A stretch of 64,000 nucleotides of DNA from an uncultured SAR324 cluster bacterium (GTDB lineage: Bacteria > SAR324 > NAC60-12): contig CACIWU010000001.1 of the NCBI GenBank assembly GCA_902590435.1, forward strand, positions 26,921 through 90,920. Reading direction: 5' to 3'. Position 1 is the stretch's first letter. The number at the start of each line of letters is the position of its first letter. Positions 1 through 64,000 of this stretch are shown here, piece after piece. The notes under the pieces are model-generated. The model saw nothing but the letters and a program-made list of their open reading frames with translations. It was not told the origin of the DNA and made no database searches. Both the position numbers and the translations under genes were made by a program.

Positions 1-104
1 AGCACAAATCAAGGCATAATTTGTGCTTCATATATTGTAAAAAGTTAAATAATTAAATACTAATCAAAAAATTACTTTGTATTTCTTTAAATAAGGAGGT
101 TTAG

Positions 105-539
105 ATGAATTTCTTAAAAGTAACTTTAGGAATCATCGCTCTAATTGGAGGCTTATCTTTCGGTGGCCCTACAAACGCTCGTGCTCAAACACTCGAAATA
201 GTTTTTGTAAGTAGTCTTTGGGGATCTGCTATTGGAGGAGTCTCTGGTGTGGCTGTTTGGGCTTTACAGGACGAAGATGATGAAGATAAATTTTTTACAA
301 AATATGCTATTAAAGGTATGGCTCTAGGTTTATTTGCAGGAATGGGGGTCGGGATTTTTGAAGCTCGTTCTGACGACGGAATCTTTATGAGCAGAAAAAA
401 AACAAGAGGCTTGCTTCATTTGGATGTAAATTCAAAAATTTTAGCTATTGAGCCTTCTAAAATTTTGCCTTTACCTAATTTTGATTCTTCAAAAAATACT
501 CCGGATTGGCAAATGAATTTGATGACTGCCACATTTTGA
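105..539 (+). CDS. secreted/membrane Gly-zipper-like small protein (hypothetical)
   Basis: Strong SD AAGGAGG 6-12 nt upstream of ATG. N-terminal signal peptide MNFLKVTLGIIALIGGLSFGG..ARAQT. Gly-rich GxxxG-type segments (GSAIGGVSGVAVWA, GMALGLFAGMGVGIF) typical of glycine-zipper outer-membrane/surface proteins. Confidence 0.5.
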   Translation: MNFLKVTLGIIALIGGLSFGGPTNARAQTLEIVFVSSLWGSAIGGVSGVAVWALQDEDDEDKFFTKYAIKGMALGLFAGMGVGIFEARSDDGIFMSRKKTRGLLHLDVNSKILAIEPSKILPLPNFDSSKNTPDWQMNLMTATF

Positions 540-590
540 TACTAGGATAGATTTGATAAAAATGCAAATTTATCTAAACATTATGAAAAA

Positions 591-1496
591 ATGACATTAT
601 CCCTTGAAAATGTACTTCTATCTGCCGAAGATGGATTAGTACAATCAGGGGATAAAATCTGGTATCATTTCGATAAATATCATTGGAATCTTTCCCAAAA
701 AGGGAAAAATCCCGTTAGCGAGGAACATAGGCGAAAAATTAAGGATCGCTTAGCAAAAGGATTATCTGACCCCAAAGAAGCAATTCCTTTGAAAGGGACG
801 TATCATTTAGGAATTTCACCTCATATTTACAGCTATTATCACCTTCTCACAGATTTAATACCACATCTTATCATCACTCCTAAATACCCCGTATTGGTAC
901 CAAATTCCATGCCCGTTTCATATACTAATTTCTTAAGTGAAATTGGATATGAAATACGAATTTTACCCCCAAAATTTTTTGTTGTTGAAAAACTTTTTAT
1001 TCCGAAAATTGAAAAAATAGACTGGAACAAAACAAAAATTAATTTAATCCAAAATTTTTTTGAAAATATTTTACCGTTAACAAAATCATCAATTCCTCAC
1101 AATTTTAAATCGCAAAAAAAAATCTACGTTTCACGAGAATTAGCTGTTAAACGTCATATAACTAATGAAGAAGAATTATTGCCTATACTAAAAAAATATA
1201 ATTTTAAAAAAGTTTTTTTAGAAAAGCTTAGTATTCCGGAGCAAGTATATCTTTTTAGATCAATTTCTCATGTAATAGCACCACATGGGGCAGGTTTAAC
1301 AAATGTTTTATTTGCTTCGAATAATATAAATATTTTGGAGATTCGTCCGGTTTTGTCAAGTGGAAGCTTTTGTTTTGAAAAATTATTCGATTTGAATTGG
1401 CCAAAGTATGAAATACTTGTACCACCTAAAACAGGAAGATTTTTTCTGCCTAAAGAGCATTTAGAAAAGATTCTGTTAAGATGGGGAAATGATTAA
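591..1496 (+). CDS. glycosyltransferase family 61 / DUF563-type protein
   Basis: 301 aa. C-terminal motif HGAGLTNVLFAS matches the conserved HGAGLTN signature of DUF563/GT61 capsular-polysaccharide glycosyltransferases. Confidence 0.55.
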   Translation: MTLSLENVLLSAEDGLVQSGDKIWYHFDKYHWNLSQKGKNPVSEEHRRKIKDRLAKGLSDPKEAIPLKGTYHLGISPHIYSYYHLLTDLIPHLIITPKYPVLVPNSMPVSYTNFLSEIGYEIRILPPKFFVVEKLFIPKIEKIDWNKTKINLIQNFFENILPLTKSSIPHNFKSQKKIYVSRELAVKRHITNEEELLPILKKYNFKKVFLEKLSIPEQVYLFRSISHVIAPHGAGLTNVLFASNNINILEIRPVLSSGSFCFEKLFDLNWPKYEILVPPKTGRFFLPKEHLEKILLRWGND

Positions 1497-1547
1497 AACT
1501 ATTAATATTGATTAACAAAATCAACAAATACATTTTCTAAATCAATT

Positions 1548-2744
1548 TCAAAATCTTTTCTCTACAACTTCTACAATATGCTGCCCAATATTCAGAGAGG
1601 AAGTCGCGGCAGGTGATGGTGCATTACAAACGTTAATTATGTTTTTGTTTTCTTCAATTTGAAAATCATCCACCAACATACCGTTGGGTCTGACTGCTTG
1701 AGCCCTAACTCCCGCAGGTGAAACTATGAGATCTCCTTCATAAATCTCAGGTATTAATCTTTGTAAAGCACTTACAAAAGCTTTTTTGCTAAACGATCTC
1801 CACATTTCTTCTAGGCCAGATCGCCAGTATTTTAAAGCTAATTTAATAAATCCAGAATAACTTAAAACTTCTGCTAACTCAAAAATATTTATTTGATTTA
1901 GCTTATAACCCTCGCGAGCAAAAGCGAGGACTGCATTTGGACCACACTCTACAGATCCTTCAATCATTCTAGTAAAATGTACTCCCAAAAATGGAAAATT
2001 TTGATCAGGAACTGGATAAATTAAATTCTTGCATAAATATCTTTTTTCAGGAATTATTTCATAGTACTCTCCTCTGAAAGGGATTATTTTAGAACCTGGA
2101 CTCTGAGTCATTGCTGCTACTTTATCAGAATATAAACCGGCACAATTCACTAGAAATTTACCTTCATATTCTTTTTCCTCAGTTTTAATTATAACGCATT
2201 GAGAATTTTGCTTAATAGATTTTACTCTTGAAGAAAAATTTATTTCATTCTGTCCATTTTCCTTAATAAGGATCTCTAAGCGAGAGCAAACATTTTTAAA
2301 ATTTACTATCCCCGCATCAGGAACATGTAAAGCACGAATTCCAGAAACATGTGGTTCAAGTTCATTCAGCTTCTCCTTTTCAATCATTTCACAACGAACA
2401 CCATTTGCTCTTCCCCTTTGATAAATTGATTCTAAGGCCAATAATTCTTTTTCTGTAACTGCTACAATTACTTTCCCACAGATTTCAAAATCTATTCCCT
2501 CTTTTTTACAAAACTCTTCCAATTTAGCTTTACCTTCTCGACAGTTTTTCGCTTTCATTGATCCAGGATTGTAATAAATTCCAGTATGTAAAACTCCTGA
2601 GTTCCTGCCAGTTTGATGCATTGCTAGATTAGATTCTTTTTCTAGCAAAGTTATTTTAAGTCTAGGGAATAGCTTTGTAAATTGATATGCAGTAGCCAAA
2701 CCTACAATACCTCCACCAACAATAATTACATCTGATTTATGCAT
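1548..2744 (-). CDS. lhgO: L-2-hydroxyglutarate oxidase-type FAD-dependent oxidoreductase
   Basis: N-terminal dinucleotide fold DVIIVGGGIVGLATAY. HTGIYYNPGSMKA... block and overall length (398 aa) match LhgO/YgaF family. Confidence 0.7.
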   Translation of the reverse strand: MHKSDVIIVGGGIVGLATAYQFTKLFPRLKITLLEKESNLAMHQTGRNSGVLHTGIYYNPGSMKAKNCREGKAKLEEFCKKEGIDFEICGKVIVAVTEKELLALESIYQRGRANGVRCEMIEKEKLNELEPHVSGIRALHVPDAGIVNFKNVCSRLEILIKENGQNEINFSSRVKSIKQNSQCVIIKTEEKEYEGKFLVNCAGLYSDKVAAMTQSPGSKIIPFRGEYYEIIPEKRYLCKNLIYPVPDQNFPFLGVHFTRMIEGSVECGPNAVLAFAREGYKLNQINIFELAEVLSYSGFIKLALKYWRSGLEEMWRSFSKKAFVSALQRLIPEIYEGDLIVSPAGVRAQAVRPNGMLVDDFQIEENKNIINVCNAPSPAATSSLNIGQHIVEVVEKRF

Positions 2745-2754
2745 TTAATTTATC

Positions 2755-3426
2755 TTATTGAATAATTAATACTACTAATTCCTTACAACCATGGACTCCA
2801 TAGACTATTGTCTGCTCAATATCAGCCGTTTTGGAAGGTCCTGAAATAAGTAGTGCATTGGTAGGTATTTTATCAATCCAATTATCCATGCTCATTGCTT
2901 CAATAAAATTACTATGAATCGTTTTTGCGTATAGAATGGCAATATGGATTGGTGGTATCAAAGACATGAGCCTCGGCTCATCTGATGATGGCCAAAGTAT
3001 AAGTGAACCTGTTTCAGCAATTCCTCCTATAGTAGAAGTAATTGAGGAGTCAATATCAAAAATTAAATCCTTACATTCCTCAATAGGTTTTTTATAGTCT
3101 ACTAATTCAGGAATATCAATTGAGTTTGATTCAAATTTATGAAAAAGTTTTTTCCCTAAATCAGTTTTTCTACCATATAGCAATTTTTTTATTTTTTTTT
3201 CTTTTATAATTGAAATTAAAATATTGCACCAGTTATTTTCTGTACTCAAATATACTTCCGCACGAGAGGCTTCAATGTTTTTTTTAAATTTTTTTACGTT
3301 CTCTTCTTTTGAAAAAGATTTTCTTGAATTATCTAAATTAATTTTTTGGAATTCCTCATAATCTTCAGATATTCCTCTTAGTCTGGAAAGGATTTTTTCC
3401 CGAACAATTTGTGAATTATTCTTCAC
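2755..3426 (-). CDS. lutC: LUD-domain protein (lactate utilization protein C-like)
   Basis: 223 aa. C-terminal LUD signature (GIAETGSLILWPSSDEPRLMSLIPPIHIAIL). Overlaps lutB start by 11 nt. Confidence 0.6.
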   Translation of the reverse strand: MKNNSQIVREKILSRLRGISEDYEEFQKINLDNSRKSFSKEENVKKFKKNIEASRAEVYLSTENNWCNILISIIKEKKIKKLLYGRKTDLGKKLFHKFESNSIDIPELVDYKKPIEECKDLIFDIDSSITSTIGGIAETGSLILWPSSDEPRLMSLIPPIHIAILYAKTIHSNFIEAMSMDNWIDKIPTNALLISGPSKTADIEQTIVYGVHGCKELVVLIIQ

Positions 3427-4825
3427 TAATACCTTTTTCTTTTACAATTTGATGTAAACTTTTATTTGTAAATTGAGGCATGTCTCTCACTATTGACCAA
3501 CTACGCGATATAGAAAGCCATTTTGGAGGTGATGAAATTAATTTTGTTATTAGAAGACTCTTTAATCTATATATTGAAGGAGAAGAAAATACAATTGACC
3601 ATATTTTCCAAAAGATTCTTGACTTAATACCTTCCAACTTTTGAATATTATTATTTAGTATTTTATCTTTTCGCAAACGTAATAAGATCTCGGTTATAGG
3701 GATTTTAACTGGACACACCTCAACGCAGGCACCGCATAATGTGGAAACATCCGCCAAAAAACCTGACTCATGAAGTCCATTAATTTGAGGAGTAAAAATC
3801 TTTCCTATAGGACCAGGATATGAAGAATTATAGGCATGACCTCCTATACGAGAATAAACTGGACAATGATTCATACATGCTCCACATCGGATACAGAACA
3901 GAGTCTTTCGCAATAACTGATCTTTAAACATAGTAGAGCGACCATTATCAAGTAAGATTAAATGGACTTCTTTTGGACCATCTTTTTCAAATGATTTTCG
4001 TGGTGAATTTATCATGTTAAAATAAGTTGTAATACTTTGTCCAGTAGCAGATCTTGTCAACAAACTCAAAAGTGGTGGAACATCGGTAAGATTATCAACT
4101 ACTTTTTCGATACCCATAACTGCAATGTGAATAGGAGGCAACGTTGTACAAAATCTTCCATTACCTTCGTTTTCCACAAGGCAAATTGTCCCTGTTTCGG
4201 CTACCGCAAAATTAACTCCTGAAATTCCCATATCTGCATTATAAAATTTTTCTCTTAAAATTTTTCTTGCAATCTTAGTCATTTCTTCTGCAGAATTTAC
4301 TCGGAAAGTTGAATCAACTTTTTCAAAAAATATCTTTGAAATTTGGTCTTTGTTTTTATGTATAGCCGGCATTATAATATGTGAAGGCAATTCATTTTCT
4401 AATTGAATAATATATTCACCTAAATCTGCTTCAAGTATTTCAATTCCGTGCATTTGAATAAATTGATTTAATTCCATTTCTTCTGAAACCATAGATTTAC
4501 CTTTAACCACACTTTTCACTTCTGAACTATTAGCTATTTCAAGGACTATTTCATTAGCATCAGAGGTAGTATCTGCCCAGTGAACTTTAATACCATTTCT
4601 TAAACAATTATTTTCTAATTTTTCCAACAAATCAGGAAGTTTAGCTAAAGCATTTTTTTTGATAGAATAACCCAAATCTCTTAAATTTTGCCATTCATCT
4701 ATATCTCCAAAAGCGTCGCGACGCTTTTCTATCAAACCATTCATTGCTCTCTTAAAATTATTACGCAATTGCTTATTGTGCAAAGCTGCAAAAGTATCTA
4801 TTTTGAATTTATCTACGGGTAGCAT
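3416..4825 (-). CDS. lutB: iron-sulfur cluster-binding lactate utilization protein B-like
   Basis: 469 aa. Two ferredoxin-type Cys motifs (CIRCGACMNHCPVY and CGACVEVCPVKIP) plus LUD-like N-terminal part. Directly upstream of lutC. Confidence 0.7.
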   Translation of the reverse strand: MLPVDKFKIDTFAALHNKQLRNNFKRAMNGLIEKRRDAFGDIDEWQNLRDLGYSIKKNALAKLPDLLEKLENNCLRNGIKVHWADTTSDANEIVLEIANSSEVKSVVKGKSMVSEEMELNQFIQMHGIEILEADLGEYIIQLENELPSHIIMPAIHKNKDQISKIFFEKVDSTFRVNSAEEMTKIARKILREKFYNADMGISGVNFAVAETGTICLVENEGNGRFCTTLPPIHIAVMGIEKVVDNLTDVPPLLSLLTRSATGQSITTYFNMINSPRKSFEKDGPKEVHLILLDNGRSTMFKDQLLRKTLFCIRCGACMNHCPVYSRIGGHAYNSSYPGPIGKIFTPQINGLHESGFLADVSTLCGACVEVCPVKIPITEILLRLRKDKILNNNIQKLEGIKSRIFWKIWSIVFSSPSIYRLKSLLITKLISSPPKWLSISRSWSIVRDMPQFTNKSLHQIVKEKGISEE

Positions 4826-4842
4826 TTATTTTATTATGGCTT

Positions 4843-6543
4843 TTAGTCTAAATCTGTTACTGCCCCAAGTGAAGCAGAACTCACTGTTTTTGCATATTTT
4901 GAAAGCACTCCTCGATTGTAACGAACTTTAGGAAGAATTAATTTTGTTTGTCGTTTTTTTATTTCATCTTCAGATAACTCTATATCTATCTTACGTTTTA
5001 TAATATCAATTGTAATTTGATCTCCATTTTCTACAATAGCCAGTAACCCTCCATCTTGAGCCTCTGGTGTAATATGCCCAATTACAAACCCATGAGAGCC
5101 TCCTGAAAAACGACCGTCTGTTATTAAGGCAACATCTTTCCCTAAACCTCTTCCCATAATTGCTGAAGTAGGAGATAACATTTCTCTCATTCCCGGTCCT
5201 CCTTTTGGCCCTTCAAATCGAATAACAATCACGTCTCCTTTAACTACAGTCCCATCTAATATTTTTTTTAATGCTTCTTCTTCGGAATTAAAAACACGTG
5301 CTTCTCCCTTGAAAAATTCACCTTCCTTACCTGAAATCTTAGCAACAGCCCCTTCCTTTGCAAGATTACCTCTAAGAACAACAAGATGACCCGTTTTCTT
5401 TATAGGATTGTTTAAAGGATAAACAATTTCTTGATTTTTTTTATAATGAATTACATTTTTTAAATTTTCTCGTAATGTCTTACCTGTGACCGTCATGCAT
5501 TCACCATGAATTAGACCTGCTTCTAAAAGCATTTTCATAAGAGGAGGCAACCCACCTATTTTAATAAAATCCGTCATCAAATATTTGCCACTAGGCTTTA
5601 AATCTGCAAGTACGGGTGTTTTTCCTGCAATTTTTATAAAATCATCTAAATTCAATTTTACTTTAGCAGCATGAGCCATTGCGAGTAAATGCAAGACAGC
5701 GTTAGTTGATCCACCTAATGCCATGACCACAGTAATTGCATTTTCAAAAGCCTCACGAGTTAGAATATCAGATGGACAAATATTATTATTAATCAAATTC
5801 AAAACTGCTTCGCCTGCTTTTTCACAATCTATAACTTTTTCTTTAGATATGGCTTCTTGAGATGAACTACTAGGCAAACTCATTCCTAATGCTTCAATAG
5901 CAGATGCCATTGTGTTAGCTGTGTACATTCCACCACAAGATCCTGCTCCAGGAATAGCGCAAGATTCAACGTCTTCCAATTCATCTTGGGTAATCTTCCC
6001 TGCAGCTTCTTTTCCAACAGCTTCAAAAATAGAAACAATATCCACATCAGCTCCTTTATGCTTTCCAGGCAAAATTGTACCACCATAAACAAAAACAGCG
6101 GGTCTATTTAAGCGAGCAATTGCTATTAAACATCCTGGCATATTTTTATCGCATCCTCCTATTGCTACCAAACCATCATAACATTGACAACCAACAACAG
6201 TTTCAATAGAATCAGCAATCACTTCTCGTGATACTAGTGAAAACTTCATACCTTCAGTTCCCATAGAAATACCATCAGATACTGTAATTGTGCCAAATAT
6301 TAACGGCATTCCTTTAGCTTTTCTTACACCTCTTGCTGAATGTTCAGCTAAATCGTTAATATGCATGTTGCATGGTGTGACATTCCCCCATGTAGAAGCA
6401 ATACCAACTTGTGATTTTTGGAAATCACCTTTTTTAAAACCTACACCGTAAAGCATACCTCTACTTGCAGCTCTGGCATTTGTTTCTGTAATAAGTCTTG
6501 AGTAGCGACGATGTCCACTTTTATTAGATTGTTTATCTATCAT
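4843..6543 (-). CDS. ilvD: dihydroxy-acid dehydratase (IlvD/EDD family)
   Basis: 566 aa. Conserved IlvD blocks [32 protein letters not shown], Fe-S ligating Cys pattern. Confidence 0.85.
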
Positions 6544-6719
6544 TTGATCCCATTTTTGGTAGAATTTTTTAATTTGTTACAAATTATAAAAAGATTCTAA
6601 ACATATTTTTAAAGAGATGTAATTTAACATTTAATTTATAACAAAGCATCACTTAAAAATTATCAACTTTTTATAAATTCGACTTATTTTATCTTCTGAT
6701 AAGTTGAAAAATCAGTTTT

Positions 6720-8411
6720 TCAAGATTTATAAGGAATATACCCTGTAACATCAAGAGTTTCAGGTAATACTTTAACTATAAATTCCTGCATAGGTGATGA
6801 CAATTCAATCTCAAAATGATTTGAAATAGCCATAAAAAAAAGATAAATGAGTCCTCGACAATGCCACATCTGTGAAAGTGTTGTCGTAAAATAAGGATCA
6901 TTTTCTACATGTATAACAGCATTTTTACTAGTTAAAACGTGACCTTCAAACATCAATTTAAAAAAAACATCTGGAAATTCTTCTAATTTCTTCTTTTGTC
7001 CGTGATCAAAAAATGCTGTCCCTATCTGTAAAAGACAATTTTTACCTTTTTCAATCTTGATATTAGAGCCCTTTTCCATTGGCAAATGAATATCGAATGG
7101 AACACAAAACTGAATTAATATGCTCCACTCTGTTTTCCGATCCAAAAAATTTTCATCTTTGTCAGTTTTGCGAAAATATATAGACTTGTCATCATATTTA
7201 CTCAAAGAAACCATCCCCCATCTCTCTGCTGCATTGTATTCCCGTCCACACTGTAAAAGTAATTTCAAAGTAAACTTTTGGCTATCTCCAATTACATGCT
7301 CATCTCTCCCCAAGATCTGTCGGAAGAAACTTGAAAATTCAATTCGATAATCTTCAGCTCTAGGGCAAAAATATGGTGAAGAACATTCTGGAACAGGACA
7401 AAAACTATCGATCATTTCGCTTATAGGTTTAGAATATTTTTTCCTAAGATTTAAATAAGAAAGCATTATACTTTCAATTTTTTTTTGCCCAAAAGAACTA
7501 GATTTGCCTGAATTATCAATTAAATTCTTAACAGTTATTTTTTCATTGGGGATCAAGTTTTGTTTATCTTCTATTTTGAGATTTGATTGACTGCCAAATT
7601 TAATTTTTTCCAAAGAAGTTACATAATTTGATTCTTCTAAATAATTTCCTCTACCTTCATTATTAAAAATATTTTCTTTAACTAGTTTTTCTACAGAACG
7701 AAAATCAAACTTTTCCTCCATTTTTTTAATAGAGAATTTTTCTTCTCTATTGAGTTTAGAGGATAATTTTGTTTGTTGATTTTGATCGTTTTTAAAATTT
7801 GTGGAAATATTGCTATGTCGATATAGAAGATTAAGGAAATATCGATTTTTAAGCATCAAATAAGTTCTATAATTAGAAGAAAATAATGTTCTAAGCCTCT
7901 CTGTAAAAAATATTCGCCTTTGTGCTTTTGTGGTTGATGATACTGTCCCCAAATTATTAGCCAAAACATCTTCTTTATAAAGCTCTAATATACTACATCT
8001 GAGAAAATCACTTAATGCCTCTTCCAATCTAAATTTATAGACACTTAAAGCAGTTGATTCAAGTGAATTGTTCGTAACTTTTTCCAATCTTGGTACAACC
8101 ATCAAAGAACGATAACTTTTTTCTATTCCTGGAATTACAACTTTTAATCCTTTAGAAACATCATAATTAACTGCCAATCTCATTACAGAATTCAAGTCAT
8201 ATAGTTGTAACGAATGTGTAAACGCTTTTTGATCGACAGTAAGATTTGCATTGGGCGAAAATGAATCTGATTCAGCAAAAAAATGAAGTATAGTTGCAGA
8301 TAACCTCGTACTAAATTGTCTTAATATTTCAGCAGCGCCTTTTTCTTTTCCGCGTTTCTGCATTTCCAATTTTATATGCTCTACTCTTTCTTTCCAGTAT
8401 GATTGTTTCAC
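6720..8411 (-). CDS. hypothetical 563-aa soluble protein, no recognisable domain
   Basis: Long uninterrupted ORF with coding-like composition. No TM or signal peptide. Cys cluster CPVPECSSPYFCP. No family recognised by eye. Confidence 0.5.
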   Translation of the reverse strand: MKQSYWKERVEHIKLEMQKRGKEKGAAEILRQFSTRLSATILHFFAESDSFSPNANLTVDQKAFTHSLQLYDLNSVMRLAVNYDVSKGLKVVIPGIEKSYRSLMVVPRLEKVTNNSLESTALSVYKFRLEEALSDFLRCSILELYKEDVLANNLGTVSSTTKAQRRIFFTERLRTLFSSNYRTYLMLKNRYFLNLLYRHSNISTNFKNDQNQQTKLSSKLNREEKFSIKKMEEKFDFRSVEKLVKENIFNNEGRGNYLEESNYVTSLEKIKFGSQSNLKIEDKQNLIPNEKITVKNLIDNSGKSSSFGQKKIESIMLSYLNLRKKYSKPISEMIDSFCPVPECSSPYFCPRAEDYRIEFSSFFRQILGRDEHVIGDSQKFTLKLLLQCGREYNAAERWGMVSLSKYDDKSIYFRKTDKDENFLDRKTEWSILIQFCVPFDIHLPMEKGSNIKIEKGKNCLLQIGTAFFDHGQKKKLEEFPDVFFKLMFEGHVLTSKNAVIHVENDPYFTTTLSQMWHCRGLIYLFFMAISNHFEIELSSPMQEFIVKVLPETLDVTGYIPYKS

Positions 8412-8487
8412 TTTTGAATAAATTCTAAGGAAGATTGGATTTTTTTAATAAACTAATGATCCAATTATAATGAATGGGGAATTTAAT

Positions 8488-9804
8488 TTAATTTATTTTT
8501 TTTAGAAATTTTACAATATCCATATGACCTCTTTCCTCCGCAATGTTAAGGGCTTTCCTATCTAACAAGTCTACTAAATTAGGATCAGCATTTTCTTCCA
8601 ATAATATTTTAACAGTATCAGTACGTCCCTCACTGGCAGACTCCATCAATGCTGTTCTTCCACTTTTACTTTGCCAGTTAATATTTGCGCCGTTTTTTAA
8701 CAAAGAGCGAACAATTTCTGTCCGACCTTCATTTCCAGCAAGCATTAATGGACTTATCCCTTCAGCATCAGCAGCATTCACATCAGCATTCCAATTTATC
8801 AAAAGGCTTACCACACGTTCTCTTCCTTCTATCGTTGCTAACATTAATGCCGTCATTTTTTGATTATCTGCTAGATTAACTTTAGCTCCTGATTCTAAAA
8901 GTCGTTTCACTACTCCATAACGTCCAAAAGAACTAGCTTCCATAAGGGCTGTACGGCCTACGTCATCTGAATCATCAACTTTGGCACCATTATCTAACAA
9001 TTGATTAACTACACTTAAACGCCCTTCAATGGATGCACTTATAAGTTCGTATAGAGGTTCAGAAACTTTAATGTCTTCAGAATCATCGTAAAAATCTACT
9101 TCCTCCCTACTACTTGCAAATAAATTTTCTGTAGTAACTAAATTATTTCTTGAATCTATAGTTTCAGACTTTGCCCCCCTTGATGTTAAATAATTAACAA
9201 CTTCCAAATAACCATTACTAGCAGCGGCTAAAAGTGCTGTAAATCCCTCTTCATTAATAGCATTTATATCCGCACCAGCATCAAGAAGAAGGCGTACAAT
9301 CCCCAAATACCCTTCAAATGCAGCTACAATTAAAGCTGTTTCTCCATATTTAGTGCTGTAATTTACATCTGATTTGTATTCAAGTAATAAACGAACTGCG
9401 GACATTTGTCCTTCGAGAGCGGCAAATATTAATGGAGTAGAACCATCTTCCATAATACTCCTTACACTTGCACCTCGTTCTAACAATATCTTAGTTATCT
9501 CTGAATCACCATACCGCAAAGATAAAGCTAGTGGACTCATCCCCTGAGCATCTTTATTTTCTATTTCTCTAAATACTTCAAGCAATACAAGAGCCGTTTC
9601 TTTATTACCAAAAATAACAGCATGCATAAGTGCATTCCTTCCATTTGAATCAGTCTTTGTCAAATCTATTCCAGAAGCAATTAATTCCCTTATTTGTTTT
9701 GCTTTCCCTTCTTTTGCAACTTGAAATAAATCCAGATTTTCAGCTGCAAAAACCATCGTACTCAAAAAATATATTAACTGGATAATTAAAATAAAAAAAC
9801 GCAT
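8488..9804 (-). CDS. secreted ankyrin-repeat protein
   Basis: N-terminal signal peptide MRFFILIIQLIYFLSTMVFAAEN. At least 9 tandem ~33-aa ankyrin repeats (G-TALM-A---G-----LL--GA--N). Confidence 0.8.
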   Translation of the reverse strand: MRFFILIIQLIYFLSTMVFAAENLDLFQVAKEGKAKQIRELIASGIDLTKTDSNGRNALMHAVIFGNKETALVLLEVFREIENKDAQGMSPLALSLRYGDSEITKILLERGASVRSIMEDGSTPLIFAALEGQMSAVRLLLEYKSDVNYSTKYGETALIVAAFEGYLGIVRLLLDAGADINAINEEGFTALLAAASNGYLEVVNYLTSRGAKSETIDSRNNLVTTENLFASSREEVDFYDDSEDIKVSEPLYELISASIEGRLSVVNQLLDNGAKVDDSDDVGRTALMEASSFGRYGVVKRLLESGAKVNLADNQKMTALMLATIEGRERVVSLLINWNADVNAADAEGISPLMLAGNEGRTEIVRSLLKNGANINWQSKSGRTALMESASEGRTDTVKILLEENADPNLVDLLDRKALNIAEERGHMDIVKFLKKIN

Positions 9805-9850
9805 TATTATATTTTGTGATTTTTATTCTCTAAATACTTTACCTAATTAT

Positions 9851-12034
9851 TTATTCGAAAAATTTTTTGCCAAGACCAGAAAAACGCATAACCTTGTTTA
9901 ATACTAAAAATTCTAACACACTTTGTTTACCAAGTATTAAAACAGATTTTTTTGCTCTTGTCAGCGCTGTATAAATTATTTCATTAGTCATTGTTTCTCT
10001 AAATTTTTGTATTTTTGGGTCTAATTCAAAAGACTCTATATTTAATTCAGGCAAGATCAACGCCAGATTAGCATATTCTGATCCTTGACTTTTATGAACC
10101 GTTATTGCATATGCCGTTTGGAGGTTAAAAAGTTCATTTGGATAGAAAGTTTTGAAAACTCCGTCTACTTGAAAAACTGCCTTTAATTCTAACTTTCCAC
10201 TATCAGGATTTAGAAAATTAAGAAATATTCCTATATCCCCGTTGAATAAATCAAGCAAATAATCATTTTTCGTAACCATTACAGGTTCACCTGGATAATG
10301 TTCAGAAAAAATATTTTTTGTACCTTTTTTGTTTAACCATAGTTCTCGAATTATTTTATTTATAGCTTTTGCCCCAGTAGAATAAACATGAGTAATCGTC
10401 AAAACACGAAATCGATCAAGATATTTTAATAAATACTCCATAATTGGTGCATCTGAATCAAATTCTTCATAAGAATATACCTTTTGAATCTCAGAGAGAA
10501 ATTTTTCATTACTCAAAAATTTTTCAACCCACCATAATGCAAAATCCCTTAATTTTTCCTGAGAATTAGTTTGATTTAAAAATGTAACTTTTTCTAAAAC
10601 TACCTCTTCAATACTTTTTACCACTTGAATAGTTTCTTGATTTAAATGAATATCCTTTTCAAAAAGCAATTTCGTATTTTTAATTTCTACCATATCTTTG
10701 ATAGTTTTAGCTACTCCTAGAATATTTTTCCCTGAAGAATCTTTACTTTTTTGTCTATAACTTTGATATAAACTTACTATTTGAAATTGATTCTTATCTA
10801 AATCTTCTTTTTCATTTTTGTTTGAAAATGATGTTAGCTCTGACAGAACTGCTCCACTCCCCACAGCAGGCAATTGATCCGCATCTCCAAGCAAAATTAT
10901 TCGAGGTATAGGAGGATAATGTGGTAACTTAGAATATGCTGCCTTAAACAAATTAGTCATCATATTATGATCAATCATCGATGCTTCGTCAACAATCAGC
11001 AAGTCGTATTCCAAGGGTTCAAATTCATTGTGTTTAAAAAAATTTTTTAAATGACTATAACCTAAAAGACGGTGAAGTGTTTTTGCTTCTGCAGCTACAC
11101 CTAATAATTCTTTATCATGATTAAGGGTTGAAATATTTTTTATAGAACTAATACTACTAATTACAGATTCGTACATCCTTTTAGCTGCCCTGCCTGTAGG
11201 AGAAACCAAAGCAGGATTATTTGCCAAACCAAGTCTTTTAAGAACCCTAAGAATAGTAACAGCTAATGAAGTTTTTCCAGTTCCTGGTCCTCCAGTAATA
11301 ATTAGAAACGGAGAATATATTGCCAAAAAAATTGCTTTTTTTTGTTCTAAAGATAACTTAATGGCTTCCTCACCAAAGCATACTGGATCCCTTACAAGAA
11401 CATTTTCAATGGATTTGTATATTAATTTTCTTGGTGGAGAATTTAGTTTTATTTTTACTCTATTCCTAATCAAAGTAACCAATTCTGATTCGAGTATCCA
11501 ATTTTTATAAAAATAGATCAGAGAATTATTTTCAACAAAAAGAGTATTTTCAAAATTTTCACTTTTAGAAAATTTAAAACTTGTCAACAACCATTTTTGC
11601 CAATTGTTAGGAGAAAGTTTATCTTTTGAAAAATCAGCGTTTAGTAAAATTGTGGATATTTGATTTTTTAGCAATTCCCAGGGGATACACATACTGCCAA
11701 AAATATTTGCTCTTCTCATCAAGAGAATACCACACAACATTACAATAAACCGTTGTCCTATGATTTTATTTTTTCCGTCTTCCTCTTCAATCCAAATTAA
11801 AAAATCAAATGCCTGAAAAAATAATTCACTTCCGATATGAATCCTAGCAAATTGCTGTTTAAGTTTTTTTATAAACTTTGGGAAATTAGGAACAAAAATT
11901 TGTTTTTCTAATGATTCATTTTTAAGTATTCCTAAAAAATTAGACCTAGCGGTCCCGACACTAGTCCATTCATAAAGATTAATCTGATTATGTGTCTCCC
12001 GTATATCCATTTTTCTGGACATATAAACTCTCAA
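9851..12034 (-). CDS. recD: RecD-like SF1B DNA helicase (exodeoxyribonuclease V alpha-like)
   Basis: 727 aa. Walker A ITGGPGTGKTS, motif II LLIVDEASMID, motif III ILLGDADQLPAVGSG, C-terminal AITVHKSQGSEY. ~230-aa N-terminal RecD-type domain. No recB/recC adjacent. Confidence 0.8.
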   Translation of the reverse strand: MRVYMSRKMDIRETHNQINLYEWTSVGTARSNFLGILKNESLEKQIFVPNFPKFIKKLKQQFARIHIGSELFFQAFDFLIWIEEEDGKNKIIGQRFIVMLCGILLMRRANIFGSMCIPWELLKNQISTILLNADFSKDKLSPNNWQKWLLTSFKFSKSENFENTLFVENNSLIYFYKNWILESELVTLIRNRVKIKLNSPPRKLIYKSIENVLVRDPVCFGEEAIKLSLEQKKAIFLAIYSPFLIITGGPGTGKTSLAVTILRVLKRLGLANNPALVSPTGRAAKRMYESVISSISSIKNISTLNHDKELLGVAAEAKTLHRLLGYSHLKNFFKHNEFEPLEYDLLIVDEASMIDHNMMTNLFKAAYSKLPHYPPIPRIILLGDADQLPAVGSGAVLSELTSFSNKNEKEDLDKNQFQIVSLYQSYRQKSKDSSGKNILGVAKTIKDMVEIKNTKLLFEKDIHLNQETIQVVKSIEEVVLEKVTFLNQTNSQEKLRDFALWWVEKFLSNEKFLSEIQKVYSYEEFDSDAPIMEYLLKYLDRFRVLTITHVYSTGAKAINKIIRELWLNKKGTKNIFSEHYPGEPVMVTKNDYLLDLFNGDIGIFLNFLNPDSGKLELKAVFQVDGVFKTFYPNELFNLQTAYAITVHKSQGSEYANLALILPELNIESFELDPKIQKFRETMTNEIIYTALTRAKKSVLILGKQSVLEFLVLNKVMRFSGLGKKFFE

Positions 12035-12133
12035 TAGCTAAAATACATTTAAAGTCTTCTTCAAAATAAATATATCTTTTAGAATTATTATTACTTTATT
12101 TAACAAAAATTTTATTATTAAAATTTTTAAAAG

Positions 12134-13123
12134 ATGAGAAAGTTATCGCATAATAATGCCATTAGTTGGACCGATGTCAAGCGCCCAATAGTCTGTCTTG
12201 CTCCCATGGACGGAGTGACAAATTCTCCCTATAGACAAATTGTACGAAGATTGAACAAAGAAGTCATCCTTTTTAGTGAATTTACAAGTGTTGATGGATT
12301 GGTTAGGAGTGAAATAGTTCGCAAAAAATTAAAATATGAATCTTGTGAACAGCCTTTTTTTATGCAATTATTTGGTAATTCTCCAGAAAATTTTTCAAAA
12401 GCATCTAGAATGGTTGAAGAAAATGGGATATGGGGAGTAGACATAAATATGGGATGTCCATCTAAAAAAATTGTAAATTCTCAACATGGTAGTGCCTTGA
12501 TGAAGTCCCCTGACAAGGCTTGTAAAATTATTGAATCTATAAGGAAAGCTTGCTCTTTAGAGGTGTCTGTTAAGACTAGACTGGGATGGAAAAATGAAAA
12601 ACATTTAATTGATTTTGGAAAAACATTAGAATCAGCTGGAGCTTCATTGATTTCAATTCACGGTAGAACATATAATCAGGCTTTTAAGGGAATATCTAAT
12701 TGGGAACCAATATATGAACTTAAGAAAAATCTTTCAATTCCAGTTATCGGGAATGGAGATATTCAGGATTATAACCATGGTATAAGCAAATTGGGTAATC
12801 TTGACGGTTTCATGATTGGTCGTGCAGCTATAGGAAATCCATGGTGTTTCCTCAATAGACAAAAGTATCCCGAGCCGAGTCATAGTGACCGCATAGAAAT
12901 AGCTCTTGAACATTACTATCTATTACGGAAAATTAAATTAGAATTAGTTGCATTAAGGGAGTTTAGAAAATATTTAGGAAATTATGTTAGCGGTTTCAGA
13001 AATGCAAAAGAATGGAGATCTCGGTTGATGCAATGTAATGATGAAAAAGATTTTTTTGATTGTATGCTTAAAATTAAGCAAATAAAACCAACACTTGCTT
13101 TAACTGGCCAACTAAACAACTAA
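12134..13123 (+). CDS. dus: tRNA-dihydrouridine synthase
   Basis: CLAPMDGVTNSPYRQIVR, GVDINMGCP, FMIGRAAIGNPW blocks typical of DusB/DusA TIM-barrel flavoenzymes. Confidence 0.85.
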   Translation: MRKLSHNNAISWTDVKRPIVCLAPMDGVTNSPYRQIVRRLNKEVILFSEFTSVDGLVRSEIVRKKLKYESCEQPFFMQLFGNSPENFSKASRMVEENGIWGVDINMGCPSKKIVNSQHGSALMKSPDKACKIIESIRKACSLEVSVKTRLGWKNEKHLIDFGKTLESAGASLISIHGRTYNQAFKGISNWEPIYELKKNLSIPVIGNGDIQDYNHGISKLGNLDGFMIGRAAIGNPWCFLNRQKYPEPSHSDRIEIALEHYYLLRKIKLELVALREFRKYLGNYVSGFRNAKEWRSRLMQCNDEKDFFDCMLKIKQIKPTLALTGQLNN

Positions 13124-13266
13124 TATTCTCAAGAAAAAAATAAAATGAATCAATATCTTTCCTAAAATAGGTTTTTCTGTACATTTTGAAAAGGGAAGAA
13201 AATTATTTTATGTTTTTTTCCTTTGGTGATGACTGAATTTTGAAATTTAAATTAATTTAATTTATA

Positions 13267-13295
13267 TTGACTTCCATTTCTATACGAGTCAATAT
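13267..13295 (+). promoter_or_regulatory. possible sigma70-type promoter for tRNA-Arg (TTGACT-17 nt-CAATAT)
   Basis: Perfect -35 TTGACT at 13267-13272, 17-nt spacer, weak -10 CAATAT at 13290-13295. Would give a ~40-nt leader before the tRNA. Short direct repeat GACTTCCA occurs twice here. Confidence 0.25.
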
Positions 13296-13341
13296 GGACT
13301 TCCAATTTGCCACTATTCCTAAAAATTTTTTCCATATAATT

Positions 13342-13418
13342 GCACCCGTAGCTCAGCTGGATAGAGCATCAGTTTGCGGTACTGAGGGTCGCACGTTCGA
13401 ATCGTGCCGGGTGCGCCA
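13342..13418 (+). tRNA. tRNA-Arg (anticodon GCG), CCA encoded
   Basis: 77 nt folded by eye. Acceptor GCACCCG/CGGGTGC, D-arm GCTC-AGCTGGATA-GAGC, anticodon stem TCAGT/ACTGA with loop TTGCGGT (U33, anticodon GCG), variable GGGTC, T-arm GCACG-TTCGAAT-CGTGC, discriminator G, CCA. Confidence 0.8.
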
Positions 13419-13744
13419 GTCTTTCCAACGGATTACACAATTCTAAATTTCAAACATTCTTCATTTGTGTCACATTTTTGACATTTCAATAACAGAAAAT
13501 ACTAGCCTGAGCATCAGTCAGTTTACAGATGAGTCACTATGTCCATTGTATCGAACAAACTTATACTTCTTTACAAAAACTTAGTTACTTTTTTCCCTAT
13601 TCATTCTGACTGAGACGGTTCATTATTTAGACTCTATTTTTAGTTGATGTTGAATGCATGGTTGTGATAAACTCCATTTTAAAAAGTAAATGAAGAACCT
13701 AATTAAGAAAAACTGATTTTCCTTTTAATTTAAACACTTCAAAA

Positions 13745-14527
13745 ATGGCAAAAGTTATTACATTCGCCAGCCAAAAAGGTGGAGTTGGGAAAACAACTTC
13801 CTCTGTACATTTGGCAACTGCATTTGCTCTGGGGGGATACAAGACGCTTTTGATAGATCTTGACCCACAAGGTTCAGTTTTCCATTCTTTGAGTATTAAA
13901 AAAGAAACAGGATTGGGCGTACGTGAAGTTTTTTGCACTCCTAACATTTCTTTACAAGAAATTGTTCAGTCTAGTAAACACCAAAACCTTGATCTGCTAC
14001 TTTCTAATATTGAAGACTTACTAACAGAACAAACTGTGAACAACATTGCTTCAGATTATTATCATATTTCACAATGGATTGAACAAAATGCCTCAAGCAA
14101 ATATGATTTTGTTGTAGTGGATGCTCCAGCTTCTACAAATTCTCTAAGTATCAATGGAATGCTTGCCGCTGATCTAATTATTGTGCCCCTTGAATGCGAA
14201 ACATTAGCCATAAAATCTCTAAAACGGTTTTTACAAGCATTTAAGGAATTACAGAGAGCAATTGAACCGAGACTTCGTTTAGCAGGGATTCTACTAACAA
14301 TGTATGATAATGAAATCTTGTCCCATCGACAAGTTTGTAAACAAATTTATCAAACTCTAGGAGAGTCCGTTTTTAAAACTATAATCCCTAATTGTCCTCA
14401 CATACTTGAAGCTAGTAATTTAGGTATAGACGTTATTCAGCGTCATTTGAATTCATCAGGTGCGACGGGTTACATTCGTCTCGCCAATGAACTCCTTGAT
14501 CGCTTCCTCTTAAATAAATCAAATTAA
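13745..14527 (+). CDS. parA: ParA/Soj/MinD-family P-loop ATPase (orphan, no parB)
   Basis: Deviant Walker A KGGVGKTT at residues 11-18, LIDLDPQGS, 260 aa. Followed by unrelated gene, no ParB. Confidence 0.8.
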   Translation: MAKVITFASQKGGVGKTTSSVHLATAFALGGYKTLLIDLDPQGSVFHSLSIKKETGLGVREVFCTPNISLQEIVQSSKHQNLDLLLSNIEDLLTEQTVNNIASDYYHISQWIEQNASSKYDFVVVDAPASTNSLSINGMLAADLIIVPLECETLAIKSLKRFLQAFKELQRAIEPRLRLAGILLTMYDNEILSHRQVCKQIYQTLGESVFKTIIPNCPHILEASNLGIDVIQRHLNSSGATGYIRLANELLDRFLLNKSN

Positions 14528-14586
14528 GAATAATTTAATAATAAAATGTTCTCAATTACTTTATTGCAATATGAATTGGATTAAAA

Positions 14587-15072
14587 ATGGAATATTTTGA
14601 ATTAAGTTTATTGACTGTATCAGGCTTAATAATTGGAAGTTTTGTTAATGTTTGTGTTGATCGCCTTACTTTTAAGTTTTCTAAAACAGAATCTCGTTTG
14701 AATTTATTAAATTCTTATGAAATTCCTATCTTTCTAAAAGAACATATCATAAACCGTACTTTGAATCTTTTTCATCCTGCTCGATCATTTTGCTTTACAT
14801 GTGGACATCAACTTAATTGGTTTGAAAATATTCCTGTACTTTCATATTTTTTGTGTCGTGGCATTTGTAGAAGATGTAAAGCGTTTATTGGGAAAAAAAC
14901 TATTTTGACAGAGATTTCTCACGGATTTTTTTTTCTAGGTGCTGGTTTATTTTTGGATAACTGGATAAATGTTTTTTTTTTGAGTATTTGTTTTTCATTC
15001 TTTTGGTTTTTCGTTAGTTTTTGTTATTTTTCAAGAAATCTTGAGAAAATAATCTTTAGAGAATTTAAGTGA
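14587..15072 (+). CDS. prepilin-peptidase N-terminal (DiS-P-DiS zinc-binding) domain protein, C-terminal A24 catalytic domain missing
   Basis: LIIGSFVNVCVDRL TM1 and CxxC...CxxC block CFTCGHQLNWFENIPVLSYFLCRGICRRC match type IV prepilin peptidase N-domain. ORF ends at 161 aa without the Asp-containing peptidase domain. Confidence 0.55.
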   Translation: MEYFELSLLTVSGLIIGSFVNVCVDRLTFKFSKTESRLNLLNSYEIPIFLKEHIINRTLNLFHPARSFCFTCGHQLNWFENIPVLSYFLCRGICRRCKAFIGKKTILTEISHGFFFLGAGLFLDNWINVFFLSICFSFFWFFVSFCYFSRNLEKIIFREFK

Positions 15073-15113
15073 TTCATCATAGTAAATATTTATTTTTAAG
15101 AATTAATTAAAAA

Positions 15114-16109
15114 TTGAAAAAACCTCTGCTAATTTTTTTCAAAATAGTTATTGTTTCTTCTACACTATTTTACTTAATAAAGAGTGACCGACTTAACTTT
15201 GAGAAATTGATGTTTTTCAATGACTCGCCACAAACACTCGGAATTATTTTTTGTATTCTTTTTTTCGCGGTAATACCTCTTTCAACCTTTCGCTGGTGGT
15301 TGTTATTAAGAGCTATCGGAATGCCGGTTAAAGTGAAACAGACTTTTATTCTGACTTGGATCGGTAATTTTTTCAATACTACACTTCCTGGAGCAGTAAC
15401 AGGTGATTTTGTTAAAGGATATTATGTTATCAAAGCTCACCAAGATGAAGATCGCACCAAATCTTTTATCACACTGATAATTGATAGATTCGTTGGATTA
15501 TTTGGATTGGTCATGATGGCCTTTTTCTCAATGTTAATTAATTTTGAATTAATTTATTCTAGAGAAAATTTACATCCACTAGCATTGATGATCATTATAT
15601 TTTTTGTTGTAACAATTATATTCTACACAATTGTAGTTTTTCCTTTTAAGGAAAATAAAGACCCTTTTGTTTGGATATTTAATCGTCTTCCTGGGAGTAA
15701 ATTTAGCTTAAAAGTTTATTCTGCTTTCAGAAGATACAAAAATCAAAAAAAAACATTGCTTTTAACCCTGCTAACTTCAATAAGCATACATGCCTTAGTT
15801 GCTATAATTTTCTTTAAAATTGCAAAATTGATAGGAATAAAAGAAATGGAATTGGCAACACAGTTTTTCTTAATGCCAATTGGATTAATTTCAGTAGCAA
15901 TACCAATTGCACCTGGTGGAATAGGAATAGGACATGCAGCTTTTGAATCTCTTTATCAAATTGCGGGACTTGATGGTGGAGCAGATGTTTTTAATATATT
16001 CGTAATTGTTCAGTTAGGAGTTTTTCTCCTTGGAGGAATTCCATATTTTTTTTATAGTGACAAATATAAAATGCCTAAGGTAAATCAATTAATTAACAAA
16101 AAAGACTAG
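15114..16109 (+). CDS. UPF0104 / lysylphosphatidylglycerol-synthase-TM-like integral membrane protein
   Basis: 331 aa, ~8 TM helices. Conserved LLLRAIGMPVKVKQTF..WIGNFFNTTLPGAVTGDFVKGYY block typical of UPF0104 flippase-like family. Confidence 0.6.
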   Translation: MKKPLLIFFKIVIVSSTLFYLIKSDRLNFEKLMFFNDSPQTLGIIFCILFFAVIPLSTFRWWLLLRAIGMPVKVKQTFILTWIGNFFNTTLPGAVTGDFVKGYYVIKAHQDEDRTKSFITLIIDRFVGLFGLVMMAFFSMLINFELIYSRENLHPLALMIIIFFVVTIIFYTIVVFPFKENKDPFVWIFNRLPGSKFSLKVYSAFRRYKNQKKTLLLTLLTSISIHALVAIIFFKIAKLIGIKEMELATQFFLMPIGLISVAIPIAPGGIGIGHAAFESLYQIAGLDGGADVFNIFVIVQLGVFLLGGIPYFFYSDKYKMPKVNQLINKKD

Positions 16110-16130
16110 ATATAGTTTTCAATAGTTAAT

Positions 16131-17084
16131 TTAACATAAAGAATCAGACTGAAAAATTTTTATGTGCTCTAAAACGCAAGATGAAAGTGCATTAAGATCA
16201 TATCCTCCCTCTAATAGACTCATGATTCTACCTCCTGAAGTTTTTTGAGCCAACATTTTCAACTCTTTCGTCAATTCTACAAAAGTTTTTTCTGTCAGTT
16301 CCAGAGAAGCTAAAGGATCATCGCGATGTGCATCAAATCCCGCAGATATTAAAACATAATCTGGATTGAATTCTAACAAGTTTGGTTTGACTAAAGTATG
16401 AAAGATGTTTAAATATTCTTCATCACCAATTCCAGGAAGAACTGGGACATTTAGTGTATAACCTAGACCATTAGAACTACCCTTTTCATTAGAGAACCCT
16501 GTCCCTGGATAACAACTTCGAGGATCCTGATGCATACTTACAAAAAAAACATCTGATCTTTCTTCAAAAAAATGTTGTGTCCCATTGCCGTGATGAACAT
16601 CAAAATCAAAAATCAATACTCGTTTAAACCCCATTTTTCTAGTTAAAAATTCTGCTGCAAGGGCTATATTGTTAAAAAAACAAAATCCCATAGCAAAATT
16701 TTGTTCAGCATGATGACCAGGAGGACGCACAGCACAAAATGCATTCTCACATTTACGTTCTGCTACTTCAAGTGCAGCTTCCAAAACTGAGCCTACTGCG
16801 TGCAAAGCTGCATTATAAGTTTGGGAAGAAATAACACAATCAGACGTTCGAAGAATTTTGGCACCACTATGTGAAGCAAATTCAACTTCTGAAATCAATT
16901 TTTCTGTATGAAGCATTTTCACTTCAGATAATGTTGCTAAACGTCCAGGGCAAACCTCCAGTTTTTCTAACAATCCCTCCGATTGTAATTTTTCTTGGAT
17001 CGATCTCAACCGATTTGCGTTCTCAGGATGAGAGCCTGTATCATGTTCCAAATAAATAGGATTTGTGTAAAAACTTGTCTTCAT
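16131..17084 (-). CDS. histone deacetylase/acetoin-utilization (AcuC)/acetylpolyamine amidohydrolase family protein
   Basis: HDAC signature blocks RPPGHHA, DFDVHHGNGTQ, GGYDL. 317 aa. Confidence 0.8.
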   Translation of the reverse strand: MKTSFYTNPIYLEHDTGSHPENANRLRSIQEKLQSEGLLEKLEVCPGRLATLSEVKMLHTEKLISEVEFASHSGAKILRTSDCVISSQTYNAALHAVGSVLEAALEVAERKCENAFCAVRPPGHHAEQNFAMGFCFFNNIALAAEFLTRKMGFKRVLIFDFDVHHGNGTQHFFEERSDVFFVSMHQDPRSCYPGTGFSNEKGSSNGLGYTLNVPVLPGIGDEEYLNIFHTLVKPNLLEFNPDYVLISAGFDAHRDDPLASLELTEKTFVELTKELKMLAQKTSGGRIMSLLEGGYDLNALSSCVLEHIKIFQSDSLC

Positions 17085-17283
17085 AAATTATATCTATATT
17101 TAAAAATCCTAATACATAAATATATCTATAATTTTAGACCATCCATTTGTCATCTTTCAAGATAAAGTAAATAATAAATAATTTAGATTATATCTCGGAT
17201 TGTGTTTGATAAAAAATTTGTTTAAAATCTAATTTATTTCTTATTCAATTAAAAAGCTTATACTTTCAGTATTAAAATAAGAC

Positions 17284-17802
17284 ATGGCTAATTTAAAAAT
17301 TTATACATTTCCTAACCCTATTTTAAGAAAAAAAGCTGAATCGGTGAAGGTATTTGATCGTTCAATTGCTGATATTGCAAACTCAATGTTAGAAGCAATG
17401 TACAATTCAGATGGAATTGGTTTAGCAGCTATACAAGCAGGCATACTCAAGCGAATAATAGTAATCGATCTGAATAGTGGTATAGAAGATTCCAGCAAAA
17501 GGGAGCCTCATATTTTTGTTAATCCAATAATTTTAAAAGAATCCGGGAATACTGTTTCTGAGGAAGGGTGCTTGAGTGTTATTGATTTTAGGGGAGAAAT
17601 TCAACGTTCGGAAAAAATTACTTTAGAATATCAAGATGTGAATGGAAAAAATGAAAAAATAGAAGCGGAAGGAATGATGTCGATTTGTCTTCAACACGAA
17701 ATTGATCATCTAAATGGAATTTTATTTATTGATCATTTACCTTTCTTAAAACAGAAAATGGTAAAAAAGCGTTTATCCAAACTCTCCAAGGAGTTTGCAT
17801 GA
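17284..17802 (+). CDS. def: peptide deformylase
   Basis: Motifs GIGLAAIQ, EGCLS, QHEIDHLNG. 172 aa. 4-nt overlap (ATGA) with next gene. Confidence 0.9.
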   Translation: MANLKIYTFPNPILRKKAESVKVFDRSIADIANSMLEAMYNSDGIGLAAIQAGILKRIIVIDLNSGIEDSSKREPHIFVNPIILKESGNTVSEEGCLSVIDFRGEIQRSEKITLEYQDVNGKNEKIEAEGMMSICLQHEIDHLNGILFIDHLPFLKQKMVKKRLSKLSKEFA

Positions 17803-18266
17803 AATTAACAAATTCATTTATTTTTAAATTATTTTTACTTTTTTTTTATGTATTTTTTTCAATTAACGTAGAAGTATTTTCCGAAGAAATTAATTATGCG
17901 AAAGCACTTGTCACAACTTCCTCTGGGATTCAAATTCATGTTGAAGTTGCCGATAATTTAATGAAAAGACGTTTGGGATTGGGTAAAAGATCTCATCTTA
18001 AAAAAAACTGGGGAATGTTATTTGTATTTGATAAACTAGAGAAACACCATTTTTGGATGAAGGACATGAATTTCCCTTTGGACATAATTTGGTTAGATAA
18101 TTATAGGATTGTACATATAATTAAGAATGTTAAACCTATACAATCTGGGAATCCTCCTCCAATTTTAAAACCTTTATCTCCAGCAAATTTTGTTCTTGAA
18201 ATTGCAGCAGGACAAGCTAATAAGCTTAAATTGAAGAAAGGTGATATTCTAAGTTACAAATTTTAA
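17799..18266 (+). CDS. DUF192 (COG1430) family periplasmic protein
   Basis: Signal peptide. Conserved RLGLGKRSHLKKNWGMLFVF...FWMKDMNFPLDIIWLD block characteristic of DUF192. Confidence 0.6.
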   Translation: MKLTNSFIFKLFLLFFYVFFSINVEVFSEEINYAKALVTTSSGIQIHVEVADNLMKRRLGLGKRSHLKKNWGMLFVFDKLEKHHFWMKDMNFPLDIIWLDNYRIVHIIKNVKPIQSGNPPPILKPLSPANFVLEIAAGQANKLKLKKGDILSYKF

Positions 18267-18291
18267 CTTTTTAATCCTAATCCAATATTTT

Positions 18292-19632
18292 ATGAATTCA
18301 TCAAATGAAGGGAAAAAAACTATTTGTATTGTGGATGATGAAGTAGCGATTCGTGATACTCTTGAGAATGTTCTTTTAGATGAAGGATATAATGTACTTT
18401 CATGTAAAGACTCTAAAGACTTTTTTAAAATGTTGGAGAACAAAACTCCTTCTTTAGTACTTTTGGATATTTGGCTTCCAGGCATAGACGGAATGGCTAT
18501 TCTTAACAGGCTTCGTGGCAGTCATCCTACCCTACCTGTCATTATGATAAGTGGACATGCTGGTATAGATTCAGCGGTTAATGCAATAAAAATGGGAGCA
18601 GTTGATTTTATGGAAAAACCGTTGCGTCTTGAAATATTGCTCGACAAACTTTCCCAAGTACTATCTAAAAAACCTTCTGAAAAATTAAAAGATATTGCTT
18701 CAGACACCAGGATGGAAGTTGCAAAAATAATCAACCCAATTATTCCTTCTGGTGCTATTAGACTTAAAGATTCCAATCGTCCTCAGCGAACATTAAAAAA
18801 TAATGTTGTTTTAAATGGTAAAGGTCTTTTAACAGGGCGTAATACTGGAATTATTTTAAGTCCACTTGATGTTAATTCAGGTATAATTTTCCAAACTTTG
18901 GATGACAAATCCGTGCCGGCACATATCACAAACATAGAAAATTTCTCTCAATCTGTAGCAAAACAGTCTTTTTCTGCAAATTCAACAGTTTTAGCATGCG
19001 AAAATCGAAGAGTGATGACTGTAGAACATCTAATGGCTTCATTACATATGGCGGGTATAACTAACATATTAGCAAAAGTAGATGAAGAAATTCCAAATAT
19101 TGATGGATCTGCAGCTGATTTTAGTAAGCTTATCAGAGAAGCCGGAATTCAGGATCAGAGAGTCTTAGCTAAAGATGCAGTTGTTTTAGAACCAATCCAA
19201 GTAGGAAGAAAAAAATTGGATGAGAAACACCTTTTTGTAGAACCTTTTGATGGATTTGAGATTGATATGCGAGTAGATTTTTCAGATCCAATAGGGGAAC
19301 AAAAACTTATTTTTAATACAGAGATAGATTCTTTTGATAAGGATATTGCTCCCGCACGCTCTTTTAACACTTTTGAAAATATTGATATTGCACAAAAAAA
19401 AGGTACGGTTGGTAGTGGTTATTTAGATTCTCACATAATCATGCATGAAGGAAAAGTAATTAATACTGAATTAAGATATCAAGATGAATTTGTTCGTCAC
19501 AAAATACTTGATTTAATTGGTGACCTATACTTGCTAGGTTATTCTCTAAAAGGTCGAGTTGTAGCTAACATGACATCACATGGATATAATCAAGCACTAG
19601 TCCAAAAACTTCACGTTGCACTTACTACCTGA
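18292..19632 (+). CDS. lpxC: response-regulator receiver (REC) domain fused to UDP-3-O-acyl-N-acetylglucosamine deacetylase LpxC
   Basis: Residues ~8-125 are a CheY-like REC domain (IVDDE...LVLLDIWLPGIDG...MISGH...AVDFMEKP). Residues ~160-446 are a full LpxC domain with TVEHLM, EIPNIDGSAA, zinc/catalytic HKILDLIGDLY and C-terminal His. Confidence 0.8.
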   Translation: MNSSNEGKKTICIVDDEVAIRDTLENVLLDEGYNVLSCKDSKDFFKMLENKTPSLVLLDIWLPGIDGMAILNRLRGSHPTLPVIMISGHAGIDSAVNAIKMGAVDFMEKPLRLEILLDKLSQVLSKKPSEKLKDIASDTRMEVAKIINPIIPSGAIRLKDSNRPQRTLKNNVVLNGKGLLTGRNTGIILSPLDVNSGIIFQTLDDKSVPAHITNIENFSQSVAKQSFSANSTVLACENRRVMTVEHLMASLHMAGITNILAKVDEEIPNIDGSAADFSKLIREAGIQDQRVLAKDAVVLEPIQVGRKKLDEKHLFVEPFDGFEIDMRVDFSDPIGEQKLIFNTEIDSFDKDIAPARSFNTFENIDIAQKKGTVGSGYLDSHIIMHEGKVINTELRYQDEFVRHKILDLIGDLYLLGYSLKGRVVANMTSHGYNQALVQKLHVALTT

Positions 19633-19733
19633 AAATTGTTTCTTTTATAGGGGCAAACAAAATAAATTTAAAATCATTAAAAACTATTTTATTTAAATGT
19701 ATTCCACAGAACTAAATCCAAAACCTTAAAATT

Positions 19734-20156
19734 ATGCGTCATCAAGCACGATCATACGCACTTCAAGCACTATTTCAAGCTGATCTTCTCCAAAGCAAAG
19801 CAATGAAACACGCAGACCGTTTTTTTGATCAACTTGACACAAGTCAAGAGACAAAATCATTCGCTAGAGAACTTGTAGAAGGAACTCTAAAACATCGTAA
19901 ATATTTAGATCGTTATTTACGGCAAAATCTAGAAAACTGGAAGCTTAGCAGGCTATCTACAACAGTTAGAAACATATTACGTCTCGGAACCTATGAATTA
20001 TTTAACCATCCAGAAACATCGCACAGTGTAGTAATCAATGAAGCTATTGAACTTTGTAAGGATTTCGTAGACGATACTTCTCATGGTATCACAAATCGTG
20101 TCTTACAAAAAGTTTTTGACCAAATATCAAAAGAAAGGGAATCAAAAATAATTTAA
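19734..20156 (+). CDS. nusB: transcription antitermination factor NusB
   Basis: 140 aa. N-terminal RHQARSYALQALFQ and overall NusB-like helical pattern. Confidence 0.8.
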   Translation: MRHQARSYALQALFQADLLQSKAMKHADRFFDQLDTSQETKSFARELVEGTLKHRKYLDRYLRQNLENWKLSRLSTTVRNILRLGTYELFNHPETSHSVVINEAIELCKDFVDDTSHGITNRVLQKVFDQISKERESKII

Positions 20157-20247
20157 AAAAAAACATCTGAGTTGCCTAGATTCCGCTTGAGAAAGAATAA
20201 CTCTTTTTGAAAATTATTTTTCAAAAATTCACTTTTAGCAAAGTTTT

Positions 20248-20745
20248 TCACTCTCTTATTTCTGCCAAATTATTCAATTTTTCTCCCGTCAAACGATACA
20301 TAGTCCATTCTTTCAATGAATAGGCTCCAATATTTTCATAAAAATCCATTGCTTTTTTGTTCCAGTTAAGAACAGACCAATCCAATCGACCTCCATCGAC
20401 TTCTTTCACTCTTCTAGCCAAATTGCATAACAATGCCTTCCCTATGCCTTTTCCCCTTTCACTTTCTCTCACAAAAAGATCTTCTAAATAAATTCCTGTT
20501 CGGCCTAAAAATGTAGAAAAAGAAAAGAAATACAAAGCAAAACCTAAAACTCTTTTTTTGTCAAAAGCTATAATTACTTCAGCACGAGATTTAGGCCCAA
20601 ATAAAGTTTTTTTTAGCAATTCTTGAGAACTTACCACCTCGTCCAAGAGATTTTCATATTCAGCAAGCTCTTTAATTAATTCCAATATTACAGACACGTC
20701 TTTAATAGTAGCTTTTCTAATTTTAAAGTGTTTTTTTTTATCCAT
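20248..20745 (-). CDS. GNAT family N-acetyltransferase
   Basis: 165 aa. Acetyl-CoA binding motif region RGKGIGKALL. Confidence 0.6.
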   Translation of the reverse strand: MDKKKHFKIRKATIKDVSVILELIKELAEYENLLDEVVSSQELLKKTLFGPKSRAEVIIAFDKKRVLGFALYFFSFSTFLGRTGIYLEDLFVRESERGKGIGKALLCNLARRVKEVDGGRLDWSVLNWNKKAMDFYENIGAYSLKEWTMYRLTGEKLNNLAEIRE

Positions 20746-20762
20746 AGTCTTTTTTAGAAAAC

Positions 20763-21596
20763 TTAATATTGATTAATAATTTTTTCATAATATTCTGCCT
20801 CTTTTGTTTTTCCTCTTTTTTTAAAACCATGTGCCAAAATTTTACATTTTTTTCTAAGCACTTTTTTAGCGGCAATAATATCTTTTTGAAGTAAATTTTC
20901 TTTATCCAAAAGATTTTTTATTGATTTTATTCTATATCGATCAAAACCCCAATCACTTTTTGACAGTTGGTCGGCATGCCCACCGAACCTCGTCATTAAT
21001 TTTTCATTTAATAACGACACCTTATACTTATAAGTTAAACGTAACCATAGATCGTAATCTTCACATACTGGAAGTTTTTCATCAAACATACCATGAAATT
21101 CCATAAGCTCTCTTTTAAGTAGAACAGATGATGGTGAAATTATGCATAGTTCTAGACTTGGCTCAAAGATCCACCCTTCTCTTTTTTGATGTTTTTTTTT
21201 GGGATTAACCCTGATTCCATTTCTGATCCAAATTTCATCAGTATAATGAATTGGACACTCAGGAAAAATATTAATTTGATCAATTTGTTTTTGTAATTTT
21301 TTAGGGTGCCAATAATCATCAGAATCTAAAAAAGCAAGCCATTCACTGCTGCTATTTGAAATAGCTTCATTCCTTGCTTTACTAACTCCAAGGTTTCTAT
21401 CAAAAATAATAGAGCGAATTCTTCCAGAATAATTTTTTAGAAATTCCGATGTCGAATCTGTTGAGCCGTCATCTACCACGACCAACTCAAAATCTTTAAA
21501 TGTCTGTCCTAAAACCGAATCTAAAGAACTTTTCAACCATTTTACTCTATTCCAAGTAGGTAAGATTACTGTTACTAGAGGCATGGATGATTCCAA
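20763..21596 (-). CDS. glycosyltransferase family 2
   Basis: VTVILPTWNR...ELVVVDDGSTDST N-terminal GT-A signature, DSDD (DxD) motif. Confidence 0.75.
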   Translation of the reverse strand: MESSMPLVTVILPTWNRVKWLKSSLDSVLGQTFKDFELVVVDDGSTDSTSEFLKNYSGRIRSIIFDRNLGVSKARNEAISNSSSEWLAFLDSDDYWHPKKLQKQIDQINIFPECPIHYTDEIWIRNGIRVNPKKKHQKREGWIFEPSLELCIISPSSVLLKRELMEFHGMFDEKLPVCEDYDLWLRLTYKYKVSLLNEKLMTRFGGHADQLSKSDWGFDRYRIKSIKNLLDKENLLQKDIIAAKKVLRKKCKILAHGFKKRGKTKEAEYYEKIINQY

Positions 21597-21923
21597 TTTT
21601 TTAAAATAAAATAATAAAATAACTAGTATTTATTTTTTTTAATTTAGTCTAATTGCATCAAAATAAATTTATATATTCTATGAATTAAAAACTACTTTAG
21701 TTAACAGGGGGGGAAACTATCACATTCTAAGAATATATTAAACCAGTTCTCTAAATATATTAAATATTTATAAGAATGAAAAAATTTATTTGGGTTTATA
21801 ATATTAAATCTAATTTTAAAATTAATGAATAGATGAACTTGAAGAATTAAATTCAAGGAATCGGTTAAAATACTACTTAAAATAGATTATTTAATTAAAC
21901 TTATAAAAAGTCACATCTTAAAT

Positions 21924-22499
21924 CTATTCTATACGAGATTTAATAAAACCCATTAATTCCTTACTAGACCAATCTCTAATTCCTAAAGCTCTTCCTAAGA
22001 TAATGCCTTCTGGATCAATCAAAAAAGTAACAGGTATGTTTTTAACATTATAAAGTTTAGTTATTTCCATATTTACATCTGAAAGAAGCGGAAAAGTTAA
22101 ACTATTTTTTTTAGAAAATTTTTTTATCTTTTCTACATTTTCTCCCATTGCAACAGCAAGAATTACTAGATTCTCTTCTCCCATAATCTGAAATGCTTTT
22201 TCCAAATCTGGCATTTCCTTCAAACACGGATAGCACCATGTCGCCCAAAAATTTAATAATACAAAACGACCTTCAAAATCTTTCAAACTAACTGATCGAC
22301 CGTCAGACATTTCTGTTGAAAAATCATTTGCCTTAAGCCAAAATTTTGCTGGGGTGATTCGTAAATTCTCCAAAATTTTTTTTTCGTCTATAGACAAAAC
22401 TAAATTTTTGCTGTTGGATGCTAACAAAAAATTTAATGATAAAAAAAACAACACCCACAAAACAAAATTTTTGATAATAATTGATCTGAATCTTTTCAT
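21924..22499 (-). CDS. TlpA/ResA-family periplasmic thiol-disulfide oxidoreductase
   Basis: Signal/anchor peptide. Thioredoxin motif FWATWCYPC. Confidence 0.75.
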   Translation of the reverse strand: MKRFRSIIIKNFVLWVLFFLSLNFLLASNSKNLVLSIDEKKILENLRITPAKFWLKANDFSTEMSDGRSVSLKDFEGRFVLLNFWATWCYPCLKEMPDLEKAFQIMGEENLVILAVAMGENVEKIKKFSKKNSLTFPLLSDVNMEITKLYNVKNIPVTFLIDPEGIILGRALGIRDWSSKELMGFIKSRIE

Positions 22500-22609
22500 A
22501 ATTATTTTGATAAAAATTCTAATTATTAAATTACTAAATTTTTTAAATTAATTATTTTTCAATTACAAACATATATTATAATCAAAAAAAAAATTTAAAC
22601 AATTTGCAA

Positions 22610-23689
22610 TCACATTGTTTGTAATTTTAATTTACGCACAGGAGGCCAATTGTATATTACTCTCACGTAATCAAGGTTTTCAATAAATCCACTTTTTTGC
22701 AAAAAATCTGAAAAAGCTATTTGTCCATCAGAGTCTCCTATTGCCAGTATTATCAATGCATCACGAAATTTATCTAAGAATTTTGGAGGTGGTAAATCAG
22801 GGAATCCCCATGCGGGCCATTTTTTTATATGACGACCCTCTGCACCTTGACGATTGTCTAGAAAACCTAATATTCTTACTCCTCTATTTTCGAAACTTTT
22901 TGCAGCCTGCCTCCCTGTAGGTCCAGAACCAACTATTAACACTCCTCTGCGGTTTTTTAATTTTCCAAATTCTAGTAGATAGTGAACTTTTGCTTCAAAC
23001 ATAGCAGGTCTTTTATAAATATAATCAGATCGAGAAAGACGTTTAGGAGAATGATACTTATTCAAAAGAACACTCGGATGCTTGCCAAATTTTGCCCCTC
23101 TTCCGTATGCTTTAAAAATAATGTCATAATCTTCTGCCCATTCATTATTAGAATAACCACCAATTTCATAAAACAATTTTTTTTTTGCAAAAAAAGTTGG
23201 ATGTATTATCGGAGATTCTGCAAATAAATCAGACTCTATTTGCTCATGAGTTTTAAGGGCGTTATTCCATGATTGATATCTTATAATACTTTCCGAAAGT
23301 GAACCTTTATCAGTAAACCCTCCTACCATACAACCAATAAGGTCTAAAGTCTGATTCTTTTTTAAAAAATTAACTTGCTTTTCCAATCTGGTTCTATGCA
23401 TCCTATCGTCTGCATCCATTCGAGCAACAAAATATCCTTTACACTCGGTCAAGCCTGTGTTTAGTGCAGATACAATTCCTCTTGGTTCCGTCCTGAAAAC
23501 TCTAATTCTAGGATCTTCCCTACATGATTTTTCAAGCAAATAAGGAGTATCGTCATCCGAACCATCATCGACAATAACAAGCTCATAATGATTTATTGTT
23601 TGGTATTTAATATCATTCAAACAATTTTTTAATTTTAAAAAGTCATTACGAACTGGTATTATAATTGAAATTAAAGTTTTGGATTTCAA
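22610..23689 (-). CDS. glycosyltransferase family 2 with extra ~130-aa C-terminal Rossmann-like domain
   Basis: ISIIIPVRND...ELVIVDDGSDDDT, DADD motif. C-terminal GVLIVGSGPTGRQAAK... nucleotide-binding-like segment. Confidence 0.7.
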   Translation of the reverse strand: MKSKTLISIIIPVRNDFLKLKNCLNDIKYQTINHYELVIVDDGSDDDTPYLLEKSCREDPRIRVFRTEPRGIVSALNTGLTECKGYFVARMDADDRMHRTRLEKQVNFLKKNQTLDLIGCMVGGFTDKGSLSESIIRYQSWNNALKTHEQIESDLFAESPIIHPTFFAKKKLFYEIGGYSNNEWAEDYDIIFKAYGRGAKFGKHPSVLLNKYHSPKRLSRSDYIYKRPAMFEAKVHYLLEFGKLKNRRGVLIVGSGPTGRQAAKSFENRGVRILGFLDNRQGAEGRHIKKWPAWGFPDLPPPKFLDKFRDALIILAIGDSDGQIAFSDFLQKSGFIENLDYVRVIYNWPPVRKLKLQTM

Positions 23690-24918
23690 AAATTTCTTTC
23701 TGTAAATTCTGTTGATAAAAGTAATTTAAGTATTTTATCTCTATTATTTTTTTGTTGATTTAGAAGAATAACAAAATAATGTTTTTCTTTACCAGAAAGA
23801 TAGCCTGCCATTGTATATACTCCACTTAATGTCCCCGTCTTTAAAAAAACTCCCTTCTCATTTTTTAATAAATATTTCTCTTTTGAGAATGCTTTTAACA
23901 TCAACAAGATCGCTTTCGAAGTAAGACGATTTTTACGGGAAATCCCAGAGCCTTCCTTAACAACAAATTGACCTGTTGGAATTTTTAACACTTTACCCAA
24001 ATATTCTCTTATTGCCCTATTCCCTTTCCCCAAAGTAGAAGGGGGACCATATCTCTCCAAGCCAATGCTTAATAATAGTTGATTAGCCGTAAAATTGTTT
24101 GAATAACGCATCATACCCGCAATTATTTCTGATAATGTTATTTTATTAATATGCGTGTATATAAGACTATCTTCAGAAATAACTGATTTAATATTAGTTT
24201 TTAAATAATCAAAAGAAATACCTTCATTCCTCAAAAAAGCTCTTATAACCTCTCCTGCATAATGAATTTCTTGCCCATGGGGAAGGCTAATACGGTGTGA
24301 TCCGGTTGACAATTTTTCACCTAATCTCCTAGCTAAAGGAGTTAAGGGAGTTTGTTTTTCCGCTGAGTAAATAAGACCATTAGATGCAATTTTAAGATAT
24401 ACTGTATTGAAATTTACTACTAATGCTCCATTCCTAGCATCATACGGATTTTTAGAATATTTAATGCCTGGAATTATTATTTTTTCACTAAAAAGTGAGT
24501 TGTCAAAATACAATTTATGAATTTTTTTTGGCATTCCTGGCAATTTGCTGAGATTTTTAGAAATACTTCTCCAAGTTTCAGAAACTAAAAACGGATCTCC
24601 TCTGCCTCTTATAATAAGAGATTTTTTTTTGTTTAAAAAAAAATCAGTTCTAAATTGAAAATTAACCCCTAAATAATGTTTTGCTGCTAACGCAGTTGCA
24701 ATTTTTAGAACAGATGCTGGAATAAACTTAAAATTATTTTTCGGTGGATACTGATATAACACTTTTTGATCATTCGCAACCAAAACACTTCCATTATTTA
24801 TCAAAAATTTTAATTTTGAATTTAAATTTCTCTGATGGTAATTTTTAGCACACAATGTGGAAGGTATTAAAAGAAAGCATAATAAAACAAATTTTGATAA
24901 AAGTATTTTCCCTTGCAC
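23686..24918 (-). CDS. D-alanyl-D-alanine carboxypeptidase/endopeptidase, PBP4 (S13) family
   Basis: Signal peptide. SxxK (SVLK), SxN (YSNN), KTG (LKTGTL) motifs in correct order. Confidence 0.7.
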   Translation of the reverse strand: MQGKILLSKFVLLCFLLIPSTLCAKNYHQRNLNSKLKFLINNGSVLVANDQKVLYQYPPKNNFKFIPASVLKIATALAAKHYLGVNFQFRTDFFLNKKKSLIIRGRGDPFLVSETWRSISKNLSKLPGMPKKIHKLYFDNSLFSEKIIIPGIKYSKNPYDARNGALVVNFNTVYLKIASNGLIYSAEKQTPLTPLARRLGEKLSTGSHRISLPHGQEIHYAGEVIRAFLRNEGISFDYLKTNIKSVISEDSLIYTHINKITLSEIIAGMMRYSNNFTANQLLLSIGLERYGPPSTLGKGNRAIREYLGKVLKIPTGQFVVKEGSGISRKNRLTSKAILLMLKAFSKEKYLLKNEKGVFLKTGTLSGVYTMAGYLSGKEKHYFVILLNQQKNNRDKILKLLLSTEFTERNF

Positions 24919-24982
24919 TCGACGTAGCTTCTGATTAGGATTAATGTAATATAAAAAAATTATTTATCTCAAAAAAGGCACT

Positions 24983-26065
24983 ATGATCTCAAAGAAAATA
25001 CTTGTTATCCCTGGAGACGGTATCGGCCCTGAAGTGACTGCTCCTTCTATTCAAGTTTTAAAGCAAATAGCATCGCAATTTGATATTCAATTGGAATTAA
25101 CAGAAAAATTAGTTGGTGGAGTAGCATATGATTTGACTGGTACTCCAATTCCGGATGATACACTCGATGCCGCAAAAAACTCTGATGCAATTCTACTAGG
25201 TGCAGTTGGTGGGCCAAAATGGGAACCTCTGGATTTTTCTGTAAGGCCAGAACGCGGTTTATTGAAATTACGCTCTGAATTAGAATTATACGCAAATTTA
25301 CGTCCTGCAGTAATATATGGAGATTTGGTAAATGCTTCAACACTTAAACCAGAAGTTGTAGATGGTGCTGACTTAATGGTAGTGCGAGAATTAACTGGAG
25401 GGATTTACTTCGGTGAACCACGTGGAGTAGAATTAAGAAATGGTGAACGTGTTGGTTTTAATACTCTGATTTACTCTGAATCGGAAATTAGAAGAATAGC
25501 AAAAATTGGTTTTGAAATTGCCATGAAACGCGGTAAAATACTAACTTCTATAGATAAAGCTAATGTTTTGGAATCAACAGAATTATGGAGAGAGATTACA
25601 ACTGAAGTTGGTAAGGATTTCCCTGAAGTTAAACTAGGGCATATGTATGCAGATAATGCCGCAATGCAGATTATTCGTAATCCAAAACAATTTGATACAA
25701 TGGTCACAACAAATATGTTTGGTGACATTCTAAGTGATGCAGCAGCTATGATGACTGGTTCTCTTGGAATGTTGCCTTCAGCAAGTATTGGTGGAGGAAA
25801 CGGAATGTATGAACCAGTGCATGGTTCTGCTCCAGACATAGCTGGTAAAGACAAAGCCAACCCTCTTGCGATGATTTTGTCAGTAGGCATGATGCTCCGA
25901 TATTCTTTTGATTTAATACATGCTGATGAACTCATTAAACACTCCGTTGTTAAAACTCTTGAGAACTACCGTACAAAAGACATTATGGCTGAAGGCAAAA
26001 AACTTGTGGGATGCAAAGAAATGGGAGAGAGAGTTCTCCAATCTCTGGAAAAAAAATACAATTGA
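24983..26065 (+). CDS. leuB: 3-isopropylmalate dehydrogenase
   Basis: 360 aa. [36 protein letters not shown] signature blocks. Confidence 0.9.
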
Positions 26066-26169
26066 GGTATTCTTTCTCAAAAGTAAAATTTTTTTTATAC
26101 AGACTCCGCTTTCAAGGAGTAAAACTGAAGTCTCGTTTTTCCAGAATAATACAACTGTTAATTGAACTA

Positions 26170-27345
26170 ATGGTTACAAACTGGCTGCTTAAAGGTCAGT
26201 CTTTGTCGAGTTTTTTTAGAAACGCCCATCCAAATTTACTTCTTCAAAAAAAAACCTTACTAGAAAATTATAAAAGTAAGACAGTTATCTTTTTCACATT
26301 CAGGACACTTCATTTTGTTGACTGGTTTGCTCCTATTCATTTGGCAATTCAACAAGATTTCCCTGGAAAGTATGAAATATTTTACATCGATTTCTCAACT
26401 ACTTTGCACCGAATTGGTAGAGGATTTGAATATATAAACTTTCAAAAACAAGTAGAGGAACGTCTTACTCAATTGGGAATTTCACATTTATATCATTTTT
26501 CTCATGAAGAGCTTTCAGATTTTTCTTCTCACCCAAATCCTTCAATTCTCATAACATGTGAATCAATAAGGCAAGAATCTTTTTCAGTTGAGGAGCGAAT
26601 TTATCTCCCTCACTATATTCTACCAAAGTCAAATGAAACAGATCTTCCATCAAACATAAGATTTAACCACGTATTTCTTCCTAGTATCCCTCCTTATTCA
26701 TACAGGCTTCTTAAAAATTCAAAATCAAAAACAAAATTTCATTATGTTGGATATCCAAAACTTTGCACAAGATCAGCACCTATAAATTCTTTCTTCGATT
26801 CTAACTTACCCGTAGTACTTTATGCCCCCTCGCTGGATCTTAAACTAATCTTTGACGCTATAGACAAAGGAATTTTAGAAATTTTCAAAGAGATGACATT
26901 TTGTAATATCATAATAAAACTTCACCCTTCTCTTGCATCAAGAAGACACTACATTACAACTTTTTTAAGTGAACAACTCAAACTTGAAGAGCACATTATG
27001 ATTGATGAGCTCTCTGGGATTCAAAGTTTAGCCACGGAATCTAAAATTTTGGTAGCAGATTTCGGAAGTATGGGAGGTGAATATAGGTTAAGGTTTGGTA
27101 AGCGGGTAGTTTTTCTTGAAACACCAAAGAAATATGAAGGTGGAGCAGATTTAATCTTTAGAGATGATTTTGCAGATTCAATATGTAATGTAAAAAACTT
27201 GGGGAATACAATTTCAAATTTGTTAAAAAAAGGGAATCTCTCGAAATCTGAATTAGAAATTATGCGTCAGAAAGTTTTAAGTTATACTGGAGAGTCTGAT
27301 AAAAAAGCAGCTAGATCCATTGACGAAATTTGCTCTAAAACATGA
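26170..27345 (+). CDS. hypothetical protein in glycosylation cluster (ORF open from 26011; internal ATG at 26170 avoids overlap with leuB)
   Basis: Long ORF, coding-like. No recognised motif. Flanked by envelope-sugar genes. Start uncertain. Confidence 0.45.
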   Translation: MVTNWLLKGQSLSSFFRNAHPNLLLQKKTLLENYKSKTVIFFTFRTLHFVDWFAPIHLAIQQDFPGKYEIFYIDFSTTLHRIGRGFEYINFQKQVEERLTQLGISHLYHFSHEELSDFSSHPNPSILITCESIRQESFSVEERIYLPHYILPKSNETDLPSNIRFNHVFLPSIPPYSYRLLKNSKSKTKFHYVGYPKLCTRSAPINSFFDSNLPVVLYAPSLDLKLIFDAIDKGILEIFKEMTFCNIIIKLHPSLASRRHYITTFLSEQLKLEEHIMIDELSGIQSLATESKILVADFGSMGGEYRLRFGKRVVFLETPKKYEGGADLIFRDDFADSICNVKNLGNTISNLLKKGNLSKSELEIMRQKVLSYTGESDKKAARSIDEICSKT

Positions 27346-27348
27346 ATT

Positions 27349-27711
27349 CTATTCACGATGAACCAGATCCAACGAAAATGCTGGTACACAAATGGACCAA
27401 TATTCAACTTCTTCTTCAAAGGGGTTTGAATATCTAACTCTACTTCCCTTTCTAATCAAAAGTGATTGACCTACCTTAAGAATAATTTTTTCATCATCAA
27501 TCTCTATTTTTTTTCGTCCTCGAATTACTAAAGTATATTCATCAAATTCAGGATTTTGAAAGGGTTCACTCCACCCTGGAGGAGCAACCATATGTGCAAT
27601 ACTATGTTCAGATTCATTGTTAACTTCCCTACCAATATGCTCTTCTATAAGTTTCCCATCAGTAGTTGGAACAACAAAAGGTTTATTTTGTAAAAAATAA
27701 GAATTACTCAT
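27349..27711 (-). CDS. small cupin-fold-like protein (hypothetical)
   Basis: 120 aa, beta-rich pattern. 11-nt gap to the nucleotidyltransferase gene, suggesting co-transcription. Confidence 0.4.
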   Translation of the reverse strand: MSNSYFLQNKPFVVPTTDGKLIEEHIGREVNNESEHSIAHMVAPPGWSEPFQNPEFDEYTLVIRGRKKIEIDDEKIILKVGQSLLIRKGSRVRYSNPFEEEVEYWSICVPAFSLDLVHRE

Positions 27712-27722
27712 ATTGTCCTCAT

Positions 27723-28526
27723 TTAAAATTCTTTTTTTGTTATTTTTGGATATATTTCTTTTATCGCCCTATCGTAATGTGATTGATCATCAATTTCCGT
27801 CCAGATTAAATCATCTACTCGTAAATATGGGATTTTTTCCCCTGCACATACATCAGATATACATTCTTCATAATGATAATTACAAGGGAATATTAGATTG
27901 GCTTCATGATGAGAGCACATAAAGCTAAAAAAACTCAGAGAAATTTTTGAAATTCCAACTAACTCACCCTTAATTGACCAATTTTTTCGAGGATGTTTTG
28001 AAATAGCTTTAATTTCTCCAAAAACTGTATCTGATTTTGACTCTAGTACTACAAATTTTTCATTATCTTCTCCGTAAATATAAACTTCATCTTTAGATCC
28101 TGTTTTACCAGAGGAAAGCACTACATCTGATCCTTCAAAATTTAATACTGATTTCAATGCGTAAGCTTCGTATAGTAAATCAGATTCTAGTAATAAAAAA
28201 TCTTCCCTCAAATAATTCCTTGCTACATATAATGAGTGCATGCTCCCAGTTTCAGCATATCGAGGGCTATGTACAAATTCTAAATTAGGAATATTTTTTT
28301 GGTTCTTCAGATGATTGTAATACAATTCATTCTGAAACCCAGTTACAAATATAACTTTTTCAATCCCTTCTTTTTTCAATAATTTTAGGGAACGATCAAT
28401 CAGGGATTCTCCATTTATTTCCAGTAATCCTTTCGGACAAAAACCTATCACTTCCCGCAAACGTATACCCATACCTGCTGCAAGAATTACAGCGGTATTT
28501 ATTTTTGAAAATTTTTTTTTTTTCAT
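27723..28526 (-). CDS. sugar-phosphate nucleotidyltransferase (NTP_transferase family)
   Basis: N-terminal AVILAAGMGIRLREVIGFCPKGLLEING signature of GlmU/LicC/RmlA-type nucleotidyltransferases. Begins MKKKKF encoded by an A12 run. Confidence 0.7.
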   Translation of the reverse strand: MKKKKFSKINTAVILAAGMGIRLREVIGFCPKGLLEINGESLIDRSLKLLKKEGIEKVIFVTGFQNELYYNHLKNQKNIPNLEFVHSPRYAETGSMHSLYVARNYLREDFLLLESDLLYEAYALKSVLNFEGSDVVLSSGKTGSKDEVYIYGEDNEKFVVLESKSDTVFGEIKAISKHPRKNWSIKGELVGISKISLSFFSFMCSHHEANLIFPCNYHYEECISDVCAGEKIPYLRVDDLIWTEIDDQSHYDRAIKEIYPKITKKEF

Positions 28527-28559
28527 CTTAATTTAGGGACTGAATCTCCCTTTAATCTC

Positions 28560-30329
28560 TTAATAAATTTTTCCACTTGTTTCGTCTCTAAATTGTATCT
28601 CATATAATTTCTGGTAACGCCCTCCCTTCAACAGCAATTCCTCGTGAGAACCTTCTTCTACGATTTGTCCATCCTCCATTACACATATTCTATCCGCATT
28701 TCTAATTGTTGATAGTCTATGAGCAATCACGATTGTTGTACGATTTTCCATTAAATGTTCTATCGCCTGCTGTACTTCAATTTCTGACTCAGAGTCCAAA
28801 GCAGAAGTGGCTTCATCCAGAATAAGAATAGGGGCATCTTTTACTAATGCCCTAGCAATCGAGAGTCTTTGCCTTTGCCCACCTGATAGTCTAGTCCCTT
28901 TTTCACCTATTACAGTTTGGTATCCATTGGGTTGTTCTGAAATAAATAAATGCGCATTAGCGGCCCTTGCCGCTGCATACATACGTTCTTTTGAACATTC
29001 AGGCTGACCGTAAGTTATATTACTTGCGATAGTATCATTAAAAAGGATTGTATCTTGGGTAACTATGGCAATTAATTTTCGAAGAGAGATTAAATCTAAG
29101 TCTCGTAAATCATGTCCGTCAATTTTAATTTCTCCTCTTGTTACATCATAAAAACGTGGAATCAAATTTGCTACAGTAGTTTTACCCGCACCGCTACTGC
29201 CTACCAAAGCAACTGCCTCTCCTTTTTGTACAATTAGTCTAAAATCATTAACAGAAGGTTCATCTTTTTCAGGATAGTGAAAAGCCTTAACATTTAAATT
29301 TATTTCTCTATTAAAGCTCATTAATTTTTCAGCATTAGGTGAATTAACAATATCGTCTTTGACATCAAGTATGTCAAAAATCCTCCTCACTGCTGCCAAA
29401 CCTTCCTGTAACTTTAAGTTAAATCCATTTAATTTTTTTACTGGCTCATTCAACATAAAAAAACTAATTAAAAAAGAGGTGAAATCACCAGGGGTAATCT
29501 GATCATTTATTATTAGATAACCACCGAAAGCTACAATAGTAGCTCCTGCTGCAGCACCTATAATTTCAATTATTGGATATGAATAAGAATCAATCATTAT
29601 AGAGCGCATGTGATTATTGTAGAGGTCGTTATTAGATTCACTAAAACGCTTACTTTCATATTTTTCCATTCCGAAGGCTTTAACAACTCGAATCCCAGAA
29701 ATTGTTTCCACTAGTAAACTACTTAGGCCTCCAAAACTAATCTGTCTTTTGCTTACTGCTATTTTATTTCGACGACCAAAAATTTGTATAAAAAATACTG
29801 CAACAGGAATAATAACCATGGTCACTATTGCAAGCTCCCAACTACGAAAAAACATTATCCCAATTAAAATAAAAAATTGCGGAATATCACGAAAAGGCCC
29901 CGTAACACCTATTTGCAACATATTTTGGAAAACATGTAAATCGTTAGTAAATCTTGAAATAAGATCACCAGTTTTTGATCGTGCAAAAAATGTAAGTGAA
30001 AGATTTACTAGATGATCAAAAAGATTTTGCCTTAGTTTTACAATAAGACTTTGGATCAGATGACCTACGCTAAAATTATGGCCAAAAAAAAACAATCCCT
30101 TAATCGCGAAGACAATTATCATTCCAAGTCCCACTAAAAAATACTGCTCAAGCTCCGGTTTATCTCCATAAACAATAGCATCCACTATATCTTTAGCATA
30201 GTATGCTGGAGCGGCTGTAAAAATGTTATAACCACCCATGCAAAATATACTGAAAATCACCCATGTCTTGAGAGGCGCAATAAGACTAAAAATACGCAAT
30301 AAAATATTTTTTGATTTTTCCTTCGTCAT
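28560..30329 (-). CDS. msbA: ABC transporter permease/ATPase, MsbA-like lipid exporter
   Basis: 6-TM N-domain plus NBD with Walker A GSSGAGKTT, signature LSGGQRQRLSIARAL, Walker B ILILDEATSALD. Confidence 0.8.
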   Translation of the reverse strand: MTKEKSKNILLRIFSLIAPLKTWVIFSIFCMGGYNIFTAAPAYYAKDIVDAIVYGDKPELEQYFLVGLGMIIVFAIKGLFFFGHNFSVGHLIQSLIVKLRQNLFDHLVNLSLTFFARSKTGDLISRFTNDLHVFQNMLQIGVTGPFRDIPQFFILIGIMFFRSWELAIVTMVIIPVAVFFIQIFGRRNKIAVSKRQISFGGLSSLLVETISGIRVVKAFGMEKYESKRFSESNNDLYNNHMRSIMIDSYSYPIIEIIGAAAGATIVAFGGYLIINDQITPGDFTSFLISFFMLNEPVKKLNGFNLKLQEGLAAVRRIFDILDVKDDIVNSPNAEKLMSFNREINLNVKAFHYPEKDEPSVNDFRLIVQKGEAVALVGSSGAGKTTVANLIPRFYDVTRGEIKIDGHDLRDLDLISLRKLIAIVTQDTILFNDTIASNITYGQPECSKERMYAAARAANAHLFISEQPNGYQTVIGEKGTRLSGGQRQRLSIARALVKDAPILILDEATSALDSESEIEVQQAIEHLMENRTTIVIAHRLSTIRNADRICVMEDGQIVEEGSHEELLLKGGRYQKLYEIQFRDETSGKIY

Positions 30330-30355
30330 TTAAAAACATCTTTGTATTAATTTAC

Positions 30356-31798
30356 TTAATTTTTGTTTTTCTTCTCCCATCCAGTTCCTTCATGAGAGTC
30401 TTTGAATACTATGCCGATATCGTCTAAGCGATCTCTAATTAAATCTGCATTTTCATAATCTTTTCTATTCCGTAAATTAGTTCTTAGTTCTACAAAAATG
30501 TCCAATACACCTTTCAAGTTTAAGTCCACCTGCTCTTTTTCTATCGACTCCGGGATTATGCCAAGAACATCTCCTCCCAGAGAAGAAAATAAACATTCTG
30601 CATCAGCAATTGCTTCTTGATCTGGATCTCTTTTTGACAATAAATTATTTACTTCATGACTTAACTCAAATAGTACTGCAAAAGCTTTTGGTGTAGAAAA
30701 ATCATCATCCATCGCATGACAAAAACGCTTCTTATATTCTACGAAATATTTTCCTTTAGATTTAATTTTACTTTGTTTATTATCACGAAGTTTCTTAACC
30801 GTTTGCTTTAGTCTATTCAATGAATTGTTTGCATCACCAAGTGCTCTCTCACTAAAATCTACTACAGAACGATAATGACTCGCAGCAATGAAATAGCGTA
30901 TAATCAATGGATCAAATTTTTTAAATAAATCAAAAAGAGTTATAAAATTTCCAGTTGATTTACTCATTTTTTGACCCCCAACTGTAAGTATATTTGTATG
31001 TATCCAATTTCGCGCAAATGGTTTCTCAAGTCCTCTAGCTTGAGCTATTTCACACTCATGATGTGGAAATTTTAAATCCATACCTCCTCCATGAATATCA
31101 AATTCTTTCCCCAAGTAACGAGTGCTCATTACAACACATTCGGTATGCCATCCAGGATAACCCCAGCCACTAAATGGATCTCTCCATCTCATTAAATGAC
31201 CTTTTTCTGCTTTTTTCCAAAGAGCAAAATCTCCCGGGTGGCGTTTTTCTGAACGAACTTTCACTCTAGCTCCGCCTTGCATTTCTTCAATTATTCTGTT
31301 TGAAAGCTCTCCATACTTAGGGTCTTTGCTAATTTCAAAATAAACTGAACCATTTGATTCATAGGCTAGGCCCTTTTTTAGTAAAATTTCTATAGCCTCT
31401 AGCTGTTCTGGAATATGTCCTGTAGCTCTAGGACTAATATCAGGTCGAATTACACCTAAACAATCCATAACCTCAAAATGTCTTCGTGTAAAATTTTCTG
31501 CAACTACCATTGGTTCCTGGTCTAATTCCCTGGCTTGCTTAAGCATCCTATCTTCCCCATCATTGTCTTCACCCAACAAATGTCCTACATCGGTAATGTT
31601 CTGCACATAAAAAGTTTTATAACCACGATAACGAAGATAACGAAGAATAACATCAAAACTAACATATGCTTTAGCATGCCCTAGATGACTATCACTATAA
31701 ACAGTAGGTCCACAAACATACATAGAGGCTTGACCTTCTTGAACCGACATAAATGGCTCTTTTTTGCCGGAATAAGAGTTATAAATTTGAAGGGGCAT
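30356..31798 (-). CDS. cysS: cysteine--tRNA ligase
   Basis: HIGH-type motif region CGPTVYSDSHLGHA, zinc-binding Cys, KMSKS (KMSKSTGN). Confidence 0.9.
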   Translation of the reverse strand: MPLQIYNSYSGKKEPFMSVQEGQASMYVCGPTVYSDSHLGHAKAYVSFDVILRYLRYRGYKTFYVQNITDVGHLLGEDNDGEDRMLKQARELDQEPMVVAENFTRRHFEVMDCLGVIRPDISPRATGHIPEQLEAIEILLKKGLAYESNGSVYFEISKDPKYGELSNRIIEEMQGGARVKVRSEKRHPGDFALWKKAEKGHLMRWRDPFSGWGYPGWHTECVVMSTRYLGKEFDIHGGGMDLKFPHHECEIAQARGLEKPFARNWIHTNILTVGGQKMSKSTGNFITLFDLFKKFDPLIIRYFIAASHYRSVVDFSERALGDANNSLNRLKQTVKKLRDNKQSKIKSKGKYFVEYKKRFCHAMDDDFSTPKAFAVLFELSHEVNNLLSKRDPDQEAIADAECLFSSLGGDVLGIIPESIEKEQVDLNLKGVLDIFVELRTNLRNRKDYENADLIRDRLDDIGIVFKDSHEGTGWEKKNKN

Positions 31799-31807
31799 AT
31801 TTCCTGA

Positions 31808-33373
31808 TCAATCACTCAAATTCCAAATCGCGAATTTTGACAATCCAGAATTTTGGGTTTCATCTTGAGCAAAGCGAGGTTCACGAGATTTTACTAGTTC
31901 AATATAATGATTGATGCTAACTTCAATACGCTCGAAGAATGGTTGAGGATAAACTCCTAAGAAAATTGACCAAAAGACCAGCGGAACTAGTACAACTATC
32001 TCACGAATTGATAAATCACTAAGACCTTTCACGAGATCTTTCTTTAACGGGCCAAAAAGAACACGTTGTACCATCCAAAGCATATAGATTGCAGCAATGA
32101 CTACTCCTACAGCTGCGACAATTCCATACCAAATATTGATCCTAGCAGCTCCAATCATAGCCAGTATTTCTCCAACAAAACCATTTAATCCCGGCAAACC
32201 AACAGAAGCCATCGAAAAGAAAACTAAAAAAACTGCAAATTTAGGCATAGTATGAATTACACCTCCATACTCAGAAATTTTCTGGGTGTGAGTTCTCTCG
32301 TAAATCATACCAACAGTCAAGAAAAGTGCTCCTGTTACAATCGCATGGTTTATCATTTGGATCCAACTCCCTGAAAGACCTTGAATATTAAGAGCAAATA
32401 ATCCTAATACGATATAACCCATATGTGCAACAGAAGAATACGCAATCAAACGCTTAATTTGAGTTTGTACCATAGCAACCATACCACCATAAATTATTCC
32501 TATCAAAGCTAGCACCATAAAAAAAGGAGCTAACTCATAAACGGCAAATGGAAATACAGGCATAGCAAATCTTAAAAAACCATATGGACCAAATTTCAAC
32601 ATTACAGCTGCAAGTTGTACTGATCCAGCTGTTGGAGCTTCATAGTGTGCATCAGGGAGCCAAGTATGCAGTGGGAAAAGTGGAATTTTTACTGCAAAAG
32701 CTACTGCAAATCCTATAAAAAGCCATAACTGTGTTTCAGAAGGAATTGCCATTCCATACCAGTCCATTATATTGAAAGACCAGTCCCCGTGTAAATCCTT
32801 GTATATGTTTGCAGTATAAATTAAGGACACTAACATCAACAAAGATCCTAACATTGTATATATAAAAAATTTGATGGTTGCATAGAGCCTGTTTGTACCC
32901 CCCCAAATTCCAATCAATAAATACATAGGAACTAACATAATCTCAAAAAACACGTAAAAAAGGACAACATCCAATGCCGCAAAACAACCGAGCATACCTA
33001 TTTGAAGCAATAACATTTGTATTTGGAATTGCCAATTCCGATTTTTTAGATTCCAAGAACCTAAAAGAGTTAAAGGGGTAATGAAGCTAATAAGTAGAAA
33101 AAAGAAAAGATTAAGTCCATCCAACCCTATGAAAAATTCTATGTTAAATTTAGAAATCCAAGTGTGACGCTCTACCATTTGTAAGTTCTCACTACTTTTA
33201 TCAAAATTCACCCAGAGATTAAGACTTAGCAAAAAAGTAGCAATACTACTCAATATTGCAACTACTTTGGATGGGGCGCCATCTCCTTCATCCCGAAATA
33301 ATAATATAAAAATAATACCTATAGCGGGCGAAAATATAATAAACGATAGAATAGGTAATCCCAAAATATCCAT
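31808..33373 (-). CDS. nuoM: NADH-quinone oxidoreductase subunit M (complex I antiporter-like subunit)
   Basis: 521 aa. Near-identical conserved blocks to NuoM: FEIMLVPMYLLIGIWG, FAVKIPLFPLHTWLPDAHYEAPTAGSV, KRLIAYSSVAHMG, C-terminal GVYPQP. Confidence 0.85.
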   Translation of the reverse strand: MDILGLPILSFIIFSPAIGIIFILLFRDEGDGAPSKVVAILSSIATFLLSLNLWVNFDKSSENLQMVERHTWISKFNIEFFIGLDGLNLFFFLLISFITPLTLLGSWNLKNRNWQFQIQMLLLQIGMLGCFAALDVVLFYVFFEIMLVPMYLLIGIWGGTNRLYATIKFFIYTMLGSLLMLVSLIYTANIYKDLHGDWSFNIMDWYGMAIPSETQLWLFIGFAVAFAVKIPLFPLHTWLPDAHYEAPTAGSVQLAAVMLKFGPYGFLRFAMPVFPFAVYELAPFFMVLALIGIIYGGMVAMVQTQIKRLIAYSSVAHMGYIVLGLFALNIQGLSGSWIQMINHAIVTGALFLTVGMIYERTHTQKISEYGGVIHTMPKFAVFLVFFSMASVGLPGLNGFVGEILAMIGAARINIWYGIVAAVGVVIAAIYMLWMVQRVLFGPLKKDLVKGLSDLSIREIVVLVPLVFWSIFLGVYPQPFFERIEVSINHYIELVKSREPRFAQDETQNSGLSKFAIWNLSD

Positions 33374-33572
33374 TAGATTTGGTCGGCAATGATTGAAGTG
33401 AAGAAGTTAAAAATCAGCAAGAAATATATTATTGATATAAAATTGTCCTCATTATTTCTAGTGTAACTTATTATATTGATGAAACAAATTAAACTACATA
33501 TAAACCTAAGAGAATTAGATATTTAAAGCAAGATCAATTTGAGTAGTTAAAATTTTTCTTTAGATTAAAAAA

Positions 33573-34874
33573 TTAAATTTCAACACCCATACGAGGTAAC
33601 AATGGCTTAACTAAATCTCCAATTGTTATATTATTATTAAAATCCCAATTCAAACCTAAAATAAGATCCAGTGGGAAAATCGTTTGTGCTGATTCGTCTT
33701 GGCATAGACCGCTTGTAAAAGCACTTACATTAACTGAATGAACTACTTCTTTATCAAGTAAATCACTCTTTAACCATCTTCTTTTAAAATCCGAAAGATA
33801 TTCAACTTGTTCAAAACTACCAAAACAAATCATCCCATTTAAAAAACTTAAAGTTGTAAAAACTAAAAATAAACTAGGACACAACCTTCCTTTTTCAAGT
33901 TCTCTAATAATTTCTTCCAACGAAAGTTCAAGTTTGTAGTTCTGACTAATTAACAATCCATTTTTTAAGATAACTGATTGTTGTCGAACTTTTTTTTTAT
34001 AGATGCCTTCTATTGAGAAGAAAGGTAATTCTGCAGGGAAAAAACCTAAAATTTTTTCTCTAATTTTTGAATTAAAAAAAATGGTATGTAATGGATGATC
34101 TGATTTTTTCAAAACTTTTATCAAATAATTACGCACAACTTCATTAATATCAAAATAAAAAATTGATTTATCTTTAATAATATAACGCAATTGATTTTCA
34201 CAAAACCGGGTAGCCCAAATCGAAAAATCATCTCCCTTTTTTGCTTGAGGTGTTAATTCGCGAATTGGATCCGCAAAATATGGGATTTGATCAACAAGCC
34301 TATCGGGAATCTTACTTTGAAAAACAAGATTATTCTTCATATTTCCCGGTATTAATGAAATTCTGCGTTCGGAAGAATCTCTTAAACGATCAAAATCAGA
34401 TCTTTTTAAATCTGAAAATCCTTTATATTCTCTTGAAATAACATCCGCCAATTCAAAACGGTTACTATAATTCAAACAACCTGACCAAGCAGAATTTGTA
34501 AAAGAAACGCCGGAATAAGTACCAACAAAATAAGTTTCCTTGGGAGGCATTCCCAACAATGATAAATGATGTAAAGCTAAAAAAGTTGGTCCTTCAGATA
34601 CAGTTAAGTGAGTCGCTGTCTGAATTACTCGTGTTTCCTCTAATCTATTTAAAAATATTTTTGCTTCATACAAACCAATACCAACCCTTAAAAACTCTTT
34701 TTCAAAAGCCTCTCTCAATGCATTCTCCATGGGAGGTTTATTTGAAGTTTTTTGCCAGAGAATATTTGAATATTCAGAAACTGGTAAATCCCATGCTTTT
34801 TCTAATATACTTGCTAGAATAGGTCTTTTGGCTTTATAAAGTAAATCTTTAATATTATTTTTGTCAGACATCAT
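33573..34874 (-). CDS. hypothetical 433-aa soluble protein upstream of nuoM
   Basis: Long ORF, no TM, no recognised family. Same strand, 200-nt gap to nuoM. Confidence 0.5.
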   Translation of the reverse strand: MMSDKNNIKDLLYKAKRPILASILEKAWDLPVSEYSNILWQKTSNKPPMENALREAFEKEFLRVGIGLYEAKIFLNRLEETRVIQTATHLTVSEGPTFLALHHLSLLGMPPKETYFVGTYSGVSFTNSAWSGCLNYSNRFELADVISREYKGFSDLKRSDFDRLRDSSERRISLIPGNMKNNLVFQSKIPDRLVDQIPYFADPIRELTPQAKKGDDFSIWATRFCENQLRYIIKDKSIFYFDINEVVRNYLIKVLKKSDHPLHTIFFNSKIREKILGFFPAELPFFSIEGIYKKKVRQQSVILKNGLLISQNYKLELSLEEIIRELEKGRLCPSLFLVFTTLSFLNGMICFGSFEQVEYLSDFKRRWLKSDLLDKEVVHSVNVSAFTSGLCQDESAQTIFPLDLILGLNWDFNNNITIGDLVKPLLPRMGVEI

Positions 34875-34947
34875 GCTTCAAAACTTGTATTTTTTTTAAA
34901 AAGTAAATAGTCTCTATTTTTTATTATAATTTAATTTTTTTTAAAAT

Positions 34948-35394
34948 TTGAAATTTAAACCTCTTTTAAAAATTTGTTTCCATTACGAAAATATGCCTCT
35001 CCCCAAAAGGGGACATGAAACAGATGCTGGCATAGACCTAACAGTTATGGCTGTAGATCAAAAATCAAAAAACATTTTCTTTTTTGACACAGGTATTTCC
35101 ATACAGCTTAGCCCAGGATACTATGCTGAAATAGTTCCTCGTTCAAGTATTACTAAAACTGATTTTTTTTTGGCAAATAGTGTTGGCATTATTGATCCAG
35201 ATTATAGAGGACGTATCTTCATGCCTTTTCGATACATCGGGAACTCTAACAGCGTTGAAGCCGCAGAAAAATTGATTCATAAGAGAATTGGACAATTGAT
35301 AATTCGTAAACTCGAAAGTTGTCGTATCAAAATAGTCAAATCACTTGATGACACTGAACGTGGGATAAATGGGTTCGGTAGTACCGGGAAATGA
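34948..35394 (+). CDS. dut: dUTP diphosphatase
   Basis: 148 aa. dUTPase motifs DAGIDL, RSSITK, GIIDPDYRG, C-terminal Gly-rich GFGSTG. Confidence 0.75.
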   Translation: MKFKPLLKICFHYENMPLPKRGHETDAGIDLTVMAVDQKSKNIFFFDTGISIQLSPGYYAEIVPRSSITKTDFFLANSVGIIDPDYRGRIFMPFRYIGNSNSVEAAEKLIHKRIGQLIIRKLESCRIKIVKSLDDTERGINGFGSTGK

Positions 35395-35408
35395 ATCAAA
35401 AGAATAAC

Positions 35409-36248
35409 TTAATTTGGAGATTTTGAAATCTCCTCTACTTTGATATTCATCACTGACCAATTTTTTGAATTACTTTGTAACTTTAAAGACACTATTACCA
35501 CCTTGCCTAATCCCTCGTCTCCAACACGTACACGAACAATTGAATTTTCAATTTGATTATCTCTTAAATCTAAATGCATTTCCGGTTCCTCAAGAATCGG
35601 ATATTCCTCTAATATTGTTATTAATTCATCGTGATTTCTAATTGCTTCTTCAGCTTTCTGATAAGCTGCTGATTTCTCAATACTATAACGTTGAAACAAA
35701 ATAGCTATTGAAAAAAATCCAAATATAATAATATTTCCAAGGAAAATACGTAGAATAGGTCTCAAAGGATACTTTTTATCAATAACTACCGTACCATGCC
35801 ATTTGTCTGCAAATCTTCTTGCATAGTCATCTCTTAAAAGAATTATACCTTCCAGAGGCAATATTAGCAGGAAAATATTTCTACTTAGAAGAACAAAAAT
35901 AGATGGTGATTCTGATAAATCATTAATAGCGCTAATTTTCATACCTAAAAGAAATTTTCCTGGGCTATTACCTAAAATATCTTTAAAAATTAACATTAAT
36001 AGGACGCTGCTATAAAAAGGAATTAATTCTTGAAAGTCACGAGATTGCGTCACCAAATCCCAATGTTCTTTTTTAGTAATTTCCGAAATAGTATTGACAA
36101 AAAGTAAAGCAATAATAAAATCTAACAACAATGAAAACAAGCGTTTCCCTTTCGAAGAAACTTTTATACGTTTGTCATCATTATTCCCAGATTTTTTTTT
36201 ATTTTCATCTTTAAAGTTAGAATTCATTTTTAATATATTTATTAACAA
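35409..36248 (-). CDS. RDD-family membrane protein
   Basis: Basic N-terminus then RLFSLLLDFIIALLF TM. Later R..D..D-containing segment. 3 TM helices. Confidence 0.5.
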   Translation of the reverse strand: MLINILKMNSNFKDENKKKSGNNDDKRIKVSSKGKRLFSLLLDFIIALLFVNTISEITKKEHWDLVTQSRDFQELIPFYSSVLLMLIFKDILGNSPGKFLLGMKISAINDLSESPSIFVLLSRNIFLLILPLEGIILLRDDYARRFADKWHGTVVIDKKYPLRPILRIFLGNIIIFGFFSIAILFQRYSIEKSAAYQKAEEAIRNHDELITILEEYPILEEPEMHLDLRDNQIENSIVRVRVGDEGLGKVVIVSLKLQSNSKNWSVMNIKVEEISKSPN

Positions 36249-37131
36249 ACTCTCTAATTACCGCTGCAACTGTTTCTGGATTATCAAGATGTAAATGATG
36301 ATCACCATTAATTATACTATGGTGAAAATTTTTAATATAAGGAATTCTTTTTCTATATGATTCTTTCCAAAAGTCTTTTTTTCTTGATTCGGCATCAATA
36401 AGTAATACAGGAGCTTTTATTCTCTGTAAAAAAGCAAGAGATTGTTCTTCAGTAAAGTAATATCTTGACTTCGATTTTAATCGGGGATCACTATTCCATG
36501 AAAACCCTCCTACTACGGGTTTGATCCCTCTAGCAACTAGAGTTTTAACTGAAGACTCTGAAATGGATCCTACAGAATGTCGAACTTTAACTGCTGTTTC
36601 AAAGTCAGGATAAACAGGAAGTTTTTTATCTGACAGTTTCATCCATTCTCTAGATGCTTCAAATAATGTCTCCGGTGAAGTCTCAGCTTTTTGAGTAATA
36701 GAACCTAGTCCATCAATCAAAATTACTGAATCAATCTTATCTGGAACTGTGCCCGCAAGATAGGATGCAATCCCTGCTCCCATTGAATGGCCGATCAAAG
36801 AAAAACGATCCCAATCTAAACAATTTAACACTTCAAGAGCATCCACGATCATATCAATAAAATGGTATGATGAGCCAGGAGGCCTGTGATCCGAAAAACC
36901 ATGACCAGGCAAATCGAGTGACACAAGAAGAAATTCTTCAAGTAATGGGGCTAAATGATCAAATGTTGCAGCATTATCTAACCAACCATGAAATCCCAAC
37001 AAAGGCATCCCTTCTGGATTGCCCCAACACTTAGCTGCTAAATTTAGATAAGAAATTTTTATTCTTATTTCTTTATAACCACTTAAATTAAGACTATTTT
37101 TTTTTATTGAGCTGGTCATAACAAAACACAT
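36217..37131 (-). CDS. alpha/beta-fold hydrolase
   Basis: HGWLDNAATF oxyanion region, nucleophile elbow GHSMGAG, C-terminal His. Confidence 0.7.
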   Translation of the reverse strand: MCFVMTSSIKKNSLNLSGYKEIRIKISYLNLAAKCWGNPEGMPLLGFHGWLDNAATFDHLAPLLEEFLLVSLDLPGHGFSDHRPPGSSYHFIDMIVDALEVLNCLDWDRFSLIGHSMGAGIASYLAGTVPDKIDSVILIDGLGSITQKAETSPETLFEASREWMKLSDKKLPVYPDFETAVKVRHSVGSISESSVKTLVARGIKPVVGGFSWNSDPRLKSKSRYYFTEEQSLAFLQRIKAPVLLIDAESRKKDFWKESYRKRIPYIKNFHHSIINGDHHLHLDNPETVAAVIREFVNKYIKNEF

Positions 37132-38151
37132 TTCTTTAAAAAAAATCTCACTGCTTGTTGTAAATTAAAGGGTTATTCATATATTAGGCAAATGTCCGCA
37201 ATTTTTTTAAACTCAAAATACTTGAATTTGGAAAATATTCTCTTATCTGTATATGATTTTTAACTAATATATTTTCATAATTTTATCTTAGAATAAATTT
37301 AGTAGTCCCTAAAAAATATTTTCTTGGTTAGGAATTTTTTATAATTCAAATATATTTCTTTCTATTTCTTCTATCCCAATCCTCCCTTTAAAAACCCTTT
37401 AAGACTTTTTAAATTTGTCATAAGAAAGAAAAGAGTTCGTTTATCATGAATTTTTTGTCATATTTTTTCCTAAATTTCTGCACGAGACATTTAGGAATTG
37501 CACTTTATTCCCTTCAAATACATTTTAATTTCACGAAACTCTTTAAAAAAAGTATATTCAACCAGAGCAATATAAACTACAATCAATGCTAAAACACTTT
37601 TGTGATTATTTAATGAAATATTCATAGCAGTTTTAAAACCCATACTGTAGCCTAAGGCGATCATTTTTTTATGCTATTCTTCTCCAAAAAGTGTATTCCG
37701 TCTTCAGACATTTTATTATAATTCATTTTAGCTTAATGAATATATCTCCCATGATTAAAGATTTATAAAGTGCAAGCCTGGAAATTATTTTTAAATAATG
37801 ACGCAAAAAAATACAAATTATTCCCTGAACCAAATAGTTCATGAAGTAAGACAATATTAATACACTTATCGCTAAATTTTCTATAATGCAAAAAAAGTTT
37901 TTTGTGGTGTTGAAAAATTTTGCTTGGTTAACAAATTCATTTCCATTTTTTGAATTTGTAACAATATGGTAAAGTTAAATAAATATCTCACCATAATTCA
38001 AAAAATTGCTCAATTCAATGAATACTTAACATTACATTAAATTGGAATGGAATATTTTAAAAAACTTCACCACCCATTCTAAATTAGATATAATAACATT
38101 AGGACAACTTAACGTTTTAATTTAAAATGACAATTCGCTAAATAAAATTAA

Positions 38152-38682
38152 ATGGATAAATTAAAACCTGAAATATATGTAAAACTTATAATAGGAGCTA
38201 TATACTCTGATGTTCAATTTTTGGAATCCGCAAAAAGGCAAATGGCTAATCTTAATCTTTTCATAAAAAATCAGTCCAAAGAATTCCCCTTCGACTTGAC
38301 TGAATACTATAAATCAGAAATGGGACCTAATTTGAAAAGATGTTTTTTAAGTGCAGAAGGAATCCAAAAAATCGAAACCTGTTTTAAGTGGAAGATAAAA
38401 TTGGTAAAAATTGAAAATAATTTAAGAGAATCTGGCAAAAGAAGAATCAATCTTGACCCAGGTTATATTGATTTACAGAGTGTAGTTTTGTTTTCAAGTA
38501 AAAAAGGCCCTCAAAAAATATATATTCGTAGAGGTGTTTGGGGTGATCTTATTTTACTAAAAGTAAAAAATCGTTTCCAAAACTTACCTTGGACTTTTCC
38601 AGATATTCGTAAAGGACGTTATAATAGTTTTTTCTTGGAAGCAGTTAAAGAATTTAAGGAAGAAAAAATTTTACAATGCTAA
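38152..38682 (+). CDS. conserved hypothetical protein preceding miaA
   Basis: 176 aa, coding-like. 78-nt gap to miaA on same strand. Confidence 0.5.
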   Translation: MDKLKPEIYVKLIIGAIYSDVQFLESAKRQMANLNLFIKNQSKEFPFDLTEYYKSEMGPNLKRCFLSAEGIQKIETCFKWKIKLVKIENNLRESGKRRINLDPGYIDLQSVVLFSSKKGPQKIYIRRGVWGDLILLKVKNRFQNLPWTFPDIRKGRYNSFFLEAVKEFKEEKILQC

Positions 38683-38760
38683 AATTTTTTATATAATCAA
38701 TATTTTATTTAAAATTTTTTTACCAAAATTTTAGATATTGTTTGTTACAATGAAAGCGAA

Positions 38761-39681
38761 ATGAATCACTCAAAGGTTGTAATTGTTGTAGCTGGACCAA
38801 CTGCAAGTGGAAAAAGTGATTTAGCTATAAACTTGGCACAGAAATTTGAAGGTGAACTAATCTGTTCTGATTCCATGCAAGTTTACCGCAGGTTAGATAT
38901 TGGTACCGCCAAACCAACAAAAAAAGAACAGCAACTTGTACCTCATCATCAAATAGACTTAATTGATCCAAACGAAAATTACTCCGCTGGAAAGTACGAG
39001 AAGGATGCCACTATAATTATAAGTAAAATCTATGAGAGAGGGAACATACCTATTTTAGTAGGCGGGACAGGATTGTATTTTCGAGCTCTAATGTACGGAA
39101 TCAGCAAAATACCTAAAATTCCAAAATTAATAAAAAATAAGGTTTCCAGAATTCATCTGAAACATGGAACCAGATATTGCTGGGAACAACTTTATAGAAA
39201 TGATCCTCAAAATGCCAATAAAATTCATCCAAACGACACCGCTCGAATACTAAGAAGCTTGGAAGTATATTTTTCTACTGGATTTAGTATAACTAAATTC
39301 CAAAAAGATAATCCATTTGCAGAAGCTAGATATAAATTCCTTGCAGTTGCATTCGAATGGGAACGACATCTATTGTACGAAAGAATAAACCAAAGAACCC
39401 AAAATATGTTAAAATCAGGATGGATTGAAGAAGTTGAAGAACTACTAAAATATTACCCTAAAGATTCAAAACCCTTTCATTCAATTGGTTATCGTGAAAT
39501 TATTCAACATCTTTCCGGTAAAATAGATTCCAATCAAATGGTCAATTTAATTCAGCAAAGAACTCGTAGATATGCTAAAAGACAACTGACCTGGTTCAAA
39601 AAAGAATCAAATATCGAGTGGTTTCAACCTAGCAAAGTATCAAGAGTATTAGATAGAATCAAAGTTTTTCTTGAAAATTAG
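38761..39681 (+). CDS. miaA: tRNA dimethylallyltransferase
   Basis: P-loop VVAGPTASGKS, SDSMQVYR..DIGTAKP, GGTGLY blocks. Confidence 0.9.
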   Translation: MNHSKVVIVVAGPTASGKSDLAINLAQKFEGELICSDSMQVYRRLDIGTAKPTKKEQQLVPHHQIDLIDPNENYSAGKYEKDATIIISKIYERGNIPILVGGTGLYFRALMYGISKIPKIPKLIKNKVSRIHLKHGTRYCWEQLYRNDPQNANKIHPNDTARILRSLEVYFSTGFSITKFQKDNPFAEARYKFLAVAFEWERHLLYERINQRTQNMLKSGWIEEVEELLKYYPKDSKPFHSIGYREIIQHLSGKIDSNQMVNLIQQRTRRYAKRQLTWFKKESNIEWFQPSKVSRVLDRIKVFLEN

Positions 39682-39746
39682 TTCACATTAAGGTGAAAAT
39701 AATAGAAAATAATAAACTACTTCTCCAAATTCAATAGGGATTATCC

Positions 39747-40133
39747 ATGAGACATTATTCAGTTGATAATCAAAATTACTATATTTTCAAAACAAATACT
39801 GTTGAAAAAACACCAAACGTTCATTTTCAATGGGGTAAATTCGATTTTCGTATGACATTTGTTTCTAGTAACAGAGAAATCATACAAGCAAACCCAAAAA
39901 ATTCATTTAAAACTGCTAATGGAGAACAATATCTAGTAAAATCTTTGGAGGTTTTTTATCAAAATGAATGGTTTAAATTTGTTAAACCAACTTCCCATGG
40001 AATTCAGTTAGAAGAAACATTATGGACCTTCGATGATAAAAGTTATTTTGTAGAATTCCCAAAGAATTTAATAAATGTTGCCAAATCAATATGTGCTAAA
40101 GAACTTGGAATGACTTTATCTGAAAAAGTTTAG
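39747..40133 (+). CDS. hypothetical 128-aa protein between miaA and miaB
   Basis: Compact ORF on the same strand as both flanking genes. No family recognised. Confidence 0.45.
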   Translation: MRHYSVDNQNYYIFKTNTVEKTPNVHFQWGKFDFRMTFVSSNREIIQANPKNSFKTANGEQYLVKSLEVFYQNEWFKFVKPTSHGIQLEETLWTFDDKSYFVEFPKNLINVAKSICAKELGMTLSEKV

Positions 40134-40220
40134 AATAATGACATAAAGATTCAAAGCAAAAAATATTTCTTTTAATTTAGAGTAAAAATAATCATCCCAT
40201 AAAAAAGTATATTAGGGTCA

Positions 40221-41585
40221 ATGGAAAAGAATAATTCAAAAAATATCGAACATGTTAAAAAAGTTTATATCAAGACTTTTGGTTGCCAAATGAACGAATA
40301 TGATTCTGAAAAAATGGTTGAGGTATTAAAAAAGGAAAATTATTCAATAACAAACCATTCCATAGAAGCAGATTTAATTATACTTAACACTTGTTCGATA
40401 CGAGAAAAAGCAGAAAACAAAGTTTATAGTGAACTGGGAAGATTAAGAAAACTAAAATCGTATAATCCTAATTTAAAAATAGGTGTAGGTGGATGCGTTG
40501 CACAGCAAGAAAAAACTTCTATTTTAAGACGCTCTACCAGCGTTGATTTTGTTTTTGGAACTGACAATTTGTTTGATCTGCCAGAAATTATAAAAAAAAT
40601 TACTTCAGGTCAAAAAATTTGTCAGACAAAACGTCACCCAAGACAAAAAATCCGAAATTTTATACCAGATTATACCTTCAAAAAAACTAAAAGTTTTGGA
40701 ATAAAATCTTTCTTAGCTATAACCAAAGGATGTAACAATAATTGTTCCTTTTGTGTCGTTCCATCTACAAGAGGAGGAGAAGTTAGTCGTGAACCAGAAA
40801 ATATTATTGCAGAAGCCAAGAATCTAATTTCAAGTGGAAGTAAAGAAATATGTTTGTTAGGACAAAATGTAAATTCATACAATGCTAAAGATACAAATTT
40901 TGTAGAGCTTTTAAAGAATTTGGATTCACTTAAAAATATGGAAAGATTGCGTTTTATTTCCCCTCACCCTAAAGATTTTAATAATGATTTGGCTGATGCA
41001 TTTGTAAATCTAAAATCTCTTTGTGAACATATGCATTTACCATTACAATCTGGATCAAATAGAATCCTTAATAGAATGAGGCGTTGGTATACAATGGAAA
41101 CTTTTTATGAGAAAGTAAATTTATTAAGAGATAGAATACCTACAGCTACATTGTCTACTGATTTAATCGTAGGATTCCCTGGAGAGACAGATGAAGAATT
41201 CGAAATGACTATGGAAGCGGTGCGAAAAGTTCGTTTTGACTCTATTTTTTCATTCAAGTATTCTCCAAGGCCAGGAACACAAGCAATAAAATATACAGAA
41301 CAAATCTCCGAAAATATTAAATCACAAAGGTTAAAAAAATTAATCGAAACACAAGAAAAAATTATTTTAGAAAAAAACAACATCTTAATCGGTTCTGTAC
41401 AGGAAATTTTAATAGAGAGGGAAAATAATAACCTAGAAAAAACTTTATCTGGTCGTACTCGTGGGAATCATATGGTAAATATAGAAAATTGTGATGCAAA
41501 TGTGGGAGAACTTGTTCAAGTAAAAATTATCGGTACAAATAAAAACTCACTTATAGCAAAACCTCTATCTAATAACGTCTTTTAA
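40221..41585 (+). CDS. miaB: tRNA-2-methylthio-N6-dimethylallyladenosine synthase (radical SAM methylthiotransferase)
   Basis: N-terminal MTTase domain FGCQMN, radical-SAM CNNNCSFC, C-terminal TRAM domain. Confidence 0.9.
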   Translation: MEKNNSKNIEHVKKVYIKTFGCQMNEYDSEKMVEVLKKENYSITNHSIEADLIILNTCSIREKAENKVYSELGRLRKLKSYNPNLKIGVGGCVAQQEKTSILRRSTSVDFVFGTDNLFDLPEIIKKITSGQKICQTKRHPRQKIRNFIPDYTFKKTKSFGIKSFLAITKGCNNNCSFCVVPSTRGGEVSREPENIIAEAKNLISSGSKEICLLGQNVNSYNAKDTNFVELLKNLDSLKNMERLRFISPHPKDFNNDLADAFVNLKSLCEHMHLPLQSGSNRILNRMRRWYTMETFYEKVNLLRDRIPTATLSTDLIVGFPGETDEEFEMTMEAVRKVRFDSIFSFKYSPRPGTQAIKYTEQISENIKSQRLKKLIETQEKIILEKNNILIGSVQEILIERENNNLEKTLSGRTRGNHMVNIENCDANVGELVQVKIIGTNKNSLIAKPLSNNVF

Positions 41586-41647
41586 GTATTTATTAAGAAA
41601 TGACCGCCAAAAAAAAAGTATTTAGTTTGTAAATTCAAAATACTTTC

Positions 41648-41917
41648 TCAACTCTTTATCTTTAGAAAACGAGTATTAGGATTAGGTGCAATCCTAGGTT
41701 CTAATTTTCTACCACATAAGTCGTGATCTGTATAATTAATTACTCTTTTTAAAGGAGGATTTTCAGAAATTTGAATACAACTGTCGCCATGATCTTCCCA
41801 AGTTTTATCTGCGCAGCCAATCAAAAAAAATATTATTGCAACAATAAAAATATTTTTAATAAATATTTTTTTTATTAGTATTTTATTTATATATGAAAGA
41901 AATGTTTTATATAACAT
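41648..41917 (-). CDS. small putative lipoprotein (ORF open to 41986; likely start MLYK.. at 41917)
   Basis: Hydrophobic signal segment ending in lipobox LIGC followed by ADKTWEDHGDSC. Confidence 0.4.
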   Translation of the reverse strand: MLYKTFLSYINKILIKKIFIKNIFIVAIIFFLIGCADKTWEDHGDSCIQISENPPLKRVINYTDHDLCGRKLEPRIAPNPNTRFLKIKS

Positions 41918-42090
41918 GTTACATCTATTCTCATTAGTTATGAATCTTGTGATTTTATTTAGCTTGAGGCAAAATTTTGCATACAATAAAAAAAAGATAT
42001 TTTTTTTAAAAAACTTGCTTTTAAATTATCTAATAAAAATAGAGCAAACCAGATGCCAAGTTTTTTTGTAATCTATATTTACGAGTAGTT

Positions 42091-43266
42091 TTGAATCTTA
42101 TTGGTGTAGGAATTTCAAAAGAAGTTGACCCGAATATAGCGATTAATGAAGTAATATATTCAGCTGTAATTCAGACAAAACTTCCTAAAGTAAATTGGAT
42201 ATTAATATTTTTTACTCCAGATCATTTTTTACATGCAGGCCTTATCCATGAACTAATTCTCGAAAAAACAAATTGCAAATGTGTTACAGGTTGCAGCGGG
42301 ATGGGCGTTCTTTGGCAAAAAGAAGAGATCACTAATGGTCCTGGATTAGTTTTAATGGCTGGATACACACCAGAATTGAGAACCCTTGCTTTGGCAAAAT
42401 TTCAAGAATTAGAACATAGCATAGGAGTTACTCAACAACTTTCAGAAGCTTTAGAAGAATTTACTAACAAAAATCCTCTTTTTTTATTTTTTCCAGATGT
42501 GTTTAGGCATCAACCACAAAATTTTATCAATATGTTTAACTTCCTCAAAAACAAACCTATTGTTTTTGGAGCAGGATCTTGCAACAACGGGAATCAACAA
42601 ACTTCAATTCAATTTGGCCCTGATATAATAACACTAAATGGTGCAGGAGGAATGGCCTTTGAAGGTATACCTAAATTTTGTGCAGGAGTTACTCAGTCGT
42701 GTACAACCTTTGGAGAACCAATGTTTGTAACGGAAGTAAAAGACGATATAATAGTCTCTCTAGATGGAATTCCTGCTTTAGAGGTTTTTACTGAAGTTGC
42801 AAAAGAATTGGGAGTAAATGATATTGAGGAGGCTGCTCAACAGTTGTTGCTTAGTTTCCCTCTAAATCCGTCACAACCAATTTTCACTGGAGATGGCTCA
42901 ATAGCTCGCCATATTACCGGAATTGATGTCCCTTCACAAGGAATTACAACTTCAGAAATAGTACAAGAGGGAGGAGTTGTTTCTTTTGCTTATCGTAGTC
43001 AAAAATCAGCGGAAGAAGATCTAATACTAATGTTGAAACGTTTGAAAAAACAAAACAATGATAAACCAACCTTTGGGATATATTTCAATTGTGCTTCTCG
43101 TGGGGAAGCTCTATATGGGAGACCAAATGTTGATATTGAATTTATAAGAGAAATTTTAGGAGAATTCCCTCTTATTGGTTTTTTTGGTGGATACGAAATG
43201 GCTCAAATGCCTCAAGGAGTACAATTATATTCTTACACAGGAGTTCTCGTTTTAATATACCTGTAA
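42091..43266 (+). CDS. FIST (N+C) domain sensory protein
   Basis: 391 aa. C-terminal FIST_C-like signature PLIGFFGGYEMAQ...SYTGVLVLI. N-terminal half consistent with FIST_N. Confidence 0.5.
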   Translation: MNLIGVGISKEVDPNIAINEVIYSAVIQTKLPKVNWILIFFTPDHFLHAGLIHELILEKTNCKCVTGCSGMGVLWQKEEITNGPGLVLMAGYTPELRTLALAKFQELEHSIGVTQQLSEALEEFTNKNPLFLFFPDVFRHQPQNFINMFNFLKNKPIVFGAGSCNNGNQQTSIQFGPDIITLNGAGGMAFEGIPKFCAGVTQSCTTFGEPMFVTEVKDDIIVSLDGIPALEVFTEVAKELGVNDIEEAAQQLLLSFPLNPSQPIFTGDGSIARHITGIDVPSQGITTSEIVQEGGVVSFAYRSQKSAEEDLILMLKRLKKQNNDKPTFGIYFNCASRGEALYGRPNVDIEFIREILGEFPLIGFFGGYEMAQMPQGVQLYSYTGVLVLIYL

Positions 43267-43355
43267 ATATTAAATTTTGAAAATACTCTAAAATCATAAA
43301 TCAAAATTTGATTAATCAAGGTGCTCATACTTTTAAAATATTTGTATACCCAAGT

Positions 43356-43922
43356 ATGGAAAAATTAATTTGTATTTTAAAAAAATCTTTATTTAATTCC
43401 AAAATAGATTTTTTAATTTATTATTTTAAAATTTTATTAATTTTGTTTTTAGGTGCTTGTGGTTACATAATTGAAGGAAGTAATCCGATTTTGCCAAATG
43501 ATGCAAAAACAATTGCTATTCTACCGATACAAAATAAAACGTTTTTACCAGGTTTAGAAACTGATTTAGCTGAACAAATAAGTCGATTGCTGCGCTCTAA
43601 TAGTTCATTAAAAATAGCACCTGCTAATATAGCAGATCTGCAAATAAGCATAACATTATTAAATATTAAGACAAATACTTATGGACTGAGTGAAGAACAA
43701 ATATCTTCAGGAATTAGGGCAACTCTTTTGGGAGAGACAATTTTGACCGATAGAAGAATTAAGAAAAATATATGGAAAAATTCAATCATCGAAGCACGTC
43801 TTACTGAATCTTTAGAGAACGAAATGGAAAATACTTCAGGTATTTCAATTTCTGGAAGAACACGTCAAGTAATCAAACTTTTCGCTTCAAAAATTTATGA
43901 CCGACTCTTTAATACTTTCTAA
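43356..43922 (+). CDS. LptE-like LPS-assembly lipoprotein (ORF open from 43308)
   Basis: Lipobox FLGAC then CGYIIEG resembling LptE CGWHLRD start. Size ~19 kDa mature. Gram-negative context (lpxC, msbA). Confidence 0.4.
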   Translation: MEKLICILKKSLFNSKIDFLIYYFKILLILFLGACGYIIEGSNPILPNDAKTIAILPIQNKTFLPGLETDLAEQISRLLRSNSSLKIAPANIADLQISITLLNIKTNTYGLSEEQISSGIRATLLGETILTDRRIKKNIWKNSIIEARLTESLENEMENTSGISISGRTRQVIKLFASKIYDRLFNTF

Positions 43923-44034
43923 AATCTTTTTTTAACCTTACTTATTAAGTAAATACTTTCCTAAAATTTTTTATTAATATATAATGTTTTTTTTCATATT
44001 ATCTATTACACATGGCTTATATTAAAAATTTAGT

Positions 44035-44388
44035 ATGCATGAAAAACAGTTAGAAAAATTTAAAATCCGTTTGGAAGAAATGCAAATGGAGATTCTTGGT
44101 GAATCAGAGGAGACTGTTATAGGTATGCAGGAGGAAAGTACTCTCTATCCTGACCCTAATGATCGTGCGTCACTAGAAACTGAACATATAAATAATCTGC
44201 GTATTAGAGATAGGGAAAGGAAACTACTTACTAAAGTTGAAGAAGCATTAGAGCGCATAGAAAAAAAAACTTTCGGAATTTGTGAAGAATGTGGAGAGGA
44301 AATTGGGAAAGAACGTTTACTAATCAGACCAGTCACCACATTCTGTGTTGCCTGCAAAGAATCCTTGGAGGCTGAAGAAGATAAATAA
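44035..44388 (+). CDS. dksA: DksA/TraR-family C4 zinc-finger transcription factor
   Basis: 117 aa. Coiled-coil N-half and C-terminal CEECGEEIG....FCVACK zinc finger. Confidence 0.8.
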   Translation: MHEKQLEKFKIRLEEMQMEILGESEETVIGMQEESTLYPDPNDRASLETEHINNLRIRDRERKLLTKVEEALERIEKKTFGICEECGEEIGKERLLIRPVTTFCVACKESLEAEEDK

Positions 44389-44429
44389 TTTCCCTAAGAT
44401 ACATTTTTATATTTTTTAAAAATAAAAAA

Positions 44430-44468
44430 GGCGAGTTAGCTATAATTATTAGCTGGCTCGCCTTTTTT
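44430..44468. terminator. bidirectional intrinsic terminator between dksA and groEL
   Basis: A-run, GGCGAG..(AGCTA/TAGCT inner pairing)..CTCGCC hairpin, then TTTTTT. Reads as stem plus U-tract on both strands. Confidence 0.5.
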
Positions 44469-44497
44469 ATAAAATTATTCATGTTAGAGAGTGGGGA

Positions 44498-46174
<1,677 letters not shown>

Positions 46175-46218
46175 TTACTCTAAGTTTATATGTTAATATT
46201 TTATCTGTTTTTTTATAA

Positions 46219-46503
46219 TTATGCCATAACTCCGAGGATATCATCCTCTCGCATGATGATATAATCTTCACCATCTACTTTTACTTCAGTGCCGCCGTAT
46301 TTGCTAAACAAAATTTTATCACCTTTTTTTAGACCCATTTCCTGTATGGACCCATTGTCCAGACGTTTACCAGGTCCAACCGCGACCACTTCGCCCTCTT
46401 GAGGCTTTTCTTTTGCTGTATCCGGTATAATGATACCAGATGCTGTCATTTCTTCGGCTTCGACGCGCTTTACAAGCACGCGGTCCTGTAAGGGACGAAT
46501 CAT
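46219..46503 (-). CDS. groS: co-chaperonin GroES (start at internal Met preceded by AAGGAGA)
   Basis: [15 protein letters not shown] canonical GroES start at 46503 with SD AAGGAGA 4 nt upstream. ORF-track start at 46557 is an upstream in-frame extension. Confidence 0.9.
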
Positions 46504-46663
46504 ATTTCTCCTTAACTTAGGATTAAAATTAATTAATAAATTGAGCTTCAACGTCAAAAAGCGTATGCTAACCTGTCAAAGCTTAACAGAAATTTTGAAA
46601 TTTATTCAAAATTTATCGTAAATAAGCATATTAGCTTAACCAACAACATAAAGCAAGTAAAAT

Positions 46664-46690
46664 ATAGCACTCACTCGTGAGGAGTGCTAG
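46664..46690. promoter_or_regulatory. CIRCE operator (HrcA binding site) upstream of groES-groEL
   Basis: aTAGCACTC-actcgtgag-GAGTGCTAg versus consensus TTAGCACTC-N9-GAGTGCTAA (8/9 + 8/9). ~160 nt upstream of groES start. TTGACA and TTGACG hexamers lie between CIRCE and the gene on the minus strand. Confidence 0.75.
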
Positions 46691-46786
46691 TGGAATATTA
46701 AAAAAAAATCAACATTACAGTTTTAGTCATCAAAAAATATTCTAAAAATTTTTGACTATAACTTCTCAATTTAAACTCAAAATTAA

Positions 46787-48283
46787 ATGGATAATAAAGA
46801 AAATCAACAACAAATCCGTTTGGCTAAATTGGAAAAAATTAGACAATTGGGTTTTGACCCTTACCCTTATTCTTATCAAATTAGTCACACTATTCCTGAA
46901 ATATATAGTAATGCTAAAGAACTCATTGATAGTCAGAGTGATATAAGCATTGCTGGTCGTTTATTGGCAATCAGAGGAAAAGGTAAAGCAAGTTTTGCCA
47001 ACATTCAAGCTCAGCACACTCGTCTACAAATCTATATAAGACAAGATACAGTAGGAGAATCTATTTTCGAAATATTTAAATTGTGTGATATAGGTGACCA
47101 TCTGGGTATTTCAGGTACTATGATGTATACTAAAACTGGAGAACTAACTTTACGTGCTAACTCTTTTAAATTGCTTTCTAAATCAATACGCCCTATACCC
47201 GTTCCAAAAATTGAGGAAAAGGAGGATGAACTAATAATTCATGATGAATTAAAAGATAAAGAGTTACGTTATCGTCAACGTTATTTGGATTTAATTTTAA
47301 ATCCAAATGTTGCAGAAGTTTTTCAAAAAAGATCAGTAATTTTTGAAACTATTAGAGAATATTTGAGAGGTGAGAAATTTTTAGAAGTAGAAACTCCTAC
47401 ACTTCAAACAGTTTATGGCGGTGCAAATGCAACTCCCTTTGTAACTCACCACAAGGCCCTGGATCAAAATTTTTTTTTAAGAATTTCCAATGAATTATTT
47501 TTAAAGCGTCTAATTGCAGGTGGATTTGATGCAGTTTTTGAATTTGTAAAGGATTTCCGTAACGAAGGAATTGATAGGACTCACAACCCTGAATTTTCTG
47601 CTTTAGAATTTTATCAGTCGTATGTAGATTACAATACTATAATGAGACATACGGAAAATATCTTTGAGATTTGCGCAAAAGCCGTCAACTCAAGTACTAA
47701 AGTTGAATATGAGGGGAATGTTATAGAATTAAAATCACCTTGGCCTCGCTTAAGCATGATCGAAGCAATTCATACTTTGGGAGGAATTTCACTTGAAGAA
47801 ATGAGTGACAACGAAGTTAAAGACTTAATTAAGAAAAAAGGTTGGAAACTAGACTCTGGTTACAATAGAGGTTTGGCAACCCAACTTATATTCGAAGAAA
47901 CATGTGAACATCAACTAATTCAACCTACCTTCATTACTGACCATCCAAAAGAAACTAGTCCACTATGCAAACGAAATCGAGAAAACCCTGAATTACTAGA
48001 ACGATTTGAAGCATACATCAACGGATGGGAAATTGCTAATGCATATTCTGAACTAAATGATCCTGTTATTCAGAGGAGCCTAATGGAAGATCAAGTCAAA
48101 AGAGGACGTGGAGGAGAAAAGGAGACTCAACCATTAGACGAAGATTTTTTACGTGCTATGGAGTATGGAATGCCTCCAATGGGTGGGGTAGGAGTGGGAA
48201 TTGACAGATTAGTCATGTTGCTTACAGGACAATCAACCATTCGTGACGTTATTCTATTTCCCACGATGCGACCAGAAAATTGA
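46787..48283 (+). CDS. lysS: lysine--tRNA ligase (class II)
   Basis: 498 aa. Anticodon-binding OB N-domain. Class II motifs [28 protein letters not shown]. Confidence 0.9.
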
Positions 48284-48303
48284 AGAAAATAATACCACAA
48301 AAA

Positions 48304-48672
48304 ATGTCTAAAAAAATTGATTTATCATTAATAAAGGTAACTATTGGAGATTTAGATTTCGAAAAATTTGATGGATTGATACCTGTAATTGCTCAAGATA
48401 TAAATTCAGGTATTGTCCTAATGTTGGCTTATGCAAATATAAATGCGTTGGACAAAACTATGAAGACAGGATTTGCCCACTATTGGTCAAGATCAAGGGA
48501 TACTCTATGGAAAAAAGGAGAGACTTCAGGAAATTTTCAACAAGTTATCGAGATTTTAGTAGACTGTGATAAAGATACACTTATCTATAAAGTTCTTCAA
48601 AAAGGTCCTGCATGCCATACCGGTAAACAAAATTGTTTTTTCAGAAAATTGTTAGAGAAAGATAAAAAATAA
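48304..48672 (+). CDS. hisI: phosphoribosyl-AMP cyclohydrolase (monofunctional HisI)
   Basis: [32 protein letters not shown] motifs. ORF track begins at TTG 48280 overlapping lysS stop (TTGA). First ATG at 48304. Confidence 0.8.
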
Positions 48673-48875
48673 AATGAACTGGGATATTCATGTCAATTAA
48701 GAAGTAGACATATTAAGCCAAACTGTAATAGAATTTACCAGAAAAAATATATATCCAATTGCCCAACAAATAGATTAAGAGATTCAAAGATTTACGACAT
48801 TGGCGCAGGGACAAATGGGATTCAAAAAATACTTATTGGCCGATAACTTTTTGGTGAAAAAGATGTTTCTCAAAA

Positions 48876-50336
48876 TTAAGATTTGTCGATTAGGTTGTTA
48901 AACTCAACTATCAATTTATCAATTTTCGGTGCAAGTGAAAAAATATCACCCCAATATTCATCATGTTCATACCACTGTTTATTCAATTCATCCAATTCAC
49001 GCCCTTGCTGTTCTATCCAAGTAAAATATTTTAAGTTATGAATTCTCTTCTTCTCGTAATGAGTCAATTCAAGCAAATTATCTATTCCCGTGTCCATCAA
49101 TAATTGAAAATCTTTGTGCGAATCGATATTTGTATATTGACCTCTCTCTTCTATCAACTCATCTATACGAGAACCGTAGAGTTCCATTGAATCTGTTAAA
49201 ATGGTCACAACAAAATCATCTTCCGTTAATTCAAAATATTTAGAAAATTTTATTGCTGCAACTAAATTCCCTATACATGAAATTCCCAACCTATCTAAAC
49301 CTTCAGCAAATGCTCTATCAACACCGTAATGCTCTAAACAATCTCTACCAGATTCTTCATTAAAAAGTCTCAATAGGCGGATAGTCACTTCGTCATCAAC
49401 TCCAATTATCATATCAGTATTTCTGCAATCATGAATCCATGGCACATGTTTGTCTCCAATACCTTCTATACGATGGTCACCAAACCCATTGTTAAGAAGA
49501 GTAGGACACTGAAGAGCTTCCGCGACAGCCAATTTTGAGCCAGGATATCTCTCTTTTAAATAATATCCAAATGCCATTGAACCTGCCGAACCCGAAGCTG
49601 AAATACAACCAGCCAATTTGCTTCTAGGCCCCATTTCCTCCAAAAGAGCTTCTTCTGCAGCTTTACCAGTAACATGATAATGCCAAAGAGGATTACCAAA
49701 TTCTTCAAATTGATTAAAAATCTGAATATCTTTACGATCTTTCCTGAGTTCCCAACATTTATCAAAAATTTCCTTAACATTACTTTCACATCCCGGTGTG
49801 GCAATTACCTCACCAGCAAGTTTCTCAAGCCATTCAAAACGTTCTCGTGACATGTTTTCTGGTAGAATGGCTATTGAATCACAACCCAGTAAAGAAGAAA
49901 CATATGCACCTCCCCTACAATAATTACCAGTAGATGGCCATACAGCTTTGGTTTTTGAAGGACTGAATTGCCCAGTAACCAAAGCAGGAGCTAAACAACC
50001 ATAAGTTGCACCCACCTTATGTGCGCCCGTAGGGAACCATTTACCTACCAATGCAATTATTTTAGCATTTACACCAGATATTTCTTTGGGAATAACAATG
50101 TAATTCACATCTCCAAATCCACCGCCCTTAGCTAATGGTTCATTTTTCCAAGTTATTCTATACAAGTTGTTTGGATCAGATTCCCACAAAGTAATTTTCT
50201 TAAGTTCATTTTTAATGTGTTCAGGAATTTTTTCCGGATTTTGCATTTGTTCAAAAGTCGGTAACTTTACTTTATTTTTCTTACAATGCTTAGCATTCTG
50301 AAGAATTTTAGATTCGTTTCTTTTTAAATTAATCAT
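48876..50336 (-). CDS. fold-type II PLP-dependent enzyme, cysteine-synthase/TrpB-like with N- and C-terminal extensions
   Basis: 486 aa. PLP-Lys motif PTGAHKVGA (TrpB-like HTGxHK), CysK-like ILPENMSRER and IEGIGDKHVPW blocks. ~85-aa N and ~100-aa C extensions of unknown nature. Confidence 0.6.
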   Translation of the reverse strand: MINLKRNESKILQNAKHCKKNKVKLPTFEQMQNPEKIPEHIKNELKKITLWESDPNNLYRITWKNEPLAKGGGFGDVNYIVIPKEISGVNAKIIALVGKWFPTGAHKVGATYGCLAPALVTGQFSPSKTKAVWPSTGNYCRGGAYVSSLLGCDSIAILPENMSRERFEWLEKLAGEVIATPGCESNVKEIFDKCWELRKDRKDIQIFNQFEEFGNPLWHYHVTGKAAEEALLEEMGPRSKLAGCISASGSAGSMAFGYYLKERYPGSKLAVAEALQCPTLLNNGFGDHRIEGIGDKHVPWIHDCRNTDMIIGVDDEVTIRLLRLFNEESGRDCLEHYGVDRAFAEGLDRLGISCIGNLVAAIKFSKYFELTEDDFVVTILTDSMELYGSRIDELIEERGQYTNIDSHKDFQLLMDTGIDNLLELTHYEKKRIHNLKYFTWIEQQGRELDELNKQWYEHDEYWGDIFSLAPKIDKLIVEFNNLIDKS

Positions 50337-50357
50337 AATATTTTTATAAAAATTAAA

Positions 50358-51551
50358 TTAATCCCCTTTTCCAATTGGGACCAAATGTTCAAGAGAATTG
50401 ATAGAGTTTTTAGGAATAATAATTTTTTTGTTAGCTGACTTGATATCTTTAAGTCCATTTCCTGTAAGCAATACAACACATGTTTCATTTTTATTTATTA
50501 ATTCTTTTTGTTTCAACAGCCCTGCATAAGCAGTTGCTGAAGCAGGCTCAGAGAATAATCCACAAGTGGAAGATAATTCTTTTTGAGCTAAAAGTATTTC
50601 TTCGTCTGTAACTAAAATACAATGACCTCCATAATTTTCTAAATTTTTCTTCGCCAAGAGTCCATTGCTTGGAACATCCACAGAAATCGAATCTGCAACA
50701 GTTTTTGAAGGAGAAAAATCAAAAAATCCCGACTTCATTGCTCGATATATTGCGGAACTACCAGACGCCTGTATACCATGAATAACAGGAATATTTTTTA
50801 TTAAATCTAGTTTTAATAAATCACGAAATCCTTTATAAATACCGGAAATAATAACACCATCCCCAACACTAACAAAAATATGATCTGGTTCCTTTTTAAG
50901 CTGTTGTAAGAGTTCAAAAGATATAGTTTTTTTCCCTTCAATCGTCATAGGGTTGTATGCTGTGTTACGATTCAAACCACCATATAATTTAGAATACTCA
51001 AGCGAAAGAGAAAATGCTTGATCGTAATTCTTTTCCGCAATCACAACTTCAGCTCCATACTGGAGAGATTGAATCATTTTAGCGGGAGGAGCGTTTTTTG
51101 GTAAAAATAGCTTAACTTTTAAGCCTGCAGCTGCACCAACTCCTGCCATCGAAGACCCCGCGTTACCCGTTGAAGCAACAACAATTTCTTTGATTTGATA
51201 TTTTCTCGCAAAAGCTGCAACTAAAAATGATGCCCTATCTTTAAAAGAACCAGTTGGATTAACTCCATCATCTTTTAAAAACAATTCGGATAAGCCAACT
51301 TTTGCTGAAAGATTTTTAGGATGCCATAATGGAGTATTACCAACAGGAATTGAAGGGAAAAAATTTCGATCTACAGGTAAAAAATCTAACGGATTTTCGC
51401 TTTTTAAAGTCCCACTCAGTTCAACTTCAAGAACTCCATTAAGAGGTTGTCTTGGTTTCTGTTTTAAAGAGCAATCCGGACAAAGCATCAATTCTGGACT
51501 AATCTCATATTCTAAATCACAAAGACTGCATTTATATTTAAAACTTAACAA
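50358..51551 (-). CDS. thrC: threonine synthase (with N-terminal zinc-ribbon)
   Basis: PLP motif NPTGSFKDRAS, STGNAGSS, N-terminal CSLCD...CPDCS ribbon as in short-type ThrC. 21-nt gap to downstream PLP gene. Confidence 0.75.
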   Translation of the reverse strand: MLSFKYKCSLCDLEYEISPELMLCPDCSLKQKPRQPLNGVLEVELSGTLKSENPLDFLPVDRNFFPSIPVGNTPLWHPKNLSAKVGLSELFLKDDGVNPTGSFKDRASFLVAAFARKYQIKEIVVASTGNAGSSMAGVGAAAGLKVKLFLPKNAPPAKMIQSLQYGAEVVIAEKNYDQAFSLSLEYSKLYGGLNRNTAYNPMTIEGKKTISFELLQQLKKEPDHIFVSVGDGVIISGIYKGFRDLLKLDLIKNIPVIHGIQASGSSAIYRAMKSGFFDFSPSKTVADSISVDVPSNGLLAKKNLENYGGHCILVTDEEILLAQKELSSTCGLFSEPASATAYAGLLKQKELINKNETCVVLLTGNGLKDIKSANKKIIIPKNSINSLEHLVPIGKGD

Positions 51552-51675
51552 CCTTAAACCTTTCTTTCTTATTCTTTATGTTTTTTAAAAATTTTAACTC
51601 CCTAAAAACTTAATCATACTAAAATCCTAAACAAAAAACGAGAACATTTATCTTGGTTAATGATTTATTTTATAC

Positions 51676-54600
51676 TTAATAGTGGAATTCCAAAGTTTCT
51701 AAAGGTAGGATCTCCTCAAGCTCCTCAAACAATTCAGGAGAAAAACTAATTTTTTCTTCGGGAGTAATTGTAACATTAACAGATTCAGGAGTTTTTATTA
51801 AAAAAGTAAAAGTTTTTTCTCCTGAAAATTTCAGCATAGTATTTCTAAGCAAAATCAATTCATCTTCACGAAGAGGTTCTGAACCCATTCTCAATGACAT
51901 GCTTTTAGCTTCTAACTCCCTTACTTCACTAATTAATCTAATCATATCAACAAATATCCCAACTTTTTCATCTCTATAATTAACCCTGCCTGAAATTAAT
52001 AAAGGGTCATCACTTTCCAAAAGCTCACCATATTTTTCAAAAACTTTTGAAAAGACAGGTAACTCAATTGTTCCTCGCATATCTTCTAAAATTACTATAG
52101 AAAACTTAGTATTATTTTGTGTAAGACGTACAGTATTATTGACAACAGTTCCTATTAAAGAAACTTTTTCATTTTCAGCATGTACCCCATCCTTTAATCT
52201 TGCTGTAGTTGTAGCCAACAAATTTAACTCAGAGGAATAACTGTCAAGAGGGTGGCCTGAAACATAAAATCCCAAAGCCAATTTTTCTTGTTTGAGACGT
52301 TCTCTTTTTGGCCAATTACGTACTTCAGGAAATTCTAGTTGAGTTTCTGTAGCTTCTGCATCTCCATCATCCATTAATTCAAATAAGCTTTCCTGAGATG
52401 GATCCTCTGCAAGTTGAAATTCCTGAGCCAAATGAAATGCATTTTCAAGAGCAGCAAATAATTGTGCTCTGTTTTCATGAAGAGAATCGAAAGATCCACA
52501 CTTTACTAAGGTTTCAAGAACTCTTCTATTAACATCATTTAAATTAACCTTTTTCATAAACTCCATAAAATCAGTTAATTGAGTTTTTTCATTCTTTACT
52601 TTTAGAATCGCATCAACTGCTTTACTTCCAACATTTTTTACTGCATTCAAACCAAAACGTATTACTTCAACTCTAGATTCCCTTCGAAGCCAATTTACAA
52701 AAGATGATCCTTCTCCTAAAATAGAGGAACTAGAATTATGACTAATAGAATCAAATTTTTTTGAAATTTTTTCTAGAAACTCTTTTTCATTTTTGAAGTC
52801 TTGATTGAGGATTGATTTTAGTGAAATCATCATTGATTCAACTTCTTCTTCATTAAGAATATCTGCTTGAACATTTTTACGCATAAAATCTCTTTCAAAA
52901 TGCGCTAAAGTCAATAAGGTAATTTTAAATTCCTCAGGAGCCACAGTAAAAGTTTTTATGCTATTATTAACATCGGGTGGTAATACTTTTATCCCCATCG
53001 TCTTGCATTCACTTATGTAGTTAATAATATTTTCTTGATTATTAATAGCACCATTAAATAATGCAGCCATTATTTGTACAGGGTAATGTGCTTTTAGAAA
53101 TGCAGTTTGGTATGAAATCAAACCATAGGCTACACTATGAGATTTGTTAAACCCGTAGCCTGAGAAGTAGTATATAATATCAAAAATTTCATTTGCTTTT
53201 TCCTTAGGATTGCTTTCTTTAGGACATTGTTCTACAAACTGAATATTTTTCATACATCCCTCAACAAACCGCAGACGCTGCTCATTCAAAATCTCTGGAG
53301 TCTTTTTCCCAATTGCACGACGCAATAAATCAGACTCACCCAAAGAAAATCCAGCTAGAACTTGCACGCTTTTTATAATTTGTTCTTGGTAAACTAATAC
53401 ACCATATGTTTCCTTCAAAATACCCTCCATTAAAGGATGAGGATAAACAACTCTCTTTTTACCATGTTTACATTGTACATAATCTTCTACCATACCTGAT
53501 CCTAAGGGACCTGGTCTATAAAGAGCCAATATTGCAACTATATCTCCAAAAGTCGTTGGCTGCATACTTGAAACCAGGCGTTTCATTCCAGAAGATTCTA
53601 ACTGAAAAACCCCTACAGTATCTGCCCTACACAACAAATCAAAAGTTAAATTATCATCCATAGGAATTTCACTAATATCTAACTTAACCTTGTCTTTACG
53701 ACTTTCAATAATCAAATCCAGAGTATTATCTATGGTAGAAAGATTTTGTAAGCCGAGAAAATCAAACTTGACTGCACCTTGGTCCTCTGCATATTTCATC
53801 GGATACATAGACTGAAGTGTTCCGTCCTTACCTGTACATACCGGCATAACTTCCCGAATATCTTGATTCATTATTATGACACCAGCAGCATGAGTACCTA
53901 AATGAGTATTTAAATCTTCCAGTTGCATACTAAAATTTATCAAACGTTTCTCATTTTCGCTCCCTTCTTTAGCTAATAAAGACAATGCAGGTTCTCTTTC
54001 AAGTGCCTGACCAAGAGTTATATTTAAATCATTAGGTATCAGTTTTGCGATTTTATCCGCTTCAGAATAAGGGAAATCTAGAACTCTTGCCACTCCCCTA
54101 ACTACAGCTTTTGCCTTTAGAGAACCAAAAGTGGATATCTGGCAAACATTTTTCTCTCCATATTTTTCACGAACATGTTCAATCACTTTTTCTCTCCCGG
54201 CAACATCAAAATCAATGTCAAAATCTGGAAGACTTACACGGTATGGATTCAAAAAACGTTCAAATAGTAATCCATAGCGAAGTGGATCTATATCTGTAAT
54301 TAACAAAGAATAAGCAACTAATGACCCTGCACCAGAACCTCTTCCAGGCCCAACAGAGACTCCATTATCTTTCGCCCATTTGATGAACTCTGAAACAATT
54401 AAAAAATACCCCGGATATTCCATCTGAATAATTACTTCTAATTCAAAACTTAAACGCTCCGCATAGGGCTTTTGAAATTCTTCAAAAGAAACTTGTGGAT
54501 TATAAAGTTCGTAAAGTCTCTTAATTCTTTTTTCAAAACCTATTTTAGATTCATTTCGAAGTTTATTTTCAATTGTCTCATCATCACTTGTAGGAATTTG

Positions 54601-55458
54601 TGGAAGAAATATTTTATTATTTTCTAGTGATAAATTACATTGATCTGCAATTTTATTAGCATTTTCTAGGCAAATCATGGGCAAACCTTTAAATGCAGAA
54701 ACCATTTCTTCCGAACTTTTTAAGTAACACTGATTCCCAGACTGAATTGGAGCTTCATTGTCCGAAACTTTAAGTTGTAATCCCATTAAACGAAGTATAT
54801 GTTGCGCTTCTGCTTCTTCAGGAGTTAGATAGAAACAATTATTTGTCCCCACTAATGGGATATCCAATTCACTTCCCAATTCTACTAGCTGATTGTTAAG
54901 ATTTTGCTGCTCCGAAAGTCCTGTATTTTGTATTTCAATATAATATCTGTCCTTAAAAAGATCCTTGAAACGTATTGCAACTTGTCGAGCATTTTCAATT
55001 CTTCCTTCGAGCAGACAAATATTAATTTCACTATCCATTCCTCCACTAAGTACAACTAAATCTTCATTATATTTTTCAAGCATTTCATTATTAATAATTG
55101 GCACTCCATTAATCTTACCCTTTGTATAACTAAGACTAACCAAATAATTCAAATTATGATAACCATTACGATTTTGACAAAGAAAAATAACATGCCCTGG
55201 ATAGTTAAATTTTTTTGTGGGAAAGTTTTGAATTTCTTTATCGTTTCCTTCAATCACTGAAGCTCCTAAACCTATTATAGGTTTTAAATTCGAATCTTTC
55301 ATGGCATGATAAAATTCAACAGCACCGAACATGTTGCCGTGATCAGTTATTGCACAAGACCCAAACCCTTTACTTTTAAGTGTGGGGATTAAATTTTTTA
55401 TGCGTATTGCTCCCTCAAGTAAAGAATATTGAGTATGCAAATGGAGGTGGGTAAACAT
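51676..55458 (-). CDS. dnaE: DNA polymerase III alpha subunit
   Basis: 1260 aa. PHP domain HLHLHTQYSLLEG, polymerase core, OB fold. Confidence 0.95.
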   Translation of the reverse strand: MFTHLHLHTQYSLLEGAIRIKNLIPTLKSKGFGSCAITDHGNMFGAVEFYHAMKDSNLKPIIGLGASVIEGNDKEIQNFPTKKFNYPGHVIFLCQNRNGYHNLNYLVSLSYTKGKINGVPIINNEMLEKYNEDLVVLSGGMDSEINICLLEGRIENARQVAIRFKDLFKDRYYIEIQNTGLSEQQNLNNQLVELGSELDIPLVGTNNCFYLTPEEAEAQHILRLMGLQLKVSDNEAPIQSGNQCYLKSSEEMVSAFKGLPMICLENANKIADQCNLSLENNKIFLPQIPTSDDETIENKLRNESKIGFEKRIKRLYELYNPQVSFEEFQKPYAERLSFELEVIIQMEYPGYFLIVSEFIKWAKDNGVSVGPGRGSGAGSLVAYSLLITDIDPLRYGLLFERFLNPYRVSLPDFDIDFDVAGREKVIEHVREKYGEKNVCQISTFGSLKAKAVVRGVARVLDFPYSEADKIAKLIPNDLNITLGQALEREPALSLLAKEGSENEKRLINFSMQLEDLNTHLGTHAAGVIIMNQDIREVMPVCTGKDGTLQSMYPMKYAEDQGAVKFDFLGLQNLSTIDNTLDLIIESRKDKVKLDISEIPMDDNLTFDLLCRADTVGVFQLESSGMKRLVSSMQPTTFGDIVAILALYRPGPLGSGMVEDYVQCKHGKKRVVYPHPLMEGILKETYGVLVYQEQIIKSVQVLAGFSLGESDLLRRAIGKKTPEILNEQRLRFVEGCMKNIQFVEQCPKESNPKEKANEIFDIIYYFSGYGFNKSHSVAYGLISYQTAFLKAHYPVQIMAALFNGAINNQENIINYISECKTMGIKVLPPDVNNSIKTFTVAPEEFKITLLTLAHFERDFMRKNVQADILNEEEVESMMISLKSILNQDFKNEKEFLEKISKKFDSISHNSSSSILGEGSSFVNWLRRESRVEVIRFGLNAVKNVGSKAVDAILKVKNEKTQLTDFMEFMKKVNLNDVNRRVLETLVKCGSFDSLHENRAQLFAALENAFHLAQEFQLAEDPSQESLFELMDDGDAEATETQLEFPEVRNWPKRERLKQEKLALGFYVSGHPLDSYSSELNLLATTTARLKDGVHAENEKVSLIGTVVNNTVRLTQNNTKFSIVILEDMRGTIELPVFSKVFEKYGELLESDDPLLISGRVNYRDEKVGIFVDMIRLISEVRELEAKSMSLRMGSEPLREDELILLRNTMLKFSGEKTFTFLIKTPESVNVTITPEEKISFSPELFEELEEILPLETLEFHY

Positions 55459-55650
55459 ATTTTTTGGATATTTTTTTTTCGAAGATATTTTTCAATTATG
55501 CTACATGAAATCCTTTTGTCAGACAAGATTCTTATAAGAAAATAACGAGAAATTTACCTATTTAGTTTATAGTACTACAAGTTGAAAGAATAAAAATAGA
55601 CAATTTTAACCAAAAGATTTTTTAATTACCTTCTTTGGAGTTGTCATCTC

Positions 55651-55697
55651 CACATTCTTAATGTAATCTGTTTTGCAGAAAAAATGTTAAGAATGTG
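55651..55697. promoter_or_regulatory. 11-bp perfect inverted repeat CACATTCTTAA-N25-TTAAGAATGTG upstream of Mo-hydroxylase operon
   Basis: Seen directly. Arms at 55651-55661 and 55687-55697, ~47 nt upstream of the FAD-subunit ATG. Candidate operator or 5'-UTR hairpin. Confidence 0.3.
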
Positions 55698-55743
55698 CAA
55701 TTAAATTAAATTTCAGAGAGTTTGTTTAGGGGATAAAGTTTTT

Positions 55744-56574
55744 ATGTCAGCTTATGTTAGACCTGATAATCTTGAAGAAGCATTGGAGTTCTTAAGTGAA
55801 CAGCCTAGAATTTTACTCTCCGGAGGGACTGATTTCTTCCCAGCTAGAGTTGGTAAACCAATCAAAGAAAATGTACTTGATATAACTGGGATTACCAGTT
55901 TAAGATCTATTGAAATGACAAGTGAATATATAAAAATCGGAGCCCTAACTACATGGTCTGATATAGTTCAGTCAAAACTGCCTCCAGCTTTCAACGGATT
56001 AAAAAAAGCTGCAATTACAATTGGTGGTATACAAACTCAAAATGCTGCAACTATATGTGGTAATATATGTAATGCCTCTCCTGCAGCTGACAGTGTCCCA
56101 AATTTGATGGCATTAGATGCCAGAGTAAAATTACAATCTTTAAATGAATCAAGAATTCTTAATTTAGAGGATTTTCTAATAGGAAACAGAAAAACCTTAA
56201 GGAAGCCAAACGAATTGGTTAGTGAAATTTTAATTCCACATCCCAAAGAAAGTTCTTATGGAAATTTCGAAAAATTGGGAGCTCGCGCTTATCTAGTAAT
56301 TTCTATAGTAATGGTTGGAGCTGTAGTTGAATTGGATAAAAAACAAACCGTTTTAAATTTAAAAATAGCTGTTGGATCTTGCTCACCAGTTGCTAAAAGA
56401 CTTAAATTACTAGAAAAAGAAGCTGTAGGACAAAAAATTAAAACTATAAGAATCGAACCAAAGCACATTGATTCTTTGAAGCCAATAGATGATATAAGAG
56501 CAACAGCTAATTACAGAGCTAAAATCATTCCCGAATTGTTAAAAAGAGTAATCAAGGGAGTTGTAAAGCTATGA
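55744..56574 (+). CDS. molybdenum hydroxylase FAD-binding subunit (YgfM/CoxM-like)
   Basis: SD AGGGGA. FAD_binding_5 signature LLSGGTDFFP, CO-dehydrogenase flavoprotein C-domain. 4-nt ATGA overlap with next gene. Confidence 0.8.
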   Translation: MSAYVRPDNLEEALEFLSEQPRILLSGGTDFFPARVGKPIKENVLDITGITSLRSIEMTSEYIKIGALTTWSDIVQSKLPPAFNGLKKAAITIGGIQTQNAATICGNICNASPAADSVPNLMALDARVKLQSLNESRILNLEDFLIGNRKTLRKPNELVSEILIPHPKESSYGNFEKLGARAYLVISIVMVGAVVELDKKQTVLNLKIAVGSCSPVAKRLKLLEKEAVGQKIKTIRIEPKHIDSLKPIDDIRATANYRAKIIPELLKRVIKGVVKL

Positions 56575-59327
56575 GTATAATTGAAAACACTTCCATATCT
56601 TTCGTTTTAAATAATATTCCTCAAAGACTTTCAGTAAATCCGTTGAGTAGATTTTCCGACATTCTTAGAGATCATCTAGGTCTTACAGGCACTAAAGTAG
56701 GATGTGATGCAGGAGATTGTGGAGCTTGTACTATTCAAATTAATGGAGAACAGCGCTACGCTTGTTTAACAGCAACTGGACAATTAGAAGGATGTGATGT
56801 GCGAACTGTTGAAGGACTTTCAACAAATGGTTCAATTTCATCCCTCCAAAAAGCTTTCCTTGAAGAAGGGGCTGCTCAGTGTGGAATTTGTACCCCTGGG
56901 ATGTTAATGGCAGCTCAATCATTACTGGATAAGAATCCAAACCCCAAAAAACAACAAATTCTTGATGCACTCGGAGGAGTACTTTGTCGTTGTACTGGAT
57001 ATACAAAAATCGTTCAGGCCGTAATCAAAGCTGGGAAAGGATTATCAAATAAACAGATTGACAATTCTATTTCTTCCGTTGGAACTCGTATGGAAAAAGT
57101 AGACGGGATAAAGAAAATTAAGGGAAAAGAAATTTTCGGTGCAGATGTTTCCCCAAAGAATTCTCTTTGGCTAAAGGCTATCAGATCTCCGCATTTTAGA
57201 GCTAAATTCTCCCATGATGATCCAGATATAATTTTACAAAGATTTCCAGGTATAAAAAAAATTCTCACTGAAAAAGATATCACTGGTAATAACGGGTTTG
57301 GTATTTATCCAGACATAAAAGATCAACCAGTTTTAGCAAAAGGACATGTCAGATACAGAGGAGAAGCAGTAGTTGCCCTTGTGGGCGAAAAAGAAACTGT
57401 AGAATCCCTTAATGATGAAGATCTGGGATTAAAATGGGAACCTCTAGAAGCCATTCGTGGATGGGATGCTGCTCTTTCAGGAAAATTCGAACCAGTTCAA
57501 TCAGAAATCCCTGACAATATTTTAGCAGAGGGTTACCTCAAAAAAAATGATGTAAAAAAAGGTTTTGAAGAATCTTTTAAAACAGCAGAAGGACATTGGA
57601 TTACTTCTGCTGTTGAACATGGATATATCGAACCTGAAGCAGGTTATGCAGAAAAAGTTGGTCAACGTTTGAACATTTTTGTCTGTACTCAAACTCCATA
57701 TATGGATCAGGCAGAAATTGCTCAAGTTTTGGGAATTAATGCAAATCAAATCCGAATTATTCCTTCAGCTGTCGGTGGAGGATTTGGAGGAAAATTAGAT
57801 CTTTCTCTTCAACCATTAATCGCTCTTGCAGCTTGGATTTTAGATCGTCCTGTTCGTTGTATTTATTCCCGTCCAGAATCTTTAGCTTCAACAACAAAAC
57901 GACATCCAGTTCGTGCATTTGCAAAAGCAGGCTGTAATAGTGAAGGTAAGTTAACTGCATTTGAATATCATGGAGATTTCAATACAGGTGCGTACGCATC
58001 ATGGGGACCCACTGTTGCTGATAGAGTTCCCATTCATTGTACTGGCCCTTATTTTGTTCCAAATGTCCTTTCAAAAACTCGTGCACTTCTTACAAATGAA
58101 TCTCCTTCAGGGGCCTTCAGAGGTTTCGGTACTCCTCAAGCAGCAATTGCACATGAAGCACTTATGGACATTCTTGCTGAAAAAATGGGAATGGATCCAC
58201 TAGATTTTCGTATCAATAACGCAATTCGTAAAGGAGATAAAACTAATACCGGACAATTGCTAGAATACAGCGTAGGCCAAGTAGAATGTTTAGAATCTCT
58301 CAAAAATTCTTGGATTGAGTGGCGCAAAAAAAGTTTATTATACAATACTAAAAATAGAACACTCAAACAAGGAGTTGGATGTGGTTGTGTATGGTATGGA
58401 TGTGGTAACACAGCAATGTCAAACCCATCTACCATGCGAGTGGGGATAAACCATAATGGTAAAATAACTTTGTACAATGGAGCAGTAGATATTGGGCAAG
58501 GTGCTAATACAATTATGATTCAAATTTGTGCTGAATCACTAGGACTACCAGCCACACAATTTGAATTTGTAATGAGTGACACTGATCTTACTGCAGATGC
58601 TGGTAAAACATCTGCTTCGAGACAAACTTTCGTATCTGGTAAAGCTGCGCAGCTTGCTGGAGAAAATTTAAGAGCCCAAATTATCCATCTTGCAGAAGCA
58701 TCCGAAAATGCTTTTCTTAGAATTGAAGAGAATAAACTAATTGTAAAAGATGATTCAGGAGAACATTCCTTGATACTTTCTGATATCTTACCAAAATCGA
58801 ACGGAGATGTACTTATAGGTGAAGGAACATTTGATCCACCTACTACACCACTAGATGAAAATAGACAAGGAGATCCATATGCCACTTATGGATTTGGTGC
58901 CCAGATTGCTCTAGTAGAAGTAGATACTTTATTGGGAACCACCAAAGTAATTAAAATAGCAGCTGCCCATGATGTGGGAAAAGCTATAAATCCAACACAA
59001 GTAGAAGGACAGATTCAAGGTGGAATCGCACAAGGATTAGGGTTGGCATTAATGGAAGAATATATACAAGAATATAGTGAAAATTTTCACGATTATCTTA
59101 TGCCAACTGTTGGAGATATGCCGGACATAGATATAATACTTATTGAAGACCATGAACCTTTAGGTCCTTATGGTGCAAAGGGAATTGGCGAGCATGCCCT
59201 AATTCCGACAGCACCAGCTATTATTGGAGCTATCAAGGATGCTACTGGTATTTCTATCCACCACGTCCCCGCCACACCTGATCGTGTTCTTAAAGCACTC
59301 CATGACAGTAAATTATATAATGTCTGA
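56571..59327 (+). CDS. molybdenum hydroxylase, fused 2Fe-2S + molybdopterin-binding subunit (XdhD-like)
   Basis: N-terminal plant-type and second 2Fe-2S motifs (CDAGDCGACT; CGICTPGM, CRCTGY) followed by aldehyde-oxidase/xanthine-dehydrogenase a/b hammerhead and MoCo domains. 918 aa. Confidence 0.85.
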   Translation: MSIIENTSISFVLNNIPQRLSVNPLSRFSDILRDHLGLTGTKVGCDAGDCGACTIQINGEQRYACLTATGQLEGCDVRTVEGLSTNGSISSLQKAFLEEGAAQCGICTPGMLMAAQSLLDKNPNPKKQQILDALGGVLCRCTGYTKIVQAVIKAGKGLSNKQIDNSISSVGTRMEKVDGIKKIKGKEIFGADVSPKNSLWLKAIRSPHFRAKFSHDDPDIILQRFPGIKKILTEKDITGNNGFGIYPDIKDQPVLAKGHVRYRGEAVVALVGEKETVESLNDEDLGLKWEPLEAIRGWDAALSGKFEPVQSEIPDNILAEGYLKKNDVKKGFEESFKTAEGHWITSAVEHGYIEPEAGYAEKVGQRLNIFVCTQTPYMDQAEIAQVLGINANQIRIIPSAVGGGFGGKLDLSLQPLIALAAWILDRPVRCIYSRPESLASTTKRHPVRAFAKAGCNSEGKLTAFEYHGDFNTGAYASWGPTVADRVPIHCTGPYFVPNVLSKTRALLTNESPSGAFRGFGTPQAAIAHEALMDILAEKMGMDPLDFRINNAIRKGDKTNTGQLLEYSVGQVECLESLKNSWIEWRKKSLLYNTKNRTLKQGVGCGCVWYGCGNTAMSNPSTMRVGINHNGKITLYNGAVDIGQGANTIMIQICAESLGLPATQFEFVMSDTDLTADAGKTSASRQTFVSGKAAQLAGENLRAQIIHLAEASENAFLRIEENKLIVKDDSGEHSLILSDILPKSNGDVLIGEGTFDPPTTPLDENRQGDPYATYGFGAQIALVEVDTLLGTTKVIKIAAAHDVGKAINPTQVEGQIQGGIAQGLGLALMEEYIQEYSENFHDYLMPTVGDMPDIDIILIEDHEPLGPYGAKGIGEHALIPTAPAIIGAIKDATGISIHHVPATPDRVLKALHDSKLYNV

Positions 59328-60780
59328 TTCTGAAAAAGATTCCTCTGATAATAAAGTCAATTGTGATGCGTGCCCCATTCTTTGTAGAATAAGTCCTGGT
59401 AAAACTGGTTCTTGCGATCGTTATGGAAATTTCGAAGGTAAATTAAAACGTATTGATCCTATAATTCTTACTCAAAAAACCGTCGAAAAAAATGAAGCTC
59501 TAGTACCTTTTAGTGAAAATACTTTAAATTGGAAAGGATCTGTTATTAATCATGAGACTATTTTCCCTACTGCTATAGGTGCTGGAACAACTTATCCAGA
59601 TTACAAACCCGCTCCTTTTATTATTGCAAGCAAGCATGATGATATTGACATGATAACTGTTGTAACAGAGGGAATTTTTAGTTATTGCAGTTATAAAATT
59701 AAAATTGATACCGACCGCTATGTGGGACCGGAACAATCTTCTGTAAAATGTGAGGGAGAGAATGTTGGTCATGTTATGACAGCTGAATATGGCTCTCAAA
59801 TGTTATCGTTAGGAGGAGTACATCATTTAACTGGAGGAAGTAAGCAAGAAGGCCGGATAACCTGTCAGATGATGGAAGATTTAGGTAATCAAAAGTCTGT
59901 TGAATTAGAAATTGAAAATGGATCTAAGTTGATTATTCAAGCAGGTAAATCACCAATAATAGATGATATCCAGGAAGAAAGAATGAGAGTAGGATGTGGT
60001 TCTGCTACCATAGGAATCTTTGCTCAACAGTGGTTCGGTAAAGTAGATGAAGTTATTGTAGTTGACGAACATATTACGGGAATGCTTTCTGAACACCAAG
60101 CAGGTAGGTATATAGGGATGAAACCTTCTGGTATTCGATTAAGAGGACGCCGCTCAACTCCTGGAAGATATTTTCAAGTCGCCAATCCAGGACATGGTTG
60201 GGGAGGAACAGATATTTCTGATCCATTAGAAATCATAGATCGTATTAAAGAAGGAGTATCATTCCCTGGGTTAAAACTTTTAATGGTCAGCACAACCGGT
60301 GAGGACGCAGCTTACTTTGTTTTAAACGAAAATTTAAAACCTTGCAAAGAACGCATTCCAGGAGAACTTCAAAAAGTAGTTGATCGCATTGGTGAAAACT
60401 GTGAACCCGCCCAAAGTAGTGTTCTATTCGTGGCCGGAGCAGGAGGTAGTTTGAGAGCTGGAGTTACTGAAAATCCAGTTCGATTGACACGGTCCGTTAG
60501 GCAAATGATAACTCGAACAACATGTGGGGGTGCGCCAGTCTATGTTTGGCCAGGAGGAGGAATAACAGTAATGGTTGATGTATCAAAAATGCCTCAAAAT
60601 TCATTTGGCAGCGTTCCCACTCCAGCTATAGTCGCACCAATTGAATTTACCATGAAACTAAAAGATTTTGAGGATTTAGGAGGGCATCTAAACCATGTAA
60701 GGGAAATCGAAAAAATACCTGAAAATCGAGAAACCAAAATTATAAATTGGAATGAAAAAAATCCGTGGCCATTTCCATAG
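59320..60780 (+). CDS. hypothetical Cys-rich 486-aa protein, translationally coupled to Mo-hydroxylase
   Basis: ATG at 59320 overlaps upstream stop (ATGTCTGA). N-terminal C-x2-C-x3-C-x9-C cluster. Several Gly-rich loops. No recognised family. Confidence 0.55.
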   Translation: MSDSEKDSSDNKVNCDACPILCRISPGKTGSCDRYGNFEGKLKRIDPIILTQKTVEKNEALVPFSENTLNWKGSVINHETIFPTAIGAGTTYPDYKPAPFIIASKHDDIDMITVVTEGIFSYCSYKIKIDTDRYVGPEQSSVKCEGENVGHVMTAEYGSQMLSLGGVHHLTGGSKQEGRITCQMMEDLGNQKSVELEIENGSKLIIQAGKSPIIDDIQEERMRVGCGSATIGIFAQQWFGKVDEVIVVDEHITGMLSEHQAGRYIGMKPSGIRLRGRRSTPGRYFQVANPGHGWGGTDISDPLEIIDRIKEGVSFPGLKLLMVSTTGEDAAYFVLNENLKPCKERIPGELQKVVDRIGENCEPAQSSVLFVAGAGGSLRAGVTENPVRLTRSVRQMITRTTCGGAPVYVWPGGGITVMVDVSKMPQNSFGSVPTPAIVAPIEFTMKLKDFEDLGGHLNHVREIEKIPENRETKIINWNEKNPWPFP

Positions 60781-60834
60781 AAAAAAATTTCACATTTTTA
60801 TAAGAAAATTAATAATAATCGATAATCAATCTCA

Positions 60835-61683
60835 ATGAATCAGGAAGACCATCGTCTGCATCTTCAAGAGGGACCTATTAATCTAATTCTAGACGTAGAT
60901 GCATTTAAAGATATACGAGAAAATTTATTTTTTTCAGCAGAAAAAAGACTGAGTACTGTTCTTAGAGAACTTGTTCTGGAATTGGACTTGTTAAAACTAC
61001 CTTGGAAAATTCATAGTCCTGTCCCAAAAGGGGGAATAGCAAAAAGAATGTTCTACGCAGTAAGTGATCTAGATGTTTTTGTTACTCCAATGGCTGCTGT
61101 CGCAGGTGCTGTTGCAGACGAGATTCTTGATGTCATGCGTAAAACTGTCGAAAACTCCGATTACTACCTAGATAATGTCAAAAGAATGTATGTAAATAAC
61201 GGAGGAGACCTTTCATTTTGGTTAAAAAATGGTTCTTCATTTTCTGTGGGAGTTATTGATAATATTGAAGCACCAGAATTAAATACCAAAGTTTCGCTTC
61301 ATCATGAAAGCCCGGTGAGAGGTATCGCTACTTCCGGTTGGCGAGGCCGCTCACAAAGCCTTGGGATTGCGGATGCTGTAACAGTTTTGGCTAAATCTGC
61401 AGTTGAAGCAGATGTTGCAGCAACTTTGATTGCAAATGATGTAAATATAGAATACCCAGGTATTGAAAAACGTCCTGCATCTGAATTGAAAGATGATAGT
61501 GATCTAGGATCAATGCCAGTTACTATTGGCGTACCTGAATTACCAGATTTTATGATTTCTGAAGCATTAAACAAAGGAGTAAAAACCGCGAGAAAATTTA
61601 TTAACATGGGAATAATTGAAACAGCATACCTTTCCCTCCAAAAACAAACACTTGTTGTAGAAAAAAATAATAATGAGAAATAA
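60835..61683 (+). CDS. ApbE-like / UPF0280-family protein
   Basis: Block GIATSGWRGRSQSLGIADAVTVLAKSAVEADVAATL resembles ApbE signature (TSG..R...G..D.VTV.A..A..ADA.AT). Confidence 0.5.
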   Translation: MNQEDHRLHLQEGPINLILDVDAFKDIRENLFFSAEKRLSTVLRELVLELDLLKLPWKIHSPVPKGGIAKRMFYAVSDLDVFVTPMAAVAGAVADEILDVMRKTVENSDYYLDNVKRMYVNNGGDLSFWLKNGSSFSVGVIDNIEAPELNTKVSLHHESPVRGIATSGWRGRSQSLGIADAVTVLAKSAVEADVAATLIANDVNIEYPGIEKRPASELKDDSDLGSMPVTIGVPELPDFMISEALNKGVKTARKFINMGIIETAYLSLQKQTLVVEKNNNEK

Positions 61684-62269
61684 AATGAGCGATCTAATAA
61701 AAGTTAGAAAAATAGTTACCCATACTGAAAATATATTTCATGAAGGAGGTCCTTCCCTCAAAAATCCAATCAAAAAAGGATATATTTCAATTGTGTTAAA
61801 TAATCCATATGCAGGAAAATTCGTAGAGGATATTACCCCCATGATGGAAGCACTAAAGCCTGTGGGATTGGAAGCGGCCGAACATCTGATAAAATTACTA
61901 GGAGGGTCAAATCAAATTCAAAGTTACGGGAAAGGCTCAATTGTTGGAGAAGAAGGAGAATTAGAACATGGAGCGCTCTGGCATGTCCCAGGTGGATATG
62001 CAATGCGAGAAGCTCTTGGAGGGGCGTTGGCTATAGTTCCCTCATCAAAAAAAGTAGGAGGAATAGGGTGCCGTTTGGATATCCCAATTACACATATAAA
62101 TGCATCTTACGTGCGCAGCCACTTTGACGCAATGGAAGTTTATGTTCAAGATGCTCCAAGGCCAAAAGAAATTGTCTATAGCCTAGTCATGACTACTGGT
62201 GGAAGAACTCATTCCCGAGTAGGAGGATTAGAAGCGGATCAAATTTCCGTCAAAGATGGTCTTAGGTAA
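61673..62269 (+). CDS. DUF1185 / 'amino acid synthesis' (AA_synth) family protein
   Basis: ~195 aa. N-terminal IRKIVTHTENIFHEGG...IVLNNPYAGKF pattern characteristic of PF06684-type proteins. Start may be the internal Met at 61685. Confidence 0.45.
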   Translation: MRNKMSDLIKVRKIVTHTENIFHEGGPSLKNPIKKGYISIVLNNPYAGKFVEDITPMMEALKPVGLEAAEHLIKLLGGSNQIQSYGKGSIVGEEGELEHGALWHVPGGYAMREALGGALAIVPSSKKVGGIGCRLDIPITHINASYVRSHFDAMEVYVQDAPRPKEIVYSLVMTTGGRTHSRVGGLEADQISVKDGLR

Positions 62270-62337
62270 TAATAATTTTATAGACATAAAATATATTTCC
62301 TTAAGTTAACAAAATGTTACTGCTCTATTTTGTTTTG

Positions 62338-64000
62338 CTAATTTCTTTTTCTATATTTTATTGTTTCCTCTAAATTTACGGTTAATTCTTGATGGTTGAT
62401 TACGACACCAAAAAGTTCTTTTACTCTTTGAATTGAATAATAACCTCTAAGGACATCCAGCAAGACTAATTCTGGAGTTCTAAGAAAGGGATCTTCATAT
62501 CCTCCTCCTCCAGGAGTAGAAACATGGATAGTATCTCCTTCTTGCACGAGTATATTTTGATCTTTTGAAAAGTGTGGAGGTATGTATGATTCTCCGCTTT
62601 GCACTACTTTCACAAAATTTAATCCTCCATCTTTACCCTTTAAAACTCCCTGAGGACCAAATCTACCATGATCCATAACCATAGAGACCTTAGCATTCCC
62701 TCTTATAATTTTGATTTTATAATTAACTCCAAACCCTCCTCGTTTTTTCCCAGCACCCCCAGATCCCTCATGAAGTGAATACTCTTCAAACAAAACAGGA
62801 TAAAATTGTTCCATGACTTCGACTGGAGTTGTTTTAGAAATTCCAATTGTTGAACATCCATTTGAAAGGCCATCCTCATTGGGATTGCCTCCATAACCTC
62901 CTCCGCTTATAACATACATTACATAGTTACGATTATACTTAGGATCAAACCCTCCCAAACAAAGGTTCCCACTTGTACCTGCAGGTGCTGCAAATAGTTG
63001 ATTTGGGATTGCTTTTACAAGTGCACTAAAAACCGATTCTGCTATTCGCTGACTTACCTCAGCAGCGCATCCGGAAACAGGACGAGGATATTTAGCGTAC
63101 AAAAAAGTTTCTTCAGGATCTTCAATGTGCAAAGGCTGGAAAGTACCTGCGTTAAGAGGTACTTCAGGGAAGATATGTTTAATTGCTAGATAAATTGAAG
63201 ATTTAGTAGTAGCAATAACACTGTTCATAGGTCCCAAACATGGAGGACTTGAACCAGACATGTCAAAATAAAGTTCCGTGTCTAACTTGCGAATTTTCAT
63301 ATCAATTCGCAAGGGTTCATTTACAACACCATCAGAATCTACTATACCTTCACCATGATAAATCCCATCGGGTATTTCTTTTATTCGAGCCCTCATTTGT
63401 TTTGCCGCCCGGATTTTTAATTCTTTAATGGAATTTTTTACTATTTCTTCTCCATATCGATCAATAAGTTGAGTAAATCTCTTTTCACCGACACTTAGAG
63501 CGGCTGCTTGAGCTTTGATATCACCTATTCGTTGATCAGCAATACGAATATTTGAAAGTACAATAGAAAGTATTTCCTCATCAAGAACCCCTTCTTTGTA
63601 AAGTTTTACTGGTGGTAAACGTAATCCTTCCTGCTCAACTTCAGTTGCATTCGCTGAAAATCCTCCCGGCACGGCACCTCCAGTATCTGGCCAATGCCCT
63701 GTATTCGCTAGCCATGCGAACAATTTTCCTTTGTAAAAAAATGGCTTTACAAAACGGACATCCATTAAATGTGTGCCACCAAGATATGGATCATTTACAA
63801 TAAAAACATCCCCTGGCTTTAAATTTTTTGCCCTATCAATAACGCACTTCGTTCCAAACTGCATTGTTCCTACAAATACAGGTAATCCTAGTTCTCCTTG
63901 AGAAATAAGTTCACCATTTTCTATATCATATATTCCATCTGAACGATCCAATGCTTCTGAGATGACTGGACTAAAAGCAGATCTTACAAAAGCAAGATCC
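62338..64000 (-). CDS. hyuB: hydantoinase B/oxoprolinase family protein (HyuB domain), 5' end beyond window
   Basis: C-terminal PGGGGYEDPFLR..V..DV..GY.S signature. Reading frame stays open upstream of the nominal TTG at 63951 to the window edge (..DLAFVRSAFSPVISEALDRSDGIY..), matching the conserved HyuB N-region. Gene is therefore partial or a HyuA-HyuB fusion. Confidence 0.75.
   Translation of the reverse strand, partial: DLAFVRSAFSPVISEALDRSDGIYDIENGELISQGELGLPVFVGTMQFGTKCVIDRAKNLKPGDVFIVNDPYLGGTHLMDVRFVKPFFYKGKLFAWLANTGHWPDTGGAVPGGFSANATEVEQEGLRLPPVKLYKEGVLDEEILSIVLSNIRIADQRIGDIKAQAAALSVGEKRFTQLIDRYGEEIVKNSIKELKIRAAKQMRARIKEIPDGIYHGEGIVDSDGVVNEPLRIDMKIRKLDTELYFDMSGSSPPCLGPMNSVIATTKSSIYLAIKHIFPEVPLNAGTFQPLHIEDPEETFLYAKYPRPVSGCAAEVSQRIAESVFSALVKAIPNQLFAAPAGTSGNLCLGGFDPKYNRNYVMYVISGGGYGGNPNEDGLSNGCSTIGISKTTPVEVMEQFYPVLFEEYSLHEGSGGAGKKRGGFGVNYKIKIIRGNAKVSMVMDHGRFGPQGVLKGKDGGLNFVKVVQSGESYIPPHFSKDQNILVQEGDTIHVSTPGGGGYEDPFLRTPELVLLDVLRGYYSIQRVKELFGVVINHQELTVNLEETIKYRKRN

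What the first reader, a model, noticed from the sequence alone, without database searches (positions are those of the whole stretch)
18292..19632. In-frame fusion of a CheY-like receiver domain to a complete, catalytically intact LpxC
Seen: residues ~8-125 contain all REC hallmarks (acidic pocket DDE, phospho-acceptor Asp in LVLLDIW, T/S and K positions). A ~35-aa linker follows. The LpxC domain retains zinc/catalytic residues (TVEHL, HKILDLIGD, C-terminal His). Established: LpxC catalyses the committed step of lipid A synthesis and is normally regulated post-translationally (for example FtsH/LapB proteolysis in Enterobacteria). Inference: phosphorylation-dependent control of lipid A flux by a two-component kinase would be a distinct regulatory solution. 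I do not know of a described REC-LpxC fusion. Gene context is def-DUF192-(REC-lpxC)-nusB.
Basis: partly seen in the sequence, partly recalled or inferred. Interest (0 to 1): 0.65.

Follow-up and report, generated by a model that had tools for sequence, protein, structure and literature searches.

The report
NtrX-type receiver fused to LpxC
A marine SAR324-type bacterium makes the enzyme for the committed step of lipid A (outer-membrane) synthesis as one protein with a phosphorylation-receiver domain. It is the smallest form of an undescribed, multi-phylum family of NtrX–LpxC fusions, which suggests a two-component kinase controls this enzyme directly.

Summary
Window 18292..19632 (+) is one uninterrupted 446-aa ORF. 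It has a receiver domain (Pfam Response_reg, residues 11-120, 100 bits), a ~40-aa linker and a complete LpxC (165-440, 239 bits, above the TIGR00325 equivalog cutoff). All receiver phospho-chemistry residues and all LpxC zinc and catalytic residues are present. It is not an assembly artefact. More than 120 cluster representatives from independent assemblies share the architecture at 81-100% identity, and 64 of the top 150 50%-identity representatives carry REC+LpxC.

The new finding is that the receiver is NtrX-type. Relatives form a series: REC–degenerate AAA+–HTH_8–LpxC (~730 aa), REC–HTH–LpxC (~500 aa) and REC–linker–LpxC. In four of five long or medium loci examined, the gene lies directly downstream of an NtrY kinase. 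One lineage lost ntrY, the AAA+/HTH module and the phospho-acceptor Asp together.

The most likely function is direct, phosphorylation-dependent control of LpxC by an NtrY-type kinase. This is inferred and not shown. No kinase lies in the window, and AlphaFold2 predicts no fixed docking of the two domains.

I found no description in the literature I could search, including a 2025 review of lipid A regulation. Verdict: a new variant of a known kind (response regulator with an enzymatic output). Interest 0.68.

The parts
18292..19632 (+). Complete REC–linker–LpxC ORF (446 aa plus TGA stop)
   Evidence: a single frame with no internal stop. P0001 in the protein collection is 100% identical.
18319..18666 (+). 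NtrX-type receiver (REC) domain, residues ~10-125
   Evidence: Pfam PF00072 100.1 bits. The best NCBIfam response-regulator model is NtrX, NF051870, at 115 bits. The Brucella NtrX receiver 4d6x scores 101 bits, against 79.7 for FixJ and 79.5 for NtrC. AlphaFold2 predicts a (βα)5 fold, mostly pLDDT >90.
18334..18339 (+). Acidic-pocket Asp pair D15, D16 (CheY D12/D13 equivalents)
   Evidence: for the codons. Conserved in 120-121 of 121 SAR324-clade sequences. Across 37 family representatives, position 15 is D in 34 (E in 3) and position 16 is D in 36.
18466..18468 (+). Predicted phospho-acceptor Asp D59 (in LVLLDIW)
   Evidence: Conserved 121/121 in the SAR324 clade and 35/37 across the family. 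The exceptions are P0154 (N) and P0156 (S).
18550..18552 (+). Switch residue S87 (CheY T87 equivalent)
18616..18618 (+). Conserved Lys K109 (CheY K109 equivalent)
18667..18783 (+). Inter-domain linker, residues ~126-164. It is conserved within the SAR324 clade, but AlphaFold2 models it with low confidence.
   Evidence: Mean column conservation is 0.93, against 0.95 for REC and 0.97 for LpxC. pLDDT is <50 for residues 127-151 and 127-145. No HTH_8 remnant is detectable (E 2.1).
18784..19629 (+). LpxC (UDP-3-O-acyl-GlcNAc deacetylase) domain, residues 165-446
   Evidence: Pfam PF03331 239.2 bits. TIGR00325 193.2, above the 187.25 cutoff. P. aeruginosa LpxC 7phn E 8.6e-41. Foldseek TM 0.88 (7cid) and 0.93 (A. 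aeolicus 1yh8), rmsd 1.8 Å.
19024..19029 (+). E245 and H246, equivalent to E. coli LpxC E78 (general base) and H79 (Zn ligand)
   Evidence: 37/37 across the family. In the SAR324 clade E245 is 121/121 and H246 is 120/121.
19498..19524 (+). HKILDLIGD motif: H403 and D407 (Zn ligands H238 and D242), K404 (K239), D411 (D246)
   Evidence: Invariant in all family representatives.
19579..19581 (+). H430, equivalent to E. coli H265 (general acid). Only 16 residues follow it.
18847..18849 (+). G186, a signature residue of the fused clan (96% of fused LpxC domains, 0% of unfused)
19075..19077 (+). K262, a signature residue of the fused clan (93% of fused; none of the 34 unfused LpxCs has K, and most have E or D). 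It is a candidate contact with REC.
   Evidence: Among the fused forms in the tree set it is replaced only in the phospho-null P0154 and in P0201; the truly unfused P0161 nested in this group also lacks it.
17284..18266 (+). Context: def and DUF192, same strand. They overlap each other by 4 nt, and DUF192 ends 25 nt before REC-lpxC. Probably one transcription unit.
   Evidence: The synteny is conserved in SAR324 relatives.
19734..20156 (+). Context: nusB, 101 nt downstream on the same strand
   Evidence: No terminator-like site lies between the genes.

Best explanation
The gene encodes one polypeptide with an NtrX-type two-component receiver domain tethered by a ~40-residue linker to a catalytically competent LpxC, the committed enzyme of lipid A synthesis. 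It is the minimal member of a family of NtrX::LpxC fusions found in SAR324, Nitrospinota, Ca. Entotheonellia, 'Deltaproteobacteria' MAGs and a Spirochaetota genome. In that family the central AAA+ and HTH modules of NtrX are degenerate and have been lost repeatedly, while REC and LpxC are always kept.

Proposed mechanism (inferred): an NtrY-type histidine kinase, encoded elsewhere in the SAR324 genome, phosphorylates D59. The resulting change at the α4-β5-α5 face of REC alters dimerisation or a transient REC–LpxC contact and so changes LpxC output. This would put lipid A flux under direct post-translational two-component control. Naturally phospho-null members keep an intact LpxC, so the unphosphorylated form is probably active and phosphorylation more likely lowers activity. 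That direction would match NtrYX repressing lpxC in alphaproteobacteria.

Shown: the architecture, residue integrity, conservation, the NtrX type of the receiver, NtrY linkage in relatives, and co-loss of the kinase and the acceptor Asp in one lineage. Inferred: that phosphorylation occurs in SAR324, that it changes LpxC activity, and in which direction.
For: Both domains pass curated thresholds and all functional residues are present.

In 121 SAR324-clade sequences D16, D59, S87 and K109 are invariant and D15 is present in 120. All listed LpxC residues are invariant except H246, present in 120.

Across 37 divergent full-length family representatives, the phospho-acceptor D59 is kept in 35, the other four receiver positions in 34-36, and the LpxC catalytic residues in 37.

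The receiver is NtrX-type: NF051870 NtrX is the best response-regulator model, and the Brucella NtrX receiver scores 101 bits, about 20 bits above FixJ and NtrC.

Relatives have REC–Sigma54_activat–AAA_lid–HTH_8–LpxC and REC–HTH_8–LpxC architectures.

The long or medium gene lies directly downstream of an NtrY-type kinase in four independent loci, L004, L006, L014 and L093. In L093 the two genes overlap by 8 nt.

The AAA+ module is degenerate: 0 of 18 have GAFTGA, 0 of 18 have a canonical Walker B, and Walker A is kept in about half.

Short and medium forms nest inside long forms with high support: P0154 with P0127 and P0174 at 99/100, P0137 with P0133 at 100/100, P0136 with P0130 at 72/100. 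This indicates repeated loss of the central modules with REC retained.

A natural experiment supports NtrY as the cognate kinase. L004 reads glnD-phoH-ybeY-mutS-ntrY-fusion-lolA-rseP. Its sister locus L095 has the same order without ntrY, without AAA+/HTH and with D59N.

LpxC domains of all fused forms form one clan against the 34 closest unfused LpxCs in 166 of 200 NJ bootstraps. They share signature residues G186 and K262 that unfused LpxC lacks.

There is an independent functional link. NtrYX represses lpxC and lowers LPS in R. sphaeroides and C. crescentus (PMC7240162; review PMC12444477).

The window also encodes an MsbA-like lipid A exporter.
Against: No histidine kinase, second REC or AAA+ gene occurs in the 64-kb window or within 10 kb in SAR324 relatives. 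All five short-form lineages examined are orphaned from a kinase. One long form (Nitrospina sp., L096) is also not next to ntrY.

AlphaFold2 predicts no confident inter-domain arrangement. pTM is 0.66 with 22 sequences and 0.71 with 59, and the linker stays below pLDDT 50. There is therefore no structural support for a particular allosteric route.

Two family members (P0154, P0156) have lost the phospho-chemistry but keep LpxC, so the REC–LpxC pairing can persist without phosphorylation.

The window's LpxC group contains a truly unfused LpxC (P0161). A separate origin of this particular fusion is therefore not excluded.

The trees are distance-based only. Whether this is the genome's only lpxC is unknown.
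Confidence: 0.6

Rival explanations
1. The receiver controls the amount of LpxC, not its catalysis. The phosphorylation state would expose or hide a degradation signal or recruit a protease, giving a built-in counterpart of FtsH/LapB or Lon control of LpxC.
For: Regulated proteolysis is the dominant known mode of LpxC control (review PMC12444477). The fused proteins have only a short tail after the catalytic His (median 17 aa, 16 in the window, against up to 52 in unfused LpxCs). From memory, the E. coli FtsH degron lies in that tail, so a different handle would be needed here. AlphaFold2 shows a disordered but conserved linker. Genes with Lon-related domains lie near two relatives (L092 and L009), which is only anecdotal.
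Against: No protease or adaptor gene is consistently linked to the fusion across the loci examined. Nothing in the sequence identifies a degron. Most REC–enzyme fusions I know of act on activity (from memory: CheB, PleD, RpfG).
Confidence: 0.15
2. The receiver no longer signals in SAR324. It would be a structural or dimerisation appendage, or an evolutionary leftover, and the fusion would persist only because it once coupled lpxC expression to the ntrYX operon.
For: No kinase lies near the gene in any short-form lineage. Phospho-null members P0154 and P0156 exist with an intact LpxC. The AAA+ and HTH modules of the same ancestral protein did decay.
Against: D16, D59, S87 and K109 are invariant and D15 is present in 120 of 121 SAR324-clade sequences spanning 79-100% identity. 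W61 and F106 are also invariant. The REC domain is about as conserved as LpxC (0.95 against 0.97). In the one lineage where the kinase was demonstrably deleted, the acceptor Asp changed to Asn. The intact Asp in SAR324 therefore suggests a kinase is still present. REC is kept through at least three independent reductions that removed everything else.
Confidence: 0.12
3. The SAR324 REC–LpxC arose by a separate fusion of an NtrX-like receiver to LpxC, convergent with the Nitrospinota-type NtrX::LpxC family and not by reduction of it. This concerns origin and does not exclude the best explanation's mechanism.
For: In the NJ tree the window's group (WIN, P0121, P0122, P0123) is separate from the large fused group and includes a truly unfused LpxC, P0161, in a STAS–YggT–LpxC context. 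No HTH or AAA+ remnant is detectable in the linker. Synteny is not shared with the other group. P0161 lacks the fused-clan signatures G186 and K262.
Against: Both groups together form a clan against the 34 closest unfused LpxCs in 166 of 200 bootstraps. Both receivers are NtrX-type with invariant W61. Both groups share G186 and K262, which none of the 34 unfused sequences has. Loss of REC in the P0161 lineage explains the data equally well.
Confidence: 0.2
4. Sequencing or assembly artefact, or a frameshift that joins two separate genes.
For: None was found. The only basis is the prior that unusual fusions in MAG-derived contigs can be chimeric.
Against: The same fused ORF occurs in more than 120 90%-identity cluster representatives from ENA, JGI, NCBI, Tara and Logan assemblies. 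It occurs in divergent lineages at 29-59% identity and on contigs of up to several Mb. GC content is uniform across the junction. The linker is conserved.
Confidence: 0.01

Closest known systems
LpxC (UDP-3-O-acyl-N-acetylglucosamine deacetylase; PF03331 / TIGR00325)
   Same: The C-terminal 280 residues are a full LpxC. They score above the equivalog cutoff and have the Zn ligands H246, H403, D407 and catalytic E245, H430, K404, D411. The predicted fold superposes on solved LpxC structures (TM 0.88-0.93).
   Different: It carries an N-terminal receiver domain and linker. T191 (E. coli numbering) is Ser in the SAR324 group. There is a ~10-residue insertion at 215-227. G186 and K262 are signatures of the fused clan. 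The C-terminal tail is short and lacks the long enterobacterial extension.
NtrX, the response regulator of the NtrY/NtrX two-component system (NF051870; PDB 4d6x, 5m7n)
   Same: The receiver is the closest match to NtrX by profile and by solved structure. Motifs such as DDEV.IRD, LDIWL, MISGH and DF.EKP are shared. Longer relatives have the whole NtrX architecture and sit downstream of ntrY. As in NtrX, the AAA+ module of those relatives lacks GAFTGA (NtrX is listed as an atypical EBP in PMC6158489).
   Different: The window protein has no AAA+ and no HTH_8 domain, so it cannot act as a transcription factor. Its output is an enzyme. No ntrY is adjacent.
Response regulators with an enzymatic output, such as CheB (REC–methylesterase), PleD/WspR (REC–GGDEF) and RpfG (REC–HD-GYP)
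   Same: The logic is the same: an N-terminal receiver, a flexible linker and a C-terminal catalytic domain whose activity is expected to depend on Asp phosphorylation. This comparison rests on established knowledge of these families, from memory.
   Different: The output domain is unrelated to any of these. LpxC acts in an essential biosynthetic pathway, not in signalling or second-messenger turnover. I found no LpxC output domain described in the searchable literature.
Known LpxC control systems: FtsH/LapB/YejM proteolysis (Enterobacteria), Lon (alphaproteobacteria), MurA activation (Pseudomonas), and transcriptional control by NtrYX and ChvGI
   Same: The target and the presumed purpose are the same: setting flux through the committed lipid A step. 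The NtrYX connection is shared with R. sphaeroides and C. crescentus.
   Different: Here the regulator is covalently part of the enzyme, so control would be direct and specific to LpxC. [quoted passage not shown]
Bifunctional LpxC–FabZ fusion (NF009667)
   Same: It is another natural LpxC fusion protein.
   Different: In that fusion the partner is C-terminal and metabolic (FabZ). The window protein scores 167.9 against a cutoff of 465 and has no FabZ part.

Membership tests
LpxC (TIGR00325 / PF03331) | Profile score above the curated threshold | tested here: met
   PF03331 239.2 bits (cutoff 27). TIGR00325 equivalog 193.2 bits (cutoff 187.25).
LpxC (TIGR00325 / PF03331) | Zn2+ ligands His79, His238, Asp242 and catalytic Glu78, His265, Lys239, Asp246, Thr191 (E. 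coli numbering) | tested here: met
   H246, H403, D407, E245, H430, K404 and D411 are present. The T191 position is Ser357, a conservative change shared by the SAR324 group.
LpxC (TIGR00325 / PF03331) | Two-domain LpxC fold | tested here: met
   In the AlphaFold2 model the LpxC part is mostly pLDDT >90. Foldseek gives 7cid E 1.3e-29, TM 0.88, rmsd 1.8 Å, and A. aeolicus 1yh8 TM 0.93.
LpxC (TIGR00325 / PF03331) | Deacetylase activity on UDP-3-O-acyl-GlcNAc | not testable with these tools
   This needs an enzyme assay or complementation of an lpxC conditional mutant.
Response regulator receiver domain (PF00072) | Profile score above threshold and a (βα)5 fold | tested here: met
   100.1 bits (cutoff 30.2). 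AlphaFold2 predicts five β-strands alternating with five helices over residues 10-125.
Response regulator receiver domain (PF00072) | Quintet of phospho-chemistry residues (CheY D12, D13, D57, T87, K109) | tested here: met
   D15, D16, D59, S87 and K109 are present. In the SAR324 clade D15 is 120/121 and the other four are 121/121.
Response regulator receiver domain (PF00072) | Phosphorylation by a cognate histidine kinase | not testable with these tools
   No kinase occurs in the window. An NtrY-type partner is inferred from relatives.
NtrX (NF051870 equivalog) | Full REC–AAA+–HTH_8 architecture, scoring above the equivalog cutoff | tested here: not met
   115.1 bits against a cutoff of 600. 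Only profile positions 3-118 of 452 match. No AAA+ or HTH is detectable. The window protein has an NtrX-type receiver but is not an NtrX.
NtrX (NF051870 equivalog) | Receiver domain closest to NtrX receivers | tested here: met
   NtrX is the best response-regulator model. PDB 4d6x and 5m7n (Brucella NtrX) score 101 and 100 bits, against 79.7 for FixJ and 79.5 for NtrC.
NtrX (NF051870 equivalog) | Encoded next to ntrY | tested here: not met
   Not met in the window or in SAR324 relatives. Met for long or medium relatives in L004, L006, L014 and L093, and not met in L096.
NtrX::LpxC fusion family (defined here) | NtrX-type REC at the N-terminus and LpxC at the C-terminus of one ORF, with the LpxC domain in the fused clan carrying G186 and K262 | tested here: met
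   Architecture. Clan: 166 of 200 bootstraps. G186 and K262 are present.
LpxC–FabZ bifunctional protein (NF009667) | C-terminal FabZ dehydratase domain and a score above cutoff | tested here: not met
   167.9 bits against a cutoff of 465. Only the LpxC part matches.
FtsH/LapB-regulated enterobacterial LpxC | Extended C-terminal tail that carries the FtsH degron | tested here: not met
   Only 16 residues follow the catalytic His (fused-family median 17; unfused LpxCs up to 52). The degron sequence itself was not compared. Its position in the E. coli tail is from memory.

The most novel reading that the evidence does not exclude
NtrY–NtrX is, in these lineages and perhaps ancestrally, a dedicated outer-membrane and lipid A homeostasis phosphorelay that acts directly on the LpxC protein. 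[quoted passage not shown] On this reading the fusions are a 'Rosetta stone', and the transcriptional NtrYX–lpxC link seen in alphaproteobacteria reflects a direct NtrX–LpxC functional coupling. K262 and G186 on LpxC would mark the receiver-responsive surface.
Probability: 0.3. Interest if true: 0.82.

Novelty: new variant of a known kind. Interest (0 to 1): 0.68.

Why it matters
LpxC catalyses the committed and usually essential step of lipid A synthesis. It is a major antibiotic target, and how bacteria set its activity is an active question. The known answers are FtsH/LapB/YejM, Lon, MurA and transcriptional two-component control.

A receiver domain built into the enzyme would be a different solution: direct phosphorylation-dependent control by a sensor kinase. 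The same two modules, REC and LpxC, are kept through repeated loss of everything between them, in several phyla, and the gene is tied to ntrY. This gives strong comparative evidence for a specific NtrYX–LpxC connection. The 2025 review of the field treats that connection as non-specific.

The idea can be tested with recombinant protein. It would also help explain why NtrYX mutants have envelope and LPS phenotypes. SAR324 and Nitrospinota are abundant in the dark ocean, so the mechanism may be ecologically widespread.

Tried and rejected
1. Exact look-up of the window protein (P0001) in the contig index found nothing on record. I took context from the 83%-identical P0095 instead.

2. I looked for an HTH_8 or junction remnant in the window's linker, using an HMM built from long and medium forms. 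Nothing was found (E 2.1), so the linker cannot be shown to derive from NtrX's C-terminal part.

It sampled 600 stretches, mostly ordinary LpxCs, and returned only 3 fused loci (L012-L014). It found no close SAR324 genome, so it cannot be used to count species.

4. The AFDB50 fold search, meant to list UniProt entries with the architecture, was not available.

5. AlphaFold2 with 22 and with 59 sequences gave pTM 0.66 and 0.71 and a low-confidence linker.

6. The promoter and terminator scan was uninformative: 16 promoter-like sites against 14.4 expected, and 0 terminators.

7. Three apparently 'unfused' LpxCs nested among fused forms were checked. P0122 and P0188 touch the ends of contigs of about 0.9 kb and are probably truncated. 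P0198 was not looked up, but it carries all the fused-clan signatures. P0161 is truly unfused.

8. Nine literature searches with different term sets found no description of a REC/NtrX–LpxC fusion. The 2006 response-regulator census paper is not held, so it could not be checked.

9. I could not find the SAR324 kinase or test for a second lpxC, because no tool searches within a single genome. I judged a further database search with NtrY unlikely to bring up SAR324 hits among the top 120, and did not run it.
Full report
**1. The observation**

Window 18292..19632 (+) is a single 446-aa ORF with an ATG start, a TGA stop and no internal stop. Pfam places a Response_reg domain at residues 11-120 (100.1 bits, E 1.1e-28) and an LpxC domain at 165-440 (239.2 bits, E 7.5e-71). 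The NCBIfam lpxC equivalog TIGR00325 scores 193.2 against a cutoff of 187.25.

The best solved relatives are P. aeruginosa, E. coli and A. aeolicus LpxC for the C-terminal part (E down to 8.6e-41), and receiver domains for the N-terminal part.

The receiver has D15, D16, E17, D59 (in LVLLDIW), S87 and K109, plus the aromatic switch position F106. LpxC has E245/H246 (E. coli E78/H79), H403/K404/D407/D411 (H238/K239/D242/D246) and H430 (H265). Position T191 is Ser357.

The neighbours are def, DUF192 and nusB on the same strand, as stated. GC content is the same in the REC part, the linker, the LpxC part and the window as a whole (0.33-0.36).

**2. Not an artefact, and not a one-off**

The protein collection holds an identical protein (P0001). 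It also holds more than 120 90%-identity cluster representatives at 81-100% identity with the same two Pfam domains. They come from ENA, JGI, NCBI, Tara and Logan assemblies, and one is named 'SAR324 cluster bacterium'.

Loci of an 83%-identical relative have the same order: LPG_synthase_TM / HDAC / def / DUF192 / REC-LpxC / nusB / GNAT / GT2.

In 121 SAR324-clade sequences spanning 79-100% identity, D16, D59, W61, S87, F106 and K109 are invariant and D15 is present in 120. The LpxC catalytic residues are invariant apart from one sequence with H246D. The linker is nearly as conserved as the domains: 0.93, against 0.95 for REC and 0.97 for LpxC.

An exhaustive search of 1.84 billion 50%-identity representatives found 64 proteins among the top 150 that carry both REC and LpxC. 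Their identity to the window protein goes down to about 29%.

**3. What the N-terminal module is**

The receiver is not a generic CheY. The best NCBIfam response-regulator model is NtrX (NF051870, 115 bits, ahead of FixJ at 99.9 and NtrC at 84.5). The best solved receivers are Brucella NtrX 4d6x and 5m7n at 101 and 100 bits, about 20 bits above FixJ and NtrC. Long shared motifs include DDEV.IRD, LDIWL, P.V.MISGH and DF.EKP.

The relatives explain this. Pfam on representatives shows three architectures:
- REC–Sigma54_activat–AAA_lid_14–HTH_8–LpxC, about 650-736 aa. Examples are P0124 and P0128 (Nitrospinota), P0131 ('Deltaproteobacteria') and P0339 (Nitrospina sp.).
- REC–HTH_8–LpxC, about 483-505 aa. 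Examples are P0136 (Nitrospinota) and P0137 (Ca. Entotheonellia).
- REC–linker–LpxC, 412-461 aa. Examples are the window protein, P0121, P0123 and P0155 (a Spirochaetota genome).

Source databases call these proteins either 'LpxC' or 'NtrX'. No NCBIfam model among the listed matches covers the whole fusion.

The spacer between REC and LpxC forms a graded series of 24-66, 72-114 and 258-347 residues.

In the long forms the AAA+ module is degenerate. None of 18 has GAFTGA, none has a canonical Walker B, and about half keep Walker A. This resembles NtrX, an atypical enhancer-binding protein with a variant GAFTGA motif (PMC6158489).

**4. Link to a kinase**

In four independent long or medium loci the fused gene lies directly downstream of a ~740-750-aa NtrY-type kinase (NtrY_N–HAMP–PAS–HisKA–HATPase_c). 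The neighbourhood recurs: (mutS)–DUF4390–ntrY–fusion–(purM/purN)–lolA–rseP. These loci are L004/L005, L006/L007, L014 and L093. In L093 ntrY and the fusion overlap by 8 nt. One Nitrospina long form (L096) is not next to ntrY.

The short forms have no adjacent kinase. This holds for SAR324 (L001-L003 and the window), L011, L012, L013, L092 and L095. The 64-kb window has no NtrY-like kinase, no second REC, no AAA+ activator and no second LpxC.

**5. A natural experiment**

P0154 is a short form. Its LpxC domain groups with the long forms P0127 and P0174 in 99 of 100 bootstraps, at 75% LpxC identity to P0127.

The locus of the long form P0277, a member of the P0127 cluster, reads glnD–phoH–ybeY–mutS–ntrY–[REC-AAA-HTH-LpxC]–lolA–rseP (L004). 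The P0154 locus reads glnD–phoH–ybeY–mutS–[REC-LpxC]–lolA–rseP, with only 227 nt where ntrY would be (L095).

A pairwise alignment shows an internal deletion of about 280 residues that removes AAA+ and HTH. In P0154 the phospho-acceptor is Asn.

So the kinase, the central modules and the acceptor Asp went together, while REC and a fully intact LpxC stayed. I draw three inferences:
- NtrY is the cognate kinase of the fused receiver.
- The unphosphorylated fusion is a working LpxC.
- Where the Asp quintet is strictly kept, as in SAR324, a kinase is probably still acting.

**6. Evolution**

In an NJ tree of LpxC domains (46 fused-clan sequences and 34 unfused ones), short, medium and long forms are interleaved. 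P0137 groups with P0133 in 100/100 bootstraps, P0154 with P0127 and P0174 in 99/100, and P0136 with P0130 in 72/100. This indicates at least three independent reductions.

The window protein belongs to a separate, fully supported group (WIN, P0121, P0122, P0123, P0161; 200/200). This group and the large group together form a clan against the 34 closest unfused LpxCs in 166 of 200 bootstraps.

The fused clan shares residues that unfused LpxC lacks. G186 is present in 96% of fused against 0% of unfused. K262 is present in 93% against 0%, where unfused LpxC mostly has E or D.

Among the fused forms, K262 is replaced only in the kinase-less, phospho-null P0154 and in P0201; the truly unfused P0161 also lacks it. 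This makes it a candidate REC-related contact, but it rests on three cases.

P0161 is truly unfused. It lies in a STAS–YggT–LpxC context on a 35-kb contig. The window's group therefore either lost REC once or gained it separately. I give the separate-origin reading 0.2.

The general pattern is that REC and LpxC are always kept while AAA+ and HTH decay. This is the main argument that the selected function is REC acting on LpxC.

**7. Structure**

AlphaFold2 folds both domains confidently. Mean pLDDT is 85.7 and most blocks exceed 90. The LpxC part superposes on solved LpxCs with TM 0.88-0.93 and rmsd 1.8 Å.

Residues 127-151 have pLDDT below 50 and pTM is 0.66. A 59-sequence alignment raised pTM only to 0.71. 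No fixed docking of REC on LpxC is predicted.

This fits a flexible tether, with regulation through dimerisation or transient contact. It neither supports nor excludes a CheB-like occlusion of the active site.

Only 16 residues follow the catalytic His (family median 17; unfused LpxCs up to 52). The long enterobacterial C-terminal tail is therefore absent.

**8. Mechanism proposed**

Shown: a catalytically complete LpxC is covalently linked to an NtrX-type receiver with phosphorylation-competent residues, in a family genetically tied to NtrY.

Inferred: an NtrY orthologue elsewhere in the SAR324 genome phosphorylates D59. The conformational change in the receiver alters LpxC output.

Phospho-null members retain LpxC, and NtrYX lowers lpxC expression and LPS in R. 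sphaeroides and C. crescentus (PMC7240162; PMC12444477). I therefore favour an active unphosphorylated state and a down-regulating phosphorylated state, at roughly 55:45.

The rivals are control of stability instead of catalysis (0.15), a non-signalling leftover receiver (0.12) and an artefact (0.01).

**9. Comparison with what is known, and novelty**

The protein is a member of the LpxC family and of the receiver-domain family, and it meets all the sequence and fold criteria for both. It is not a member of NtrX proper: it scores 115 bits against a cutoff of 600, has no AAA+ or HTH, and has no adjacent ntrY. Its receiver is nonetheless of NtrX type.

It would work like the response regulators with enzymatic outputs (CheB, PleD, RpfG), but with an output domain not reported for that class.

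Nine full-text searches found no description of a REC–LpxC or NtrX–LpxC fusion. The 2025 JBC review of lipid A regulation does not contain the words 'fusion', 'fused' or 'response regulator'. It describes NtrYX control of lpxC as transcriptional and non-specific. A related precedent is the NtrC-type regulator DVU2934 of D. vulgaris, whose single mapped target is the lpxC promoter (PMC3333781).

The sequences are in public databases, annotated only as LpxC or NtrX. I rate the finding a new variant of a known kind, with interest 0.68.

**10. Limits**

- The organism label (SAR324) comes from a named relative at 83% identity.
- The trees are distance-based, and the unfused comparison set consists only of the best-scoring representatives.
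- I could not establish whether the fused gene is the only lpxC, or whether SAR324 encodes NtrY.
- The direction and mode of regulation are inferred.

Noticed in passing
window 28560..30329 (-): A 589-aa ABC exporter that best matches the lipid A flippase MsbA (TIGR02203, 540.5 bits, just under the 602 cutoff). This suggests the organism exports lipid A/LPS.
   Followed up: partly
window 8488..9804 (-): A 438-aa protein made almost entirely of ankyrin repeats (Ank_2, 242 bits), which is unusual for a free-living marine bacterium.
   Followed up: no
window 6720..8411 (-), 26011..27345 (+), 33573..34874 (-), 59224..60780 (+): Four large ORFs (563, 444, 433 and 518 aa) with no Pfam hit; the 444-aa ORF also has no NCBIfam hit. 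The 444-aa ORF overlaps the 3' end of leuB (24983..26065) by 55 nt.
   Followed up: no
window 42091..43266 (+): A FIST/FIST_C sensor-domain protein of 391 aa, followed by a 204-aa ORF. It is the only signalling-type protein found among the window ORFs scanned.
   Followed up: no
window 16131..17084 (-): A histone-deacetylase-family (class II HDAC-like) gene, divergently oriented just upstream of def. The block LPG_synthase_TM / HDAC / def / DUF192 / REC-lpxC / nusB / GNAT / GT2 is conserved in SAR324 relatives.
   Followed up: partly
L095 7001..8365 (P0154), compared with L004 7715..12211: Sister loci differ by loss of ntrY, an internal ~280-aa deletion of the AAA+/HTH module, and D59N in the receiver. 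This is a natural kinase-less, phospho-null version of the fusion.
   Followed up: yes
protein P0156 (695 aa, long form): Its receiver has E-N-S-S-Q at the five phospho-chemistry positions, so it looks like a pseudo-receiver, while LpxC is intact. Its genomic context was not examined.
   Followed up: no
L009 999..1850 (P0161): A truly unfused 283-aa LpxC in a STAS–YggT–LpxC context. It nests within the window's LpxC group but lacks the fused-clan signature residues G186 and K262.
   Followed up: partly
L006 7176..7748, L093 4135..4740: A DUF4390 gene lies immediately upstream of ntrY in two distant loci, and lolA and rseP recur downstream of the fusion. This suggests a conserved envelope-related gene neighbourhood.
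   Followed up: partly
L001 / L003 2321..3596: SAR324 relatives carry an IS200-type Y1 transposase and a HigB/HigA toxin-antitoxin pair about 7 kb upstream of the fusion. Whether the window has counterparts at that position was not checked; a tRNA gene lies in that general region of the window, at 13342..13415.
   Followed up: no

Follow-up and report, generated by a model that had tools for sequence, protein, structure and literature searches.

The 3′ end of the window (the whole stretch of DNA analysed, 64,000 nucleotides from an uncultured SAR324 cluster bacterium) probably encodes the upper part of a reductive nicotinate pathway of the Eubacterium barkeri/Azorhizobium type, in which a HyuAB-type enzyme takes the place of enamidase as the ring opener. 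A FAD/[2Fe-2S]/MoCo hydroxylase (55744-59327) would convert nicotinate to 6-hydroxynicotinate, which the Fe-S protein Hnr (59320-60780) would turn into the cyclic enamide 1,4,5,6-tetrahydro-6-oxonicotinate (THON), a delta-lactam. HyuA would then phosphorylate the lactim form of THON at the expense of ATP, and the Asp-His-Asp-His metal site of HyuB would hydrolyse the phosphorylated THON to 2-(aminomethylene)glutarate, whose breakdown gives 2-formylglutarate and ammonia.

An earlier note on this DNA had proposed an undescribed module that hydroxylates an unknown N-heterocycle and then opens its ring. A co-conserved N-heterocycle catabolic module is borne out, but it is not undescribed, because the 486-aa protein and the DUF1185 protein match a known, already published nicotinate cluster (PMC3511419), a kind of match that the note itself had named as refuting its reading. 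With the 486-aa protein as the predicted second pathway enzyme, the route becomes hydroxylation, reduction and ring opening. The part that does look new, and is narrower than first claimed, is HyuAB in place of enamidase, a swap of which no description was found in the literature.

Gene organization

All features previously described were confirmed in the sequence: the six genes, the two overlaps between start and stop codons, and the 68 nt between the convergent gene ends (Table 1). The genes for the FAD and FeS-Mo subunits overlap by ATGA (56571-56574), and the Mo gene overlaps the 486-aa ORF by ATGTCTGA (59320-59327). This ORF starts at the ATG at 59320, which is shared with its homologues, and these do not use the upstream TTG at 59224. 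In the case of the DUF1185 gene, relatives of 194 aa suggest that translation may really begin at the ATG at 61685 (194 aa). The hyuB frame is still open at base 64000, so the window lacks about 25 N-terminal residues of the protein as well as the partner gene hyuA. No promoter could be assigned upstream of the operon, as sigma-70 and terminator scans did not exceed shuffled sequence (24 vs 27.5±5.6), and the 68-nt gap has no terminator-like site and folds at the level of shuffled sequence (z = -1.1). The cluster lies on the low-GC (about 32-38%) chromosome of an uncultured marine bacterium. The genes do not stand together by chance, as the arrangement recurs in relatives of the window and in distant phyla.

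Table 1. Features of the nicotinate-type region and its borders (window positions)
Feature	Position	Strand	Remarks
dnaE	51676-55458	-	divergent from operon
AT-rich intergenic region, 285 nt	55459-55743		between dnaE and operon; presumed promoter site
FAD-binding subunit, xanthine-dehydrogenase-family molybdenum hydroxylase, 276 aa	55744-56574	+	PF00941, PF03450
Fused [2Fe-2S]/molybdopterin-binding subunit, 918 aa	56571-59327	+	Fer2_2, Ald_Xan_dh_C, MoCoBD_1, MoCoBD_2
Hnr-family protein, 486 aa	59320-60780	+	homologues named 6-hydroxynicotinate reductase
UPF0280 protein, 282 aa	60835-61683	+	NCBIfam NF003322
DUF1185/AA_synth ("amino acid synthesis family") protein, paralogue type 1, 198 aa	61673-62269	+	PF06684
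Convergent AT-rich gap, 68 nt	62270-62337		separates DUF1185 and hyuB gene ends
hyuB, cut by window edge, 553 residues present	62338-64000	-	PF02538

Relationship to known nicotinate clusters

To our knowledge, no enzyme of a proteobacterial or window-type cluster has been purified so far. The proteobacterial nicotinate cluster was identified by homology to E. barkeri and combines a Mo hydroxylase, a 6-hydroxynicotinate reductase and two conserved unknown proteins in Azorhizobium caulinodans (AZC_2790-2804), Bradyrhizobium (B. japonicum blr3818-3830), Rhodopseudomonas (R. palustris) and Bradyrhizobiaceae strain SG-6C (PMC3511419, Fig. 4). As annotated examples of this type we compared plasmid pDSM110277_c of Sulfitobacter pontiacus and a Comamonadaceae plasmid. 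The five plus-strand genes of the window are collinear with the Sulfitobacter cluster, where the order is XdhM (46% identity to the window FAD subunit), FeS-Mo (48%), "6-hydroxynicotinate reductase" (60%), UPF0280 (44%) and an amino-acid-synthesis family protein (60%). Since the order FAD, FeS-Mo, Hnr, UPF0280, DUF1185 is that of the published nicotinate cluster, the substrate, which had been left as an unknown heterocycle, is most likely nicotinate. Relatives of the window also share with that cluster an ABC transporter, located beyond hyuA. In contrast, the proteobacterial cluster has an enamidase where the window has HyuAB, usually two DUF1185 paralogues instead of the single type 1 copy, and often a ferredoxin-NADP reductase (FNR), which is absent from the window.

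In E. barkeri, nicotinate fermentation begins with the nicotinate dehydrogenase NdhFSLM, Hnr and enamidase (3HRD, 2VUN), according to the work of Alhapel et al. (2006) as related in PMC3511419 and PMC9304392. Like it, the proposed window pathway would hydroxylate position 6 with a Mo enzyme and then reduce the product to THON, and the Hnr cores are homologous. However, the hydroxylase of E. barkeri is made of four separate subunits, and in the window the FeS and Mo parts are fused; the N-terminal 2x[4Fe-4S] domain is missing from the window Hnr, HyuAB is found with enamidase absent, and the downstream fermentation genes were not seen in the window. The aerobic nic cluster of Pseudomonas putida KT2440 (NicAB, NicC, NicX) resembles the window only in the Mo hydroxylase step from nicotinate to 6-hydroxynicotinate; it proceeds by oxidative decarboxylation to 2,5-dihydroxypyridine and ring cleavage by a dioxygenase (PMC3511419, PMC9304392), with no Hnr, THON or lactam hydrolysis.

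HyuAB as the proposed ring-opening enzyme

A tblastn search found no enamidase-like gene in the window. We surveyed 80 genomic Hnr loci with ±10 kb flanks, and 43 had enamidase alone, ten HyuA/B alone, none both and 27, mostly on truncated contigs, neither (Fisher p = 2e-4). In a replicon-wide survey of 26 Hnr-bearing plasmids the split was perfect, with an enamidase orthologue on 16, a HyuB orthologue on ten, and no plasmid with both or neither (p = 1.9e-7). The presumed ATP-dependent lactamase stands in for enamidase in roughly one quarter to one third of related clusters. In the Hnr tree the Hyu-type loci fall in at least six different places, several of them sister to enamidase-type loci. 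Directly downstream of FAD-FeSMo-Hnr-UPF0280(-DUF1185)(-ABC transporter), HyuAB lies on the same strand at five loci (L016, L019, L031, L040, L060), as does HyuA at four (L024, L036, L039, L074). Such adjacent or overlapping genes occur in unrelated Alpha- and Betaproteobacteria, and in Sagittula stellata E-37 hyuA overlaps the stop codon of the Mo subunit gene. Because of this mutual exclusion with enamidase and the same-strand adjacency in many genomes, it is very likely that an enzyme of the HyuAB type opens the ring at the expense of ATP, as had been suggested from the window alone.

It is also conceivable, if unlikely, that the operon is the known upper nicotinate pathway and HyuAB a mere neighbour with another task, such as hydrolysis of 5-oxoproline, hydantoin or another lactam, or ATP-dependent carboxylation, with an enamidase or an unrecognised hydrolase from elsewhere in the genome opening THON. 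The window itself lends this some weight, as its hyuB is convergent with the operon and not co-transcribed with it, and hyuA lies beyond the window edge. Unrelated genes (PEMT, LytTR, toxin-antitoxin) are inserted between the operon and hyuBA in relatives whose Hnr is 79-80% identical, although HyuB-HyuA still stands beside the operon. A HyuB orthologue with no Hnr on the same replicon was found on eight plasmids of S. medicae, R. rhododendri and Rhizobium sp. Q54, so the orthogroup is not exclusively tied to Hnr, and enamidase was searched for within ±10 kb flanks or single replicons. Enamidase needs no ATP, and therefore an ATP-consuming substitute would be energetically costly, which also counts against the swap. 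Against a neighbour with another role stand the two surveys, in which enamidase and HyuAB never occurred together, the recurrent same-strand adjacency, and the sharp boundaries of the HyuB orthogroup, whose members share 59-85% identity, while other plasmid HyuB paralogues reach at most 42%; among plasmids the distribution is bimodal, with 18 at 59-67% and the rest at or below 42%.

The family relationships of HyuB point in the same direction. The protein matches PF02538 at 3.7e-141 and is the metal-containing subunit, responsible for hydrolysis, of an enzyme in the ATP-dependent hydantoinase/oxoprolinase/caprolactamase family. Although this family also includes carboxylases, the solved structures nearest to HyuB are those of a lactamase and an N-methylhydantoinase. 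The best match, 6YRA_B (1.4e-77), is an entry described in the paper on the Pseudomonas jessenii caprolactamase. The metal tetrad of CapB, Asp41/His99/Asp102/His124, which is essential by mutagenesis (PMC8453981), is kept in the window HyuB as D18/H77/D80/H102 (numbering of the truncated protein; codons at 63946-63948, 63769-63771, 63760-63762 and 63694-63696). Caprolactamase CapAB (PMC8453981), OplBA (PMC6838509) and N-methylhydantoinase (7HK5) all consist of two subunits, A and B; in relatives of the window hyuA lies directly upstream of hyuB, and their HyuA proteins conserve the ATP-binding motifs, as in these enzymes. ATP-dependent lactam hydrolysis has precedents in this family for the epsilon-lactam of caprolactamase (PMC8453981) and for the delta-lactam valerolactam, opened by OplBA (PMC6838509, PMC11033972), which like the proposed substrate THON has a six-membered ring. 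The window HyuB is nevertheless not an orthologue of CapB (304 bits against a cutoff of 1000 in the NCBIfam CapB model), it stands among nicotinate genes and not among nylon-monomer or oxoproline genes, and THON, unlike the substrates of CapAB and OplBA, would be an alpha,beta-unsaturated (enamide) lactam carboxylate.

The molybdenum hydroxylase and Hnr

The FAD subunit (PF00941 at 2.1e-39, PF03450 at 9.8e-11) has as its second-best solved match the FAD subunit of E. barkeri nicotinate dehydrogenase (3HRD_C, 1.2e-20), and is predicted to be the medium subunit of a nicotinate dehydrogenase. The Mo domains match chains L and M of the same enzyme best among solved structures (263+220 = 483 bits), ahead of 4-hydroxybenzoyl-CoA reductase (294 bits) and xanthine dehydrogenase (291 bits), so that the fused protein would be the catalytic subunit of a nicotinate 6-hydroxylase. 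The previous reading of a Mo hydroxylase that makes a lactam or pyridone is supported. Of the "XdhD/YgfM-type" label only the domain architecture stands, as the corresponding NCBIfam models score far under their cutoffs (313 vs 1102 and 59 vs 241 bits).

The 486-aa protein has no sequence match in Pfam, NCBIfam or the PDB, but more than 8000 homologues, called 6-hydroxynicotinate reductase by NCBI and JGI, and 56-61% identity to annotated hnr genes on plasmids. It is very strongly conserved, sequences from different phyla being 58-65% identical, with about 200 alignment columns invariant. Calling it Cys-rich was generous: there are 11 Cys in 486 residues, of which 7-8 are conserved, including an N-terminal CX2CX3CX9C motif (C15, C18, C22, C32) and the invariant C123, C226 and C361. 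The window protein is the core form; homologues with 34-46% identity have an N-terminal ferredoxin domain, as expected for the Firmicute type, and distant homologues carry N-terminal Fer4 or GltD-like NAD(P)H modules. Structure prediction for Hnr reached a pLDDT of only 57. The predicted conversion of 6-hydroxynicotinate to THON draws on how the homologues are annotated and on an identity of 42% to the E. barkeri enzyme that is given in the literature. Next to hnr the window has no gene for a ferredoxin or a ferredoxin-NADP reductase, which counts against the pathway that we favour.

The nicotinate label might instead be an annotation transfer, the cluster degrading another pyridine carboxylate or hydroxypyridine whose hydroxylated product is reduced by "Hnr". 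In keeping with this, both Mo-hydroxylase subunits fall below the cutoff of every NCBIfam equivalog model, and the name Hnr goes back, through homology, to one characterised enzyme from a Firmicute, of a type with an extra 2x[4Fe-4S] domain. We consider this quite unlikely, given that growth on nicotinate and 6-hydroxynicotinate, or formation of THON, is documented for A. caulinodans and SG-6C, which have clusters of this type (PMC3511419, PMC9304392), that Hnr is so conserved between phyla, that the closest solved Mo enzyme is E. barkeri nicotinate dehydrogenase, and that most clusters contain enamidase orthologues, the Sulfitobacter amidohydrolase matching E. barkeri enamidase 2VUN at 1e-106.

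The route of the earlier note, with direct ATP-dependent opening of an aromatic pyridone and the 486-aa and ApbE-like proteins as accessory or maturation factors, is compatible with gene composition alone and with the lack of a recognisable domain in the 486-aa protein, but it is already disfavoured and very improbable. Distant members of the Hnr family are fused with ferredoxin or NAD(P)H-oxidoreductase modules, which marks the protein as a redox enzyme in its own right. Hnr is also found together with UPF0280 and DUF1185 where no Mo hydroxylase is nearby (locus L090) and, in Comamonadaceae, beside a hydroxylase of another build, with a 1267-aa Mo protein and the 2Fe-2S part on a protein of its own. 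Furthermore, the substrate of enamidase, for which HyuAB would substitute, is the reduced ring (PMC9304392).

UPF0280 and DUF1185 proteins

UPF0280 is always found with Hnr, at 43/43 enamidase-type and 10/10 Hyu-type loci, and is its obligate partner. The window protein has no Pfam match and is recognised by NF003322 (316.8 bits, cutoff 290); its relatives match PF27030 "AbpE_bact". In Foldseek its AF2 model (pLDDT 69.5, pTM 0.74) retrieved DVU1097 (2O34, 1.6e-8) and then the ApbE/Ftp/FmnB FAD:protein FMN transferases (3e-4 to 1e-2), and hhalign with E. coli Ftp aligned the TSG and DxxxT motifs (GIATSG/GISTSG, ADAAAT/ADAWDT; E 6e-4, probability 28%). The ApbE-like assignment thus holds at the level of fold and motifs, whereas sequence identity is only 11-13%, with no match to PF02424 or, by sequence profile, to ApbE in the PDB. 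Classical ApbE proteins have a signal peptide or lipobox. The canonical Dxx(s/t)gA(T/S) acceptor motif was not found in Hnr. UPF0280 is most likely a cofactor-maturation factor and possibly a flavin transferase.

The DUF1185 protein (PF06684 at 5.5e-70) is closer to the first of the two Sulfitobacter copies (60% identity) than to the second (43%). Type 1 proteins, which probably act on or around THON, are also found in a stand-alone Hnr-UPF0280-DUF1185 trio, and adjoin HyuAB in an S. medicae locus without Hnr within ±10 kb.

Organization of the gene cluster

The placement of six genes in the earlier note, together with two overlaps and a 68-nt gap between convergent gene ends, was confirmed in the sequence in every respect (see table). 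The reading frame of hyuB is open up to base 64000, so that hyuA, its partner, lies beyond the window together with about 25 residues of the HyuB N terminus. The other genes of the window are those of an ordinary chromosome (groEL, lysS, cysS, dnaE, lpxC, lptE, miaA, and miaB), and the GC content is slightly higher over the cluster, going from ~0.32 to ~0.38. Scans of the intergenic regions for promoters, terminators, and RNA folds gave nothing above chance.

Coordinates of the cluster genes and of other features of the window
Feature	Position	Strand	Remarks
FAD subunit gene	55744-56574	+	3' end shares ATGA with the next gene
Fused [2Fe-2S]/MoCo subunit gene	56571-59327	+	directly upstream of Hnr gene, overlapping its start
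486-aa ORF (Hnr)	59320-60780	+	overlap with MoCo gene: ATGTCTGA
UPF0280 gene	60835-61683	+	downstream of Hnr gene
DUF1185/AA_synth gene	61673-62269	+	downstream of UPF0280 gene
hyuB	62338 to window edge	-	68-nt gap from DUF1185 gene
Receiver–LpxC fusion gene	18292-19632	+	446 aa; receiver domain, residues 11-120; LpxC, 165-440
Ankyrin-repeat gene	8488-9804	-	438 aa
ORF without Pfam match at 1e-5	6720-8411	-	563 aa
ORF without Pfam match at 1e-5	26011-27345	+	444 aa
ORF without Pfam match at 1e-5	33573-34874	-	433 aa
ORF without Pfam match at 1e-5	35409-36248	-	279 aa
Two neighbouring PALP genes	48876-51551	-	beside dnaE; one an atypical 486-aa form

The core corresponds to the reductive nicotinate cluster

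A plasmid of Sulfitobacter pontiacus carries, in this order, genes for an amidohydrolase, a ferredoxin–NADP reductase, an XdhM-like protein, a FeS–Mo subunit, 6-hydroxynicotinate reductase (Hnr), UPF0280, two proteins of the 'amino acid synthesis family' (DUF1185), MarR, a Rieske oxygenase, and an ABC transporter. The five plus-strand genes of the window cluster follow the same order as their Sulfitobacter counterparts, with identities of 46, 48, 60, 44, and 60% and with hydroxylase genes orthologous to those of the plasmid, and the Sulfitobacter amidohydrolase matches over its full length the E. barkeri enamidase (2VUN, 1e-106), the known ring opener of 1,4,5,6-tetrahydro-6-oxonicotinate (THON). 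The best solved match of the Mo part of the window hydroxylase is the E. barkeri nicotinate dehydrogenase (263 + 220 bits for chains L and M), compared with 294 bits against 4-hydroxybenzoyl-CoA reductase and 291 bits against xanthine dehydrogenase. This cluster was published for Azorhizobium caulinodans, Bradyrhizobium japonicum, Rhodopseudomonas palustris, and strain SG-6C by Shettigar et al. (2012), who tied it to the genes reported from E. barkeri by Alhapel et al. in 2006 (PMC3511419), and it was also summarised by Bokor et al. (PMC9304392).

Like the reductive nicotinate cluster of the E. barkeri/Azorhizobium type, the window has a Mo hydroxylase of the xanthine dehydrogenase family adjoining Hnr, and an Hnr homologue followed downstream by both conserved unknowns, UPF0280 and DUF1185. 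Unlike that cluster, it lacks the enamidase, the amidohydrolase-family enzyme that hydrolyses THON (EC 3.5.2.18). The core cluster is thus already described, and since agreement with a known nicotinate cluster is the very outcome that the earlier note had set against its reading of an undescribed module, that reading falls for the core. With it goes the proposed unknown heterocycle, as the match to the published cluster makes nicotinate, judged from sequence, the most likely substrate. The idea of a co-conserved module was well founded, its layout recurring in relatives and at other Hnr loci.

A purine or xanthine dehydrogenase, or a selenate-related system of the XdhD/YgfM type, was rejected as an identity for the cluster, because all NCBIfam models of these kinds stayed below their cutoffs and Hnr and enamidase make up the gene context; of the XdhD/YgfM-type label used earlier, only the domain architecture holds.

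The Roseobacter-type nicotinate clusters also contain, next to the ABC transporter, a Rieske oxygenase resembling VanA (PF19112 + PF00355), at 16091-17158 in L001 and 7104-8174 in L087, as well as in L047 and L065 (L numbers designate homologous loci with their flanks). Speculatively, this oxygenase may be an N-demethylase that passes trigonelline (N-methylnicotinate) into the pathway.

The 486-aa protein belongs to the Hnr family

No sequence match to the 486-aa protein was found in Pfam, NCBIfam, or the PDB. Its more than 8000 homologues are named '6-hydroxynicotinate reductase' by NCBI and JGI, it is 56–65% identical to proteins that these two resources annotate as Hnr, and a tblastn search of plasmids with it returned 26 records at 56–61% identity, many of them annotated hnr. 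Among 1.84 billion cluster representatives, scanned in full, 261 matched at E ≤ 1e-30. The Hnr homologue of strain SG-6C shares 42% identity with its E. barkeri counterpart (PMC3511419), and it is through this homologue, and hence indirectly, that the 486-aa protein, assigned by sequence to the Hnr family, is tied to the characterised enzyme. On this assignment it is a pathway enzyme and not, as had been supposed, an accessory factor, and its description as Cys-rich was generous: the protein has 11 cysteines, of which 7–8 are conserved, comprising one N-terminal four-Cys motif (CX2CX3CX9C) and 3–4 others.

Hnr homologues of 34–46% identity (510–530 aa) have an N-terminal 2x[4Fe-4S] ferredoxin domain, and in two proteins of ~970–980 aa (homologues P0251 and P0257) a ferredoxin domain and a GltD-like NAD(P)H–flavin module (Fer4_20 + Pyr_redox_2) are fused to the Hnr core. 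These fusions suggest that the core is a reductase fed through Fe–S clusters by interchangeable electron donors. The window Hnr is the bare core, without the Fer4 dicluster domain of the 34–46% identical homologues, and no ferredoxin or FNR gene adjoins it in the window. Speculatively, it might receive its electrons straight from the translationally coupled hydroxylase.

The E. barkeri Hnr (EC 1.3.7.1) was reportedly described by Alhapel et al. in 2006 as an iron–sulfur flavoprotein with one [2Fe-2S] and two [4Fe-4S] clusters and a covalently bound flavin. No flavin-binding motif was identified in the window Hnr, and a Foldseek search with its structural model, which was built with 30 homologues and is poor (mean pLDDT 57, pTM 0.47), gave only noise, with no match at E < 1e-3.

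HyuAB in place of enamidase at some Hnr loci

With two enamidase orthologues as tblastn queries, no match at E < 1e-3 was found across the 64-kb window, nor do the close relatives of the window have an enamidase within ±10 kb of the Hnr locus. These relatives, whose Hnr is 79–80% identical, share the layout PALP, PALP, dnaE, FAD, FeS–Mo, Hnr, UPF0280, DUF1185, HyuB, HyuA, which persists despite the insertion of toxin–antitoxin or other genes. In one of them, a 468-aa protein without Pfam match and then two ABC ATPases follow beyond HyuA.

The association was examined in a set of Hnr loci with one genome per species, from which 80 loci were kept with flanks of up to 10 kb per side, gene presence being scored by tblastn. 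An enamidase orthologue was found at 43 loci and HyuA/B at 10, never both, with neither at the remaining 27 (Fisher p = 2e-4); one more, eleventh locus has a HyuB fragment at the contig end. Restricting the count to the 46 loci with full flanks gave 32 with enamidase, six with HyuA/B, none with both, and eight with neither (p = 3e-4). At several of the loci with neither, the transporter reaches the locus end, which is where HyuAB is placed in other loci.

That the exclusivity could be an artefact of the 10-kb flanks is countered by a replicon-wide analysis of plasmids. The identity of plasmid HyuB proteins to the window protein is bimodal, with 18 plasmids at 59–67% and all others at ≤42%, and enamidase orthologues (≥65% identity) occur on 16 plasmids, every one of which also carries Hnr. 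Of the 26 Hnr plasmids, 16 have enamidase and the other 10 have HyuB, and no plasmid of this set has both or neither (p = 1.9e-7).

The order FAD–FeSMo–Hnr–UPF0280(–DUF1185)(–SBP–permease–ATPase–ATPase)–HyuA–HyuB, all on the same strand, was found in Rhodospirillaceae, other Alphaproteobacteria, Betaproteobacteria, and a Bordetella MAG. In the 26 kb inspected of Sagittula stellata E-37, the Mo subunit gene and hyuA overlap at the stop codon of the former, and none of the annotated genes encodes an enamidase. In a neighbour-joining tree of Hnr (no support values), the loci with HyuA/B take at least six separate positions, several of them sister to loci with enamidase, and this scatter argues that the partition between enamidase and HyuAB did not arise in one inherited event. 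The proposed recurrent replacement of enamidase by a specific HyuAB orthogroup is what remains new beyond the described core cluster. A literature search, covering sources other than subscription journals, returned no paper that pairs a hydantoinase with 6-hydroxynicotinate or oxonicotinate.

Plasmid pSMED01 of Sinorhizobium medicae (L088) has, at ~7900-13000, an orthologous HyuA–HyuB pair (56% and 64% identity), a convergent type 1 DUF1185 gene (59%), and a MarR gene, while neither Hnr nor a Mo hydroxylase lies within ±10 kb. The genes converge as they do in the window, and the locus could be an independent module that handles THON or a similar lactam. In L006, mobile-type genes are inserted inside the cluster (11775-14036 and 17269-17813), namely an AAA_14/DUF4143 gene and a PhdYeFM antitoxin between Hnr and UPF0280, and PemK and RHH genes between hyuB and hyuA; its Mo gene is split into two ORFs, and the locus may be decaying. 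The 468-aa protein is conserved between hyuA and the two ABC ATPase genes in L004 (10101-11507, minus strand) and L006 (~20071-21438), and L026 and L077 have homologues of 39–41% identity in the vicinity of Hnr; the protein could be a transporter component of an unusual kind.

HyuAB as a probable ATP-dependent THON lactamase

The window HyuB matches the Hydantoinase_B domain PF02538 at 3.7e-141, and in the PDB it matches chain B of 6YRA (1.4e-77), the entry described in the paper on the P. jessenii caprolactamase CapAB (PMC8453981), and an N-methylhydantoinase (3.9e-67). In CapB, Asp41, His99, Asp102, and His124 are metal ligands, and mutants at this site are inactive (PMC8453981). In the truncated window protein, D18, H77, D80, and H102 align with these residues (D41, H99, D102, and H124), giving it the Hydantoinase_B domain and Asp–His–Asp–His tetrad of the HyuAB/CapAB/OplAB lactamases. 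In contrast to caprolactamase itself, it scores only 303.8 bits against the CapB equivalog NF050157, whose cutoff is 1000, and by this measure it is a related enzyme and not a caprolactamase orthologue.

In the accepted model for the family, subunit A phosphorylates the lactim tautomer and the metal site of subunit B hydrolyses the product (PMC8453981), and the substrates include five-, six-, and seven-membered lactams, among them delta-valerolactam (PMC6838509, PMC11033972). In the syntenic relatives L004 and L006 and in Sagittula, hyuA directly precedes hyuB, and their HyuA proteins have all three ATP-binding (ASKHA) motifs, DxGGTxxD, DxGGT, and GxxPGP; the window's own hyuA is beyond the window edge. 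THON is itself a six-membered lactam. From the conserved motifs, the family mechanism, and a lactam range that includes six-membered rings, we infer that HyuAB opens THON with ATP. Ring opening would yield 2-(aminomethylene)glutarate, and this in turn should give 2-formylglutarate and NH3 on hydrolysis. If the enamidase reaction is reversible, ATP coupling could, speculatively, make ring opening irreversible at low substrate concentrations. The HyuAB-type ring opener of the earlier note was probably right in that a lactam ring is opened, but the substrate of the pathway is most likely nicotinate and not an unknown heterocycle.

UPF0280 and DUF1185

UPF0280 was detected by tblastn in 78 of 86 loci, including 43 of 43 with enamidase and 10 of 10 with HyuA/B, nearly always directly after Hnr. 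One locus (L090, 10001-12911) has an overlapping Hnr–UPF0280–DUF1185 trio amid housekeeping genes (gyrA, BolA, Fe–S assembly), with no hydroxylase, ring opener, or transporter within 10 kb, and the trio appears to be a conserved core unit.

A profile search of the PDB with UPF0280 found DVU1097 (2O34) only, and no ApbE. A structural model of moderate quality (pLDDT 69.5, pTM 0.74) retrieved in Foldseek first DVU1097 and then the flavin transferases ApbE, Ftp, and FmnB (E 3e-4 to 1e-2, probability 0.92–1.0, TM 0.36–0.49). In a weak hhalign alignment with E. coli Ftp (E 6e-4, probability 28%), the invariant GIATSG and ADAAAT of UPF0280 correspond to GISTSG and ADAWDT, with T166-S167-G168 and D193...T197 as the motif residues. 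The TSG and DxxxT motifs are presumably the pyrophosphate and Mg-site motifs of ApbE. UPF0280 resembles the ApbE/Ftp family in its predicted fold and in these motifs, and differs from it in having no Pfam match to PF02424 (ApbE) at E ≤ 0.01. If these motif roles and the covalent flavin of Hnr hold, UPF0280 is an attractive candidate for the flavin transferase of Hnr. Against this hypothesis, Hnr has no canonical ApbE acceptor motif: a regex search for the flavinylation motif Dxx(s/t)gA(T/S) found none, and at the sole similar site, 'GSAT' at 227-230, some homologues have Ala instead of Thr.

The window DUF1185 protein matches PF06684 over profile positions 1-175 of 175 (5.5e-70; 234.8 bits, cutoff 27), and the family is present in 65 of the 86 loci by tblastn. 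There are two paralogue types. Type 2 occurs in 42 of 43 enamidase loci and in one of 10 HyuA/B loci, which suggests that it works with enamidase. Type 1, to which the window copy belongs, is found with either ring opener, and in S. medicae it stands beside the HyuAB orthologue and MarR gene with no Hnr within ±10 kb. The contexts of type 1 link it both to the THON-making enzyme and to the proposed THON consumer. Outside any Hnr cluster, at 27667-28803 of the Agrobacterium vitis plasmid NZ_CP118261, a DUF1185 gene is overlapped or directly flanked by an enamidase paralogue (42% identity), a pairing that hints at a wider amidohydrolase–DUF1185 link.

Implications for nicotinate degradation

In our view, a distinct HyuAB orthogroup would be an ATP-dependent THON lactamase that has repeatedly displaced the metal-dependent enamidase, in about a quarter to a third of Hnr clusters, among them those of cultured marine Roseobacters, rhizobia, and the marine lineage of the window; the second and less certain part is that UPF0280 would be a cytoplasmic ApbE-like flavin transferase dedicated to Hnr maturation. 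We give this reading as a whole an even chance of being correct.

Marine and rhizosphere communities exchange nicotinate, a vitamin and precursor of NAD, and its consumers can be named only where the pathway is recognised; under annotation schemes in which enamidase is obligatory, organisms with HyuAB, including the window's lineage, would be scored as lacking the pathway. The swap would also add a natural enamide-lactam carboxylate to the substrates of the few characterised ATP-dependent lactamases, enzymes of interest for the mild hydrolysis of lactams and nylon monomers. UPF0280 and DUF1185 have been conserved unknowns of the cluster since it was first described, and the strict pairing of UPF0280 with Hnr and the paralogue split of DUF1185 now give testable hypotheses for both; a role of UPF0280 in Hnr maturation, if true, would be the first function for a family also widespread in archaea. 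Sagittula stellata E-37, Methylobacterium aquaticum, and Rhizobium lusitanum are cultured strains suited to such tests.

Other features of the window

Elsewhere in the window, a response-regulator receiver domain is fused to a full LpxC deacetylase, an unusual architecture that would put lipid A synthesis under direct phosphorelay control. Another bacterial protein consists almost entirely of ankyrin repeats (Ank_2 at 4.9e-73), and four ORFs had no Pfam match at 1e-5. The two neighbouring PLP-dependent (PALP) enzymes, of which the atypical form gives a weak match, keep their position in the relatives L003 and L006.

What the first reader, a model, noticed from the sequence alone, without database searches (positions are those of the whole stretch)
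59320..60780. 486-aa Cys-rich protein of no recognisable family, translationally coupled to the Mo-hydroxylase large subunit
Seen: start codon embedded in ATGTCTGA, overlapping the stop of the 918-aa FeS-MoCo subunit, which implies stoichiometric co-expression. The N-terminus carries C15-x2-C18-x3-C22-x9-C32, a possible Fe-S or Zn site. The remainder is Gly-rich loops (GAGGSLRAG, WPGGGITVMVD). Inference: it is not an XdhC-type maturation factor, which is ~280 aa with a different pattern. It could be a novel electron-transfer or substrate-channeling partner, or a downstream pathway enzyme.
Basis: partly seen in the sequence, partly recalled or inferred. Interest (0 to 1): 0.6.

Follow-up and report, generated by a model that had tools for sequence, protein, structure and literature searches.

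The report
Known enzyme: 6-hydroxynicotinate reductase (Hnr)
The "family-less" Cys-rich protein is an ordinary short-form copy of 6-hydroxynicotinate reductase, the already characterised second enzyme of the reductive vitamin-B3 (nicotinate) breakdown pathway, sitting right behind its partner nicotinate dehydrogenase.

Summary
There is a 486-aa ORF at 59320-60780. Its ATG lies in ATGTCTGA and overlaps the stop of the 918-aa FeS-MoCo subunit. The C15-x2-C18-x3-C22-x9-C32 motif and both Gly-rich motifs are present. The claim of "no recognisable family" holds only for Pfam, NCBIfam and PDB sequence searches. The protein belongs to a very large family that NCBI and JGI name 6-hydroxynicotinate reductase (Hnr, EC 1.3.7.1). 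It is 40% identical (E=5e-97, 458 aa) to the purified Eubacterium barkeri enzyme HNR_EUBBA. It lacks that enzyme's N-terminal 2x[4Fe-4S] ferredoxin domain, like the two proteobacterial homologues whose ORFs I examined. The four N-terminal Cys are invariant in 47/47 homologues. The upstream Mo-hydroxylase is by far closest to E. barkeri nicotinate dehydrogenase NdhL/NdhM. The gene order FAD subunit, FeS-MoCo, Hnr, UPF0280 (ApbE-like), AA_synth recurs in annotated proteobacterial plasmids and in dozens of Bacillota and Thermodesulfobacteriota loci. Residual interest: the core has no curated model and no solved fold relative. The invariably adjacent ApbE-like gene has no known role. This SAR324-like lineage shows no enamidase nearby.

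The parts
55744..56574 (+). FAD-binding subunit of the Mo-hydroxylase (NdhF-like), first gene of the operon
   Evidence: Pfam FAD_binding_5 (2e-39) and CO_deh_flav_C. It overlaps the next gene by 4 nt.
56571..59327 (+). 918-aa fused [2Fe-2S] + molybdopterin subunit; nicotinate dehydrogenase type (NdhS+NdhL+NdhM fused)
   Evidence: Pfam Fer2_2, MoCoBD_1, MoCoBD_2. When the two MoCo halves are searched separately in the PDB, each hits E. barkeri nicotinate dehydrogenase far above anything else: 3hrd_A 265 bits against 141 for the next hit, and 3hrd_B 223 bits against 152. The residue aligned with Tyr13 of NdhM is also Tyr. PMC5746545 reports that Tyr13M is modelled to bind the ring N of nicotinate.
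59320..60780 (+). hnr: short-form 6-hydroxynicotinate reductase, 486 aa (the finding)
   Evidence: 40% identity, E=5e-97 to HNR_EUBBA. More than 8000 homologues, several named 6-hydroxynicotinate reductase. Conserved synteny.
59362..59415 (+). C15-x2-C18-x3-C22-x9-C32, inferred Fe-S cluster site (probably the [2Fe-2S] of Hnr)
   Evidence: All four Cys are present in 47/47 homologues. They align with C68/C71/C75/C85 of HNR_EUBBA, the only 4-Cys set there outside the two ferredoxin CxxCxxCxxxC motifs.
59995..59997 (+). Cys226 in the conserved M-R-x-G-C-G-S-A-T/S-x-G motif; the only other conserved Cys and a candidate flavin or catalytic residue (speculative)
   Evidence: C in 46/47 sequences and G227 in 47/47. 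The same GCGSAT motif occurs in HNR_EUBBA.
60436..60462 (+). GAGGSLRAG conserved Gly-rich loop
   Evidence: G373, G375, G376 and R379 are invariant.
60547..60579 (+). WPGGGITVMVD conserved Gly-rich loop
   Evidence: P411, G412, G413 and I415 are invariant.
60835..61683 (+). UPF0280 / ApbE-like protein, 282 aa, the near-universal downstream neighbour of hnr
   Evidence: NCBIfam PRK04334.1-2 at 1e-94. Relatives carry Pfam PF27030 AbpE_bact, plus a weak PF02424 ApbE hit in the E. barkeri-type locus. A profile of this family hits PDB 2o34 at 6e-22 and reaches true ApbE only at E about 0.4. It follows hnr in almost every locus examined.
61673..62269 (+). AA_synth (PF06684 / DUF1185) protein, 198 aa, third member of the conserved triad; function unknown
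   Evidence: Pfam 5.5e-70. PDB 3byq at 5e-55, 'uncharacterized protein DUF1185'. It co-occurs with hnr in most loci.
62338..63951 (-). Hydantoinase B / oxoprolinase-type subunit, convergent; its link to the pathway is only tentative
   Evidence: Pfam Hydantoinase_B at 4e-141. It is kept next to the hnr operon, together with hydantoinase A, in related loci L003-L005, L087 and L090, none of which shows an enamidase.

Best explanation
The ORF encodes a short-form 6-hydroxynicotinate reductase (Hnr, EC 1.3.7.1), the second enzyme of the reductive nicotinate degradation pathway first worked out in Eubacterium barkeri.

Proposed mechanism:
- The two upstream genes form a nicotinate dehydrogenase: an FAD subunit plus a fused 2x[2Fe-2S]/MoCo subunit. 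It hydroxylates nicotinate at C6.
- Hnr then takes two low-potential electrons, from ferredoxin in E. barkeri.
- The electrons pass through the Fe-S cluster held by C15/C18/C22/C32 to a flavin. The flavin is reported as covalently bound in the E. barkeri enzyme.
- The pyridone ring of 6-hydroxynicotinate is reduced to 1,4,5,6-tetrahydro-6-oxonicotinate (THON). This removes aromaticity, so the ring can be opened hydrolytically.

What is shown here: homology to HNR_EUBBA, invariance of the Cys motif, the nicotinate-dehydrogenase type of the upstream enzyme, and the conserved operon.

What is inferred:
- The substrate.
- The type of cluster.
- The presence of a flavin.
- The electron donor. This form lacks the built-in 2x[4Fe-4S] ferredoxin domain, so a separate ferredoxin or reductase must deliver the electrons.

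The 8-nt start/stop overlap reflects co-expression of two consecutive pathway enzymes.
For: - Direct BLASTP to HNR_EUBBA (P0509, identified by its UniRef name): 40% identity over 458 aa, E=5e-97, covering window residues 10-463.
- Family size and naming: more than 8000 full-length homologues, several named '6-hydroxynicotinate reductase' by NCBI or JGI, including SAR324 relatives at 72-73% identity. Plasmid records annotate the homologue as Hnr.
- The same gene order (XDH-M, MoCo, Hnr, UPF0280, AA_synth) occurs in Sulfitobacter, with the identical 8-nt overlap. The hnr, UPF0280, AA_synth part recurs in a Comamonadaceae plasmid whose Mo-hydroxylase genes lie several kb downstream, and in L003, L087, L089 and L090.
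- Of 80 loci fished with E. barkeri NdhM, about 55 carry an Hnr homologue within 10 kb.
- The upstream MoCo protein is closest to 3hrd_A and 3hrd_B by a wide margin.
- C15/18/22/32 are invariant in 47/47 sequences.
- Long forms carry Fer4 dicluster domains. Some members are fused to GltD/DPD-like NAD(P)H modules. Both fit a terminal reductase fed through Fe-S clusters.
Against: - No enzymology exists for this protein or for any short-form member that I could read.
- 40% identity to the characterised enzyme leaves room for a different substrate.
- The database names are propagated annotation.
- No enamidase homologue was found in the 64-kb window or in the closest related loci, although nearly all other Hnr loci have one.
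- No ferredoxin domain is present, and no homologue of the Sulfitobacter-cluster ferredoxin-NADP reductase (the only external donor searched for) was found in the window.
- The cofactor content of HNR_EUBBA (covalent flavin, one [2Fe-2S], two [4Fe-4S]) comes from my memory of the Alhapel et al. 2006 abstract. The paper is not in the held library.
Confidence: 0.8

Rival explanations
1. An Hnr-family ene/ring reductase working on a different hydroxylated N-heterocycle. In this SAR324-like lineage the Mo-hydroxylase/Hnr pair would have drifted to another substrate, and the product would be opened by the neighbouring ATP-dependent hydantoinase A/B-type lactamase instead of enamidase.
For: Enamidase is absent from the window and from L003-L005, L087 and L090, but present in nearly every other Hnr locus. 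Hydantoinase B/A is kept next to the operon in all of these related loci. L090 adds an isochorismatase-family hydrolase and an MTTB protein. Identity to the characterised enzyme is only 40%.
Against: Both MoCo halves are far closer to E. barkeri nicotinate dehydrogenase than to any other solved Mo-hydroxylase, and Tyr13M is conserved. The operon order and the overlap are the same as in Sulfitobacter, where enamidase is present. Enamidase could simply be encoded elsewhere in the genome. The related loci share overall synteny (dnaE and the PALP genes), so retention of hydantoinase next to the operon may be neighbourhood inertia. An isochorismatase-family nicotinamidase would in fact fit nicotinate metabolism.
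Confidence: 0.15
2. One reading: a novel accessory protein of the Mo-hydroxylase (electron-transfer subunit, substrate-channeling partner or maturation factor) forming a stoichiometric complex with it.
For: There is an 8-nt start/stop overlap with the MoCo subunit, conserved in Sulfitobacter (8 nt) and L089 (11 nt). The Fe-S motif is invariant. The two reactions are redox-complementary: two electrons are released, then two are consumed (inference).
Against: The protein is homologous along its length to an enzyme that was purified and assayed on its own as a reductase. In the E. barkeri-type cluster, hnr is upstream of and separated from ndhFSLM. The Hnr/UPF0280/AA_synth triad occurs without any Mo-hydroxylase nearby in L086. 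The overlap is replaced by a 114-nt gap in L003. There is no XdhC signature.
Confidence: 0.04
3. A spurious or mis-started ORF.
For: None beyond the existence of an alternative upstream TTG at 59224.
Against: Thousands of full-length homologues with E-values down to 0. The predicted structure is confident, with pLDDT 84 and pTM 0.81. Homologue N-termini agree with the ATG start.
Confidence: 0.01

Closest known systems
6-hydroxynicotinate reductase of Eubacterium barkeri (HNR_EUBBA, EC 1.3.7.1; Alhapel et al. 2006)
   Same: The core is homologous end to end: 40% identity, E=5e-97. Both have the Cx2Cx3Cx9C motif, the GCGSAT(I/V)G motif and the GGS(L/A)R and PGGGI loops. Both are followed by an ApbE-like gene and accompanied by an AA_synth gene and an NdhFSLM-type Mo-hydroxylase.
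   Different: The window protein lacks the N-terminal 55-residue 2x[4Fe-4S] ferredoxin domain. The gene lies downstream of, and overlaps, the MoCo gene instead of lying upstream. NdhS/L/M are fused into one 918-aa protein. No enamidase or B12-dependent downstream genes are nearby.
Proteobacterial nicotinate-degradation cluster: Azorhizobium caulinodans, Bradyrhizobiaceae SG-6C (PMC3511419); Sulfitobacter and Comamonadaceae plasmids annotated by PGAP
   Same: These are short-form Hnr proteins at 57-61% identity. Sulfitobacter has the same order FAD subunit, fused FeS-MoCo, Hnr, UPF0280, AA_synth, with the same 8-nt overlap.
   Different: Those clusters also carry enamidase (amidohydrolase), a ferredoxin-NADP reductase, an ABC transporter and a second AA_synth paralogue. 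None of these was found in the window. The window instead has a convergent hydantoinase B gene.
XdhC/CoxI-type molybdenum cofactor insertion chaperones
   Same: Only the position next to a Mo-hydroxylase operon.
   Different: There is no XdhC_CoxI domain or any sequence similarity. Size and conserved motifs are different.
ApbE-flavinylated proteins (NqrC, RnfG, cytoplasmic fumarate reductase of Klebsiella)
   Same: An ApbE-superfamily gene sits next to the putative target. The E. barkeri enzyme is reported to carry a covalently bound flavin (from memory of Alhapel 2006).
   Different: The canonical D-x-x-[S/T]-G-A-[S/T] motif (PMC12052999) is absent from all 47 family members and from HNR_EUBBA. 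The neighbour is a very divergent ApbE relative, reaching true ApbE only at E about 0.4.

Membership tests
6-hydroxynicotinate reductase (Hnr, EC 1.3.7.1) | Full-length sequence homology of the catalytic core to the characterised enzyme HNR_EUBBA | tested here: met
   BLASTP gives 40% identity over 458 aa, E=5e-97, aligning window residues 10-463 with HNR_EUBBA 63-495. P0509 was identified as HNR_EUBBA by its UniRef name.
6-hydroxynicotinate reductase (Hnr, EC 1.3.7.1) | Conserved Cx2Cx3Cx9C cluster-binding motif at the start of the core | tested here: met
   C15/C18/C22/C32 are invariant in 47/47 sequences and align with C68/71/75/85 of HNR_EUBBA.
6-hydroxynicotinate reductase (Hnr, EC 1.3.7.1) | N-terminal 2x[4Fe-4S] ferredoxin domain. 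This is a feature of the E. barkeri enzyme and of the 'long form'. It is not shared by the family as a whole, so I treat it as an accessory domain rather than a defining one. | tested here: not met
   It is absent from the window protein. In the Sulfitobacter homologue the match to the window protein begins at the first codon of the annotated Hnr CDS, so it has no N-terminal extension. It is present in anaerobe members.
6-hydroxynicotinate reductase (Hnr, EC 1.3.7.1) | Genomic association with an E. barkeri-type nicotinate dehydrogenase | tested here: met
   The gene immediately upstream overlaps hnr. Its MoCo halves score 265 and 223 bits against 3hrd_A and 3hrd_B, versus 141 and 152 for the next best hits. 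About 55 of 80 NdhM-anchored loci carry an Hnr homologue.
6-hydroxynicotinate reductase (Hnr, EC 1.3.7.1) | Association with enamidase (the third pathway step) | tested here: not met
   tblastn with two enamidase-type amidohydrolases found nothing in the 64-kb window or in L003-L005, while almost all other Hnr loci scored. The rest of the genome could not be searched.
6-hydroxynicotinate reductase (Hnr, EC 1.3.7.1) | Adjacent UPF0280 (ApbE-like) and AA_synth genes | tested here: met
   Genes at 60835-61683 and 61673-62269. The same triad occurs in nearly every locus, including the E. barkeri-type one.
6-hydroxynicotinate reductase (Hnr, EC 1.3.7.1) | Ferredoxin-dependent reduction of 6-hydroxynicotinate to THON; Fe-S and covalent flavin content | not testable with these tools
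   This needs protein chemistry.
XdhC/CoxI maturation factor | XdhC_CoxI / XdhC_C domains, protein of about 280 aa | tested here: not met
   No Pfam hit at all, even at E<=10. The protein is 486 aa.
Canonical ApbE flavinylation target | D-x-x-[S/T]-G-A-[S/T] motif | tested here: not met
   A regex found the motif in 0 of 47 family members and not in HNR_EUBBA. The motif definition is from PMC12052999.

The most novel reading that the evidence does not exclude
Hnr, the ApbE-like UPF0280 protein and the AA_synth protein form one conserved functional module. UPF0280 would be a dedicated cytoplasmic flavin transferase or maturase. It would install Hnr's covalent flavin at a non-canonical site, since there is no DxxSGAT motif. 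The target protein's fold has no solved relative. AA_synth would be a further partner. A secondary possibility concerns this SAR324-like lineage, where the enamidase step may be taken over by the adjacent ATP-dependent hydantoinase A/B-type lactamase. Neither idea appears in the papers I could search: no held paper contains 'UPF0280', and the 2025 ApbE review has no occurrence of 'nicotinate'.
Probability: 0.35. Interest if true: 0.55.

Novelty: already known. Interest (0 to 1): 0.22.

Why it matters
As a finding it mostly closes a question. The operon at 55744-62269 is a nicotinate (vitamin B3) catabolic module of the reductive THON type in an uncultured marine SAR324-like bacterium. The 'orphan' protein is its known second enzyme.

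It also exposes a gap. A biochemically characterised enzyme family with thousands of members still has no Pfam or NCBIfam model, no solved structure and no detectable fold relative. Readers and HMM-based pipelines will therefore keep calling it an orphan.

The near-universal ApbE-like and AA_synth neighbours are a concrete, testable lead to how Hnr's covalent flavin is made.

Tried and rejected
Searches that found nothing for the 486-aa protein:
- Pfam at E<=0.01 and at E<=10, NCBIfam, and PDB sequence search.
- Foldseek of a confident AF2 model against the PDB: no hit at E<=1e-3. The only hints were very weak ones to a GcvT/DMGDH barrel. They are echoed by a sub-threshold Pfam GCV_T_C hit on HNR_EUBBA. 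I do not rely on them.

Libraries and papers that were unavailable:
- Alhapel 2006 and Wagener 2009 are not in the held library.

Searches that were empty or useless:
- Paper searches for cofactor details returned nothing.
- One search was swamped because 'THON' matched 'marathon'.
- A riboflavin-degradation preprint was irrelevant.
- The genome scan with E. barkeri NdhM did not return the E. barkeri genome itself. HNR_EUBBA was reached instead through the Acetobacterium bakii orthologue and a cluster look-up.
- The look-up of encoding contigs has no record for the window protein.
- The promoter and terminator scans gave counts no higher than in shuffled sequence.

Ideas rejected:
- XdhC: no domain.
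- A canonical ApbE target: motif absent.
- A Zn-only structural site. This is less likely, given the homology to a protein reported to hold a third Fe-S cluster, but it is not excluded.
- A spurious ORF.

Full report
**1. Observation**

The window contains a 486-aa ORF at 59320-60780 on the + strand.
- Its ATG (59320-59322) and the TGA stop (59325-59327) of the 918-aa ORF at 56571-59327 lie in the octamer ATGTCTGA, an 8-nt overlap.
- The translation starts MSDSEKDSSDNKVNCDACPILCRISPGKTGSCDRYG, which gives C15-x2-C18-x3-C22-x9-C32 exactly as stated.
- GAGGSLRAG (residues 373-381) and WPGGGITVMVD (410-420) are both present.
- The mechanical ORF list also gives a longer TTG-initiated version from 59224. 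Homologues of 486-493 aa cover 100% of the ATG-initiated product. The exact 486-aa sequence is in the protein collection with NCBI as its source. The ATG is therefore the start.
- The upstream protein has Fer2_2, MoCoBD_1 and MoCoBD_2 domains. It is preceded by an FAD_binding_5/CO_deh_flav_C subunit with a 4-nt overlap.

**2. What the curated libraries say**

Pfam (also at E<=10), NCBIfam and a PDB sequence search return nothing for the 486-aa protein.

**3. What it is**

A search of the large protein collection returned more than 8000 full-length homologues.
- The top 120 are 63-97% identical. Several are named '6-hydroxynicotinate reductase' by NCBI or JGI.
- A cluster at 72-73% identity is named '6-hydroxynicotinate reductase [SAR324 cluster bacterium]'. 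This also suggests the source lineage of the window.
- In the plasmid collection, 26 records encode homologues of about 56-61% identity, most of them annotated Hnr / 6-hydroxynicotinate reductase.
- An exhaustive HMMER scan of 1.84 billion cluster representatives found 1222 representatives at E<=1e-3. These include full-length members at 30-46% identity that mostly start about 50 residues earlier.
- Those extra residues are a 2x CxxCxxCxxxCP ferredoxin domain, with Pfam Fer4 families.

To test membership directly I needed the characterised E. barkeri enzyme.
- I recovered the sequence of E. barkeri NdhM from the PDB alignment of 3hrd_B.
- I used it to fetch 80 genomic loci.
- In the Acetobacterium bakii locus, whose NdhM is 80% identical, I found the Hnr orthologue.
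- I searched with that orthologue and looked up cluster members.
- P0509 carries the UniRef name 'HNR_EUBBA, 6-hydroxynicotinate reductase, Eubacterium barkeri'.
- BLASTP of the window protein against it gives 40% identity over 458 aa, E=5e-97, aligning window residues 10-463 with HNR_EUBBA 63-495.

HNR_EUBBA residues 1-55 form the 2x[4Fe-4S] ferredoxin domain (Pfam Fer4). The window protein lacks this domain. It is a 'short form', like the Sulfitobacter homologue, whose annotated CDS has no N-terminal extension.

**4. Conservation**

I aligned 47 sequences: 23 short forms at 64-84% identity and 23 long forms at 37-46%.
- C15, C18, C22 and C32 are invariant.
- C226 is conserved in 46/47 sequences, within M-R-x-G-C-G-S-A-T/S-x-G.
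- None of the other six Cys of the window protein is conserved throughout; the best, C361, is Cys in 41/47.
- HNR_EUBBA has eight Cys in its two ferredoxin motifs, plus C68/71/75/85, which align with the window's four.
- From memory of the Alhapel et al. 2006 abstract, the E. barkeri enzyme contains a covalently bound flavin, one [2Fe-2S] and two [4Fe-4S] clusters. The paper is not in the held library. By elimination, the window's Cys motif would be the [2Fe-2S] site. This is an inference.
They are probably cofactor- or substrate-binding loops. This is also an inference.

**5. Neighbourhood**

The upstream MoCo protein was searched in two halves.
- It hits E. barkeri nicotinate dehydrogenase NdhL (3hrd_A) at 265 bits, against 141 for the next structure.
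- It hits NdhM (3hrd_B) at 223 bits, against 152 for the next.
- The residue aligned with Tyr13 of NdhM is also Tyr. Tyr13M is modelled to hydrogen-bond the ring nitrogen of nicotinate (PMC5746545).

Downstream lie a UPF0280 protein (NCBIfam PRK04334.1-2, 1e-94) and an AA_synth/DUF1185 protein (Pfam 5.5e-70, PDB 3byq).

The same order (XDH-M, fused MoCo, Hnr, UPF0280, AA_synth) is annotated on a Sulfitobacter plasmid, with the identical 8-nt MoCo/Hnr overlap. There it is accompanied by an amidohydrolase (enamidase type), a ferredoxin-NADP reductase and an ABC transporter.

A Comamonadaceae plasmid is similar for hnr, UPF0280 and the two AA_synth genes, with the amidohydrolase, the ferredoxin-NADP reductase and the ABC transporter nearby. 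Its Mo-hydroxylase genes, however, lie several kb downstream of the transporter genes rather than next to hnr.

[quoted passage not shown] That paper reports an Hnr homologue 42% identical to the E. barkeri enzyme, in a strain shown to degrade nicotinate via 6-hydroxynicotinate.

Among the 80 loci anchored on NdhM relatives (Bacillota, Thermodesulfobacteriota, Spirochaetes), about 55 contain an Hnr homologue at 39-46% identity. In most of them it is followed by UPF0280, and most also carry AA_synth. Many of the remaining loci are short contigs.

A contig whose Hnr is at least 90% identical to HNR_EUBBA shows this order: LysR, hnr, ApbE-like, hgd-like, ndhF, ndhS, ndhL, ndhM, a PTS_EIIC_2 protein, enamidase, AA_synth, B12 mutase.

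The MoCo/Hnr junction varies between loci:

| Locus | Junction |
|---|---|
| window | 8-nt overlap |
| Sulfitobacter (L001) | 8-nt overlap |
| L089 | 11-nt overlap |
| L087 | 1-nt overlap |
| L088 | 2-nt gap |
| L003 | 114-nt gap |

In the E. barkeri-type cluster, hnr is not adjacent to the MoCo genes at all. The overlap therefore means co-expression of consecutive pathway enzymes. It is not evidence of a stoichiometric complex.

**6. Mechanism**

Best explanation (confidence about 0.8):
- Nicotinate is hydroxylated at C6 by the FAD/FeS/MoCo enzyme.
- Hnr reduces 6-hydroxynicotinate to 1,4,5,6-tetrahydro-6-oxonicotinate, using low-potential electrons that enter through the Cys4 Fe-S cluster and reach a flavin.
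- In long forms, the built-in ferredoxin domain is the entry point.
- In some members, a GltD/DPD-like NAD(P)H module (Fer4_20 + Pyr_redox_2) is fused N-terminally (P0131) or inserted into the protein (P0125).
- In short forms, the donor must be a separate protein. The proteobacterial clusters carry a ferredoxin-NADP reductase.
- A tblastn search with the Sulfitobacter ferredoxin-NADP reductase found no homologue in the window. I did not search for small ferredoxin genes. The donor in this organism is therefore unknown.

**7. Differences and open points**

(a) Enamidase. It was not found in the 64-kb window or in the closest related loci (L003-L005), although almost every other Hnr locus has it.
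- These relatives instead keep a convergent hydantoinase B/A pair. L090 also adds an isochorismatase-family hydrolase.
- The hydantoinase/oxoprolinase/caprolactamase family hydrolyses lactams with ATP, and THON is a lactam. Replacement of enamidase is therefore conceivable.
- Equally, enamidase may be encoded elsewhere, and the hydantoinase proximity may be inherited synteny. I rate the replacement idea at about 0.15-0.2.

(c) UPF0280. It is a divergent member of the ApbE superfamily.
- Relatives carry Pfam PF27030 'AbpE_bact', and the E. barkeri-type copy also has a weak PF02424 ApbE hit.
- A profile of 28 members hits PDB 2o34 at 6e-22.
- It reaches true ApbE (2o18, 4xgx, 3pnd) only at E about 0.4. 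The alignment does run over the G-x-x-AD / GG(D) / SG / ADA motifs.
- Because Hnr is reported to carry a covalent flavin, a dedicated flavin-transferase role is attractive.
- However, the canonical ApbE target motif D-x-x-[S/T]-G-A-[S/T] (PMC12052999) is absent from all 47 family members and from HNR_EUBBA. If the idea is right, the recognition site or the chemistry is non-canonical.
- No held paper mentions UPF0280.

**8. Comparison with the known**

The protein works like, and is a member of, the Hnr family. The membership tests gave these results:

| Test | Result |
|---|---|
| Core homology to HNR_EUBBA | met |
| Cys motif | met |
| Association with NdhFSLM-type nicotinate dehydrogenase | met |
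| Association with UPF0280 and AA_synth | met |
| N-terminal ferredoxin domain | not met (an accessory feature of long forms) |
| Enamidase within reach | not met |
| Catalytic activity and cofactors | not testable with these tools |

It is not XdhC.

**9. Verdict**

The finding is real, but it is already explained. The protein is a known, annotated enzyme in a known operon.

Interest is low (0.22). The remaining value lies in side observations:
- a large characterised family without any curated HMM or solved fold;
- a conserved Hnr / ApbE-like / AA_synth triad of unknown logic;
- a SAR324-type cluster without enamidase.

Noticed in passing
window 60835-62269; loci L001-L091: hnr is nearly always followed by a UPF0280/ApbE-like gene and accompanied by an AA_synth (DUF1185) gene. 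This holds from Bacillota to Proteobacteria and includes the E. barkeri-type cluster. Their role is unknown. The canonical ApbE target motif is absent from Hnr.
   Followed up: partly
window 62338-63951 (-); L003-L005, L087, L090: The SAR324-like loci lack an enamidase gene near hnr but keep a convergent hydantoinase B/A pair. L090 also has an isochorismatase-family (nicotinamidase-like) gene and an MTTB-family gene. The hydantoinase pair could be an alternative ATP-dependent ring-opening enzyme, or the arrangement could be inherited synteny.
   Followed up: partly
P0125 (982 aa), P0131 (969 aa): Some Hnr homologues are fused to a GltD/dihydropyrimidine-dehydrogenase-like NAD(P)H module (Fer4_20 + Pyr_redox_2). 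In P0125 the module is inserted in the middle of the Hnr core. In P0131 it is N-terminal.
   Followed up: partly
L087 7206-10001: In a relative whose Hnr is 80% identical, the FeS-MoCo protein is split into 590-aa and 301-aa ORFs at the MoCoBD_1/MoCoBD_2 boundary. This is the same place where E. barkeri NdhL/NdhM are split. An AAA_14/DUF4143 gene and a PhdYeFM antitoxin-family gene sit between hnr and UPF0280, and a PemK/RHH pair sits between the hydantoinase B and A genes.
   Followed up: no
L086 10001-12911; L088 6349-11464: The modules can separate. L086 has Hnr, ApbE-like and AA_synth with no Mo-hydroxylase within 10 kb. L088 has the Mo-hydroxylase and Hnr, followed by Octopine_DH and 3HCDH genes instead of the two neighbours.
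   Followed up: no
HNR_EUBBA residues 161-233; model m0a391f8f0a33: Two independent weak signals point to a GcvT C-terminal barrel-like subdomain. Pfam GCV_T_C scores E=0.007 on HNR_EUBBA, and there are weak Foldseek hits to dimethylglycine dehydrogenase/oxidase and T-protein. Both are below significance.
   Followed up: no
L006 (NZ_JAYFPU010000295.1): A 3.4-kb contig binned as 'Christensenella sp.' encodes NdhL/NdhM 98% identical to E. barkeri 3hrd_B. It is probably an E. barkeri-like organism or a mis-binned contig.
   Followed up: no
window 60835-61683: The local Pfam copy gives no hit for the UPF0280 protein, whereas precomputed annotations on relatives list PF27030 (AbpE_bact). The local library apparently predates that family.
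   Followed up: no
window 48876-51551 (-) and 51676-55458 (-): Two PALP-domain (PLP-dependent, cysteine/threonine-synthase-like) genes and dnaE lie directly upstream of the operon. They are syntenic in the relatives L003 and L087. There is no obvious link to nicotinate metabolism.
   Followed up: no
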